A stretch of 64,000 nucleotides of DNA from Girardia tigrina (lineage: Eukaryota). The notes under the pieces were generated by a model. It did not search any database and was not told the origin of the DNA. It saw only the letters and a program-made list of their open reading frames with translations. Within the stretch, counting starts at the first letter, position 1, and every line of letters starts with the position of its first letter. Where the stretch lies: assembly GCA_001938485.1 (NCBI GenBank), contig MQRK01233895.1, positions 1 to 64,000 on the forward strand, read 5' to 3'. Made by a program: the position numbers and the translations under genes. This document shows, in pieces, positions 1 to 64,000 of this stretch.

Positions 1-499
1 TTATATGATTTTGATTCATATTCCTTGTCTTGTAAATAATTAAATTAATGAGATTTAGGAGTAAATTGATAACGAAATGGAACACACAGACATTTGAATT
101 CATAGTTAACATCTTTTTTAAAAAAAAAAAAAATAAATAATATAATCTCCCCCCTAGGGGAATACTTCGTGTGAACCCAAGATGTATCTGATTATTTTCA
201 CTGGCGAGATTATAGGGCCAGATGAATATGGTTGGGTACGATATGGATCTCTGAGAAGTGTCAGTTAGAGATACTTGGCGGAGAGCCATATTAAAATAAT
301 ATGTTGGATAAAAGGGGTTTGTTCCCTTATTAATTTGAAGTGGCATAATTTATACATATATATAAACAAAATCTAGTTAAAAAAATCTAGATCAGGAAAA
401 TCATCAAATCTAACATTAGTGGTACTGAGACTGACGCTGACAAAATTGTTGAACATTTGTCCTAGGGGAATCAGATTTTGATACACAGGCATCAAATGC

Positions 500-587
500 A
501 TGTAAGATTTTGCTGCCCCTTGCCAAAAATTTGTACCTGATGCCCGGTGCGGCTCGCATCTGCCGCACTACCCTAGCTACGTAACTG
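500..587. mobile_element. GC-rich terminus of a hAT-like DNA transposon/MITE
   Basis: Ends ...CCCTAGCTACGTAACTG (reverse complement CAGTTACGTAGCTAGGG); partner end not found. Confidence 0.35.
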
Positions 588-929
588 CAGCAAGACCATT
601 AAGTCATCGACTCTTATCGATAAAAGAATAATTCATTTTTCTTAGTGTTTCAAAAGAATGATGCATTTCGGAGTCATTTAAAGTTAAACTGCGGTCAATT
701 TGACAGTACCTAGAGTTATAGTGGAAAAATATGAAATGGGGAAAGTATTAAATATATGATATTAATAATATATGATTTCAGTAACGTAATTATAAATGTT
801 TACGTTGCAATTATCAATTTATTTGATATTTTCGATAGTTTAACATGTAACGTTTGTAGGATTTAAAATAGAAATTAATCAATCTTTCCATTCTTTTTAT
901 TAGCTTACTTTCTATATATATATATATAT

Positions 930-1253
930 TGAAGGCCTCTTACTCAATCGATTTTCTTCAAACTTTGCACATTTACTCATTCTCGATGACAATAAATGAT
1001 TATGTGAAAATTTGTTCAAAAAAACTTTTAAAGGTCCCAAAATGCGAAAAAAACTGGAAATTCGGAGTTCCTGATCAATATTAATTCAAAAAGATCTACT
1101 TATAAATGATAAGTAGTTTATATAAATTTTTATTGTTTTCTTAATTAAAATTTTTAAATGTTAATTTTTTTAAATTTTAAAAACATTGTTGGCAAAATAG
1201 AATTCTGTCTACAAAAGGAATGAATATAGAAAATAATTTTTGATTTACTAGTT
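930..1253. repeat. Dispersed ~325-bp repeat, copy 1 (DINE/Helentron-like non-autonomous element)
   Basis: Aligns with 21279-21603 and 36128-36457 (TACTCAATCGATTTTCTTCAAACTTTGCAC...CTCGATGACAATAAATGATTATG...TTTACTAGTT). The class assignment is inference. Confidence 0.75.
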
Positions 1254-3172
1254 CATAATTAGAAATATTCAACTGTTACGGTTGATGTTTTTTATTAAAA
1301 AATAAAATAACTCTAATGCAACTCTTACAAATTGAATATTTCATATACCATTATTTTCAGTGAAATAAATTGTTACAATAAACCTTCATGTTTATGTGGT
1401 AACTGAAATTAAAAAATCTGAAAAAATGAAGACACTGCACGAAAAACTATATTTAAAAACTCTAAATCTTACAAACACTCAATTTAAACAAATGAATTTG
1501 ATTTGCCTATTAAATTCCTATTATATCTCACTTGCTGCTCGTTTCTCTGCCTGTCCTCTATCTCCCGCTGATCGACTCAGTCACAGATAGCTGTGAGTGG
1601 GGCCTGTCGCACATGAATGATATGATAAGGCCTACCGTCTACATGCACTTGATTCGGCAGATTTAGACCGATATATATATATATATATATATAATACCGT
1701 TTAAAAACCGATTTAACTAATCTGATCTTAATCTTTACAGATGACGGCACAATTGATTTTGAATTTCTGTGAAATTTGTCAGATTGGAGAGTCGTTGGAT
1801 GGGAACATTCCAGATCCTATTTCCAAATTCTATTTCCAAAAGTTATATTTAATTTATTTATGGTATAAACAACTAAAAGAATAAATGCAATGATTTACTA
1901 AAGAAAGAAACATAAAATAATGAAATTCAATACTGTAATATTACTTTACAATTAGTTTGACATGAATTCATGCACTATTCCTAATAGTACTTTAATTAAA
2001 AATAAGTCTAAATGAAAAGTATTTGTGAAAATGTATTGATAATTTTTTCTTAATACTTCTATCCAAAGAACTCTAAGACAAAATATGTAAATAATAAATC
2101 TATAATTTGTTCTTCCTCGTTTACTAATTTAATATGAATAAAAGTTGGTGTCCAATGAATCGTGTAGTAGAGCATGTTAAGAGGACAACAGAAATTTCAG
2201 AAACAATTATTTGACAAAAATTTGTATTTTAAAAATTTTCTTTTGTCCAGTTCTTAAAAAAATTAACTACTTCAAGTAGGATTATTATTTATGATANNNN
2301 NNNNNNNNNNNNNNNNNNNNNNNNNNNNNNNNNNNNNNNNNNNNNNNNNNNNNNNNNNNNNNNNNNNNNNNNNNNNNNNNNNNNNNNNNNNNNNNNNNNN
2401 NNNNNNNNNNNNNNNNNNNNNNNNNNNNNNNNNNNGTATTTTGTATGTTGTTATATGTTGATGTTTCTGTTGTGTGTCTTCTACCCAGATGGTTAATTGA
2501 TATTTTTGAGGGTTTTATCATTTATATAGTTGGAACCGAAATTCAAATTCGAAATCTTGATACATTATTTTATTTTCCGAAATTCATTTAATCTTTCCAA
2601 ATGGGAACATATACAGAGACGGTGTTCTAAGCAAATCAAACCCTTCAGAGTGTATTTTCTCAGATTTAAATTTCAAGAATATTCTTACTCATATTGTGAG
2701 TTAGTTTGGCCAACAATGGGCAAATAACTTTCTATTTCTCAGTTCCCCGAGGCGGGGACGGACGACTGTGGCGATAGAGCGTTGTAACTGTACTTCGCAA
2801 TTCACTCTGCGACTTTATATTTATATATATTTTTATGTATGAAAATGATTTACCTATTGATATTTTTCGAAAACTAATCTCTCTAAAGCATATTGATATA
2901 GCTAAAGAAAATTGATAAACCTATTTTTATAAAAGAACTAACTTGAAAGTGATTTTTCAAATCTCTCATTTTAAGCAATTTGAGAAATTTTCATTTATAT
3001 AAGTTATTAGTAGGGCACGGAATTTAATGACTTTAAAAATCAAAAAAATGACTCTATTTTAGTTTCTCTCTTTCCGGGTGAGATATTATTTTGTTCTTCC
3101 CATCTGCCAATAGAGTCGCCACCGTCACCAATCCACCGCAGTTACACCACTACGCCACTCACTCTGTTATCA

Positions 3173-3203
<31 letters not shown>

Positions 3204-4454
3204 TTTAATTGAAATTGATATTTAACGTAATGGCTTAATGAATTAATTCCGTATTACTTCCGAATCACTTTAATTTCCGGACTCAAACGTGCACTCTCTC
3301 TCACACAATCCAAAAAAAATATTTGGCGCAAATTTTTGAATTAAAAATATAGAATATTTTGAAAGTGTGCAATGCGTCTCGGATGTGATTGAAGTAATGA
3401 AGGATAAATCGATCAATTTTGATATGAAAGCATATATAGATATTGACGATTTATATGCTGATTTGAGTCGGTCACAGATGACAGCACAATTGATTTTGAA
3501 TTTCTGTGAAATTTGTAAGATTGGAGAGTCTTTGGATGGGAACATTCCAGATCCTATTTCCAAATTCTGTGAAAGGGAATCACGCGGTCGTGGTGAAACG
3601 AAGATGAAAGAATTAAATCAGAAAATCAAGAGACTTTCGAGTAAATTAAATTTTTTCCCCCAATCACACGTTCTCCCCACCACTCCAGGGTACAGCAACC
3701 GCGCTGCACACGCTCTCGCATCAAGTTGAGTTAAAAATATTTTTAATTTTGTAGTTCAATTATTTCATATTAACACCATTCGAATCATTCATATAATTGT
3801 AGAGAAAGCCCCAGTTACATTAAAAGGATTCTAGGAAATTAGTACGAATAGAAATTTATAAAAATATAAGTTTTGAAAAAAAATTTATTTTGACTTTATA
3901 ATAAAAAATGTTTTTGTATTATGATTTGATTAGAAATTTTTTAAACATTTTCAATAGCTGTAATAACTTGTGTTAAAAATATTTTGGAAAAAGTTTAAAA
4001 TACATAACACATTTACTGCAAGGTTTATATAGATATATGTGGACCGTGGTATGAAACAGTAAGAAGAGAAAGATACATTCTCGGAATGATAGGTCACTTT
4101 AACAAGTATATCAGCTTGATGGTAATCAAGCGACAGGACGAAGAATAAATTGTACAAACAATATTACAAAAATGGATACTAAAATTTGGTGCATGAAAGG
4201 AGATACATGTTGATTGTGGTAAGATTTCCGAGGCAAAAAAGTTAGAGAAATGTTGGAGACTAAAGGAGTTAAAATAATTTTCTCCAGTTCATACCACCAC
4301 AATGCAAATAGAATAATCGAAAGACATTCGAGAATTCATTCAAGCTAGTTTAAAAGAAAGGAATGCCATGAGTTGGGCAGATATATTACAAGAAATGGAA
4401 TTCACATTAAACGCAACAAAACAAAAAAACAATAGACAGACAACAGTTGTACAA

Positions 4455-4793
4455 TGTATAAAGGATATTAACAGCCGAAGTCTTATTACAAGATTTATTA
4501 CGACTAAAATGGTCTGTAATCAACGTTTGGGGCATGACTTGTTTCTTCAATTGATTCTTCAAAAATTTTCCAAAATCTGCAATGATTAAAACAATTGTAT
4601 TTTTAATTAATTGTTAAATAACAATTAATTTATTATACAATTAGTAATATAAAATTTTAAATTCGACAATAATTGACTTCAATTGTCTAGGGAGAGATGT
4701 CATGCTTCAAACACCAACCAGTCTCAAACATACATTAAAACTCATTCAACAATCACTCAACATCATTCAAACATCATTCCAATATCCCTCATA
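4455..4793 (-). repeat. 3' LTR of the Gypsy element
   Basis: Near-identical to 6697-7032; short terminal inverted repeat AAGGATATT. Confidence 0.92.
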
Positions 4794-6696
4794 TCCTCCT
4801 CTGTTTAAAAGGCTTTAGCCATTCTACATTCCTAATGATTGTTTTCCCGTTTTCTAATTGTAGTTCATAACTTCTCTCATGCACTTTCTTAATTATTATT
4901 GCCGGACCAATAAAACGAAATTCATCTTTCGATGCATTGTTCTTCTTTATTAAAACTTTTTCTCCTATTTCGAAATTTCTGATTGTGCCGATTTTTCCCA
5001 TGTTCTCTTCTTTCCATTTAATTTTTCCAATTGTCTCGTTGTTTTGATTTTACTTTATCCTTCCTGTCTTTCCACCAATGTGTTATTTTTCTACCGAATA
5101 TTATCTCTGCAGGGCTCACTTCATTTGTTGCCTGAATAGTACAGTTCAGCATGAATTCAATTTCCGGAAGTAGTTCCACCCAATTTTATGTAATCCGTCC
5201 TCCATTCGTATACTTATTGCGCCCCTTATTGTTCGAAATTGTCTTTCTATAATTCCATTAGTGTTGTGGTGAGAGGGGATCGAATAAATCAAACCATTAT
5301 TAAAAGTTTTAGCTAATGACTTGGTTAACTTTGAATCGAAAGTTTTCCCCTTATCCATGTGTATTTCCTTAGGAGGACCATGCTTCCAAATCCATTTTTC
5401 CAAAAGGATCCTCTTTATTGATTGTTCATCTTGATGAGCCATAGCGATTAAACATATATATATCTGCTGAAATGATCTATAATTGCAAATATATATTGCT
5501 TATCATGAATATTTTTTTAAAAGGTCCACAAAAATCAATATATATTTTCTGAAATGGTTCCTCTGATATCTGCTTTATAATTTCTTCCTTTGTCTTTGTA
5601 GTTTGTGTCTTTCTTTTCTGACAATTTACACAACTTTGCACGATCTCTTGTTATGATGCTCAGATCTTCCATATCGAAATCATTTTTTATATAATTATAA
5701 ACTTTTTTGGAACCAGCATGACAAAGTAGTTTATGAATCTCTGTAATAAATTCATCTCGTCTTTCTTTTTTTTATTATCTTTTGATATCACTATTCCGTT
5801 AACAAGCCTCCATTTTTCCAATTTATTTAACTTAATTAAATTCTTAATTTCCATAATTTCAGTGTTATTTACTTGCCACATGCAACCTTCTTCTTCTTCA
5901 CTCAATGCTAAAATTTTAGTTTTAATTCTGACTTTTTTCGCATCTTCATGGATTGTTTGGCATTGATTGCACAATTCAGAAGAATTCCTAGATAGTGCAT
6001 CCGCATTTGAGTGTAAACTTCCTTTTATATCATTTCCATGTCCAGGCCACTGAGAAAATTGATCCATGTTTGAAACTGCGGAGTTATTCGGTTTTTTGTG
6101 GACATCATAAACGTAATTGATCAGTTATGATCAGTTCGCAAAAGGAAATTCTTTCCGTATAGAAAGTGTTTAAAATGTTGGGCAAAATAATATATAGCAA
6201 GTAATTCTTTCCTTGTTATGCAGTATACGAGTTCATGTTTATTTAATTTGTGGGAACCTTATGCTATTACTCTTTCTGATCCATATTCGTCTTTCTGTGA
6301 CAAAACTGATCCAATTGTGTCAAAACTGGCGTCCGTATCTAAAATAAATTGTTTCTCTAAATCTGGATAAGCCAAAACAGGAGCCTTTGTCATCTGTTCC
6401 TTAAGTTTCCGAAATGGAACTTCACATTCGTCAGTTCATTTTAAATTTTTTCCATTATTTTTACCACAGATACTTTCTAAAGGTTTAGAATATTGTGCGT
6501 AATTTTTAATAAATTTCCTATAATAATTTGTTAAACCCAAAAAACTCCTAAGATGTTTTATACAAGAAGGACTCTGAAAATTATTAATTGCTTCAATTTT
6601 GATCTCATCTGTTTGAATACCATCTTTAATAATAATATATCCAAGAAACTTAGTTTTCTCAGTCATAAAGTGACATGACATATGGCGTGGTCGCCA

Positions 6697-7032
6697 TATT
6701 AAGGATATTAACAGTCGAAGTCTTATTACAAGATTTATTACGATTAAAACGGTCTGTAATCAGCGTCTGGGGCATGACTTGTTTCTTCAATTGATTCTTC
6801 AAAAATTTTCCAAAATCTGCAATGATTAAAACAATTGTATTTTTAATTAATTGTTAAATAACAATTAATTTATTATACAATTAGTAATATAAATTTTTAA
6901 ATTCGACAATATTGACTTCAATTGTCTAGGGAGAGATGTCATGCTTCAAACACCAACCAGTCTCAAATATACTATAAAACTCATTCAACAATCACTCAAC
7001 ATCATTCAAACATCATTCTAATATCCTTCACA
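6697..7032 (-). repeat. 5' LTR of the Gypsy element
   Basis: Starts TGTGAAGGATATT on the - strand and is followed by the PBS. Confidence 0.92.
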
Positions 7033-7143
7033 CAATGGAAGCAAAATAGTCCGAGATGATACAAGACAAAGAATAAAAGAAAAGAACATCCCTTAAGGAA
7101 ATGAGACCAAAAGAGTATACAAAGTTGGAGATATGGTCTGGAT

Positions 7144-7265
7144 GGTTCCATGACAATTCGACACACGACAATTTGACACAAGACAATTCGACACAATTTT
7201 TTTAATTCGACACAGTAAAAGGTAATTCAGTCTGCCATATTATTTTGAACATAGATTTAAATTTT

Positions 7266-7296
<31 letters not shown>

Positions 7297-8926
7297 AATT
7301 TAATATAAAAAATCATTTTTTATAAAAAAATATGTATTTCATATAAAAATATCAATTTAATATGAAAAAAATCAATTTTTATGGTATTAAAAATAAAATA
7401 TTTGTTTAATTATTTATACTATTTAGACTTTTTCAAATTATTAAATACGATCGATCTGTTCACTATGGAATTCACTACTACTCAGAGAGGTAATTTGGTC
7501 CTTATTTATCTAGAGTTTGAGTACTCTAAATTTCACACTAATAATTGAGTCATAACTTGGAGATGCAGGCAGCATCAAAGTACAAGATGTCATGCTTTCC
7601 TTAAGTCATCTGACGACCATAGTACCATTGTGTGCTTTCCATGTAACCAATCACATCATTCCTGCCCTCAGAAGGTTTTGGCAAACATTGCTCAAAATAA
7701 AATGAAGGTTGCAATGAAAGAAGTAGGTGCCACTACCCGAAATGTGATGTGCCATGCATTACGAAGCTTGATCTTGGACATTCTTGGTCATATGCCTAAG
7801 AAATCATCAATTGTTAGTACCTTGCATAGGCAGAAACAGGCTGATCATATTCCCAATCCAACTGCACCTGACTTTGTGATTCCTGACAAATATTCTGTAC
7901 TAGTTTTGTATGATTCCGGGACTAATGATCCTAACAGAGTTTTCGCATTTGGTGACAGAGACCTGTTACTTAAACTTTGCAATGACACCATTTATGGTGA
8001 TGGAACATTTGACAAGTCACCTGACATATTTTATCAGCTTTATACTTGGCATTCTCAAATAGGTACATAATATCCACCTTGCATTTACTTTCTTTTGCAA
8101 AAAAAGGATACAGAAACCTATCACACGATGTTTCAAATTCTAAAACAACTACTGCCGCAGTTGTCACCAACAAAAATCTTGGTTGATTTTGAAAAAGTAT
8201 GCATGAATGCGGCAAAAGTCACATTTCCCGATGTAGATGTTCGAGGTTGCTACTTTCACTTCTGTCAAAGTCTTATCAGAAAAGTCAACACTTTTGGATT
8301 AAATAATGAATATGAAAGCAACATTGACATCAAACTTAGGCTAAAATCACTTTTTGCCTTGGCTTTTGTGCCTGATACTGATGTCAGGAATGTTTTTGAT
8401 ATTCTTGCTGCAACATTCCCTGATGAGGATAGATACAATGAAATTCTCACATATTTCTTATCAACTTATATTGAGGGTGCTCTTGGTAGAGCTCCTCAGT
8501 TTCCAATAAGATGTTGGAACCATTTCGATTCTGCTGGTGAGCAAACACCAAAAACTACAAATTGTTGCGAAGGTTTCCACAATGCTCTTAATGCCATATT
8601 TCAATGCAGCCACCCCTGTATTTGGACCTTACTTGATGGACTTGGAAGAGATATAACTTGTCACAGACTGACTTTGGTAAATGCACTGTCAGGTCGTTCA
8701 GAGGTTGTAAAGAAAAAATATGTATCATTGAGTGAGGCTATTGCAATGGCTGTGCATGATTACAATTTGAATGCATCGAATGTTGATAAACTGAAATACT
8801 TGCGTTGGCTAGCTAATTTGCAATGAATAAAATGTTAAAAATTAACCTTTACTGTGTCGAATTAATAAATGTGTCGAATTAAAAAATTTGTGTCGAATAG
8901 TACGTGTGTTGAATTGTCTGGTTACC
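7144..8926 (+). mobile_element. Mutator-like (MULE) DNA transposon
   Basis: ~80-bp imperfect TIRs built from AATTCGACAC repeats (7144-7228 / ~8842-8926) flanking a transposase; no clear TSD. Confidence 0.9.
7465..8826 (+). pseudogene. FLYWCH-MULE transposase with two in-frame stops
   Basis: One frame throughout: MEFTTTQRGN..WRC..C (FLYWCH), YGDGTF, LVDFE, GCYFHFCQ, TTNCCEGFH. Stops at 7546 and 8068. Confidence 0.9.
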
Positions 8927-9334
8927 ATGATAGGAACTATAGGCTGAAGGATACACATGATAAACAAATAATACGGAATGTTGAAAAATTAAAAAATTAA
9001 AAAAAAGAATGTGAAGGACAGGTAAAATTTTTGAAATAATTTATTTTTATAAAGCATTTTTAAAATAAGAAAATATTTAAAATCAAAAGTTTTCTAAACA
9101 ATTATAATTAAAAATATCTTTAATTAATTTTAAAAAATTATTTTCGGAAATAATTGAATTTTAATTGTAGTAAAAAGTTAAATTAAAATTAATTGGGAAA
9201 TAATGGATTTTTTAAAAATTATTGATTTAAAAGAAATATATAGAGACAAGGATAATTATGTTTTGTATTAATTTTAAAAGTTATTCTGAAAAATAAAATA
9301 ATGAAATTTTTGTTACCAGAGATGTAAATTAAAA

Positions 9335-9996
9335 AAAACAGATAATTTGAAATTTTAAAGTCAGTTTGAAATTCTGTAAATTAAAGATTTGACAAATATT
9401 TAATTCTAAACAGTTTTCGTAAAAAATAAAAATTAAAACTTTTATCATTAATGTATCGTAATAATAATAATAAATTTGAATATTGTAAATTATTTTTTGT
9501 ATTTAAATTGTATTTAAAATTTGTATTGTATTTAAAAAAATGTAGTTAAAAAATTGTATATTTTTGTATTTTAAATAATTGTAGGTAATAAAATGCTTTT
9601 AAATTGAAATATTGATAATAAATAAAACGTTAAAATCTTTTATTAATTAAAATGTTTTCACAAAAAATAAAATAACATTGAACTAATTCTAGAGTATTAA
9701 AAAATCATATTTGTTAACTTAGTAAACATTATGACTAAAATAAATTATGCTGATTTTAGTTTAAATTAAATTGCATAAAAAAGTGGAATGTAAATTTTCA
9801 AAATGAAGAGAATAAAAAAAATCAATTTTAAAATAGTTTATCAGTATTTATAATTCCATATTTTTATATATAAAGAATCTGATCAAAAAGAAAACGAAGA
9901 AAAGTTCCTCGACGAAAAATTATTTAAATAATTGTTATTTGTGATAGAAATAAAATTTGGTCTTAATGAGTTATAATCTCGATCAAGAATCCAACA
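9335..9996. repeat. ~660-bp AT-rich repeat; second copy at 30730-30949 + 33829-34276
   Basis: Colinear high similarity; the second copy is split by the Penelope insertion. Confidence 0.85.
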
Positions 9997-9999
9997 TAT

Positions 10000-12900
10000 G
10001 TCATGCTCAAATCACTCCCTTAATTTGGCTTGCATATCTGCAGCTTCTGTCGTGGTTCACTCTGTTACATGTTTTTGCACATTGGTGCGATTGTTCTCTT
10101 TCTTTTCCGTATCTACGTATCACTGGGATGTCTTGATTCATGAGACTGGTTGAAGTATAAAGCGGATTGTGGAAAATAGATGGAGAACTCGATCAGATGC
10201 TGTTAATATGTTGGTCGTGACTGCTCTGGAGAAGCTCACCAAAGAAGGAGAATATGTGACTACAAGGTCATATACATCTTTAATTCTATCATCAGTACTG
10301 TCATCTCCATTTCTGTCGCTTCTGAGCCTTTGAAATTCTGTTCTACCAGAGGTCAATGGTGCCCAGAAGTATCTTCAAACAAAAAGACTGGATCTGAATC
10401 AAAGTTCTGTCAGGCTCATAGCTCTGAGAAATTGCATTTTGAAGAAAAGAGAAAAATGATGGACAGTAAATTGGACGAATCCAAGAAGCTCTGTTTTGAA
10501 ATGGGGATAAGCATCGAGCGTCGAATTTGAAAAAAGAAAAGAATGTATGTTGAGGAATTGATTGATGATGTAGCGATGAAATTTGATGCTGATTGTCGAA
10601 GATAGGTTGATTGAGGAAATATATTTAAGATTTCAACAAGTTAATGATCTTGCAAACAAATATGATGTCATTACACCATCGAATCTCTTTGATGATAAAA
10701 ACTATTGTCAACTTGATGAAATAAAAGACAAGGTTGAGAAAAAAGAATTCTTAGCTGTAAGTAGAAGACTTTACTATTTGTCCGAGCTTCAGGAAACGAC
10801 AGAATCAACAGACCTTTAGGACTTTTTAGCTTCATGCAGAGATGTCACCTTGGTGACTCCGTTCATAATATTGTAATCTTGCTGCGCATCTGTCTTACCC
10901 GGTTGCCAGCTGCGAATGCTCGTTTTCCAAACTAAAGCTTATTAAGAACCATCTCCGATCTACAATGAGCAAATCAATGCTTACAGACTTCGCAGTTCTT
11001 CCCGTTTAGAAAGAGCATGCTGCTAAAATGAATTTCGATACTGTTATCAACAAATTTGCAGAAATAAAAGTGCGGAAAGTTCACTTGTAAATTGTAAATA
11101 AAATTGTAAATTTTGAAATGACTTCGTTACTTGGTAATTTTTAGTATTGCAAGAAAACTATGAAATTAAAGTTGTTGTATCTCCGAGGAAGATGAAATAT
11201 ATTTCTTCGTTTTATGTTTATTTGATTTCATGTTGAAATTCAGTTTCTTTCTCAAAAAAAGACTGGTCTTAACCGTCCCACATGTCAAGGGAACATTGTT
11301 CAAGGAATCGTCGCTGTGCTTCGTCACAATCTGTTTCTTCAACGCACTCGTACTGCAAGGATTTTTAGAGGAATTAATCGTATCGAATTGATTAGTCATA
11401 AAGAGATTGATTTGATTAAAAGAAAATTCATTGAATTTTGATTTCCCGGGAACAATTTCCCCATTGACACTCTCGGTTTCGGAATAATCCTCAGACGAAT
11501 TATTAACGACGCGTATTCACGAATTGTAATGATCGGAATTTCTCAAGATAAATTCTTTATATTTTTCAATAGTGAAACAAGAAGGAATCTCATATCTTGA
11601 TAAATTGTATTCAGTCGGAATTTATAATGCCCGATAAACACCGATTCCCCCTCAAATCTATCGACCATGCAGTCTTTCACTACAGCCCAATCGACAAATC
11701 GTCCTGCGTGAATCAAAATCGGCACCGTGGGTGATGATTTCATCCCTGTCAAAGCGCCGAGTGAGTTTTTTAATTGGTTTGTAGAGAAGCAAGAGTAAGC
11801 GAGACTGGCCGGTGATTGATGACTGAGGCGTTCGATTGAAAATAGAACTATTCCCGAATAAATATAAATTAATTTTAAAATGATTGGAAGACAATAGAAG
11901 GAGAAATTTCCTTTATCGAAAGAAATTAGTTTCGATAGCAGCCAGATTTGGAGTTTTCTTTCGAAAGAAAATCCTGGGCGAACAAAAATCAATTGATCTC
12001 TAAAAACATCGCAGCTCAGTTGCATGAACCGTCTCATTGTCACTATTCGATAATCAATCGATAGAAATAGAGCATTTTTATTCTTTGGTATAAAAGCGTC
12101 TCTCATAATCGAATAATATCGATTCAAGAAAGAATTTTTCAAATATTGATTATCTTTATTGATCATTTTCGTGCAATTATGACAATTCGTATTATATGAC
12201 AATTGTCTCTCATGGTCGCACATTCACAGCTCTGAGACAAACTGACAATATTTATGAACAGATGCTGTTTGAATAGAGCTTTTTCAATAGCGGTTTTATT
12301 ACAATGAACATTGAGAAAATCGTCATCCGATATGAGAATTTCTTTCAAAATGGTTGTGATGTGTTTGGAGTTGAACTTTTTTGGAATTTACTGTATCAAC
12401 TATGATTATATGGACTTTATCCATGGAGAATTGCGATTAATACAAACTTAGTTATTCGTCTTTATTTTAGTAAATTATCAATAATTAGTCATTTCAAAAT
12501 TTTTACTTTTTAAAATTTGTGACAATAGTCACGTGTACAAAATGCATTATATTGATGCATTAAAACAAATTTTCAATTTAAAAATTACTTTTATAATTGC
12601 AATTCTTTTATTTAATTTTGACAAATTCTTTACAGAAAAAACTTTAACACACAAAGACAATATGCAACATTTTTTCTCCCAAAACACTACGACACGCACA
12701 CATTAACAAACAATTTCTTTTACACTTTTATAATTCCTATAGTACATGTTATTGTTAAAAGATCTTCAACTATTATTTCATTGGATAATTATATTCAACC
12801 GATTTTTTAAGGTTAGAATTTCGTATCCTGCTGTTGTTAAATGAAACGCACTGTATTCCCATATTTTTATTTAAACAATCAAACTTCAATAGGAATCAAT

Positions 12901-13222
12901 ATAGATAAGCAATAATTCAATTTTTTTGTGATCATTAATCATTATATTTAAATTACTTACTATTTAAATTTATTTAAACTTAATTTAATTATGTTATTTA
13001 ATTTATCTGTTTAATAATTTATTTGATTTAATTAAACTTATTTAGTTAATTTTTTAACATATACTTTTAATTTAATTTATTTAATTTACAAATGGGCTCA
13101 AGTAAGACTCGAATGGAATCACAACGCGACCATAAGTAAGGATTTTGAGAACTCTATTTAATTTTTAGAGAAGACAAATCTTAGGATCGCTCCGGGCGCC
13201 AAAAACAGTTGCTACCCCACTG
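10000..13222 (+). mobile_element. Degenerate hAT (ZMYM1/P52rIPK-like) transposon 3' part, interrupted by a ~2-kb insertion
   Basis: hAT dimerisation domain ASCECSFSKLKLIKNHLRSTM...INKFAEIKVRK at 10900-11090; terminus ...GCTACCCCACTG at 13222. Confidence 0.75.
11166..12423 (-). pseudogene. Disrupted intronless ORF (~400 aa) of unknown function, probably element-borne
   Basis: Track ORFs 12163-12348, 11543-12223 and 11166-11399 can be joined through an A-run slip, a short duplication (AATTGTCATA) and one further frameshift. ATG at 12423; CxC...CxxC motif. Family not recognised. Confidence 0.55.
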
Positions 13223-13321
13223 GGTTAAGAGGAACGATTATCAAAAACAAAAATTGAGTTTTTTCCATTAAGAAATAAACAGGATATGAAAAAAATTATA
13301 ACAGATTCAATAGGAAAAAAG

Positions 13322-14010
13322 ACATTGTGATCGTAAACTGGCATGTTAAGACTTGTGTAAATTTTGCAACAAATCATGATTTGATTGTACTTTTAAAATC
13401 CGCTTTATGATTTAACAGAGCAGAAAAAACTAGATATTCCACAACGTAAACTAGTGTCTCAATGGGTGACGCAGTTCATCATAACTGGTTGGTATGGAAA
13501 TGCGATACCAGTGGAAGAGGAAAAAAATCGTTTTTTTGACTATTTGCTAAACTTTTTGACATGCATGTTACAAATTCACTTACTCTGTACTGACAATGTT
13601 ACGGAAGTAATGCTCTACCTTCGTTAGAATTCCGTTGAAATAGTGCAGCGATGTATTTGATAACTAACCCAAAAATGTCACTGCCAAAAATCATGAATCA
13701 TATATTGCTGGTGTTAGAGAAGACCCATTTGAAAACCTTGTATCGAAAAGATAAAAAAATTTATGCCAGAAAAAGAAAAAAAAGTATACATATGACATGT
13801 GTGAAATGTTACATACCATTATGACCTGAATGTTTTATTTCATATTATTAAAAACTTTAATACCTTTGAGTAAGTGAAAGTTGTTAAAAATAAAAAGCTA
13901 CAAATATATAAAAATAATTTGAATTATATAAAATATAATGTTTTAAATTTTGCACTACTGCCTTCATTGGGCGCGATAGCATCCCTTACAACCCCTATGT
14001 GAAAGATGAA
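13322..14010 (+). mobile_element. piggyBac-like transposase remnant
   Basis: C-terminal Cys-rich remnant (KRKKS...CVKCYIPL.PECFISYY) at 13770-13850 and a degenerate 'TDN' region upstream. Confidence 0.5.
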
Positions 14011-14880
14011 ATTTAATACAATATCAACAATTAATTTTTTTTGAAGTAATATAAAAACGAAAAGTATAAAAATAAATAAAAATATTTATTTGAGATTTAA
14101 TTGGTCAATCGCATTCAATAAGAAAATCACTGAAATAAATTTCTTTTGATAAAGTAAACATATCTTTTTCTGAAAAAAAATTTAGGCAAAATATTTTTGC
14201 AGAAAATAATAATATAATATTAAATTAACACTGAAATCAAATATTCCATTCATTTCCACACAGAAATAGTAAAGCCAACTAAAACACGCTAATACTAAAA
14301 TGAAATCGAATCTTTGGTAAATAAGCGAAACAAAATTAATGTGTCAAACTGAAATTTCTCATAGAAAAATTTAATGAAATTTAAATAAATATTATTAATA
14401 AAAATTTTTTTTATAAAAACAACCACGTTTTTCAAGCATTACCAATGCACTAAAAAGAGGAAAATAATTTTTTTCTAGACATGTGAGAAATTTTATACCT
14501 ANNNNNNNNNNNNNNNNNNNNNNNNNNNNNNNNNNNNNNNNNNNNNNNNNNNNNNNNNNNNNNNNNNNNNNNNNNNNNNNNNNNNNNNNNNNNNNNNNNN
14601 NNNNNNNNNNNNNNNTTATTAATAATATTATTTAACTATTTTTAGTTATCATTTAGGAATTTTTTTTCAAAATTTTTTTTATCAAATTGTATTGTCATTG
14701 GAAGCAAGCCTGTATAAAACTTCATTCATGAAAAGAAACGAAAAGATTGCTATTTAATACAGTGTATAAATTTGTAGATAATCGTAAGTGGTTTTTTGCA
14801 AAAATAATTAGAAAAAATTATTTTTTTTCAAAATTTTTTTTATCAAATTTTTTATCACGGTTTAGGTGCCGGGAGCAAAA

Positions 14881-15301
14881 GGGGCTTTCCATAAATAACG
14901 TCCCGCAGGAGGTGGGGTGGAGGAGGAGCAGAATTTTGTGACGAAGGAGGAGAAGGTATCTGTGAAATGTTAAATCATATCGAAATGATGCACGTGCTTC
15001 AATCCCATCAATTATTAGTCTGTTTATCAGCTTTTATCATAAAGTTTACTGATGAACAAAAACCCAACATCTTAAAAATCGAAGGTTATACATAAATATG
15101 TAATGGCTTACATTGTTAAAAATTTTATAAAAAAAAATAAGATTTTATCACTTTACGATAACAAAAGGAAAATGTAAGGGTGGAGGAAATATTTGTGACG
15201 TCATATTTAATTGGGGGTCAGGCTTTTTGTGACGAAATGTGATGAGTTGAATGATGGTTGAAAATCTGCTAAAATCACGTGAAGTCATTTATGAACAGCC
15301 C
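14881..15301. mobile_element. MITE
   Basis: Imperfect TIRs GGGGCTTTCCATAAATAACGTC / GAAGTCATTTATGAACAGCCC; internal TTTGTGACG repeats. Confidence 0.7.
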
Positions 15302-15508
15302 TAAAGATCATTTACTGATCAAGATTAACACAGTACAACGAATGTGTTTAAATATCAAAAATAATAATGCACGTAATACATTTGTATTTTATTAATAAAT
15401 ACTTTGTTGACGGTGCGATATTACTTTTATATGATATTTACTAATGAAATTTTGCTAAGACGAGTGAAAAATTTAATTTTATATATTTTATATAATGTAA
15501 ATTATTAA

Positions 15509-15880
15509 TTAAAGAAACTTAATTTTACTATATGACACAGTTAATAGTAAAAAGTTTGTTTGGATATTGGACAGGAAGCCGTGTCTCCAGGATATTTTAG
15601 ATAGAGAAGAATTGTTTTTCATTTTGCATGTCAATTGAAAAGTGCTTTTCATTTTATTGAACAAAATATTCAGCGGAATCCCATCTCGTTTACGCAATTC
15701 AAATGTGGCGACATCCCAACCGAGAAAATGATGACACGCATCTTTATCTGCCGGCGCACTCTTTATCGTTGATATGATGAATTCAGGCACCAATTTTAAA
15801 TTGGCTGAACAAATGACTTTCAGTTGTTCATCTTTATATTGGCTTTTAACTTCACGTCCGAGTTTTTCCCACATTTTCAT
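15509..15880 (-). CDS. 123-aa ORF of unknown function downstream of an LTR-like GT-rich leader
   Basis: ATG-initiated ORF forming a higher-GC island in AT-rich DNA; no recognised motif. Confidence 0.35.
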   Translation of the reverse strand: MKMWEKLGREVKSQYKDEQLKVICSANLKLVPEFIISTIKSAPADKDACHHFLGWDVATFELRKRDGIPLNILFNKMKSTFQLTCKMKNNSSLSKISWRHGFLSNIQTNFLLLTVSYSKIKFL

Positions 15881-16459
15881 TATTTTGTCAATTTATTTCC
15901 ANATATTTAAATCACCATAAAATTATTTTATTCAAATTCGAATCAAGAACTTTTATTTGAAACTTTTATTTGAGAAACAAAGACATTGATTCACCTTTTT
16001 TTAACCGTTTTTGAAAATTGATTTAAAAAATTGTGATAACAATTCACAAATAAAATCCATTCTTCACACACGCACAAATTCAACACATGCATGCAGACAA
16101 TTCATCAATCAGTTACATTAAACAAAACACACATACACTGCATCACACCAAAAATTAAAATAAAAATGAGCCTCACCATTTCATTAACTACTCCAACGAA
16201 ATTTGTGATTACATAATTTTACATTAACACATTTTTACATCAAAAGCAATTGATTGATTTAAAAAAATTATTTACTAGTTCTTTTTTAATTTGAGGAATT
16301 TCCGACTTATTTTATACTTTTCGCTCTTCATTTATTTGCTTGAACAATCCCATTTTTTTTGACCGGAGTATTTAATTTACAATTATTTTATTATTTAAAT
16401 ATTATTTTATAATTTATTAATTATATATATTTTTTGTTTACTTATTTACTTATTTAGGA

Positions 16460-16760
16460 ACCAGAAGGTATATGCGACCTGTATTAATTTGGAAAATGCA
16501 TTTGATAATTTTCCACGCGAAGTTCTGTTGGCTTGCATGAAAAGATTCTTTCTCTTATCAAGGAACTCCATAAGAATTTATTTGCGACTGCAGGAAACCG
16601 TATATTTTCAATGGAAAGATGTGTTAGGTAGGGATGTGTGATGGTTTTTTCAACTTGGTCTTCGATGAAGTAATATACTAAGGATATTCAACGATCCAGT
16701 AGATTTAGAATAATACAGAAATAGTCTAAACGAAAGAGAGCTTCTCTACAAGATGAGGAA
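16460..16760 (+). pseudogene. Degenerate RTE-like non-LTR reverse transcriptase fragment
   Basis: ATCINLENAFDNFPREVLLACMK resembles the RT motif FIDLEKAFDRVPREVLW. Confidence 0.55.
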
Positions 16761-16835
16761 TTCAAACATCTGATCAAAGGAGCCATATTTGAGCAATAAA
16801 AAGAGGAAGTCGAAATTGAGAAAGAATATTCGAAA

Positions 16836-17520
16836 ATGCTTCAGTCGCATATAAAACGTGTAGCTTGCATATTTCTTTCTTGCTTTAAAGAATTTGCTGA
16901 GCACAGGGAACTCACAAGACACATTAAGAATGTGCATATAGCAATTGCGCGGACGACACAGAGAGATGGTAATTCATTCATATGTCCCATGGAAAACTGC
17001 CACGAGAGTTACAAAACTGATATATGGCTACAGCGGCATTTTTTAATTAATCATCGAATTCAAAGTAATGGTCCTACGATCACCAAAGTAGTACAAAGAG
17101 CAAAAACAGAGAGACTTACTGGAACTTTGAACTTGAACACGGAACATGATACGGCAGTGTCTGTCGGTGTAACTGATGAGGACTGTCCAGGAGTAATCCT
17201 TAGTGTGGCCCTGAGGTTTTTGCTGGATAATATAATGGATAGGGAAGTCTCTCACTTCCCGTTTCCATGGTGCACTAAGTGTGATTATACAGCCAAAAGT
17301 CTTCAGAATCGAGGAACGAAGGAACATGACTATTCATTTTTCAGGGGGAAGCAAAAGTGTGCCCGTAGATTGAAAGCTCGCACTCTTGCATCCAATGCCA
17401 TGTAAGACTATTAGAAAACTTTGTGTTTGTCAAATAATTTCTACCCCATACAGAGTCTATGATTCACTAACCTGTGCACCAATGCTGAGTATTATTAGTA
17501 ATACACAGTTATCCGTCACA
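16836..17520 (+). mobile_element. C2H2 zinc-finger ORF, probably the N-terminus of an RLE-type (R2/NeSL-like) non-LTR retrotransposon
   Basis: CIFLSC..LTRHIKNVH, FICPMENC..LQRHFLINH and a third CTKC; intronless and truncated. Confidence 0.55.
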
Positions 17521-17964
17521 GTCGGGAGAGACTTTTGTCAGTATTTTTGGAATTCGATATGACTAAAACTTAGCATATTTTTAAAATATTTTACTTGTTG
17601 AAATTAAGTTTATTCAAAATTTATGGGGTATAATAATATGTATCACAACAATATGTGAACTAAGATTTTGATTTAAATATTTTTAAAATGATTGATTGAA
17701 AAAACATCTCAGTAGCTCTATTAACTCAAGTATGGTTCTAAAATAAAAAATAATAAAATAAATAAAAATAAAAAATCATAATTAGACTCTTTTATTTCCT
17801 TTTTATCTGTCAAAAATGTTTTGTAAGGCTTGTTGGAAAATCTTATCATTGAAAAATTTAGGTTTATTTGATCTGTGAGATTTATCTGTACATCTGGAAA
17901 CTGCCAAGACTTAATTTCGAGTAACGATTATCCTTTAACATTATTGGCGTAACTTCATTTAAAG

Positions 17965-20131
17965 CAGGGGTTCCCAAAGTGTGGTACGCGTACCACAGGT
18001 GGTACGCAGTCGGTGGATAATTTTTTTAAAGTTTAGGCATTACGCAGATGGCAACCTTCTTATAATGTCCTTTTGTAAATACTTTAGTATTGTCATTCTG
18101 GTATCAAATTAAAGCTTACCTTATTTTAAGCTTTTTGGCATCAAGATTACTATTTCCATTCATCATAGTTTCGTCAAAAAACAATTTAAAAATAATTTAT
18201 AAATTTCAAAAATAACATTTAATTAAATATTATATAATCAAATGTGGTATTTAATTTATTTTAAAATTAATGTGTAAAAATAATATTCAATTCATCGAGG
18301 GACGACTATTCAGAGATATTAACCCATGATGCAAAAAAAAAACGTATTGCACTCATAAGGAATTACAATTCAGAATATCTTGCACATGGATTTACGTACA
18401 ATAACAGGAAAATACAACGGAGTTGTTACCCAAATTAAAAAAGTAACCCTTAAGGCAAGATTTGTACATTGCAGCATTCATAGTGAGGCTATTGACACAA
18501 AAAAATGCCAGTGGATTTATCGTCAGTGTTAAATGAAGCAGTGATGGGGGTGAATTATTTAAAATCAAGAGCTATGAACTTAAGACTATTTTTGATTTTA
18601 TATGATGAATTGGGAAGCGAGCATCGTCAACTTTTGCTTCATACCGAAATAAGATGGCTGTATCGAGGGAATGTACTAAAACGCCTTTTTGAGCTACGTT
18701 AAGAAGTTCAAATTTTTCTCTCGAATTGCAATCATGAATTAAGTAATCGCTTCACACTAGAAGTATGACTTTCTAGGTTAGCCCTCGTAGCAGACATATT
18801 TAGCCGTCTCAATGACATCATCATAAGTTTACACGGTGCACATACTACGATATTCCTTGTTCATGTCAAAGTAAAGAGTTTTATAATAAAACCTTGCCTT
18901 CTTCATTAATGAAATTGAGAGAGAGCAAAATTTCTCTGTATTTCCTACTTCGGAAACATTTTTGGTTGAAAATGAAATACCATTAAATATGGCTGTGAGG
19001 AATATTTTAAATTTGGTATGTTGAAATTGGTTTGTTGAGTTTAGTATTTGGAAATGTGTTTCTTCCACCCAAATGGAAAATTGATATTTTAGATGTTCAC
19101 GATAGATATTCGAGTATAATTTACATTTTAAAGTACAGCATAAGATATTTAAAAACATTAAAAATATTAAATCTTTTCTAATTTTCATATTAAAATTTAA
19201 ATAAAATAAATAGTTTTAACTAAGTTTTGAATTAAATAAATGTTCTTTCTTTCCATAAAATAATTTTTAAATAAAATGAATATGTAAATAAAATTAATAC
19301 TAAAATTACAAAATTTGAACTTTAAAAATAAAAGCTGAAAATAATGAAAAATTTGTTCGAATAATTGTTTATTAACAAACAGTAACTAAAAGTTATCAAT
19401 TTAGAACGATGTCGAATTACGAGAGTTTTGCTGAGAGTTATCCAAACGAAAATTCTGATTGTATTGAAAATAAAAGTTCGAAAACCCATGTTGGCATTGA
19501 TGGAAAATATAAAGGAGCATTACATGCAATTCATTCTAGAATTTAAAAAATATTTTCCACAAGATCTTTCGGCAGAATTTTGGATTAGGGATCCATTTGC
19601 TGTCGAAGCCGAAATTTTACCAGAATCACTTACTCTGCGAGAAAAGGAAGAACTGGTCGAGCTCTCATGTGATAGCAGTCTCTCCCAAGAACAGGAAAAA
19701 TAGTTTTGGCTGAATTTTGGATGACAAGGCGAACTGAATATCCACTCATTGCTGACAAAGGTGTAAAATTTCTATTACCATTCAGTGCGACTTGTTTATG
19801 TGAATCGGGATTTTCGTCAATGGTTTATATAAAAAATAAGTTTAGAAATAAATTGAATATTGAGCCGGATTTACGGTTAAAATTGAGTCAAATCAATCAT
19901 GAAATTGAAAAACTGTGTATGCATGGACAAGTACATTCTTCACACTAATAATTTTTTCTATAAATTTCTAATCGCATTCTTCATATTAATAAAGATAAAT
20001 ATTTCTCTATTGTTTCTTACGAGTTTTATTATTTTTTTTTATTAGCATCCAAAGGTTAAAACACAATGGTGGTACATCCACTGAGCTTAGTAGTCATAAG
20101 TGGTATGCGAAAAAAAATTTGGGAGCCCCTG
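17965..20131 (+). mobile_element. hAT (Buster/Charlie, ZBED5/FAM200-like) transposon, degenerate
   Basis: TIRs CAGGGGTTCCCAAA / TTTGGGAGCCCCTG; 8-bp TSD ATTTAAAG (17957, 20132); motifs HCSIH, LLLHTEIRWL, LCESGFS. Confidence 0.93.
18994..19491 (+). mobile_element. Solo LTR (TGTGAGGAATATT family) inserted in the hAT transposase
   Basis: Starts TGTGAGGAATATT; TGGC duplication; removing it restores the frame NEIPLNMA-LMENIKEH. Confidence 0.7.
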
Positions 20132-21278
20132 ATTTAAAGAATTAAAGATTCGAGATTTATTGTTCATATATAAACCACATACTTTAGGTTCGAATATTAA
20201 TTACACTAAATAAGTAAACTGTCAGCCACGATAAACTTAGTTTAGTTCTTAATTATCTATCCACGCTTCATCCATGTTATATATTCTGAGTCTTCAGAAT
20301 TATATTTTAAAATTTCGAAAATAAAATAAAATCAATATTAAAGGCGGGAGCTATCTACAAGAACCAAGAGGATGTTATATTGTTATTTTACCTTTTCATT
20401 AATAGTCAGTTAATAATTGTTTTAATTAATAGTCAGTTAATATAATAATAATGTGAGGAGGTTTTGGAAAAATCATAAATTTTTAGAATTTTTAAAATTG
20501 AAAACTGTAAAAATATATACTTAAACATAATGTATAAAAATTTTATAAGATTTACAGATAAAATAAAAACATTACAATAATTTTACAAAATTACATTTCA
20601 ATATTTTATAAAATATAGTTTAAAATAAATTTAAAAATCTACATAATTTAACCACAAATAATTATTTTACAATGTTTTATCTAAAATTATTTAAACTTAT
20701 AATTATAATTATGTACAATAAACAATTATAAACTATACTAATGTATTAAATCATTATGGTAATTTATAAGGATAATAACCGTGCTATCAGCAGAAAAATC
20801 ATAACTCTCATAATAATACCTTCACATAACAGTTATATGAATACGGCATTATTTTGGGCTTTCACTACCAATTCATTTCAATCCCATTATGTCAGAGGCA
20901 AGTGAGTTGATAAATGAGAAACATTGGTAAATGAAGACAAATATAGATTTCCTAGCAATCAACAAAACTAGGTAACAAATAATAAAATGATAAGTCATTT
21001 ACAAGTCATTTAAATATGAATGTATAGGATTTCCGGAGACTTTTCCGAGGCTATTTAGCCATCATCAATTTAGACTTAACGAGAGCTGTTTTACATTCAT
21101 GGCTTGAGACTCAACAAATTCAAATTTCTAATTTTATAAAACTTGTATTTTTGAGCTCACATTCTATTTTTTTGAATTTCAGTTAAAGTCGCTAACCGTC
21201 GAACTTTTTAATAAAATAACATTTTTACATTCTTTTCATTAGCTAACTTTCTATATAGGTATATATATGTATCCATGG

Positions 21279-21603
21279 ATTTAGAAACCTGTTTTTGAAG
21301 GCCTTTTACTCAATCGATTTTCTTCAAACTTTGCATACTTACTCAATCTCGATGACAATAAATGATTATGTAAATATTTGATTGAAAAAAACTTTTTAAG
21401 ATTCCCGAATGGAAAAAACACGGACAATTCGGAATTCCATAACAATATAAATTGCAAGATATTTACTTATAAATTATAAGTAGTTTATATTATTTTTATT
21501 GTTTTTTTTAATCAAAATTAAATTTTGAAAACTTTGTTGGCCAAGTAGAGTTCAATTTGCATAAAGAATGGGTTTAAAAATTTAATTTTTTGTTTTACTC
21601 GTT
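21279..21603. repeat. Dispersed ~325-bp repeat, copy 2
   Basis: Direct similarity to 930-1253 and 36128-36457. Confidence 0.75.
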
Positions 21604-23136
21604 CTACTTCTTTTTTCCTAATTTAACAACCATTTCATCTATTTCTATTTTGTTTCAAAATTTATTTAAAAAATTAAAATTTCTTTTTTAAAAATTATTA
21701 AGAGAAATTCTTGTTTTAAATTTATTTTTTATTTTTATTCAAAAATTCAATTTAGAAACTCTTTTTTAAATTAAGGTTTTATAAATTATATTTTAAGTTT
21801 TTAAATGATTTAAATCTGGACCAGTGAAATGAAAATTAACTAACCCCTTATATACTATACATTATCCCATTATGTTATACACTCTTAATTGTTTCTATAA
21901 AAATATTCGTTTTTATGTAGAAATTATTAGATTTTATATAGAAAACGTAAATGTAAATTTTAGTACAGTTATTAGAGATTTTTTTAAACTTTGCAATAAT
22001 AAAATTTCATTTCCAACCTTGATCTCTTAAATTTTTAGATTGATCAAACATTTTAAAAATTTTAATGAAAATTTTCAATTTCAAATATGTTTTGTTTTTT
22101 TATTTTAAAGATTTGTTTTAATATTAATTACCAGGTCGTGAATATCCAACCTGTATAAATATTCAACATGTGATTTTTTTTCAGGAAAGAAAATAAATAA
22201 CTGTTAATTATTCACTAAAAGAAATAACTGCTTTGATGAAGATAATTCATTAATACATTAATTCATTAAAATTACTTAATTGCCATAAAAAATAAACTAA
22301 TGATTTAATAATAGTTCATTTCTTTATTAAGTGATGTTATTAAAGGCTTGTATTTTTGCTAAGTATTTTAATAAAATGCTAAGTTTTTTATTATATAAAG
22401 ATAATTCTAAGTATTTAAAGCTCAGATTCTATTCAAAAAACATGAAAAATAGATATATAGATCAAAAACAAAAATTCAAAACACAATGAAAATATAATTA
22501 TTCATTAGAACCTATTTAGTATAATCAATACCTATCTCTGAACGTATCTTCGTAGAATATAAAATTATAATTTACTTTATCATAATTACATTATAAGATA
22601 ATAATATAAATAATGTATAATTTAATAATAATAATATAAGTTAATAATATAATAATAATATACTTTAACAAATATAAATAAAAATGTTATTTGAAATAAT
22701 AAATACAAATAATAAATTAATAAATATATTGAGGGATAAGGTGTTAATAGTAAAAACCGTAATCAATAGATAAAACAGTACCTTTACAATATAACATACT
22801 TTTTGGATTAACTAAAATTTTGGAATTGGAGTTTTTGTACTTCTTACTGAATGCTTTCACTATCGTTTTTACGACGGAGCTGAATGATAAACTTGATGTC
22901 CGATAGAAAATAATACTTAATCTTCCATTATATCTTTTAAACTGTTTTTTGTTTCTTCTTTTTAGTTTCTATCTTTGTATTAATGTATAACCTCAAAGTT
23001 TCAAAAAACAACTTATAAAACTATTACATTTGCCTTTTTTGAAAGAAAGAAACTTTTTGAAAAATGTTACACGATCTAATAATAATCGATGTTTATATGA
23101 TAGCTATTTTCAGATTTATAGCTTGGTATTGCTAAT

Positions 23137-25100
23137 TAGGGTTTATACAAAAACAGATCTTTGAAAAAACCGGTTGCCGGTTGAAGAATTTAATTTATGG
23201 AAATTTCCATTACACTTTTCAAACCTATTACTTGATTTTCTTTTTCGTCACTTAATTCAACATTGCAGTCATTGTCTAATGAATAATTTTAACATAATCT
23301 GGACAGTAGTTGTCCGGATAACTCAATAATATTAGATTTCGAGGCTATTGAAAAGAATTTTCTAGACATTTCTGCCAAAACGGTTTGTGGATTTTGTAAA
23401 TAAAGGAGAAGCGTTACTAATCTAGTTTCTCTTTTCTTCGATACGTATCTTAACAGCATGTAATAACTGGTAACTAATTCCAGTATTTAAACTTTTTAAT
23501 TCAAGTAACAAAAATTCAAATATGCTTTCACTTGTTAATAAATCACGTCTTGTCTTCCTAAGGCCTCAACTGCTAAACTTATTGGTCCTAAAGCTTTAGG
23601 ACGTTGTACAATAATTCTATATTCGGCTTCATGTACATTCTACATGTGAGAAGCATTGATATCATTCAGTGCTAAAGTCACGCATTCTTTTAAATACACA
23701 AATCTTTCTATCATAGCTTCTAAACTATTCTACCTTGTTTGGCAGTCAAGAATCAGGTTTAATTCTTTTCCGTTTTTCTGTTTCACATAATTCTGAAGAA
23801 TGCTATTTCTGACTGGAGATTTTCGAAAATATTTCCAAATTTTTCTAATTTGCGAAATCGAATGTATGTAATTGTCTGATAATACAGGTAATTTATTAAA
23901 ACATTCAATATAAACAAGGTTTAAATCATCGTAGTCATCATCAGAATCATCAGCAGACTCGATATTTTCAGACATCTTGCTTGTAAAATTTGTTTCATTT
24001 TCAACAGGATTTTATTTTTATATTATATATCAGTAACTGCTAAGTATATGGCATGTGAATAACACAGTTGATTAATTATTGGTGACATTTGCCCAAATGT
24101 TTTCATAACAGCAGCACGATCAGTTGTGGCACCAACAATGTCAGTTGCGATATTCAACTGAAACATTTTCAGACTCTTAGAAATTAGTTTGGATGTTGTC
24201 TCAGCATCACAAGAGCATGCTGTCAAAGCTAATCCTAAATTAAAATCTTTTCCAATACTATACACATTGATATTCAACTATCTGCGATTTCTCTTGCATG
24301 TCCATTCATCTATAGTTATTGAAAATTCTTCCCATCCTTCTTCATACCATCTAATTCATTTATAGTTTTATTTTAAACAATTTCATAAAATGAATATATA
24401 AGGTCCATTACTCGAGAATTGTTTTGTGGTAAGAAATATCCCTGTTGTTGCAAAGACTCTCGGATAAAAGAACTTGTTGTAATGCTATTAATTGACAATC
24501 CACTCCGAGCAGCAAGTTTTGACACACGTTCTTCTAAAGTTTTCCTTTGCAGGAAACTTTAGATGCTGGGTTGTTTTGTGGACAATGAGAATGAAAAGTT
24601 TCTTGTGTATCCAATGTTTCTGATTTCTTGTCAGTTAAAATATTATGAACAGTTTTCAGATGATTGTGAAGGCTACTTGTAGATGATCCTTTGCAGAATA
24701 ACAATAATTACTGTGCGTCTTGTCTTTTTCAACCTTCTTGAAATAATTCCAAACATCAGACATTGTGAGCTAAAAAATAAATGTTTCACATGATAATATA
24801 TAATGAAAAAATTACAATAAGATAGTCCAAATTCCAATTATGTATATAATCAATATTATTTAAACAATAAATTTAATTTGTTATAGCATTTTTAAACAAT
24901 TTTCAAAAATTTTCATAAAATTTTCAACATTTTGGAAAAATTTTCTAAAATTCTTTTTTAAATTTATATTATCATTGACAATTATTTTTTTATTATAAAC
25001 TAAAAACCGTTTTTTATCGAAAGAAACAGATTTTCAGTTTCTTTAAATTGCATTAAAAAACCAGTTTTTAAAACCTGTTTTCAAAAACCGACAAACACTA
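23137..25100 (-). mobile_element. hAT (Ac/BED-finger type) transposon, degenerate
   Basis: 8-bp TSD TTGCTAAT (23129, 25101); short TIR TAGKGTTT; MSDVWNYFKK/BED finger, TIDEWT, CYSHAIYLAV, DCQTR. Confidence 0.9.
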
Positions 25101-26059
25101 TTGCTAATATAATTTGGTTCACAATTCGTGCACAATGAATTTTGGGTATGTTTATAGTCTATAATGCTAAAAGATTGACATTTTTTATTTATTTTTTGAA
25201 AATTCGAGCGGTATTTATAAATAAATTTCAGCAGAACCGTGTTTTGAAATGTCCACATTAAGACATGTTTTTGTTACTATTATGTTGTAAGTTTATTATT
25301 TTCTATAATTCTTGTCTTAAAAGACATGATAGTGATTGTTATGGGTTTTTTGGTGAACATAAAATTTTTTGAAAATTTGTCTTGGATCAGAATATCAATG
25401 AACAATATGAAGAATGAACGATATGATCTGAAAGTATGAGATGTTGATGGTAAGAAATTCTTACCGTACATTTTTTGCATAAATATAAATAAAAGCATAT
25501 AATTTCAATCAATCGTGTTAACACTTGAAAATTAATCAATTTACAAAATGTCTCAAAAGAAACAAACAGAATGAGAAATGGTAGAGAAAAATAAAATTCC
25601 GGAGCACTCTGATTCTCGAACAGTGTCAACCTAAAAAATTAACTATAAAAAATTACGTGTTTGACTCGCTCAACCTTGACGATGTGCAAAACCTAGGTCA
25701 TTGTTCCGAGACACAGACCCAAGTGACCATCTGCGTCAAACACCAAATAAGTTTTAATTCCAATCTTTCTTAGTTTTACCACTTTAAACTATGTTTAATT
25801 TCTTAGTTCGTATTAAGAACACCAATTTGATTTTTTATATTTTTATTTAAACAACAATTTTGATTGTCCTCAAGACAATCTTTGTCAAAACTTTCGTACA
25901 TTTTGTTACGGTCCACTATCACTAAATTTCGGTTAAAAAACAAAACACCCATAAATCAAAATACATAAAAGAGAAAAAACACGAGAATACTATTACGCAA
26001 GATATATATATTAAAAACAAGCAATAAAAGCGATAAGTTCATTCGGGACCCCTTTCATG

Positions 26060-26460
26060 TCGCACTGAGAAGAGTTACCGGCCCTGAAACGAAATAATTA
26101 ATTAAAAAATCCGACAGAAAACAAATAAGTCACCTCTTGGACGACCCGTTGTTGTTAAGAGGTCAACCGACCCCCCCCACGTATATCCCATTATAAGACC
26201 AACCCTTGACGAAAACTCACCAGGTCGTGAGATACCCTCATGAAAAGTTATCAACCCTAAAAAGAAAATAATCAATTAAAAACCATACAGAAAATGACAA
26301 AGTTACCTCCAAGGTGAGCCATTAACGTTATAAGACCAACGGACCACCCACTTGTAGCCCCGGAGACGAGGAATCCTTGAAGACCACCCGCAAAGTTCTG
26401 ACACGTTCCCCTGAAAAGTTATACCCCTGAAAAGAAATATAAATTAATTAAAAAGAACAA
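26060..26460 (+). repeat. Degenerate tandem repeat, period ~170-173 bp, ~2.3 copies
   Basis: AAGTTA..CCCTRAAA..GAAAT..AATTAAAAA recurs at ~26082, 26255 and 26425. Confidence 0.75.
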
Positions 26461-27733
26461 AGGTTAATTAAGTGAAACAAAGCACGGTAAATAAAACTTA
26501 CGGTGAATCAGGCCCACAAAGAAAGATCAGCGTTACGCGATGAATAGTCATCGGTGACAAAGGAACCTTGTGACGAAGCAGTTTGGACATGCTGCATGGA
26601 AACTACCCAGCTCGACAAATCAGAGTTTGAAAATAACCAGCCTGGCCAACCAGAAGCAGCCACGATTAGAAGACACCCCGACAAACGAAATGGTGAGTGT
26701 TATAAATACGATATTCACTCACAATTATTTGCACAATTTTTTCACGATTCTTGCAAATTTTCTTGCACAATTTTCTTGCGATATTTGCATAATTTTCACA
26801 ACTTCGACCAAGTTAAAAGAAAACATTCGGAACGTGTGACCAGAACTCGACGCGAAGACAACTACGAAGAAAAGGAACCCCGACTAGGAGACGTACAACT
26901 AGACGAGGACTCGACGCCGTAATTGACGAAAGAGGACGAGCGATAAAAATCTACCTGTAAGTAATCTACCTGCGACGAGCGACCCACAGATGTTTCGATC
27001 CGAGTGACACGCCGACGAAGGAAAGTATCAGACGACCGAGACATTCAACCGGATTCCCGATTTTAACTGTAAATTTTAATGTATTATGTTGATTGATTGC
27101 GGGTTATTAATATTTATCGTTTAATAAACGTCTCGGATAATATTATTACGGTTTTATTTTATTCGGTTCTATTTTATTTTTTTAATTTTTTTTATTTATT
27201 TATCGTAGCTATTTAAGAAGTTTTAATGAACTGTTTGCGTAGTAAACACTTACCTTCCGTACCAGAGTAGGTTCATCCCCGTCGCCGCCGTCACCGTTTC
27301 TCAGTGGGATGCCCCAAGGCGTCATGCGTTTGAGCACTCCGATAGAGCGCATAGAGGATCACCCAGTACCGATGATTAACAACGTCTTTTCGATTTCGAT
27401 CGAAGCGTTTCTTGGGGGGCGCTGTATTGAATCCTTGATCGACATCGTAGGATCGCAGGTTCATCCATACCGAGCGAGATAATCGTGAATTCACACCCCA
27501 ACTTTAATTTGAATTCAAGCGACCTTCGATCGAAATTCATTTATATTATTTCAACAAATATATTTTGGCGCAAATTTTATTCAGAGTTTTCATTTTTGCG
27601 AGAGAGGTTTTTTCGAGTTTTAGTTTTTATATACATACGATTTTATCGTTACCAGTAACTTCACCAGAAATTTAATCCTTATTTTATGAATTCTAGGCAT
27701 AACGTTGTTGTTCTAAAGGAAATTTTACTAATT

Positions 27734-29367
27734 TGTTACGGCGAATTTAGTGTTGATCATGATTGCGATAATAATCTGTTGATAAATTCTTTTTTATTTA
27801 TCGGTAAAATGAAATTAGTGATTGAATATCGATAACTCTGATTTTTAAGACAATAGTGGTGGAGTCACTTGGGAAACAATTGAATTTCAAATATAACTTT
27901 TCCATAATTTTAGTCATTTTGTTAAATTGTTTTTATCTTTGATTTTAAAGTGGAGTTTTGTTAATAATAATTGAAAATTAATTATCAATCACATGGTTTA
28001 GAGATTTTAGATGATGTATATAAATAGGGGTGTGGTTTTTCGATTACAGTTAGTAAATAGAGAATTTAGAGTCTTGATTTAGAAATTTAATTTACCATGG
28101 TTTCGGAGTTAATCGCATAAACATAACTAAGCTGACTTGTACGAACTGCAAAGGACGAAAAGTAAAATTAGGAAGTGAGGATTGTAAAAATGTAAAGAAT
28201 TACCTCGTCAATGCAGCTGTTTTATAAGAAATTAGGCTAAAATTCTTTTTTGATATAAATTATTTAAAAAAATTGAAGATGTGTCTACAGGTTGCTATGC
28301 AATTCGTACTGACAAAACAAATAATTTTTTGATTTTATTGTTATCACGAAATTTAAGAAAGTAGGATTGTAATTGCATCTTATGAGTAATTTAGTTAATT
28401 TTCGCCATTCACTTTAATTTGAGAATTTTCGAATTGTTTCTAGGAGCTCTTGCAAATAATTAACTGGAATTGTCAAATAAAATTATTAACTGGGATTTAT
28501 ATTGACGTAATTATTTTACCGATTTACGGATAGAATTTTGTTTTGTTTGGAATGAAATTGGAAGTTAAATTGAAAATTAAATCGAGATTTCTTTAATACA
28601 ATTACAAGTTATTGAATCCCTAATAAAGAAATGATATGAATTATTATTTTGTTGCAGCTCGTAATTTAATTTTGATAATAATCTAATTTTGATAATCTAA
28701 TTCATAATAATTCATAAATCATAATTTAATTTGGATAATAATAATTACTTTGATCGATATAAATATATTTGTCATAAATATTAATACAAGTGATATGAAT
28801 ATAAATACAATTGTTGTATGGAAATAATGAATCCGTGCAAGATGCAAAGAGACCGATTGTCGGTATGCTGCGAAACAAATGAGCTACACAACGGTAACGA
28901 TACATACTGTTGCTGATAATACTTTTAGAAACCCAACAGTGCTACAAGTCACATTACACAACATTGCCCTAAGCTCAGCATCACATAACTCTAGGCCACA
29001 AGTTATAAATCGACATAACAATGCAATAAGTTTACACGCGTATATAACAATGCCTCAAGTCTCCGAGATATAGACATACAGCAGGGTAATAAGTTTCATA
29101 TCATACATCACAGTTTTATAATACACAATAAATATAACAATAGATGATAGGGCTTCGAATTATAGTTAGGAAGAATATCATCCCCGAGCGACACTCCGCT
29201 AGGTGGGGGGCCCATAGCCCATCCCATCTTTATCCGAACCCGCAGGCCCTTCAGACTCGGCACTGCCAGGCAGATGTCGAGCGAGAAGAGGTGTCCGACC
29301 CTATAATAGAATAAGTAATGTATGGAATTATAGTTAATTAAGACTGGGTTGTGGCTGACCCGTAACA
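27734..29367 (+). mobile_element. ~1.6-kb LTR followed by a partial tRNA-Pro-like PBS
   Basis: Terminal inverted repeat TGTTACGG / CCGTAACA; TGGGGGCTC starts 5 nt downstream (29373). Confidence 0.65.
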
Positions 29368-29459
29368 GTCACTGGGGGCTCTGAGCGTTCAAAATTGCTA
29401 CGAACAAATGGGTCGTGACAATTTGCATTCAAAGCGAAATTGATTAATGGTTTAATTCT

Positions 29460-29771
29460 CATTACTTTTTTAGAAAATGGGGAACTAAATATTTAAATAA
29501 CATATTCACTCAAAACTTATTGGATAAAAATTAAAATGATAATTAATTATTTAAAAAATATTAATTTGATTTATTTATTAAATATTATAAAAATTAATTA
29601 ACTTATTTAAAATTTTAAAATTATATGGAATTAAAAATAAATTTAAACATTACATAATTTTTAAATAATAAGAATTAAAATATTAATCATACATCTGGGT
29701 AGGAGAGACACATTTCCAAATCAACATACACATTCAAACACAAAACATCAAACATTCAAATATTCATTACA
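29460..29771 (-). repeat. LTR-like repeat (TGTGAGGAATATT / CTCTCCTACCCAGATGG family)
   Basis: Reverse complement of the copies at 47582 and 52476; core at 29692-29712. Confidence 0.75.
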
Positions 29772-30984
29772 GTTCGTTTTAAGTCATTAAGCAAATTGAA
29801 TAAGTTAAAGTTAAGTCTATAATATTAAATAACATTTTCGAAACAAAATAATAAAATAATTAATATATTACTTTTTACCAAATATATTTTATTTACTGAT
29901 CAAATTAAAACAAAGAAATCAAGAATTAGAAAGATCAAGTACTTGTTAAGATTTATGTTTTCAGTTATTTCCAAACTCGAAACCTTTGTATTTTCTGTTA
30001 TAAAAAATGCAACATTTATTTTATACTTTGTAAATGTGAAATATTTTATGAAATTGCCTTAATTTGATTTAAATTTTAATTATTTAATTTTAATGAAAAC
30101 TTGTTTTTAAAATCAGAGAAACGTCACATAAAATTAGAATTTATTAATTTTATTTAAGTTTCAAAACATAAAATTTTCAAAAATCACAAAATATTTTTTA
30201 ATATTTGCTTAAAAATTCTAAAATATTTTTATATTATTTTTTGAAAATAAAATAGAAAGGTAAAATAATATGATATCATATTTATTAAAACATTTATTTA
30301 GTTAAAAAATATGTGAATATTTATTACCTTTAAAAAATATTTTTTTCAATTCAGTAAGACGTGTCGTTATTTCTATATAATAATCGCTCTCCAAAAACGC
30401 GATCGCCTCTTCCTTCTTTTCCGCATGTGTTTCTGTTTCTTCGCTTTCTATGTATTCGTATTTTTTATTTATTTTGATTAGCTCGTCAAACGTTTCTTTA
30501 TGTGTTTTAATTGCGTTCAGGTTTTTATATTCTACTTTATATAAAGAATCGAAATCGATTATTTTATTATTATTTTTACATTCTTTAGATTTTAGAGGAT
30601 TTTTTGTGAATTTCTTTAGTTTCAATGATTGAATTAATGATCTAGTCGATATTCGAAGAAGGATGTTGTTGTGGAATTCGTTTGTATTTATTATTGTTTA
30701 AATAATATTAAATAATAGTGTAAATAAAACAGATAATTTTAAATTTTAAAGTCAGTTTGAAATTCTGCAAATTAAAGATTTGACAAATACTTAATTCTAA
30801 ACAGTTTTCGTAAAAAATAAAAATTAAAACTCTTATCATTAATATATCGTAATAATAATAATAAATTTGAATATTGTATATTATATTTTGTATTTAAAAT
30901 TTGTATTGTATTTAAAAATGTATTTAAAAAATTGTATTTAAAATTGTATTATAAACAAATAAACGCCATTTAAAAATATATTTA

Positions 30985-31028
30985 AGGATAATATATTTCG
31001 ACGGTTTAACCGTCATCATCAGATCACT
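30985..31028 (-). ncRNA. Minimal type I hammerhead ribozyme in the Penelope pLTR
   Basis: - strand reads GAT-CTGATGA-T-GACGGT(TAA)ACCGTC-GAAA-TATAT-T-ATC. Confidence 0.8.
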
Positions 31029-31950
31029 GATTATGTTCTTTTTTATTACTTTTATATAAGAAATGAATGATTATGCAATCACATACGTAAGTCTAATCGA
31101 AAACTCTTAACAAATTAGTTGAGAGTGCTGTTTGAACATTGATTTTAGGATCACATGATCTTATCAACAATGCTTCACATGANACTCTCTCCCAATAATT
31201 TTTAAAATGCTTGCACAAAATCTTAAAATCATTTATGCTCATATTACATTTACACGTTTTTTTATGCTAAGCAATATTACTCTTTCCCCCTTTTTGACTG
31301 TGTTCTTGGACTCGTTTGCAGAGATGACGGGCAGTCTCTCCGATGTATGTGGCATTGCACCCATTACATGTTTATTGATAAACAATGTCCGAACACAATC
31401 CTAAAGGAGTATGTGATTTAAAGGAGTATGCAAAACATATTCTCAACTTTAAATGATTGAGAAATAATTTTTAAATTTAAATTTAAAATGTTATCTGTTG
31501 ATTTCAAGATCGAATTCTTGAGGTGTTTAAAACCCTCGGAGTAAGGTAAGCTTAGAGTATTCCCAGGTGTAAAGCAGTTTTCAATGTTTAAACTATTAAT
31601 TTTTTCATTTTTGATTTTTTCTTTTTCGATTATTTTATCTACAGTCTCACGAGTGAGTCTACCTATGATGGACTTAGAGTAACCGTCATTAATCAATAAC
31701 TTGCTCAATGTATCAATACTTTTAATAGATTTTGAAAACGTGAAAGAAAGAGACCAAGAGCGGTATAACAAACCTTTGATCATATTCCTTTTATATTTAA
31801 ACTCACAAAAACTGTTTATGGAGGTGTACAAACCAGTATCAGTTTTCTTTCGATATATTTCAGTTTCATAATGATCATTTTTTTCTTTCAATTAACAAAT
31901 CAAGGAATGGTAATTTTCCATTTATTTCCTGTTCTACTGTAAAGATTATA

Positions 31951-33294
31951 CAGTGCGTTCAGAAAGTCACTGTGCACCTTTCATTGTCTGGTTTATTTTT
32001 AGATAATCAGCGTCGTAGAAGACTTTTTAAATGCAAATTTCTATGAAATCGAACTATGAAATAGATTCGTGAACAAAACACATACCTACACACTTTGACC
32101 TTGACACTGAGCGTTTTAAATTTTTTAAAAAAATATCATTTTGATATTCAATCGAATCATTGAGGAAAGTCAATTTATTGCGAAGTTAATTCTAATTGAA
32201 AATGGTTTTGTCAACGGAGGAGAGAATATTTTTGATTGAACATGTCTTTCGTGCGAATGATGAATACACAGAAGCAGTGAAGGAAAAATTTGCCGAAAAG
32301 TTTCCCGCAACAGCAATACCTCATCGAAATGCAGTTCGAGCGTTGGTGAACAAGTTAAGAGAAACTGGATCCGTTTATGATGCCTCCCGCTCAGGTCGAC
32401 CAACGATTTCAACGGTGCAAAAAGTCAATGTTATTTCGAAAGCCATGAGCCAGAGTCCAACAAAGTCAATGCGCCGTTTATCTCAAGAAGTGAGTGTATC
32501 CGTTGGAACTGCACATGCCGCCGTGAGGANNNNNNNNNNNNNNNNNNNNNNNNNNNNNNNNNNNNNNNNNNNNNNNNNNNNNNNNNNNNNNNNNNNNNNN
32601 NNNNNNNNNNNNNNNNNNNNNNNNNNNNNNNNNNNNNNNNNNNNNNNNNNNNNNNNNNNNNNNNNNNNNNNNNNNNNNNNNNNNNNNNNNNNNNNNNNNN
32701 NNNNNNNNNNNNNNNNNNNNNNNNNNNNNNNNNNNNNNNNNNNNNNNNNNNNNNNNNNNNNNNNNNNNNNNNNNNNNNNNNNNNNNNNNNNNNNNNNNNN
32801 NNNNNNNNNNNNNNNNNNNNNNNNNNNNNNNNNNNNNNNNNNNNNNNNNNNNNNNNNNNNNNNNNNNNNNNNNNNNNNNNNNNNNNNNNNNNNNNNNNNN
32901 NNNNNNNNNNNNNNNNNNNNNNNNNNNNNNNNNNNNNNNNNNNNNNNNNNNNNNNNNNNNNNNNNNNNNNNNNNNNNNNNNNNNNNNNNNNNNNNNNNNN
33001 NNNNNNNNNNNNNNNNNNNNNNNNNNNNNNNNNNNNNNNNNNNNNNNNNNNNNNNNNNNNNNNNNNNNNNNNNNNNNNNNNNNNNNNNNNNNNNNNNNNN
33101 NNNNNNNNNNNNNNNNNNNNNNNNNNNNNNNNNNNNNNNNNNNNNNNNNNNNNNNNNNNNNNNNNNNNNNNNNNNNNNNNNTTGTTCTTCACATAAAATT
33201 GACTATTCAAAATATTTTGTTATTGATTTTTAGAACACAGGATATCGTTCTTGTTTTGAAATTGCAGGTGCACAGTTACTTTTTGAACGCACTG
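31951..33294 (+). mobile_element. Tc1/mariner-superfamily transposon (DUF4817-type HTH N-terminus), partly in a gap
   Basis: TA TSD; TIRs CAGTGCGTTCAGAAAGTCACTGTGCACCT / AGGTGCACAGTTACTTTTTGAACGCACTG; ORF MVLSTEERIFL...ETGSVYDASRSGRP. Confidence 0.92.
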
Positions 33295-33721
33295 TAGTTG
33301 GATGAATCGAATTCATGTAATCTAGAAAAGGAAACACATGTTCTCGAGATTCAAAGACTAGAAAGATATCATCTACATATCTGTTATAAAGTAGTGGTTT
33401 TTCCCCAAAAACAATTCTATTTTTTCTTCAATGGAAGAAAGAAATATAGAGGATAACGTTGGAGCCAATGGTAATATTGCTGAGCATAAAAAACGTGTAA
33501 ATGTAATATGAGCATAAATGATTTTAAGATTTTGTGCAAGCATTTTAAAAATTATTGGGAGAGAGTTTCATGTGAAGCATTGTTGATAAGATCTTGTGAT
33601 CCTAAAATCAATGTTCAAACAGCACTCTCAACTAATTTGTTAAGAGTTTTCGATTAGATTTACGTAAGTGATTGAATAATCATTCATTTATTATATAAAA
33701 GTAATAAAAAAGAACATAATC

Positions 33722-33765
33722 AGTGATCTGATGATGACGGTTAAACCGTCGAAATATATTATCCT
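33722..33765 (+). ncRNA. Minimal type I hammerhead ribozyme in the Penelope pLTR
   Basis: CTGATGA core, stem II GACGGT/ACCGTC, GAAA, palindromic ATATAT stem III, short stem I GAT/ATC. Confidence 0.8.
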
Positions 33766-36127
33766 AAAATATATTTTTAAATGGCGTTTATTTGTTTATA
33801 ATAAAAAATTGCCATCTTTTTTCAAGTTTATTTAAAATTGTATATTTTTGTATTTAAAATAATTGCAGGTAATAAAATGCTTTTAAATTGAAATATTGAT
33901 AATAAATAAAACGTTAACATCTTTTATTAATTAAAATGTTTTCACAAATAAAATAAAATAACAGTAAACTAATTCTAAAGTAATAAAAAATCATTTTTGT
34001 TAATTTAGTAAAAATATGATTAAAATAAATTATGTTGATTTTAGTTTAAATTAAATTGCATAAAATAGTGGAATATAAATTTTCAAAATGAAGAAAAAAA
34101 AATTCAATTTTAAAATAGTTTATCAGTATTTATAATTCCATATTTTCATGTATAAAGAATCTGATCAAAAAGAAAACGAAGAAAAGTTCCTCGATGAAAA
34201 ATTGTTTAAATAATTGTTATTTGTGATAGAAATAAAATTTGATGTTAATGAGTTATTATCTCGATCAAGAACCCAACTTCTTCAATCGAATATCAACTGT
34301 TGAAACTTTTCTTTTCTTTCATGAGTGGTTATAACCCACTGTCCTAATTCTGACTCTAATTATGGCCAATATAGAAAACCTCATCAACGGGCACGTTTTC
34401 TTCGCAGCATTACAGTCAAGACATTTTTTTGTTTATCCAATGTCTCACATTACTTTCATTCACTAAATATTCACGAACCACACTTATATTGAAATTTTCT
34501 TCAGCATATTTGACTACTTTGAACTTAAATTCAGCTGTAAATGACTTATGTTACGGTTGCATTTCAAAATCCATTATTAAACAAACAAAAAATACATTTC
34601 TGACATTTTAAATTTTTTAATTTTTTATGGAATTTTTTTATCTCTTTTTAAATCTGTTATTAATTGAATTCAAAGACACGCTTTCAAATAATTTATTAAA
34701 CAAACAAAAAATAGTTTAAGTGCGGGTTATAAGTATATAATTTTAATAATTTATAGAAATTAATGATACTTATATTAGGTTGTTCGATATGAAACGGGTC
34801 AAAATTAAAGTAAAATGTAAATCGATTTTTTTTAAATAATAACATTTTATTTTTAATCAAAATATCCCCCCATGTTGTCAACACNNNNNNNNNNNNNNNN
34901 NNNNNNNNNNNNNNNNNNNNNNNNNNNNNNNNNNNNNNNNNNNNNNNNNNNNNNNNNNNNNNNNNNNNNNNNNNNNNNNNNNNNNNNNNNNNNNNNNNNN
35001 NNNNNNNNNNNNNNNNNNNNNNNNNNNNNNNNNNNNNNNNNNNNNNNNNNNNNNNNNNNNNNNNNNNNNNNNNNNNNNNNNNNNNNNNNNNNNNNNNNNN
35101 NNNNNNNNNNNNNNNNNNNNNNNNNNNNNNNNNNNNNNNNNNNNNNNNNNNNNNNNNNNNNNNNNNNNNNNNNNNNNNNNNNNNNNNNNNNNNNNNNNNN
35201 NNNNNNNNNNNNNNNNNNNNNNNNNNNNNNNNNNNNNNNNNNNNNNNNNNNNNNNNNNNNNNNNNNNNNNNNNNNNNNNNNNNNNNNNNNNNNNNNNNNN
35301 NNNNNNNNNNNNNNNNNNNNNNNNNNNNNNNNNNNNNNNNNNNNNNNNNNNNNNNNNNNNNNNNNNNNNNNNNNNNNNNNNNNNNNNNNNNNNNNNNNNN
35401 NNNNNNNNNNNNNNNNNNNNNNNNNNNNNNNNNNNNNNNNNNNNNNNNNNNNNNNNNNNNNNNNNNNNNNNNNNNNNNNNNNNNNNNNNNNNNNNNNNNN
35501 NNNNNNNNNNNNNNNNNNNNNNNNNNNNNNNNNNNNNNNNNNNNNNNNNNNNNNNNNNNNNNNNNNNNNNNNNNNNNNNNNNNNNNNNNNNNNNNNNNNN
35601 NNNNNNNNNNNNNNNNNNNNNNNNNNNNNNNNNNNNNNNNNNNNNNNNNNNNNNNNNNNNNNNNNNNNNNNNNNNNNNNNNNNNNNNNNNNNNNNNNNNN
35701 NNNNNNNNNNNNNNNNNNNNNNNNNNNNNNNNNNNNNNNNNNNNNNNNNNNNNNNNNNNNNNNNNNNNNNNNNNNNNNNNNNNNNNNNNNNNNNNNNNNN
35801 NNNNNNNNNNNATATCTGTCAAGAAATACCTTATTTATTTTCATACGATAGTTCAAAGTTAAGTTATACGCGATTGAAATGTAAGGTGTGAAGTTTGACC
35901 CGTTTCATATCGAACAACCTAATAAGTTGCGGGTTATACGCAAGAAATTAGGGTAATATGTTAGTATGAAAGACTTTAAGTGAAAAAAATTTTACGTTAC
36001 TTGAAAAAGTAAAAAAGTGTTTATCGGAGAGACATTAAAATATAAGAATCTTTACGGACACAGTGTTAATAAAATAACCTAAAGTGTTAACGGATTACAC
36101 TGTACCACGCTTTTGAACATCAATGTA

Positions 36128-36457
36128 ATTTAGAAACCTATTTTTGTTGGCCGTCTACTCAATCAATTTTTTTCAAACTTTGCACACTTACTCATTTTCG
36201 ATGACAATAAATGATTATGTAAAAATTTGATCGAAAAAACCTTGTTAAAATCCCAAAATTGGAAAAAAACGAAAAATTCGGAGTTTCTGAACAATATTAA
36301 TTGCAAGATATCTACTTTTAAATTATAAGTAGTTTATATTAATTTTTAATGTGTTTTTTAATAAACATTTTTAAATTTTAAAAACTTTGTCGGCAAAGTA
36401 GAGTTCTGTCTGCATAAAGAATGGATATAAAAATTTTAATTTTTTGATTTACTAGTT
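36128..36457. repeat. Dispersed ~325-bp repeat, copy 3
   Basis: Direct similarity to 930-1253 and 21279-21603. Confidence 0.75.
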
Positions 36458-37570
36458 TTAATTACAATCAAGTAAATATACATGTAAGTATAAATTATTA
36501 AAAAAATGTGAGTTCTCTTATCAGTCACATCCAAAACAACGTTCAAAAGTTGTTTTCAATTCATATACAAACAAGTAATCCGTTCCCAAGTATATATTTA
36601 ATTTCAATACTGGCAAATTTAGATTTTATGCCAATCTTTTATTGTTAAAATCTATTCAAAGAAACTGATGAAAAGTAATCACTTATATACAAACAATTTT
36701 TTAGACTAGGACTTATTTTTTATAATTATCTAGTATTTGTTTTCGTTGTGTTTTAATATATTATTATCAATACATTTTGTGTTATTTAATGTAGACATTT
36801 TAATTTATTTTTGTCCATGAATACCTCTCAAAGATGTTCACAAACCAAATGATATCTCTGTTAACCTGTTTGCGCTAATCTTTTATAGAAGATATATACA
36901 TTTTGTCACCTTACCCATTATCCATTTACCCATATATCTTACATTCAACGAGTTTACCCATATAAATAAATAAATCATCTTGGAAAAGTTTGAACTCACT
37001 TTGAAAAATGTTATTTTTGCATTTTTCACTTTTATGAACAGTTTTGCATATTTTAGTTTTATAGAAAGATATTTTATTAATGACTGTAAAGCGTTGTTTT
37101 TACTTGATGAATTGATAATTTTAAATTTGCACAATAGAAGTAAGGTGATAGATTCTGAAGTAACAATATTATCTATAGGCTTACTTCATTTTATAAATTA
37201 ACTAACATGAGATGTTAATTAATTAATCAATATGTTAAATAATTATTAGAATAACAGAAGGAGAATAACGAAGGTATAATACAATATCACACAACAAGAA
37301 AATAGAATTATAAGAAATATAGTTAACAAATAAATGTTACTTTATCAGATGTTGTCGATGATTCGTCAATTAATATAATAGAGATTGTTGAAGAATTTTT
37401 CAGTGGTATCGATCAGCAAAATATAGATGTGCGCACATTTTAAAATTTTCTAAAAGTTTATACGGTCTTTGTTTATCTAAATAAACGTTTTAAAAACGTT
37501 TAAACAATCTCTACATCCATGGAGAAACATCACGACTAAGCTATATTTTTTCAAAGTCCATTCATTTCGA

Positions 37571-37760
37571 TAATTGCATAGATTATTAATTTGTCACAAA
37601 AAATGTTTACAAGAAATTGTTTTTGCAAGGCTTTATGTGCAAATTGCATAGATTATTAATTTGTCACAAAAAATGTTTACAAGAAATTGTTTTTGCAAGG
37701 CTTTATGTGCAAATTGCATAGATTATTAATTTGTTACATAAAATGCTTACAAGAAATTCT
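37571..37760. repeat. 70-bp tandem repeat, ~2.7 copies
   Basis: Units start at 37571, 37641 and 37711. Confidence 0.9.
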
Positions 37761-38256
37761 TATACGATTTTGATCGAACAGACGATGCAAAATTAATGGT
37801 AAAGTATCAATTAGTACATTGTTTTTACATAGATGTCACATTCAATGAATGCTGCACGAAAATTCTTTGATTTAAGGTAGTCGAAATATTTTAATGTCGC
37901 ATTCGCTAATCCTATCTCAATTGTGTAGAAGCCCAACTAAATGTATTTTTGAAAAATGTCACAGATAACGACAGACAAGGGATGGAGCAACATTAGAACG
38001 ACTTTTACATAACAATTGTGTGGCTGAGCTGAATGCCGACTTTGGGTTACTTCTTATATTTTAAGTATTCAAAACTAGCTAGACGAATAATTCCATTCCG
38101 ATGGTATGAAATTGCAAAGTTAGTTCAGATTTTGAGAGACTGACTTAAAAGTGGTTTTTAACAGAATAAACATTAATTTATTCTAAACATAAATCAAGCA
38201 AACTATAATTAATAATTGTGAATAAATTGAAAAAAAATTGGCAGATTATTAAAATT

Positions 38257-38421
38257 AAAATTCGAAAGCCAATTGAAAATATTTATTAATTAATAAATTT
38301 TTCAAAGTCCATTCATTTCGATAATTGCATAGATTATTAATTTGTTAATAAATATTTTAATTTAAATTTAATTTTAATTTTAATTAAATTAATAAATATT
38401 TTCAATTGGCTTTCGAATTTT
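38257..38421. repeat. 35-bp perfect inverted repeat with a 95-bp spacer
   Basis: 38257-38291 is the exact reverse complement of 38387-38421. Confidence 0.85.
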
Positions 38422-38921
38422 GATTATAATTAATAAGATCACATTATTTCTACATCTTTTTTGTTTTTGCAAGGCTTTATGTACAAACTGCTTGAAAATC
38501 TAGCGGTGGCATAAAACGGTTTAGTCTGGGAGTTTTTCATCCTACTTTTCTCAAAGTTGCAAATTGTATTATAATACTATCAAACTTAAAGGAGAGTTGA
38601 TTGCTCCAGATATCTAAATATACCCAAAGTAAAAAAAATAGAAAAAGGACAATTATTATAATAGAAAAAAACAAAGATAAAATGTCAAAAACAGAATGAT
38701 TAAAATGGATTGTTGTGAATTTATTAAATTATATTTATACGAAACAAATTCCTTTTCTAATTCAATAAAATATGTTCTTTGAAGTGTAAATATTAAATTT
38801 TAAAGATAGGACAAATAATTGTAATTTTGTAATAATAATAAATGAAAAAATTTTACGAACTAAAAAAATAAATGATAATTAGGAAAAAACACTTATTTGC
38901 GAATGACTAATCCATTATTAA

Positions 38922-39580
38922 CACATTGTGATCGGGCATTTTTCGGCCGCGTACTAGTGCTGGTAACGGGTGATTTTTCGCGTAATTTCGCGCTAACGTA
39001 GACCTCAAGAGCAATTGCGATAACTTCAAAAATATTTGTTTGATTTCAATAATTCTTTTTGCAAATTATTTATTTTATTACATTTTATTTTATTATATTT
39101 AGAAATGTATTCTTCATCGTTAAACTAGTGCAGAATTTCACATAAAGTAGGAAAGTTTTGAAAAAATTCATATATTTTTTACATAAAATCCTTTATTTTA
39201 CAAATTATACACAAAAAAATATTTCTAAATGTAAAATAAAAATTAGTATTGTTTTATGGTGTGACATCTTTCAAATTATTATTCTTCGTCTTAGTGTTGC
39301 ATGTAGACCGTTATATGTACCGTTATCTTCGACTATTTTTGTGATGAATAACACTACCTCGGTACCCATCGTACACCCAATCTATTGTTCTCCAAAGGTT
39401 TTTACCTGCATGGCTACAACCCTACAGACGCTATATAGCGAAAACTCAAGTATATTGGAACCCATATTTTAACGTGACCCGCGCTCCACTAACAATCTAT
39501 CAAAAACGTATAAATACGTGATCCGCTCTCTAGCATTAATTTGCTAAAAACGTATTAATACGTGATCCGATTACAATGTG
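38922..39580. mobile_element. Non-autonomous piggyBac-like element
   Basis: TTAA|CACATTGTGATCGG ... CCGATTACAATGTG|ATAA; subterminal repeats AAAACGTATWAATACGTGATCCG. Confidence 0.7.
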
Positions 39581-41169
39581 ATAAAAATAAATAACATTTC
39601 TTATAGTTATATTATCAGTTATTTATGGTATTTTGCAATTTTCATTTGAAAATTGTTTATTTTCATAGTATTTGTTTAAGACGAATATTTATCATTTGTT
39701 TAAATGATATAATTTCGTCATTTTTCACTTATTCAAATGTTAATTTAGAAACACCTAAAATTTTTAATGGCGGTCGTCATATTGTGTGTATGTGTGTGTC
39801 AACTATTTATTATTGTTATTAATAGCAAAGGGCAATAACGTTTAAACGTTTATCCTTTCACGACGACCTCCTAAAATAAAATAATAATGTAACTGAAGGG
39901 CATCTTTTAGTGCTTTTTGTTATAATTTAAGATCATATCAACATTTTCTATGACGATTGTGTATAAATAGAATAAATTAATTTTATTAATTCTGTTCAGT
40001 AAATTTCTTTAAAATACAAACGGATAACTTTAGACTTGTTAAATATAGATTCTTTAGAAAGCGATAATCTTATTGTGATTAGTCACATATGTTTAATAAA
40101 TTTGAAAAATTATTTTTATCAAGAAAACATTTGATACTCAATTTAAATTAAATTGCTAAACATTTCTGGTAAACAATTATTGGGGAATTATTATAAAAAG
40201 TTTATAAAAATTTTAGAACTACTCACATAAACTATTATTATTTTGGTGGTAAAATTTGAGAAAAATTAGTTTTTTCTTGTCAAACTTATATTTAAAACTT
40301 ACAATAGGGTAAAGTTCCACAGAAGTTTTGATTTTACATTATTATAATTGACTAATCATGTTAAAATAAATATATTAGGTGATTAATTGGAAATTATTCA
40401 CTAATATATATTTTGGTTGGTTTGTAGGCATAGATACTTAATAATTTAATCAAATCAGAAAACAGACGATTTATCAAAATATAATGTTTTGTTTCTATAA
40501 TAAATACAGAGATATATGACAAACAAGAAGATAGATTAGATTATTAAATATAAACTACTAAACTAACCCTTTGTCGTTGCCTATGTCTAAAAAAACGTTA
40601 ATAGAGCCAAAGCCTTGTTGTTTTAAGATTTTAACGAAATATGGTTTATCGAAATTAATGATATAAAATAAAATAATGATAAAATATATTTATAAATAAT
40701 TATCGATTTTATTTAAATATATAATTGCTACAAGTTTATCCTGTCTGTGTTCATTTGTTGATAATTCTTCACGAATATGGGATAGAGGCTTATTCAATTG
40801 TTAATTTCCTATCTTTTCTAAAAAGTTCTCGTAGTTACCTAATTCTACTGTGAATTTATTTTCTCCGATCAATATAAGTTAACCATTCCCCTCCCTAAAA
40901 CAATTAAACCCATATGTAACAAACTTCAAGGGACTTAATAAAATGTTCGTTATACAGGAATTGATTATATCGGGGTTTAATTGTATTGATTAAGAAAATA
41001 TATTTCTTTCCTAATATTGTTTGAAAAATACCTCGAATTTTAAACCATTTTTTATCTTTTTATAATAATTCTAAAACTTGTATGCTGCATTTAAGTTTTA
41101 TTTCATAAATAATTTTCTTGAGTCTTGGATATGACCTTTAATTTGTTCTTCTTAACTTCTTTTTTTCCT

Positions 41170-42155
41170 TTCATTTTTTCTTGTTTAATAGAAATAATAT
41201 ACTTAATAATTTATATAAATAATAATATAAATAATGCAATATGTAGATATAAATATAAGAAGACAATAATAATGATAATAATAATAATAATAATAATACA
41301 TTAATGACTACATATAATTAATAAGTAAAGTTATGTAAATAGCGATAATAATTATGTTATTTAAGGAAGTGACAGAAAAAATAATACACGTGTTCGAGGA
41401 CAAAGATTCTACACTAGAAAATATTTTAATAAACCAACATAAATACACACATACATCGTCCATATAACAAATAAAATGAGAGTTGAAGGTTGACTCTTTT
41501 CTGAACAAATACAAATTGTAATACAAATTTGCTTAATACAAATTTAGAAATTTTCTAAATTTGTTAATTGTGTAATATTTTATTTAATTAATTTAAATTT
41601 AATATTGTAATATCTTCCATCGCCCTCGGTTTAATAAGTTTAAACCACTCTCTATTCCTCACCAATAATTTTACGTTTTTATCTAGTAATTAATAACTTC
41701 TTTCATGTCGCTTTTTATGAATTTTCATCGGCCCTTCTTAAAGGTAATTTTTTTATCTTTATTTCTTCTACTTCAACTTTCACTAGAACATGTTCTCCAA
41801 CATTAAATGCTCTATTTTACTGTTTAATATCATCATATGTAATTTTACTTTGATTTTACCTTTCACGATTTCTTTCCATCTCTTTATTACTATAACCTTA
41901 CCTATTTATCGGTAAACCAAATAAGACTTCTGCTGGACATATTTCGATTGACTTTTGTGTTGTGGCATTTAAGGAATATTTAATTTCTGGTAATCAGTAG
42001 ACCTAAGCTTTTCTATTTTAACTTTTACAGCAGAAGATATAAAATCTCGAACCGTCCTAAATTGTTTTTCGATTAACTCATTGGTGTTGGACTTGAATAT
42101 TGTATCTGAAATTTATAATATTCTGCTAGATCCTTCATAACTTTTGATTGAAACT
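41170..42155 (-). mobile_element. Gypsy integrase C-terminal remnant plus LTR start
   Basis: LIEKQFRTVRD, YSLNATTQKS, PAEVLFG, VRNREW; same architecture as the element at 4789-5442. Confidence 0.7.
41266..41298. repeat. (AAT)n microsatellite; (TA)n also at ~913, ~1671 and ~7272, (ATT)n at ~3173
   Basis: Read directly from the sequence. Confidence 0.9.
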
Positions 42156-42639
42156 ATGAGGGGTCAGTTTAAATTTTGCATTTCGCCAAAATAGTTTATT
42201 ATTTTCTTTAATTTGAAAATTTTAAAAAAGTAAATTAAAAAATTAAAATGTAAAGTAAAATATCATAAAAAATAAATACTTATTTAAAATATGCTTGCAG
42301 TCATAAAAATTGATATATTTTAATAAAAGTTATGAAATAAGTTTAAATAAATTTTAAAATAGATAATTAACGCATTAATATTTTAAGAAATAATTTTTAA
42401 TTAAAAGGATTATAATAAATTTAAATTAATTAGTTTTTATGATAAAGTCTTTTAAAAATGTTAGAATTATTTTACAGTTTAAATTTCCTAAAATATTCGT
42501 ACAAAATATAAAAATTATTTTAAAGTTTAAAATTTAGCAAATTTTCAAAATTTAATCGAAAAAATTTAATAGATTAAATTTTGGGCGAAATAATTTAAAT
42601 AACAAGAAATTTGTTTAAATATGTGAATCGTTGATATTA

Positions 42640-43219
42640 ATAAATTTTGTGGTGCTAAATTATGACTTTTGGAATTTATAATGCAGTCAAAAGTATTGGT
42701 ATGTCTTTTAGAGCCTCTAAGTGTGCCATTCTTGATATCCCATACAAAAAGAACACACACATAACAATCGACCATGCAGACATACCACATCTTGAAGTTG
42801 ACGAGGGATACATGTACTTAGGATCATTTATAGGTCGCATTGTCACATACACATCTGAGAAACTATTCTCTGACATCCTCGCTGACTTAAATTTTATTAA
42901 CATGTCACTCCTCCTTCCTTGGCAAAAACTGCATGCATACATGTTATTCGAACACTCTAAATTTATCTTTAACTTTAGAAACTCATTCATTCCATTTAGC
43001 AAGCTAACAGAGTTTGTTACAGGATGGGATATCAACATTAGGAGATTTTTCAAGGATGTACTAGGAGTACCCGACAACAAATCAACACCCTACATCTATA
43101 TTTCTCGTTCCAATGGAGGAGCTGGAATGACTTCTGCCATAGATGAATATATAATCCAATCCATCAGTCACTCCTTTTACATGTTAAACTCCACTGACCC
43201 AAATATTTCAGAAGCTGCC
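42640..43219 (+). mobile_element. RLE-type (NeSL/Utopia/R2-like) non-LTR retrotransposon RT fragment, runs into a gap
   Basis: GMSFRASKCA, YMYLGS, LLPWQKL and YIYISRSNGGAGM motifs. Confidence 0.85.
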
Positions 43220-46200
43220 NNNNNNNNNNNNNNNNNNNNNNNNNNNNNNNNNNNNNNNNNNNNNNNNNNNNNNNNNNNNNNNNNNNNNNNNNNNNNNNNN
43301 NNNNNNNNNNNNNNNNNNNNNNNNNNNNNNNNNNNNNNNNNNNNNNNNNNNNNNNNNNNNNNNNNNNNNNNNNNNNNNNNNNNNNNNNNNNNNNNNNNNN
43401 NNNNNNNNNNNNNNNNNNNNNNNNNNNNNNNNNNNNNNNNNNNNNNNNNNNNNNNNNNNNNNNNNNNNNNNNNNNNNNNNNNNNNNNNNNNNNNNNNNNN
43501 NNNNNNNNNNNNNNNNNNNNNNNNNNNNNNNNNNNNNNNNNNNNNNNNNNNNNNNNNNNNNNNNNNNNNNNNNNNNNNNNNNNNNNNNNNNNNNNNNNNN
43601 NNNNNNNNNNNNNNNNNNNNNNNNNNNNNNNNNNNNNNNNNNNNNNNNNNNNNNNNNNNNNNNNNNNNNNNNNNNNNNNNNNNNNNNNNNNNNNNNNNNN
43701 NNNNNNNNNNNNNNNNNNNNNNNNNNNNNNNNNNNNNNNNNNNNNNNNNNNNNNNNNNNNNNNNNNNNNNNNNNNNNNNNNNNNNNNNNNNNNNNNNNNN
43801 NNNNNNNNNNNNNNNNNNNNNNNNNNNNNNNNNNNNNNNNNNNNNNNNNNNNNNNNNNNNNNNNNNNNNNNNNNNNNNNNNNNNNNNNNNNNNNNNNNNN
43901 NNNNNNNNNNNNNNNNNNNNNNNNNNNNNNNNNNNNNNNNNNNNNNNNNNNNNNNNNNNNNNNNNNNNNNNNNNNNNNNNNNNNNNNNNNNNNNNNNNNN
44001 NNNNNNNNNNNNNNNNNNNNNNNNNNNNNNNNNNNNNNNNNNNNNNNNNNNNNNNNNNNNNNNNNNNNNNNNNNNNNNNNNNNNNNNNNNNNNNNNNNNN
44101 NNNNNNACAAACATGAAGATGTGATGCACGATCCAAATGCCGGCTTCGAAGCTCTTCAAGAAGGGCCCATTTTTGATGAGTGTGATTCTGACTCTGTGTT
44201 TGGAGAGGATCACGGGTTATGGTATATATGGTTGTATGTTCAACATTCTGACGATTCATATTAGTATTGGGATCAAGATTTTGAATGCTTGTGTTAGATA
44301 CAATGACCCAACTTAAGTGTGTTCCCTTCAGTTGAACTGCTATGTATGGCAGAGGTGAGAGTTTTTATGTATGTTGGATCCCAAGTTCTATAACTCAGTT
44401 TGTTTGGCATCACGATTGCTGTCTTCTGTGTTTCTGCTTTGAACATAGAAGAAGATGAACNNNNNNNNNNNNNNNNNNNNNNNNNNNNNNNNNNNNNNNN
44501 NNNNNNNNNNNNNNNNNNNNNNNNNNNNNNNNNCCCTTCTCTCTTTTTCTTCTTTGCCCCACTTCACCTTCCACTCAGAAAATGTGCCGTAAAGCACTAA
44601 AACTAAATTGTAACAAATCACTGTGTTTTCAATAAACATTTTGCAAAAAAAAAATAATGAAAGTGGCATAAAAGATACTTGTAGAAAATATTTTCCACAA
44701 TCTAAATACATTACTCAAGGGGCACCATATTTTAATATCCATCGTTTCAAAGGTGTATTAGTAGTTACCTTTTCATCTTGTTTGGCTACATCATTTACAG
44801 AATTTTATCGAAGAATTTTAGCTAAAAAATGTACTTTTTCCTTTGAAATGCCTGTTTGTATTATCTCACAACATGCATCAATGACCTCGTTTGTAATAAA
44901 CCATTCATTGTATCTAAAGTAATTATAAAAATTGACACTTTGATACTTGAAATATAATTGTCCATATCAGAGAATTTTAATCAACAATGAAAAAAGTATG
45001 AAAAAAATTATGAAAGATTTTTAACTTATTATATATTTTTAGATATTTTTATTATATCTATACTAGAATAGCTCAATGTTGTCTGTCTGTAACACTCAAC
45101 CCACACTCAAATAATTTATTATTTTTATAAATATTATTTTTATGTGTCTGGAAGAGAGAGTTTGTGTATGGGTTATGCAAAATATGATTAATATGATATT
45201 ATTGAAAATTTTCAAATGTGATTCATATACCTGAACAATAAAATGAATTTAGCAAAACATGTTGAATGGCAACTTATAATTGATTTTTTTCTCTCATTGT
45301 ATGTAATTTCGCTTTATTCCTCAAACTTTTTTTCGCATCGGTTACATTCATGACAGTACTAGAGCGCTTTGGTCACAGATTGCAATGAACAATATTTAAC
45401 TTTCTAAACTTAGTTCATAGCGATGGCGGAAGGGAAGTTCATGTAAAAACTAGATGAAAACTCCACAGAAATCATAGATAAGCTAACTTGTCGCAGTATT
45501 TTCCCGTAAGAAGGACGGTTAGTGTGCAGATAGTTGAAGTAGACATATAGTGTCATGAAGTGGTTTGCTAAAAGTAGGAGCCAGGACACCGAAATTGAAT
45601 GAGAAGCAGTAACAATAATGAAAACATTGGCAGAGAGAGTTACAGTAGAAGATTCAGTTCAAGTCCACTGAGCTGCGAAGAAGTGAGTCTATTTCTATTC
45701 CAGTTCAATAGCGGTTGGAGTGTACGTCGAGATTTGCGAATTAGTTATTGAGGGCTTTTGCTAATTAGAACCAAAATAAACAGCAGCCCCATATATCTGG
45801 CAGAACTTGAAGCGGAAAATTTGGTCATAAAGGAAGTAGTGAAAAGGGGACTGCGTAAAATAGAGCTTTTCACAGATTCTGCGACAGTGCACCAGTGGCT
45901 CACAGTGGTTGTTTTAATATAAGAAAGAAAACAATCAAAAGCAAGATTAGCCTCTTCAAACAAGTGTTGAGGATAAATAATTCACGATGATAATTATTCT
46001 CGTCGACTAGGAGTAACGGAGTAAGCGACAAATAGCGCAGAAAATTAAGAAAATACAACCGGAATTTCTTGAATTAGCTATCAAGTCATACTAAGATCGG
46101 CAGGAAATAACTTTGAGAACATTATTTATAGAATTATTCAATGAATTTTTGATGAAATAGAATGTTGCAAATTTTCGTAATTTATTAAATAATTTGTTTT

Positions 46201-46238
46201 CTATTAGTTTTAAACCATTAAATAATCATTATCTACAT

Positions 46239-46669
46239 CAGTGGTTCTCAACTAATTTAAAAACGCGGAACACAATTCACATGAATTTTTTTACGCGGAA
46301 CACTGACAAAAAATTCATTGAAAAATTCTCTATCGAACGTATTATTTCGTTTTTGAATANNNNNNNNNNNNNNNNNNNNNNNNNNNNNNNNNNNNNNNNN
46401 NNNNNNNNNNNNNNNNNNNNNNNNNNNNNNNNNNNAAAGAAAATTTATTCAACAAAGAAATACTTACACGAAAAGACATTTAAACATTCACAGTGCAATT
46501 AACATACAAAATGTATAAACAAAAATAAAACAGCAAGAAAATTAATGTGATATGTTTGATTTGTATCTTAAATGCAAATTTAAAGATAAAATGTAGATAT
46601 TTTCGCGGAACACTGAAAGCTGATTCGCGGAACACTGATGTGCCACGGAACACGGGTTGAGAACCACTG
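46239..46669. mobile_element. hAT-type MITE
   Basis: TIR CAGTGGTTCTCAAC / GTTGAGAACCACTG; 8-bp TSD ATCTACAT; CGCGGAACAC subterminal repeats. Confidence 0.92.
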
Positions 46670-47151
46670 ATCTACATTGATACAAAACTTGACTCAAATT
46701 TAGGACTTCAAAAATAATTTTTTTATTTGTTTCCATTTCATATATAGTTTTACTTCATTGTCCATTTTTATTGATTGATAGAAATAATGACTTATGTAAT
46801 AAAATTTTCCCTGGTTCATATTTTTACGAAAAAGCAATTTAAAAATGCTTTCTTTAGTAATCTTATCTCATATTCTAAAGTTTTAATTGTCACAGAAATT
46901 TGATATTATCTTGTATATTTAATTTTATTTTTAAATCCAAATACATTTAATTTTAGAATTTAAGTCGGCAAACAGATTTTGTATTTCTATTATGAAGGTT
47001 TTTCTTAAGAAAAATAAAACCTCGTAAACAGAAACACAAATAATTTAAACAAAATTTTCAAAAAACTTTAGTTTTTTTAACGTTGTTTAAATAATCGAAT
47101 TTGTTGACCTTGAACATCTACCAGTATTTGAAATTCATACACTAAATCAAA

Positions 47152-47328
47152 ATGAGTAATACAAAGCCTTCAAATTCAGGTAATTTTAATGATTATTGTA
47201 ATACGTTTCGAATTTTGTCAGAAAATATTGTGTTAGAGGGATCAGATGAATTACAGAGTATAATTGAACCCGACCAGACTTATTTAAAAGACCGAATCGA
47301 AATTCCCGATGACGACGACCAAATTTAT
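47152..47328 (+). CDS. Nramp: NRAMP/DMT1 (SLC11) transporter, probable first coding exon (N-terminal tail)
   Basis: ATG-initiated frame ending ...QTYLKDRIEIPDDDDQIY, resembling the NRAMP 'TYFxEKIxIP' N-terminal motif. GTTAGT donor at 47329; phase 0 joins in frame to the exon at 51211. Confidence 0.75.
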
Positions 47329-47581
47329 GTTAGTTCTATATTTAATGGCGGTCCTGAAACGATCTTTTCGTTTGTATATTTGTTTTAGTTGAACAATTTT
47401 CATATTCCCACTGCTCAAATATTATATAAATTTAAAAAATAAAAAATAGAAAAAATCAATTTTAAAAAATAAAGATTTTTCAAAAATTTAAAAACAGAAA
47501 AATAAAAACAATTAAGTGTGTACTTGTGTATCGGTCCTGCTGGTTTGAGATTGTAAATTAATGGAAACAGTTTAACTACTT

Positions 47582-47870
47582 TCAGGAATATTTTGAATGT
47601 TTGATGTTTTGTGTTTGAATGTGTATGTTGATTTGTAATTGCGTCTCTCCTACCCAGATGGATGATTAATGTTTGAATTTTTTGTTATCTGAAAATATGT
47701 AATGTTTAAATTTATTTCTAATTTAAAGTGATTATAAAATTTTAAATAAGTCGATTAATTTTTAAGTAAATAAATTAATTTAATATTTTTTAAATAATTA
47801 ATAATCATTTTAATTTTTAACTAATAAAATTTATAGTAAATATTTTAATGGACAATTTAATCTCCATTTA
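47582..47870 (+). repeat. LTR-like repeat family copy (NRAMP intron 1)
   Basis: AGGAATATTTTGAATGTTTGATG...GTCTCTCCTACCCAGATGG. Confidence 0.75.
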
Positions 47871-49502
47871 CTCCATTTGTCAAGTTGCGTTGCAAAGCTT
47901 CTATCTATTAGTATCAGTGAATGATGTGACGTTCTGATTTATCTTCAACAAGACGTATTTATGCTCAAAGATTTCAGTAAAATAAGAATACAATCAGCGT
48001 AATAATAAGGGCTGCAAAAAAAGCAACGTTTACTCCAAAGAAACCCAGAATTCGGATTCACTTGCATTATATCATGAAACTTTTCAATGACACTTATAAG
48101 CGTTAGAGGTTCTTCCTGTGTTTACGAGTTTTTTAATGTTGCATTTTCAATACCATGGAAGAAACGAAGGGCAATATTTAATGATTGGAAGAAATTAATA
48201 ATGATATGGACTCAAGTGACAAAAGTCGATCCAAAGAGGTGGCCAGTGAGGAAAGTACTGATTAAGATTATACTTTCAGTGATATATTTAAAATAAATAT
48301 TCTTTAATAACTAGTACAAAATGTATTATTTTTTTGAAAATAAATGTATTCGTACTATTGTACTTTAATATAATCAGGTTCTTTCAGTCCAAAATAGACT
48401 CTTCCATCACATCGTATTGATATTATATATTATAAATAATAATATATATTATATATTATACATTATGCGGGTACGAAATTTAAGTCTCGAAAATTAAAAT
48501 TTTCAAAAATGAAAAATTCAAGTAAAATATATAAAAAATTAAAATTCATAAAATTTTAGAAAAAAATTACTTATAATAAAAATATAAAATAATAGAATAA
48601 TATATAAACATAATTATAAATATAAAGAAATTATAAATATATTTTTTTGGCTATGAAGAAATAGTTAATTAAAATTTTACTGATGGAGAATTAAATAATT
48701 AAATATTATTTAAGATTAAAATCAAATTAAAAACTTTAAGTTAAATATTTAAATAATACTTTAAAATTGAAGTTTTCATTTTTATTATTTAAAAAAACCA
48801 ATTAATTTTCGAAACTTAAAAGTCGTGCTCCGTACATTATAAATGATATACTATTAATTAAAATTTTCTGTCTTAAACGATTTTTTAAGTCTCAAAATAT
48901 TTTATTTATTAAATTCTAATTTTAATATTTTTAAATTTATTCCATTTTATAGACAAATGTCTGTTGATTTGTTTTCGTTAATATTTAAAAACAATTATAG
49001 TGTTTCCACTTATTTTTAATGAAACAATATATTAAAAATATTTAATTAATAATTGAAACTGATAAATTGTTTACGACAAATTTTTTTGATCTAATAATAT
49101 ATTTAAAAATTAGTCATTTGGTGATAAAAAATCGCGTAACAAAATTTGGAAATCTCTCATCTGCGGATTATAATGAAAATGAATGTCTGATTAATTGGAT
49201 AATGATTTATAAGCGTTTACAAAATTAATTTAAATATTTATTGTGAAATAAGAATATTGGATACCTGTTGATCTTATAAATTTAATTTTTATAATTAATT
49301 TTGACAAAATAACTTATTAAAAATGCATGATCATGTGCTTCAATCTCTTGATTTGCGCAATTTCACACATAAGAATTAAATAGTAAAGCGTGATAAATTT
49401 CAATTAATTAATTTATAATTTGAATTAAAGCAACGTTTCGAATATTCTGACATGTTTTTCATGATGTATTTCAGAGTACTCTAGAAAAGGGACTTTTGTA
49501 AT

Positions 49503-49820
49503 TGTGAGGAATATTTGGTGTGTAATTGTTTTTTTGTAGTGTTTGCATGTTTAAATATTGTGTGTTGATTTGGGATTGTGCCTCTTCTAATCAGATGGAT
49601 GATCGATATTTTATTTCTTATAATCTGAAACTAATTTATTTTAATTTAGATTTAATATTCAAATTTTTAATTTTTATTATTGCAACTTTTAAATAATTTT
49701 ATTTTTGTAAATTTTTAAATAATTAAAATCAAATTAATGTTTAAAAATTATTATAAAAATATTTTATTTCAGCCAATAAAATTTTAATTAAATATTTTTA
49801 AATAAAATAATCTTCTCAAG
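49503..49820 (+). repeat. LTR-like repeat family copy (NRAMP intron 1)
   Basis: TGTGAGGAATATT start; degenerate core CTCTTCTAATCAGATGG. Confidence 0.7.
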
Positions 49821-51210
49821 TATAGTTCAGATTATAATGAGAGATATTGAAAATTGAGTGATGGATTATAGTGAAAGCAATACTATTGATCATCATAAAG
49901 ATGATAAGAAATGTGAATGTAATAAATGTTCTGTCAAATGTGGGAGTTCTCTTTACAGTAATAAATCATAACTAATGATAATTATTATCGAATTATTTAA
50001 TTAATAAAATTATATATAACTTCAAAATTGATTCATGTAATCCGTAATTGTAGTGTTTAACATTGATTTTATACCTTAACTTAATGTTCTTTTGTTTCAA
50101 TGCACAATTGTTTTGTTGGGATTCATATTAATTATCAGACATCCAATTAATTTAAACAATTTTCAAGTATAAAACTGTAAAATATAAAGTTAAGTCTTTT
50201 AGAATAATTTCAATTATTTTCATCTTTTAATTGACTCAATAGTTTCCTAATATGTACATCTTAATATAATGTATATAAATTTCAATTTATTTCAAAGTTC
50301 TGTTTATTAATTTGATTATTTAACTGATTTTTACTTGAAACGGAAACACGAAGTCTATGGAAATATTTTTTTTAATTTCTGTGTCTTAATTTTCATCATC
50401 AGAACAAATGATTTGCGTAAAGAATTATTCATGTTGTACTGTTACGATTTATGGAATCATTATATCAGCAGATCATATGAATAATACTTCATATGCTTCT
50501 CCAATAATTCTTAAATGGAGGGCAGCAGACACGACAAATTAATTTCTGTTTCTTAAATTTCTTTTATTTAATTTTATGAAATTATCTTATTATTATTTAT
50601 TAAATTTTAATCATTTCGACCTTATATTTTATTATTGACAAATTATTAATTAAACTACATAATTAACTTTCTATTTAATGTATGTTTAATAGAAAATTAA
50701 ATACATTTTGTTTAATTTGTCAAAATTAATTAACAAAAAAATTTCAAATACCTAAGTTTTTTATTTTCGATAATATTATAACTGTATTCAATCTTATTTA
50801 ATATCAGTGTTCTCAATTAACACCATAAAAGCAATGTTATATTTCCTTATTATGAGTTCCATAACACTTAAACATATGATCAATAGTTGAATTTTTTCTA
50901 GTAATTTGGTATGTTCAGCCATTCTAGTTCGAGGATGAAAATTTGTCTCTTCAATATGCTAAGATTCACATTTGAAATAGTTATAAACTTGTTTTCATAC
51001 CAAATTGTGTTTTATGTTTTTTCGAGAAAATTAGATATATTATTAGTTGAAAACAAAACTCTTTTTATAAAACTAACTGGATCGTATGTTTCTCCCACTC
51101 ATGTAAATTCCTTTTTACATTCAGCGTATGGCAATTTAAATTATTTACAATTAATTAGTTTTATTATTATTTTTAATATTTAAATTACAAAACTGTATTA
51201 ATATTTTAAG

Positions 51211-51339
51211 GAAAAGTCAAGTTTTAGTTTCAAAAAATTATGGGCTTTCACTGGTCCAGGATTTTTGATGAGTATAGCTTATTTAGATCCTGGCAATATA
51301 GAATCAGATTTACAAAGTGGATCAATAGCTAAATTTAAG
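51211..51339 (+). CDS. Nramp: NRAMP exon (TM1, DPGN motif)
   Basis: ttttaag| [43 protein letters not shown] |gtttgt; signature NRAMP TM1. Confidence 0.97.
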
Positions 51340-51416
51340 GTTTGTTATTATTTCAAATTCAATTGTAAATATCGATAATTCTTTAATTAACTTAAAAAAT
51401 ATTTTTCTTTTTTTAG

Positions 51417-51596
51417 CTATTGTGGTTACTTCTTCTCGCTACATTTTTGGGTTTACTAATGCAGAGATTGTCTGTTAGATTGGGGGTTGTAACTGGAATG
51501 AACCTAGCCGAAGTCTGTTATAGACGTTATCCTAAAGTACCAAGGGTACTTCTTTGGATAATGATAGAGATTGCAATAATCGGTTCTGATATGCAG
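51417..51596 (+). CDS. Nramp: NRAMP exon (TM2-TM3)
   Basis: ttttag| [34 protein letters not shown]...[10 protein letters not shown] |gttcat. Confidence 0.97.
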
Positions 51597-51642
51597 GTTC
51601 ATTTTTAATAAATTAATATTTTAATGTAAATCAATTGAAAAG

Positions 51643-51828
51643 GAAGTGATCGGAACAGCAATAGCATTAAATTTATTAAGTAATGGTCTAATACCACTTT
51701 ACGGGGGTGTACTAATTACCATTGTTGATACATTTACCTTCCTGTTGCTCGACAAATATGGATTACGAAAATTAGAAGCATTTTTCGGTTTCTTAATTAC
51801 AATAATGGGAATTTCATTCGGATATCAG
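51643..51828 (+). CDS. Nramp: NRAMP exon (TM3-TM5)
   Basis: aaag| [13 protein letters not shown]...[24 protein letters not shown] |gtgttt. Confidence 0.96.
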
Positions 51829-52475
51829 GTGTTTGTAACTAATTGAATTTTTTATTTATACTTTTTTTATTTTTATGTCTTTTTTTATGCCTTTTATTTA
51901 TACTTTATTTGTTGTCTAAACCAAATATAACAAAATTATCTAAGATTATAGAAGATTGATATATTATATATTAACAAAAAAATTTCAAATGCCTAAGTTT
52001 TTTATTTTCGATAATATTATAACTGTATTCATTTCATTTCGTTTATTTTCCGATCAAATTCGTAATCGTTAACTATATAAACATTGTTAAATAAATTTAT
52101 AATTTTTTTATAAAAAATCATTTAATCCTATGTTAAATAATAATCATCAACAAGAACCCACAAGCAAAAACATAAACATATCAGACAATGAACAGAGCGC
52201 AAGAACAGTAATAAGATCGGGTGTTCAAATATCACTTTTACAAGGATCTCAACAGGCAGCAACCAGCGACTTGCAGCACGAACCACATAATAATATGAAC
52301 GTTCCGACTCATTTCATAGGAAAATGTTGGGATGTATTACAAGATCATTGGACAGAAGTAATCAATGAATAACAATTTTGAACAAATTTTAATTAACTTA
52401 TTTATTTAACATTCCTATTTTTTTAGTTTATATAATTTTATAATAATTTTTTATAATTTTTATAATTATAGGATT

Positions 52476-52775
52476 TGTGAGGAATATTTGAATGTTTGAT
52501 GTTCTGTGTTTGAATGTTATATATTGATTTGGAATTTTGTCTCTCCTACCCAGATGGTTGAAAATTATTTTAATTCTTATTATCTGAAAATATGTAATGT
52601 TTAAATTTGTTTCTAATTTCAAATAATTGTAAAATTTTAAATGAGTTAATTAATTTTATTTACAATTTTAAATAAATAAATTGAATTAATATTTTTTAAA
52701 TAAATAATAATCATTTTAATTTTTATCCAATTAAATTTTGAATAAATATTTTCACAATTATTTATTTCTCTATTT
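52476..52775 (+). repeat. LTR-like repeat family copy (NRAMP intron 4)
   Basis: TGTGAGGAATATT start; core GTCTCTCCTACCCAGATGG. Confidence 0.75.
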
Positions 52776-54455
52776 GCTAAAAATAATAAGATTAAAGTGT
52801 TTAATGAATTAGTTATAATGCAATGATACGAAAGCTTTGACAAAGATTGTCTTGTGGACAATCAAATTTGTAATAATAAAAATATTAAGTCACATTGGTG
52901 TTCTTAATAGGATTAATTAACTTTTTAATAATTTTTTTAGTTTATATAAAGTTGCATAAAAACAACTTTAATGATTACAAAATTGATTACAACGATTACG
53001 AATGTGATCGAAAAACCATTTAGTTATTATTCTGTTTATTAACTCTATGTATTTGTGAAAGTAATCTAAGATTCAATGTATCTAAATTGAGAACCTGAAA
53101 CTACTTTCACTTTATTAAATGATAAAAATAAATAAAAATGATATGACTAATTTGTAACTGAATAATGTTTAATTAAATAATTCAACTAGTAACAATCGTA
53201 ACAGGATAAAATAAAATAACCGTTTGTGAAAAATTTGATCTAGTCTTTTAAAACACATTGGGATAAGCCAATAGCAATAATCAATAATATATGCACAGTA
53301 ACAAATTGGTTCGTGGAAAATAGACAGATGATTTCGTTGTATTTGTATCGACACTGGAAATATTCAATGTAATACGGTTGAGATTTTGTAATTGTTTGGT
53401 TGAAATTGGAATCATGGGTTTGGAATCAAATAATCATCGGACTGAACTGACACGATCATTAAAATTAACCATTCATTGTCTAACCAGATGACATAATCAT
53501 CAAATGATAAAAATAATAAATTGCAGCAGACACGACAAATTAATTTCTGTTTTTAAAATTTCTTTTATTTAATTTTATGAATCAATTTTTTATTCATTGT
53601 CGTTTTTATTATGATTTTAAAATTCGTATTATTGCTAATAGCAATTAAGAATTTTAATTATCCTCTAAAAATGATAACTTTCTTATATCAAAAAAATCAG
53701 ACAGATAAATAAAAAAACCATAATAATAGCACATAAAAGAAAATATAAAAAAATATAATAGTTCTTTGATAAAAAAAAATAAAATTACACACTCCAATAT
53801 GCACAAATAAAAATGTACATTTATAGTATTATTATATGCAATAAATTGTTTATTTTTTATTGTTTTTATTGTTTTATTGCGAAATCACAAATCAATACAG
53901 TGATTCGGCACGACCAGTTTGTTTCTCTGTGGTACTAATTGACAACATATATTCAGTCATGCAGTGTTTGAACATGTTATTATAATGACGTTTTAATTGA
54001 TGAAATAAATAAATCTTTAGTTATATAGGTTTAAGAAGTTTATACAAAGTACTATATTTAGAAGTTACTTTAATTGATGTTTCAAATAATCTTAAAAGGA
54101 GCTGAGTAATTTCGCCTTCCAGATAAATCTTGATTTTAAATTGTCTTTTGTTTCATTTCTCTCTTCAAACCACTTTTTTTAATCTTTTAATAATTCTATT
54201 AGTTATTTGTTTTCTGTCTGATAAAATTTTTTGAATAAGTAAATTGTATATAATATAATAAATACATAAAAATATAATTAAATCCTTCAATAAATATGAA
54301 AAATATAATGTATATTCAATTGACGAAATAGTATTTCTTTTATAGTTGTATATATATTTCGGTATAGTTTTTGGTATTCGTATTAAATATTCTATTTTTT
54401 TATATAAAAATCTTACATTTAAAACAATGTTTAACCTATCTCAATGTAACTCTAG

Positions 54456-54770
54456 TACATCGTGGTGAAACCTAATCAAGCGGAAGTTTTAAAAGGAATG
54501 TTTATTCCGTATTGCGAAAATTGTGGGAGTAAAGAACTTGTACAAGCAGTTGGTATAATCGGAGCTGTCATTATGCCACACAATATGTATTTGCATTCCG
54601 CTCTTGTTAAATCAAGAAATATCAATCGAAACCGACGAGACAAAATTCGTGAAGCAAACTTTTACTTCCTCATCGAATCAGCTTTGGCTTTGTTCGTGTC
54701 GTTTTTAATTAACGTTTTTGTGGTATCAGTATTTGCGGAAGGTTTTTATGGAAAGAATACGACAACCATT
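54456..54770 (+). CDS. Nramp: NRAMP exon (TM6 MPH motif, TM7)
   Basis: tctag| YIVVKPNQ...[24 protein letters not shown]...FYGKNTTTI |gtaagt; metal-binding Met/His residues intact. Confidence 0.97.
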
Positions 54771-55039
54771 GTAAGTTTATTCATCATCATTGAAATATTA
54801 ACATAGGACTAATTCATTAAACTATCTAGATATGATTATAAATTCGAGTTTTTTAAAGTACTACATTTTACTAGAAAAGGTACAACCTGTAACGTATTTT
54901 GACTTATTACTTTCATTTATAAAATGTATTTATTTTTAAAAATTGAAACAAATCTAATGCAATTTACCAAAAATTAATTTTTGAGTAAGATTGTAAGATA
55001 AATTCATCTGGTAGAGTTACAGCCCAGGGGAATTTTTAG

Positions 55040-55990
55040 ATTTGTTCAAGGTTAAATACAATATTTTTCTTTAATACACAGCTCAAATCATCTTCTATAT
55101 CAAGATTGTTCCTAGATTTTGATTTTATAAAAATTAGAGAAGAAACGCCTTTTTCAAACAATGTCGTTTAAAAGACCATATGATACATGATTTTTTTCTA
55201 ATAAATAGAATACTCGAATGATAGCTTTATCCAAAAGTGACTGAGGGATAGATATTTGGAATCAGTCTTTGCACAGTCACTGTTTAATAACTCGTTGAAA
55301 TCCTCTTAGCAATTTTTAAGAACACGAGAGATTGAGATATTTGTTCTGTTTCAGGAGATTAATGGTACAATTAATCTTTGAACGTCTGGAGATGCTCTGT
55401 CAGTAGGATTTGAAATTTACTACCTAATTCGATGTCATTTATTCCGTATATGAAACATCATTAAATCTCTGTAGTCACAGATCCAGCTTCCTTCGAAATA
55501 AATTAAGTTTTTCAATATAATCTACAATAATTGCATTTGCTCCTTGCTGTGATAAGTTCAATGAATTTAATATGAATTTAAGGTGTCTCCGAAATAAACG
55601 CTTCTGGAAATTTGCGTTTTGTTTCTGAACTTTCTACAAGATTTGTTTTCCCACATTTATCAAAATATTTTACTTCACTTTTAAACTCAAAGATCCGCTG
55701 CAGGTAATATATTTTAATGTGTAAAACTAGGTTCTCATATTTTACATACATTTCTTGGCAAATTTGAAAACAAACAACTGCTGATAGCATTTTCAAATTA
55801 AGTTGACTCCCTTCAGAACTGATTGAAGGAAGTCTTTAAAACATAACATCAGTGTCATCACTGCTAGTTTTACAACTATTTATGGAGATTCCCTTTTCAT
55901 CAGGTGTTGAAATACGGATCAAGAACTTAACATAGCAGGTACATCATACTTGCGAACATCACAGGCATTCTTACATTAAAAAACGATGGA
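55040..55990 (-). pseudogene. Highly degenerate hAT (Buster/FAM200-like) transposase
   Basis: Remnants YENLVLH..RIFEFK, LNLSQQG, LNLFRRKLDL, FWIKL, FEKGVSSL..KSKSRNNLDIEDDL. Confidence 0.6.
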
Positions 55991-56235
55991 CTTTCGCCAA
56001 ACACATCTTGATAAAATAAATACATTTGAAGAGTTTTTTTTAAGTTTTGGAATATTAGCGTAATATTTTAAACAGCATGGTTTCGGAAAATAACGTTTTT
56101 GAACGATTTCTTTAAGGTGTTATTTATATAAAATATATATAAATATGAGAAATTTATATATTATTATATTAAATATTTCTATTTTAACTTAATTTTTTCT
56201 TATATGAAACATTTTTGATTTTTTTATACTTTCAG

Positions 56236-56283
56236 CTGGATGAATGTGAAATTAATAAAGTACCTCATTGGCAAATTTTCAAT
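56236..56283 (+). CDS. Nramp: NRAMP 48-nt micro-exon (TM7-TM8 loop)
   Basis: ttttatactttcag| LDECEINKVPHWQIFN |gtaagt; strong splice sites; conserved loop Cys and PH..F. Confidence 0.8.
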
Positions 56284-56539
56284 GTAAGTTATTAATTAGC
56301 TTATTTCGTCACATAGTTATAAAAGTACTAAATAATTATATAGTTCTATAATGATCCAATCACATATTTTTTAAATGATCGCGTGAAATATACAGTTTAA
56401 GTTAATTTCATCTTGAAATTTGAAACAGTAAATTTTACCGAAAAACGTCGATGATTCCTATATGTATGAATCTGATTTATGTATAACTTGTTTTCATCAC
56501 TTTTTGATTTTCTTTCACTGTTTTCACTATAAATTTAGA

Positions 56540-56855
56540 AGCAGCCTAAGTTTTTGAAAGTATTTATGTGGATATTTGCGGTCTGTGGAAAGAGATTTCT
56601 GGAAAAAGGGAATATATTTTGTACGTTATTGATCAGTCCAGTAAATATATTTCCGTTAACCGCAACATCGAAATAAGATGACGGGTCTATAATAAAATGA
56701 ATTATACAAAATTGTATACTAGAATTTTGCTCTCCAAAGACAATGAATGTTTTTTGAGTCAAAAAAGATGACAGAAATTTGAAATTCGATTCTCTAGTCC
56801 ATATCATCATAACACAAACGGACAAATTAAAAGACAATTTCGTCCAGTAAGAGAA
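56540..56855 (+). pseudogene. Gypsy integrase core fragment
   Basis: IYVDICG..EYILYVIDQSSKY; SSPYHHNTNGQIKRQFR. Confidence 0.7.
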
Positions 56856-57890
56856 CACAACACCGCATGGAAGAAACTCATCACTCAGATCGATGAATCA
56901 GTCTGATCCACGTTCGACAATTGTCCAAATCAATTAAAATTATACCATCGTAAAAGTTTTCAAAGAACTCAATCGAATTTATTCATTTTCTCAAACGAAA
57001 TCATTTAAAGTTGAAAATACCTTCGCAAAATAGGTATCCTTAATAATTTGACAACCTACTGTAAGTAACTCAATTTTTCTTATACTAAATCTCTGGTGGC
57101 TGAAATAGCTAAAGGACCAATTCCCAACAGTTTTTAATATTTGAATTCAGTTAGCTTAAATGAATTGTTTCTATTTTTTTCAAAAACATGTGCCCCCACA
57201 AATGGTGTCTCGAAATCTCTGGATTTCTTTATTTTTCAAATTTATTGAGTTATATTATTAAGTATTAATTTGTAAAGAAATTCATTATCTATTCACATAT
57301 TTTTAAAACGAACTTTATAATTTATTTTATTTGGTTCGTGCTCTATGTCTCCATAACAAATATTTCAAATAAAATAATAAGGTTTTCAGAGTATAAAATC
57401 GTTTAAAATGTTCAGACAAGGGAATATTTAAAGTATTACGAAAAAAGATGTGATGAATATTTGTATTAGTAAAACAGTATTAATATTAGAGCTGATATCT
57501 GTTATAAAAATCAAAATAAAATAATAAATAAAACTAAACAATCTATGGTTAAATATTTGACATTCAAGGGTAAGGAGTTATAAAATATATCTGAAACATG
57601 TCCTGAGATGGTCATCAACCAGGCTTTCATATGACATTATTTATGCGTATCTCTGTCTCGTAATGAACAATATTGATAGATACAATCTTTATACTTAGTT
57701 AAGTTCGCTGATTCGAGAGATTTACGTTAATCTTAGATTTCAAGTTTAATTTATACCAAATTATTTATTAAAATTATAAAAAATCGTAAAAAATATTTTT
57801 ATTTTTCTTGAAATTTATATTTTAATCAGAGAATATATAGACGGTTTGCACATTCATGAATCATTCGAACACGTAATATTATTATACTTG

Positions 57891-58180
57891 TGTGAGGAAT
57901 GTTTTGAATTGTGTGTTGATATTGTGCATGTTTTATGTTGATTCGGATTGTGTCTCTCCTACCCAGATGGATGATTGGTATTTTCTTTGATTCCTACTAA
58001 TTAAAAATAATTTAATTTAATTTTAAAGTAAAAAGATTTAAAATAATTTTTGAATGTATTATTTATTTTTTAATGTAATTTAAAATTTTAATATATTAAT
58101 TTAATGTTTTTTTAAAAAAATGTTTAGATTTAATTTTAACCAATTAGATTCTTTGTAATTAATAATTTTTTATTAACAGA
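57891..58180 (+). repeat. LTR-like repeat family copy (NRAMP intron 6)
   Basis: TGTGAGGAATGTT start; core GTCTCTCCTACCCAGATGG. Confidence 0.75.
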
Positions 58181-58858
58181 TTTTCATTTATTGAAAATAA
58201 TTAGTATGAACTCAGAAATATATCGATCAAGAAAAAAGTCAAATAGTGAATGCGCTTGTGATATTAATAAATGTTGTAAAACTCATATCGATGTTGTTAA
58301 TAACTTGCATAATTACAAACCCGTAATTGTTATGAATGTTCTTATGAACTCCTCCCCAAAACTCCTTTTCTTTACATTATCTGCATGAAATGACTTTTTA
58401 TCTTTTACTCTTTTTAAAATGAAATATTTTTTGTGATCTTTCATTCAATATCATCTAATAAAATATTAAAAAAATACTTTGAGCAATTGACAATTTGAAT
58501 GCGAATATTTACTGATGAATATTTGAGTTAACCTGTCGTTTGCCAAATTCACTATATCCACGCCACTGTGCGTGCAGAACTCTCAAAATACGGATTTTGT
58601 GTTGGTAACAACGCAGGTATGTAATTCCCTTTGGAATGAGTCTTAGTACAACAGTTACAAACGAGACTAATGGTGATATCTATTGAAGTCATCATCTCTA
58701 ATCTCTGATTATTTATTCACATGTTACTAAGAGATGTTTCCATATATTGTATTCCACATCTTCCTTATTGATTCGCGATACCTCTTCACTCTGTTAGTGC
58801 GCTTACTTGACCGCGATAAATCTTCATTTAAAATATTTTTGGTTAAGTTTTAAAATAA

Positions 58859-59096
58859 CAGGGTGCCCCGTAGAAAACCAAAGTGTATTTAATTAAACAT
58901 CGAAATGGAAGTAATTCTCAAGGCCACAACTTAATGAATTCCACGTCTTCGAAAGTGTTGCAACAATGACGGAGAACATTTCGAACACCTCCGAACAGCA
59001 GCTTTATTTATGATTTTTTTTGTTTGCATTTATCACGTGTTTAATTACATACACTTTGGTTTTATAAAATCCTTCGGTTTTCTACTGGGCACCCTG
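58859..59096 (+). mobile_element. mariner-derived MITE
   Basis: TIR CAGGGTGCCCCGTAGAAAACC / GGTTTTCTACTGGGCACCCTG|TA; retains a transposase C-terminus (RLRKCCNNDGEHFEHL). Confidence 0.8.
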
Positions 59097-59539
59097 TAGT
59101 TTACTCATATGTATGAATAATTATATAATATTTCTAATATTTTGATATATACAATTTTGATAATTACAAGTTCTCATTTTTTTGAAATTGAACTTTTGGT
59201 GATGAAATAAAACAGTCTTAGAATTATGTCTTGTTTAAGATTTAGGTTAAAAAATAACGATTAAAAACAACAAAAATTAAAAAAAAATGACTGTAAAATT
59301 CGAGTTTTTAAGGAAATTAGAAATAACTAAAATTATTTATAAATGATGGAATAATTTAATTTATTCAAAATATGAAATAACTTTAAAAGTGACCAAAAAG
59401 TATATAATTTCAATAATTTTGTTCCAAACAAATCTATATAATACTGGTGCCTCGATATATATGTTTTTGCATTTTGAATTTTTATGTAAACGTAAAAAAT
59501 CATTTTACTTTTATTTATTCGGTGAAATATTCGTTTGGT

Positions 59540-60621
59540 GAATCCGGTGTTTTTAGTATTGTCCCTTGCGCCATAAACTGACTAGTAGGAACTATTTTCC
59601 GTGCTGAGATCAACCCTTGTACTAATGTACTCTACAGGCCAAGCCCTAGACTTGAGTAATGTCACCAACAACTCTCTCATCGCCAGCGGATAGAGTCATC
59701 GAAGTCATTTTTGCCATGCTTCACGGGACCGGGGGCATCACGGACCCCCAGATTGCTCAGTGAATGACGTTACATACGATGCATTCCACGCCAGGTCTGC
59801 AAAGTTTGCAATCAGTCCAGCTATCTCATCCTCCCAAAACAAAACATTTCAATAGGGAGAATAAGATTACCGACACTTCGAGCTTACCTCCTTACTCTTT
59901 AGCAGTGCTCAGTTAAAATACCGGTAGCAACTAGCGCTAATTGCTTAGCACCAAAAAAACATTTCAAATGTTACTACCTACTGCCATGAAGTAATTCAGA
60001 CCGTTAGAGGGTACAGACCGCATAACGTCCCTAGTTTAGTTCATGAACTACCACACTGCTCCAATAGATCAGACCTGTATAGATCTCAACCATTAAAAGA
60101 AATCGCTAATATGGGCAAAAACACATTTCAATATACTCACATTTGGCTGATTGAAAAAAAAATCAATCCATTGTTACAATGCGACAGTCCACTATCCGGG
60201 GACACTTCGTGGATGTATTAGTTTATTCTGGCTTGTGCGTGTATACCCTTGACAAACTAGAAACCCTCCCAATCGGCACAGGAGGGTAAAAAATCGTTTC
60301 TAGCCGTCTGAACACGACCCGAATCATGTACAACAAACAAAACATTTCAAAGGTTGTACTTCCTCAGGAAGAGTATATCAGTGAAGCTCACATGTCGTGC
60401 TCTGGAACGTGAAATTAAATTTCTATCCCATTGCTGACTACCGAGTTAAATTAGAGCAGTACAGTGTTCGTGTGTCCTTCGATCGATCGGGCCGAGTAAG
60501 TAAGTCGTCTTACGCATACGTCTTTCGGGTACTTTAGCCTAGAGACAGGAGTCGAACCCGCTCTATTTTCTCAGGGATACTACGTAGAAGTAAACCCACC
60601 TGGCCGCACAGGCGATCCCCG
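59540..60621 (-). mobile_element. ~1.08-kb tRNA-headed SINE-like element, highly structured
   Basis: 11-bp TSD ATTCGTTTGGT (59529-59539, 60622-60632); A-box-like CGGCCAGGTGG and B-box GGTTCGACTCC on the - strand; no ORF; higher GC than the flanks. Confidence 0.8.
60537..60613 (-). promoter_or_regulatory. tRNA-like head / internal Pol III promoter
   Basis: Acceptor-like GCCTG/TAGGC; T-arm GCGGG-TTCGACT-CCTGT; A box 60606-60596, B box 60558-60548; anticodon arm degenerate. Confidence 0.75.
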
Positions 60622-61358
60622 ATTCGTTTGGTACAAGTTCAAGCACCTTGAACGGATTAAAGACGTCTCTCGAGGTACTACTTTATAAGGAATTTTAACG
60701 GCACTTACTTTGTCTTAATATTCTACATAATCTAAATTATTAATTATATTAGATCAATGTTTCTTTAACTGCCGCCCACCAAAAGATACAGAATGTTTGG
60801 TTATTTCATTCTCACCTAAATGATAAACGTCACTTTTTTGATAGTTTATTTACGTAGAGAAGTAAACATAGGGAGGGCGTAGATCATCAGTTACCGTTTA
60901 ACAGTAATTAATAATTAGTTATAGATTGTTATTGTGGGAAACGTCGCTTAAACTTAGTAAGTCCATCTTAAATTGTTAAGATTTTAAATCACAATGGTAC
61001 AGTGATATACTTTTGCCTTCAGTAAATAATAATTAATAATAAAAATTATATAAATAACTCTATTTATCTATGTATCTATTTAACTACGTAGATAGTTTCA
61101 TATCGAGCGGATATCTTAACAGACATCACTGTCGAACATTATATCTATTAGTTCGTCTTATTTAAAAATTTTGAATTTAATTTTTGACACTATAAAATTA
61201 ATGAAAAGTAAATTGAAAATTAAATTTTTCACAATGATATAAATCAAAATATGAACTTTTTTCTCTTTGTTATTTTTTTAAATTTTCCTGATTATCGCAT
61301 GCATTCCAAAATCTGTTTTCAATATTCTAATCATGTAATAACTACATTAACCTATGTA

Positions 61359-62586
61359 CAGCTGTTGCAAAAAGTTTAGCATATTCATAAAAATCACTGA
61401 TTTGCGGAATTCTGTCCTCTATATAAGTATACTAACAGCACACTTAATGTTTTGCATAATTTCACCGTATTTCAGTCAATTATTTTAATGTTCTTTTTAG
61501 ATTTTTGAGAATTGAAGGTCAGACATATCGTATTCATTTCAAGAATGCCGCGAAAACAAGAGGTTACCAACGAAATCAGAGCCATAATTGTTACTTACAA
61601 ATACTGCGGCTGAAAGTGGATGTTTCTCGTCGTGTGCGAATTAACCAGTCGATTGTATCACGTACCTTGAAGAAATACCGAGAACGTGGTGATTTTTCAT
61701 CAGCTTTGCAACGTAGAAGGCCCAGTGTGACATTACCACAAACAGAATGGTACGGCGTGTGTCAACGGAATATGAGTCAAGGAAAATGCAGGAGAATTAC
61801 CAAATCCCCCATCTCTTGGTTTTTGGCTTAAAAGGGTGCAGACTTGCGAAAAAACCTTTTCTCTCTCACAAGAATATAAAGGACCAAAACACCCTTTATA
61901 AGAAGTATGGCTCTTGGACGCCAGAAATGTAGAGTCGTGTGTTATTTTCGATGGAAGTCAATTTTTAATAATTCAATAGTTACATTCAATATGTTCGTCG
62001 TCCAAAAAATACATGCCATAAGCTCAAGTACACATTAGTAACTGTGTGACATTCACTTTTCCTCATGATCTAAGGTTTTTTTCTGTTGAAGTGAGGCAGG
62101 ATATTTGTATTTCTTACCCATGAACACAACGATGAAGGCTCCAAATTTCCTCAATGACGTTTTTGATTTTTGACGTTTTTGCAATCATTTCCAGCACGAT
62201 GTCGCGCCTAGTCATAAGGCCAAATTTGTATCAAACTGGTTGACTGCTGAAGGTATCGAGGTGTTGTCGTGGCAAGGACAAAGCCCAAAACTAAATTCCA
62301 TTGAGAATATTTAGATGAAAATGATACACAGACTTTCAATGGAGAAGCCTTCTAACAAGTTTGACCAGTCGAACTGCCTTTTGTAATGTTCTGTCTGACA
62401 GCATACCTCGTCGTATTCAAGAGGTCTTGAAAAATAAAGGATACAATTCTATATAATGAATTCTGCTTGTTTTCTGTCCATTAATAAGTTGTACTTCAAT
62501 AAATTTTTCTGTGTATGTTTTGTATCTTGAGAATTTTGATATTTTTCTAAATTTCGCTAAATATGCTAAACCTTTTGCAGCTGTTG
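61359..62586 (+). mobile_element. Degenerate Tc1-like (DD34E) transposon
   Basis: TA|CAGCTGTTGCAAAAAGTTTAGCATATT and a matching right TIR; motifs AKKPFLS, FQHDVAPSHKAK, WQGQSPKLNSIENI. Confidence 0.88.
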
Positions 62587-63554
62587 ATATAATCTTGTTT
62601 TCATTAATGTTGTTAATGTTTCTATCCTTTTTCTATTATATTTGATGTTTAGTTTTATTTTGCATGTGTTAGGTTCGGGCATGTTTCAAGTACCCATATT
62701 AGATACAAACTGAAAATTAGACATATTTTCAAAATTATATTTCATTACGAATTTCTGTTTATTTAAACAAATTTCCGAGAAACATTATTTTCTATTAACA
62801 AAACTTTATAAATAAATATAGTGTTATAAATAATAAAATATAGTTATAAATAAATATGAATACTTAAAAATTTCAATTTAAATTTGACCTCCTCAATTGT
62901 CAAATTTATAATTTCTCAATTTTAAGGATTTAAATTTTTTTAATTTTACAAATTTAGTTTCACAATTTTTAAAATTTACAATTTTAAATATTCAAAATTT
63001 TTTGTGAGCACAAAATCCTAAAATGTGTTAATTAAATATTTAAAATAATGGACATAAGTCGAATAAAAAGATTTTTAAATACGAATGAATCTTGTTAGTA
63101 ATTAAATAAATTTACTGTTAAAATTTTTAGTTTAAAAAAGAAACTATAAATTGAAATAAAGGTAAAACGTTTTTATTAATTTTTAAAATTAAATAAATTA
63201 AATCAAAGTAATAGTCTCACAACTTTAAAACAATTCGAAAAAGAACGCATTAAAGATGAAAAAAATTACGTTAGTTCTAAAATTGCAATCAATGACACTA
63301 ACCTTTTCTATACAAAAACTACTAATTTATATATAATACTTTCTTTACCATATCAAATATTTGTATATTAGCAAATAAGATTATTATGTTGAAATTATAG
63401 TTCATGTTCTATTGAATATTTTTAGTCACTGCAATCTGTGTGACTTGTGCTACATCATTTGCATTTAATATAAGAATGAGTCGGTTGAAAAATTTTTTAT
63501 TAAAATAATTGTAAAATTGGAAATGTCATTTATTAATTAATTTTAATTGTTTAG

Positions 63555-63593
63555 ACAACAGATGCCCTCGATGATATAGATATCTACAAAGGG
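63555..63593 (+). CDS. Nramp: NRAMP 39-nt micro-exon (DIYKG); gene continues beyond the window
   Basis: tttag| TTDALDDIDIYKG |gtacgt; matches the NRAMP 'VDIYKG/GVVLGC' motif. Confidence 0.85.
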
Positions 63594-64000
63594 GTACGTT
63601 TTTCAATATTTGTAATTAGTATACAATTATTTAATGTGTTTTTATTGTATTTTCTGTATTCTCTGCCAATGTAATTGATTTTTATTTTTTAAATAATCAA
63701 GAAAATAGTTTCGTCGTAAGGATATTAGAAAATGATGTCACGATATCTTCAGATTACGTAAAATGTATCAAGTGAGTACCAACCATTAAATACGGTATTG
63801 ATGTCCTTTAGATCTCCTATTTGGTTATTTTGTTGAGGTATATTTTAAAATATATTTTAAGTATTTAAAATTGTATGTAATTTTTATTTTAAAATAAAAT
63901 CTGGAAAATAGTTATAAATCATAAATTGAAAATATTTATAAAAAATCTAAACTAATATCTTGTTATATAGATAAGAGGAATGCAAAGTAGATAAGAAATA

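Follow-up and report, generated by a model that had tools for sequence, protein, structure and literature searches.

The ribozyme-headed non-autonomous retroposon is an already known design, and its closest described representatives come from Drosophila, from the trypanosomatids and from derivatives of RTE elements. R2 SIDEs and the hybrid R2/R1 SIDEs of Drosophila lack ORFs and begin with a ribozyme of the HDV-like type, as does, by prediction, the 1,082-nt planarian element described here. According to the available excerpts of PMC3414825, R2 SIDEs are not transcribed by Pol III and are moved in trans by a LINE, which is what we propose for our element, and the hybrid R2/R1 SIDEs show a duplication of 14 bp and are able to acquire foreign sequence in their middle part. 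SIDEs occupy fixed sites in 28S rDNA, and R2Dwi_SIDE measures 529 bp and ends in poly(A) (same excerpts), whereas the planarian element is dispersed, about twice as long and tail-less.

The NARTc, RIME and SIDER elements of trypanosomatids, which share the Pr77/L1TcRz head, are likewise dispersed and non-autonomous and duplicate their target site (excerpts of PMC3185411, PMC4035085 and PMC5814959). The ribozyme of L1TcRz-headed elements cuts at +1, and +1 is a C; the cut predicted for our element falls at the same place, and nt 1 is again a C. The L1Tc head has a second role as a 77-nt Pol II promoter, L1Tc ends in poly(A) and its partner is known. The same excerpts make no mention of a T-arm or of repeated loops, unlike what is seen in the 1,082-nt element.

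RTE-N, WALLSI3, RTESINE and Bov-A have in common with our element the absence of ORFs, short duplications and, as we propose for the planarian case, a Pol II transcript (PMC5786205, in excerpt). These RTE derivatives keep the 5′ end of the LINE, and a ribozyme has been predicted in RTE; they are a few hundred bp long, end in poly(A) or a microsatellite and consist of two LINE ends only, as against a modular body of 1 kb here. Finally, tRNA-derived SINEs (SINE2) resemble the element in being non-coding, in having a B box near the 5′ end and in duplicating their target site. Our element differs from them in that neither its A box nor a cloverleaf is credible, T runs are frequent inside it, a tail is missing and a ribozyme register falls on base 1.

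By analogy, the element appears to work like R2 and R2/R1 SIDEs, NARTc/RIME and RTE-N. We nevertheless keep it outside these classes because the usual tail is missing and the evidence for ends shared with a LINE, sought within the 64-kb window, is borderline. What seems to be new is the combination of a length of 1.08 kb, the absence of a tail, a perfect T-arm with faint tRNA-Sec likeness serving as P4, and one loop repeated identically four times on stems that are unrelated. In the literature covered, which was mostly non-subscription and exclusive of repeat databases, we found neither this family nor any planarian SINE-like element with a ribozyme head described, and no mention of a T-arm or B box in P4. 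Taken together, the observations make it probable that this is a multi-copy, protein-free retroposon with a predicted HDV-like ribozyme head that would cut at base 1, inserted in a subsequent step that a LINE reverse transcriptase likely carried out.

The insert and its genomic setting

The element lies at 59540–60621 on the minus strand of the window, by which we mean the whole 64-kb stretch of DNA analysed here. It is bounded by an exact, unstranded 11-bp direct repeat, at 59529–59539 beside the 3′ end of the element and at 60622–60632 beside its 5′ end, and this 11-mer occurs exactly twice in the window. With a GC content of 44%, the 1,082-nt insert stands apart from the 1-kb flank on each side (29% each). 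The longest stop-to-stop frame on the element strand spans 46 aa; on the opposite strand it spans 90 aa and has no Pfam match. The 3′ end (59540–59569, minus strand) shows neither poly(A) nor a simple repeat in the single copy inspected, and a BLAST of the element against the 64-kb window returned no second copy.

The element strand contains nine runs of T4–T9, and the predicted ensemble leaves seven of them more than half unpaired. Such runs are no more numerous than in shuffled sequence (139 of 1,000 shuffles reach nine), nor are they depleted. An earlier note on this DNA, made from its letters alone, had described an unusually long unit of 1.08 kb with a clean 11-bp target-site duplication, no ORF, a tail-less 3′ end and several T4–T9 runs mostly in hairpin loops; the figures above bear this out, the runs being mostly unpaired. 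As minor features of this one copy, the last five bases of the element are the reverse complement of five bases spanning the 5′ junction (59540–59547 and 60617–60626), which may assist priming or be accidental, and a perfect 8-bp hairpin, seen by eye, lies in single-copy DNA at 60635–60653, three bases beyond the 5′-side duplication.

The host gene is an NRAMP (slc11a) gene, and flanking exon matches place the intron at approximately 56290–63554 on the plus strand. Exons on the plus strand lie at 54456–54773, with 91% identity to Schmidtea mediterranea slc11a-1, and at 56236–56289; a candidate next exon at 63555–63593 is weakly supported (13 aa, E 0.066). The identity to the Schmidtea gene makes a related freshwater planarian the most likely host. 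With the element on the minus strand, the placement antisense in an NRAMP intron given by the earlier note is confirmed, firmly on one side of the element and weakly on the other. Because of this antisense orientation, the ribozyme of the intron copy would be absent from the host pre-mRNA, and the single copy probably has no effect on the host gene.

A high-copy MITE with nested terminal inverted repeats is present at about 58853–59102 (depth up to 75,644 in run X1, one of the public runs introduced below). The same note had looked to sister copies of a MITE for the empty site. We reject a MITE as target: both flanks of the element are at single-copy depth, and the nearest MITE is about 430 bp away.

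A predicted ribozyme head of the HDV-like type

The first 95 nt of the element (60527–60621, minus strand) can be folded into a complete HDV-like double pseudoknot with a predicted cut before nt 1 (60621), as indicated by a descriptor, by folding and by variation among relatives. All of its parts lie on the minus strand. The 5′ arm of P1 (nt 1–7, 60615–60621) forms seven of seven pairs with nt 44–50 (60572–60578) in a pair-by-pair listing and begins on the first base after the duplication, which is the predicted cut site. A P1.2 hairpin found by folding occupies J1/2 (nt 9–24, 60598–60613; nt 9–13 with 20–24), and the 5′ arm of P2 (nt 25–30, 60592–60597) forms five of six pairs with nt 90–95 (60527–60532). 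P3 (3 bp, nt 31–33 with 41–43) and its 7-nt L3 lie at 60579–60591, where they match the descriptor and the register of the R2 core primers in the excerpted PMC3414825, and nt 35–36 of L3 pair with nt 51–52 as P1.1. The P4 hairpin (nt 57–82, 60539–60566) ends in a tRNA T-arm (60545–60561) with a perfect B box (60548–60558), and J4/2 (60533–60538) holds the predicted catalytic C at 60537 (nt 85).

These features are in line with the described ribozymes of this type. HDV-like ribozymes cleave at the first base of P1, and a P1.2 hairpin favours cleavage (excerpts of PMC4908430); the active L1Tc ribozyme has a C at +1 (PMC3185411, in excerpt); and a P1 of 6–7 bp, a mismatched P2 and a variable P4 are normal in R2 ribozymes, according to the excerpted PMC3774820. 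When the stretch P3-L3-P3-P1′ is set by eye beside the R2 catalytic-core primer given in the PMC3414825 excerpts, 12 of 16 places are the same. Two of the four differences make up one compensatory P3 pair, and the pairs of P3 and P1.1 are kept.

A strict descriptor placed P1 on nt 1 in none of 1,000 shuffles and matched anywhere in 2 of 1,000, while a looser one did so in 0 and 20 of 2,000, respectively; on both strands of the window the element core was the only match of the looser descriptor with a catalytic C. Decoy versions of that descriptor also match the element core, together with one to three other cores in the window, and both descriptors were built from a consensus of this ribozyme type after the sequence had been seen. 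Because the descriptors are post hoc and the decoys match too, it is the register on nt 1 and the covariation that carry the weight.

Putative covariation is seen in P2. Three versions of its 5′ arm occur among the relatives, namely those of the window copy, of the majority letters at 60593/60594 and of the loose ends at 60592, and a complementary 3′ arm is found for each, in the window copy, in loose ends at 60548 in X1 and in loose ends at 60548 in X2; these versions are separate majority letters or loose-end consensuses and may stem from different molecules. P2 has a single mismatch in the window copy and six of six pairs with the majority letters, and the majority letter at 60566 closes one additional pair in P4. 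Of the two readings of the head, that of a self-cleaving ribozyme of HDV type, its cleavage being a prediction, is thus most likely preferable to that of a tRNA.

Searches elsewhere returned little that resembles this head. The Rfam ribozyme models do not match it in either the 2.2 kb or the 161 nt searched, and a descriptor search yielded neither a second HDV-like core nor a ribozyme on the opposite strand. One hammerhead core-like heptamer at nt 255 lacks closing stems (by eye) and has no Rfam match; a retrozyme or Penelope-type element was rejected on these missing stems and on the presence of a single unit rather than a tandem. The exact 19-nt core has no match in the metagenome and viral contig collections, and a gapped core pattern found 11 metagenome and 2 genome loci, none of which resembles the element beyond 14–16 nt. 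Among these 13 loci, one has a convincing HDV-like fold, six pass the looser descriptor only and the rest pass neither. The convincing case, at L001:1130–1209 (plus strand) of an unrelated metagenome contig, has the same P3/L3/P1.1/J4-2 core, an 8-bp P2 and six of seven P1 pairs, and lies in AT-skewed repeat-like DNA near eukaryote-like reading frames. Five near-identical loci (L003, L004, L007, L008 and L011, around 2001–2072) combine a 16-nt core match with weak stems and pass the looser descriptor only; their core match is probably due to chance.

The earlier note had read the same bases as a tRNA head with A and B boxes and a tRNA-like fold, and had offered read-through of Pol III terminators as one option. 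The B box stands: it is perfect and sits within a T-arm of 5 bp and a 7-nt loop, a combination reached by 1 of 5,000 shuffles of the first 120 nt. The A box does not, as it has two mismatches, is equalled in 1,330 of 5,000 shuffles and is replaced in contigs of abundant relatives. It corresponds to P1.2 and the start of P2, while the B box forms the tip of P4. Nor is the tRNA-like fold confirmed, since the minimum-energy structure of the head segment is not a cloverleaf (z 0.15) and forcing an acceptor stem costs 2.4 kcal/mol. ARAGORN called no tRNA, and the Rfam search that the note had proposed found nothing on 2.2 kb and, on 161 nt, only tRNA-Sec far below threshold (a score of 14 bits where 47 is the cut-off; E 2.4). 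That alignment maps the D arm to P1.2, the anticodon loop to L3 and the T arm to P4, and leaves many pairs broken. Because the B box and T-arm exceed chance, a tRNA may still have contributed to the head.

The alternative that survives best takes this contribution at face value. The head would be a real ribozyme whose P4 T-arm also acts as a Pol III promoter through the B box, possibly a legacy of a SINE head that resembled tRNA(Sec). Pol III would then make the shorter relatives, and the long form would travel as a passenger of Pol II or arise by read-through. The canonical T-arm, the weak tRNA-Sec alignment over P1.2, L3 and P4, and contigs of relatives whose alignments span the B box (a contig from run X9, piece 17, and loose ends at 60548) point in this direction, and a precedent exists in the first 77 nt of L1Tc, which are Pol II promoter and ribozyme at once (excerpts of PMC3185411 and PMC5814959). 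The sub-threshold score and broken pairs of the tRNA-Sec alignment, the chance-level A box and the freedom of P4 to vary in the R2-type class (PMC3774820, in excerpt) speak against it, as do a T6 at nt 329 and a T9 at nt 460, which would stop Pol III. We regard this dual use of the head as unlikely.

Less probable still is an ordinary SINE of tRNA origin whose T runs Pol III reads through and in which the ribozyme fold is a coincidence. This reading of the earlier note has on its side the B box and T-arm, a tRNA-like A–B spacing, T runs that mostly lie in unpaired stretches and a tRNA-like fold within 2.4 kcal/mol of the best one. It would leave to chance a ribozyme register on nt 1 that no shuffle in either set reproduced, and it must accommodate nine T runs, a missing tail and the lack of any tRNA call. 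In addition, the apparently matched changes at nt 25–30 and nt 90–95 disfavour a cloverleaf because both stretches lie outside the tRNA fold. Pol III transcription of a tRNA head with terminator read-through is therefore most likely the wrong explanation, and we retain the predicted ribozyme. More generally, annotation based on the B box can mislabel ribozyme-headed retroposons as tRNA SINEs.

Relatives, probable polymorphism and the modular body

Contigs of four public runs (X1, X2, X3 and X9) were aligned to 58900–61300 at 80% likeness. X1 is possibly the source of the assembly, which leaves X2 as the one possibly independent run. Depth over the flanks is that of single-copy DNA (contigs at 87–91 in X1 and 20–32 in X2). 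Bins of the element body reach 3,229–16,193 in X1 and 2,129–9,513 in X2, the stretch 60034–60195 reaches 39,531–67,644 in X1, and the head bin, at 197,209, lies far above the body. Contig depths added together do not give a copy number; as a loose guide, they would correspond to between tens and a few hundred relatives for the long body, and to thousands in the case of the head. X3 contributes 33 partial reads on the flanks only, and comes from another organism or holds no copy.

At joints in the mapped contigs, relatives leave out 36, 85 or 236 bases or have their modules connected in a different order, and contig depth indicates that the head and one module are common to far more abundant genomic families with other bodies. 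The X9 piece mentioned above is a 461-nt contig at depth 4 that carries a related ribozyme head (60522–60592) on a different body, from which it follows that several families share the head; that X9 is RNA is a guess, and its contig says nothing about expression of the 1,082-nt element. The claim of a multi-copy retroposon with a structured non-coding body is thus upheld, with copies that differ by modules.

In X1, contigs span both junctions with no differences. In X2, one contig stops exactly at 59539 and another starts exactly at 60622, so that two different sequences must lie between these edges of the 11-mers, the simplest pair being an allele with the insert and one without it. The insertion is therefore probably still polymorphic, with the empty allele deduced from the X2 breaks.

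Within the body, the same 9-mer occurs four times, at 60342–60350, 60123–60131, 59959–59967 and 59844–59852 (all on the minus strand), followed each time by U-rich bases; any 9-mer occurs four times in 1 of 2,000 shuffles. Hairpin loops hold three of the copies, and the remaining one flanks a hairpin. The first copy is in a hairpin loop (local z −1.4); the second (local z −0.5) belongs to a module common to a much more abundant family, and its stem is improved by the majority letters at both 60135 and 60114 (pairs assigned by eye). The third is single-stranded beside its hairpin (local z −4.1), and the fourth sits on a long stem (local z −4.9). The stems around the copies are unrelated, as none of 12 flank comparisons beats shuffles (best 79 of 500). 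For this reason the modules are not simple duplications, and an origin as tandem duplicates was rejected on the same comparison. The repeated 9-nt loop likely serves to bind a protein.

The fold of the whole element has a z of −2.9 (12 shuffles) against −1.8 for the other strand, and it is branched, not rod-like. Only 3 of 13 body windows of 150 nt fall below z −2, most being no better than shuffles. Among the 28 listed differences inside the element, 19 are transitions, and 16 of these belong to the two kinds by which pairs on the element strand are preserved (P 0.0008). When all changed places are totalled, this strand bias does not appear. The bias fits an RNA intermediate of the element strand, with selection on structure, errors of reverse transcriptase or polymerase, or editing also possible.

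A non-coding, structured body of about 1 kb with a repeated loop motif, and with LINE homology that is only borderline, could also be expected if the copies had been reverse-transcribed from a structured ncRNA of the host, or from a satellite or viroid-like RNA replicating through an HDV-like ribozyme. We consider such an origin quite improbable. The head and one module recur on other bodies in more abundant genomic families, the fold is branched where a rod would be looked for, the opposite strand has no ribozyme, and neither an Rfam match nor a telomerase template was found in the element. The absence of the exact 19-nt core from the viral and metagenome collections argues in the same direction. 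That the locus is an assembly artefact or a chance repeat, to which the 2,870 N in the gapped window assembly might lend some colour, is scarcely credible given X1 contigs that cross both junctions and X2 contigs that break exactly at the duplication.

A proposed route of mobilization and a candidate partner LINE

For the ribozyme-headed retroposon that we favour, source copies would be read through by Pol II from host promoters, so that T runs would not stop transcription. The ribozyme would then free the element's 5′ end from the longer host transcript by self-cleavage at nt 1, and a LINE protein, most likely of RTE type, may bind the structured 3′ part and prime at a staggered nick. The long body may have grown by gain and loss of hairpin modules that each display the same U-rich loop, which most likely binds a protein and could aid packaging or stability. 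The window copy appears to be recent and polymorphic; its antisense orientation means that it would not cleave the NRAMP pre-mRNA and would not be co-transcribed with it. The same logic has been described for SIDEs and for intronic RTE elements (excerpts of PMC3414825, PMC6765202 and PMC5786205). The paradox of a Pol III unit that moves despite its terminators would dissolve, because a ribozyme head allows co-transcription by Pol II without terminator read-through, and a testable ribozyme mechanism takes its place.

As to the partner, excerpted reports name only RTE, Ingi, Vingi and R2 as sources of ORF-less bipartite derivatives. RTE duplications are mostly ≤13 bp, a range that includes the 11 bp found here; RTE insertions have a T run about 10 bases upstream as their signature, and RTE elements usually end in short repeats (PMC6007223), unlike the 3′ end of our element. 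The window itself holds a 5′-truncated LINE tail at 16672–17575 (plus strand), comprising a reverse transcriptase C-terminus with C2H2 fingers (16672–17402; 72% to P0121, a protein with RT plus C2H2) followed by a short 3′ UTR with hairpins. No flanking duplication of at least 9 bp was found around this tail. Comparing the 3′ end of the element with the 3′ UTRs of resident LINEs, as the earlier note had advised, gave a borderline outcome only: the match between the last 120 nt and the UTR at 17406–17600 was equalled in 18–63 of 1,000 shuffles under permissive settings and in about 530 of 1,000 under strict ones. The best-scoring 3′-end tile, at 45301, was discarded as a gappy chance alignment. 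An RTE-type partner, with the finger-bearing tail at 16672–17402 as candidate, is our first guess because few LINE types give rise to ORF-less derivatives, RTE duplications are of this size and a tail of RT and C2H2 fingers lies in the window.

A bolder picture would join a tRNA(Sec)-like/ribozyme hybrid head with a working B box to a body that serves as a multivalent scaffold assembled from unrelated hairpin modules, whose loops capture the zinc-finger reverse transcriptase of a LINE or a stem-cell RNA-binding protein; the element would then be an RNA parasite that grows by adding binding sites. We hold this to be as doubtful as the dual use of the head. Should the four loops bind a LINE protein, they would represent an RNA signal chosen by a LINE reverse transcriptase, of relevance to RTE-type elements and to RNA-templated gene insertion. 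Should the T-arm descend from a tRNA, we would have in it a rare record of how one structured RNA was remodelled into another. Judged by depth, one ribozyme is available in this family in thousands of natural variants for studies of covariation and activity.

Other fragments in the window resemble, by eye, parts of mobile elements. An R2-superfamily LINE fragment at 42659–43219, the end of a Penelope-type reverse transcriptase at 31418–31891 and a Tc1-type transposase at 61460–62300 have no Pfam match, and a Gypsy pol-like fragment is located at 4789–6759.

Follow-up and report, generated by a model that had tools for sequence, protein, structure and literature searches.

A non-coding 1.1-kb element with an HDV-like ribozyme fold at its head, probably retroposed, and four U-rich loops that may pair with its insertion junction

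What kind of element presents the same U-rich sequence four times on stems that share nothing with one another, and what might such loops do? The question was raised by a first-pass annotation of the 64-kb window (the whole stretch of DNA analyzed here, 25% GC and transposon-rich animal DNA), which described four hairpins with a common loop inside a Pol III-type element headed by a tRNA and transcribed from the minus strand. The exact 9-mer was found where that annotation had placed it, at 59844, 59959, 60123, and 60342, and it constitutes the core of a 16-nt repeat (identity 13 to 16 of 16; spacing 115, 164, and 219 nt). The comparison with shuffled sequence that had been proposed was run, and none of 5000 dinucleotide shuffles of the surrounding GC island contained any 9-mer four times; across the 64 kb, no second 600-nt window held a cluster of this kind. 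Aligned in register, the flanks of the four copies are identical at 7 to 15 of 40 positions and are thus not homologous, in agreement with the earlier description of unrelated stems and spacers. An old tandem duplication was therefore rejected, as no recognizable one is present. On the plus strand, the motif matches a vertebrate miR-203 site; this possibility was set aside, as that strand shows no structure and the host appears to be an invertebrate. The four copies lie within the following unit.

59540 to 60621, minus strand: full length of the element, 1082 bp with 44% GC, against 25% for the genome; one copy in the window

Folding of the element body favored the minus strand as the RNA strand, as had been assumed, with a z score of -2.4 compared to -0.1 for the plus strand. 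The RNA is predicted to form a branched rod of nested long-range helices (e.g., 60397/59871, 60390/59879, 60375/59893, 60249/60008, and 60191/60044, with predicted probabilities of 0.85 to 0.96), with the motif modules as side arms.

59871 to 60397, minus strand: nested long-range helices of the branched rod; prediction only, no covariation
60318 to 60368, minus strand: module with motif copy 60335-60350; 18-nt terminal loop on stems of 7 bp and 6 bp
60108 to 60143, minus strand: module with motif copy 60116-60131; loop or partly paired, two competing registers
59923 to 59978, minus strand: module with motif copy 59952-59967; bulge of 16 nt that separates two 9-bp helices; of the four, the one that pairs best with the anti-motif described below
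59823 to 59867, minus strand: module with motif copy 59837-59852; 13-bp stem, two of its pairs G.U, closing a 19-nt loop

The proposed hairpins were recovered for two copies, where stems 59823-35/59855-67 and 60328-34/60353-59 each have a pair probability of 0.99 (random-flank p of 0.002 and 0.01, respectively). In place of the stem suggested at 59946-50/59972-76, the 16-nt bulge is favored; its flanking helices have probabilities of 0.96 to 0.97, and the copy at 59959 is still single-stranded. The outcome at 60123 is ambiguous: the copy could sit in a 16-nt loop closed by a 6+3-bp stem, and a competing helix that buries it has a probability of 0.83 (p of 0.10 to 0.36). For all four copies to be enclosed yet unpaired, the combined p was 0.003 against random flanks. 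Together, these results support the view that the motif is non-random and that, within a minus-strand RNA that is itself structured, it forms a mostly single-stranded module.

At the head of the element, where a tRNA had been proposed, an HDV-like ribozyme fits far better. Its parts, all on the minus strand, are as follows.

60527 to 60621, minus strand: HDV-like ribozyme; descriptor match, features per PMC6326823 and PMC3774820
60621-615/60578-572, minus strand: P1, 7 bp
60613-598, minus strand: J1/2 hairpin, within the HDV-like ribozyme
60597-592/60533-527, minus strand: P2, 6 pairs with one bulge
60591-589/60581-579, minus strand: P3, 3 bp
60588-582, minus strand: L3, 7 nt, UCUACGU with U20, C24, and G25
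60587-586/60571-570, minus strand: P1.1, 2 bp
60565-540, minus strand: P4, 9 bp
60537, minus strand: catalytic C of J4/2 (C-U-A-A)

The helices P1, P1.1, P2, P3, and P4 of the nested double pseudoknot occur in the right order, with 7 of 7 pairs in P1, 3 of 3 in P3, and 2 of 2 in P1.1, and the fold is completed by the L3 signature (U20/C24/G25) and a J4/2 catalytic C followed by the conserved A (PMC6326823, PMC3774820). A descriptor search, using a descriptor written after the candidate had been seen, returned this single match on both strands of the window (128 kb). By comparison, 20000 shuffles of the island yielded 6 matches, and the rate per shuffled window was 0.04. Of 39 unrelated viral loci that share the core, none went on to complete the fold, and the Rfam HDV models gave no score for the ribozyme head. 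The predicted cut lies 5' of 60621, with an alternative register 5' of 60620. Register A has C1-G37, U22-A38, and a 7-bp P1, while register B has G1.U37, a 6-bp P1, and a wobble P1.1 (U22.G38); the canonical HDV design fixes G1-Y37 and C22-G38 (PMC6326823). A variant core is plausible, because R2 ribozymes have a P1 of 6 to 7 bp and an often mismatched P2 (PMC3774820), and active trypanosomatid ribozymes vary in P1 orientation and in the bases of P1.1 (PMC4035085). The base at -1 in register A is U, the best base at this position for cleavage (PMC1874588). We regard an HDV-like fold of the head (60621-60527) as very likely. Judged from its sequence, the element RNA appears to cut itself free via this HDV-type ribozyme, and with its variant core the ribozyme may be slow or dead.

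The signals behind the tRNA reading are present in part.

60548 to 60558, minus strand: perfect Pol III B box or T-loop-like hairpin in P4; found in 0.08% of head shuffles

A weak A-box-like sequence lies in J1/2, and ARAGORN at relaxed settings reported a tRNA-Val pseudogene at 60622-60537, with P3/L3 as its anticodon arm (0.9% of shuffles). At normal thresholds, neither ARAGORN nor Rfam found a tRNA, so that of the proposed tRNA head the perfect B box stands and the tRNA itself reaches pseudogene level only. The B box and the tRNA-Val match are what speaks for a tRNA-derived Pol III SINE with sponge loops. Against it, the acceptor stem consists mostly of G.U pairs, six further ARAGORN matches at the same relaxed level occur elsewhere in the 64-kb window, and the ribozyme fit is ~30-fold rarer by chance than the tRNA fit. 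A Pol III SINE would also have a body free of internal terminators, and the minus strand carries T runs before or inside the loops (T4 at nt 280, T6 at 329, T9 at 460, and T7 at 663 of the element). These would limit a Pol III product to at most ~280 to 335 nt, short of all four loops; with T runs from nt 280 on, the label of a Pol III-type element is not confirmed for the four-loop RNA. We consider such a SINE very improbable; besides the non-random motif, what survives of the earlier reading is that the element is probably a retroposon, and the loops may or may not serve as a protein sponge or in RT recruitment.

The boundaries of the element bear on this latter point. Found once in the 64-kb window, the 44% GC island most likely extends from 59520 to 60675, and a direct repeat brackets the element.

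60622 to 60632, minus strand: upstream 11-bp direct repeat, immediately next to the predicted cut; candidate target-site duplication (TSD)
59529 to 59539, minus strand: downstream 11-bp direct repeat, where the GC island ends on the left
60633 to 60687, minus strand: upstream flank, GC 0.42, with a 7-bp hairpin (60653-637) and a TATA-like word (60687-681); host flank or element leader

For a random position, an exact 11-mer adjoining the predicted cut with a second copy at the other GC edge is expected by chance at 0.03 to 0.17%. As in SIDE/NARTc-type elements, the repeat adjoins the 5' end and the 1082-bp element is non-coding; a scan found no open reading frame of >50 codons from ATG and hence no coding capacity. 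R2/R1 SIDEs likewise carry a 5' HDV-like ribozyme with the TSD abutting the cut, the TSD being 14 bp in the hybrids (PMC3414825). Because the 11-mer abuts the cut and lies at both GC edges, it resembles the footprint of a ribozyme-processed, target-primed insertion, as in Perere-3 (PMC8501958) and the R2/R1 SIDEs (PMC3414825), and we conclude that the unit is probably a retroposed one flanked by a TSD. No poly(A) or microsatellite tail precedes the downstream repeat, and no 3' end shared with LINE relics was found inside the 64-kb window. On the other side, the GC change-point lies ~55 nt upstream of the upstream repeat (range 60647-60723), and equal GC is seen in 8.5% of host windows.

The element lies antisense in a host gene.

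56284 to 63554, plus strand: host NRAMP/SLC11 intron, 7.3 kb, with the element antisense

This placement follows from small NRAMP exons at 56236-56283 and 63555-63593 that match the expected segment, the exons having been examined one at a time, without a joined spliced model. The closest exon match is 90% identical. Named relatives are only ~70% identical, which indicates that the host lineage is poorly represented. As a whole, the NRAMP/SLC11 (Malvolio-like) gene spans 47152-63593 on the plus strand, with introns of 43 bp to 7.3 kb.

A further property of the locus, which like the flanking 11-bp repeat is absent from the first-pass annotation, concerns the U-rich loops and the downstream junction.

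59523 to 59540, minus strand: anti-motif, made up of the downstream repeat and the 6 bases that flank it, with complementarity to the U-rich loops

For the loop at 59967, no non-self partner on either strand of the window (128 kb) is better than the junction, and an in silico empty site pairs with this loop at 18 of 19 positions (-20.3 kcal/mol, G.U pairs and mismatch included). Pairing is strong for this one loop only (-18 to -20 kcal/mol), the other three reaching -8 to -13 kcal/mol. The junction ranks in the top 0.02 to 0.03% of 30392 windows for loop complementarity, and composition-matched controls gave p values of 0.0003 to 0.003, to which the repeat (p of 0.006) and the flank (p of 0.004) each contribute. 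The complementarity was noticed post hoc and these p values precede any correction for that; with the post hoc choice allowed for, we estimate the probability of chance at roughly 0.5 to 2%. As far as sequence can tell, this points to base pairing and not only to protein binding. In the geometry of target-primed reverse transcription, the primer strand here resembles the loop motif in sequence, and the displaced strand is complementary to it. Group II introns provide a functional analog in their EBS loops, by which a structured RNA is complementary to its insertion site. The bridge RNA of IS110 elements is likewise a functional analogy only (PMC13626964), and, unlike either system, the element appears to have no recombinase, intron core, or homology to them, and its pairing is imperfect. 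In the literature searched, with most subscription journals outside its scope, no description was found of repeated loops antisense to an insertion site.

Taking these lines together, we give slightly better than an even chance to a non-autonomous, HDV-ribozyme-headed non-LTR retroelement (SIDE/NARTc-like) whose loops pair with junction sequence. A host Pol II transcript, read-through or nearby, would cover the element on the minus strand; the ribozyme, whose fold was recognized by pattern, would cut at 60621 and release an uncapped RNA with a 5'-OH; and the predicted branched-rod body would display the four U-rich 16-mers single-stranded. A borrowed LINE endonuclease and reverse transcriptase (RT) would insert this RNA by target-primed reverse transcription, an established mechanism that would leave the observed 11-bp repeat as its duplication. 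Two roles can be envisaged for base pairing between the loops and the complementary junction sequence. In one, a read-through 3' tail would dock on a loop, where the 3' end of the uncapped RNA would be protected or defined, and annealing of the tail to the primer would then favor similar targets. In the other, the loop would exchange the tail for the displaced DNA strand at insertion, while the tail anneals to the primer. That the loops work through junction pairing at all falls a little short of an even chance in our judgment, and the narrower idea that they are guides or clamps, base-pairing with the displaced target strand across the future TSD and flank, seems unlikely. If they were guides, a non-autonomous retroelement would here carry its own RNA-encoded target preference, in a way comparable to bridge RNA or to the EBS loops of group II introns. 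Against the retroelement as a whole stand the single known copy, for which neither an empty allele nor a partner LINE was seen, the variant core, the missing tail, and the ~55 nt of GC-rich sequence upstream.

Several other explanations must be weighed against this retroelement. The closest keeps the same element and life cycle and takes the loops as protein-binding sites, with the junction match due to chance; the binder would be the partner RT or ORF protein, or else a U-rich RNA-binding protein of the host by which the uncapped RNA is shielded. A motif that stays constant and mostly unpaired while its stems vary is what this predicts, short conserved segments persist within the otherwise unconserved sequence of R1 3' UTRs and hybrid SIDEs (PMC3414825), and U-rich loops pair easily with A-rich DNA. 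Yet the complementarity, whose position the ribozyme and the repeat define independently of it, survives the composition-matched nulls, and we hold this explanation to be rather doubtful. More distant is a host single-copy lncRNA gene, possibly domesticated, with its own TATA promoter, in which the ribozyme would trim a short leader and the 3' anti-motif would be a tail docking on the loops. It would accommodate the GC-rich upstream sequence with its hairpin and TATA-like word, the AATAAA-like words after the anti-motif, and a copy that is unique in the window and apparently intact. Such TATA-like and AATAAA words are common at 75% AT, however, and the exact 11-bp repeat at the cut site is left unexplained, so that we consider a lncRNA gene improbable.

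Equally improbable in our view is that a circular ribozyme RNA of a retrozyme-like or viroid-like kind was integrated as a monomer of 1093 nt, whose 11-mer would be a terminal redundancy past the circle junction. The ~1.1-kb size, lack of coding, branched-rod fold, and ribozyme at the junction suit a circle, and pairing between the 11-mer and the loops would then arise without target choice. The six bases beyond the repeat also pair, though, which a circle does not predict; the opposite strand has no ribozyme and the plus strand is unstructured; the monomer is single and not tandem; and the circle would have 18 hairpin loops and 65% pairing. Animal retrozymes are moreover hammerhead-based and 150 to 300 nt long (PMC7761336). 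Retrozymes are recognized by tandem hammerheads or ribozymes on two strands, and here neither a complete hammerhead nor any plus-strand ribozyme was found. A hammerhead-like start at the first hairpin was dismissed since the second core is absent, as was a twister-like word near 59730 whose remaining conserved parts are absent. Inspected by eye, the sequence shows no complete signature of RNase P/MRP, 7SK, telomerase RNA, SL RNA, or group I/II introns. Rfam returned no family at the gathering score and, up to an E value of 10, two chance matches only. Homologues of the element were not found in phage, plasmid, viral, prokaryotic, and metagenome collections: BLAST gave no match among phages and plasmids, exact patterns were absent from viral contigs and had one chance match in a prokaryote, and a metagenome scan with a three-motif pattern returned tandem repeats only. 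Two ORFs of the window, looked up as exact sequences, gave no match either.

Among known systems, the favored retroelement resembles the R2 and R2/R1 hybrid SIDEs of Drosophila, with a 5' HDV-like ribozyme, no ORF, a short TSD, and short conserved segments; mobilization in trans, as of the R2/R1 SIDEs, would be a further shared trait (PMC3414825). It differs from them in lying outside the rDNA and in having no evident similarity to R1/R2, and four junction-antisense loops are absent from SIDE descriptions. With NARTc/RIME/SIDER (L1Tc/ingi, Pr77) it shares a ribozyme cut, here predicted, at +1 in a TSD-flanked non-coding retroposon and promoter-like signals that overlap the ribozyme, and in that group non-canonical P1/P1.1 pairs are tolerated (PMC3185411, PMC4035085, PMC3383444). 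Unlike them, it resides in an animal, measures 1.1 kb, lacks a poly(A) tail, and carries in P4 a Pol III B box instead of Pr77. Dispersed insertion with the TSD directly at the scissile bond is also seen in Perere-3 (RTE) of Schistosoma, which carries twister variants; Perere-3 differs in being autonomous, with a twister ribozyme, 3' short repeats, and TSDs that are not sequence-specific (PMC8501958). Retrozymes and the Sm-alpha SINE are likewise non-coding, ribozyme-processed, structured mobile RNAs, the latter combining a ribozyme with Pol III signals (PMC7761336, PMC6765202, 10.64898/2026.07.22.740005); retrozymes differ in being hammerhead-based, tandem, and small in animals, where the present element is a single HDV-like monomer. 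Ribozyme-headed non-autonomous retroposons are known mainly from Drosophila rDNA and trypanosomatids, and the class would be extended by a dispersed animal case of 1.1 kb whose HDV core is variant and whose P4 holds a B box. For the melting of the target by non-LTR elements, and for what then happens to the displaced strand, R-loop models have been proposed and are unconfirmed (PMC3636483). Should the loops pair with the target or a read-through tail, displaced-strand handling becomes testable by comparing loops with insertion sites, and the pairing would hint at RNA-programmable target-primed insertion.

Minor observations were made around the element and elsewhere in the window. A perfect 8-bp helix joins 60659-60666 in the upstream flank with 60518-60525 just past the ribozyme (minus strand); the leader may therefore belong to the element, or the helix may be chance. 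A GC-box-like 10-mer at 60771-60780, which on the minus strand lies ~150 nt upstream of the cut, is a possible promoter element. At the 3' junction, 59512-59542 consists of two imperfect 16-nt tandem units (12 of 15 identical) with the anti-motif spanning the joint, which could be RT slippage or a degenerate tail. The same NRAMP intron holds, by eye, a decayed Tc1/mariner-like transposase relic at 61370-62600, and an ~240-bp MITE-like element with terminal inverted repeats lies at 58859-59097, 450 bp from the ribozyme-headed element. Possible autonomous LINE relics are an R2/NeSL-like RT fragment at 42662-43219, which borders a masked stretch, and an ORF with C2H2 zinc fingers at 16836-17405; neither has a sequence link to the element, and the RT fragment had no database matches within the length limits of the search, full-length kin being outside its scope. 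A second GC/CpG-rich island of ~1.5 kb (26250-27750), without a Pfam match or long ORF, is possibly a transposon remnant. Finally, a frameshifted MULE transposase on the plus strand at 7630-8826 is 60 to 66% identical to copies from diverse animals.
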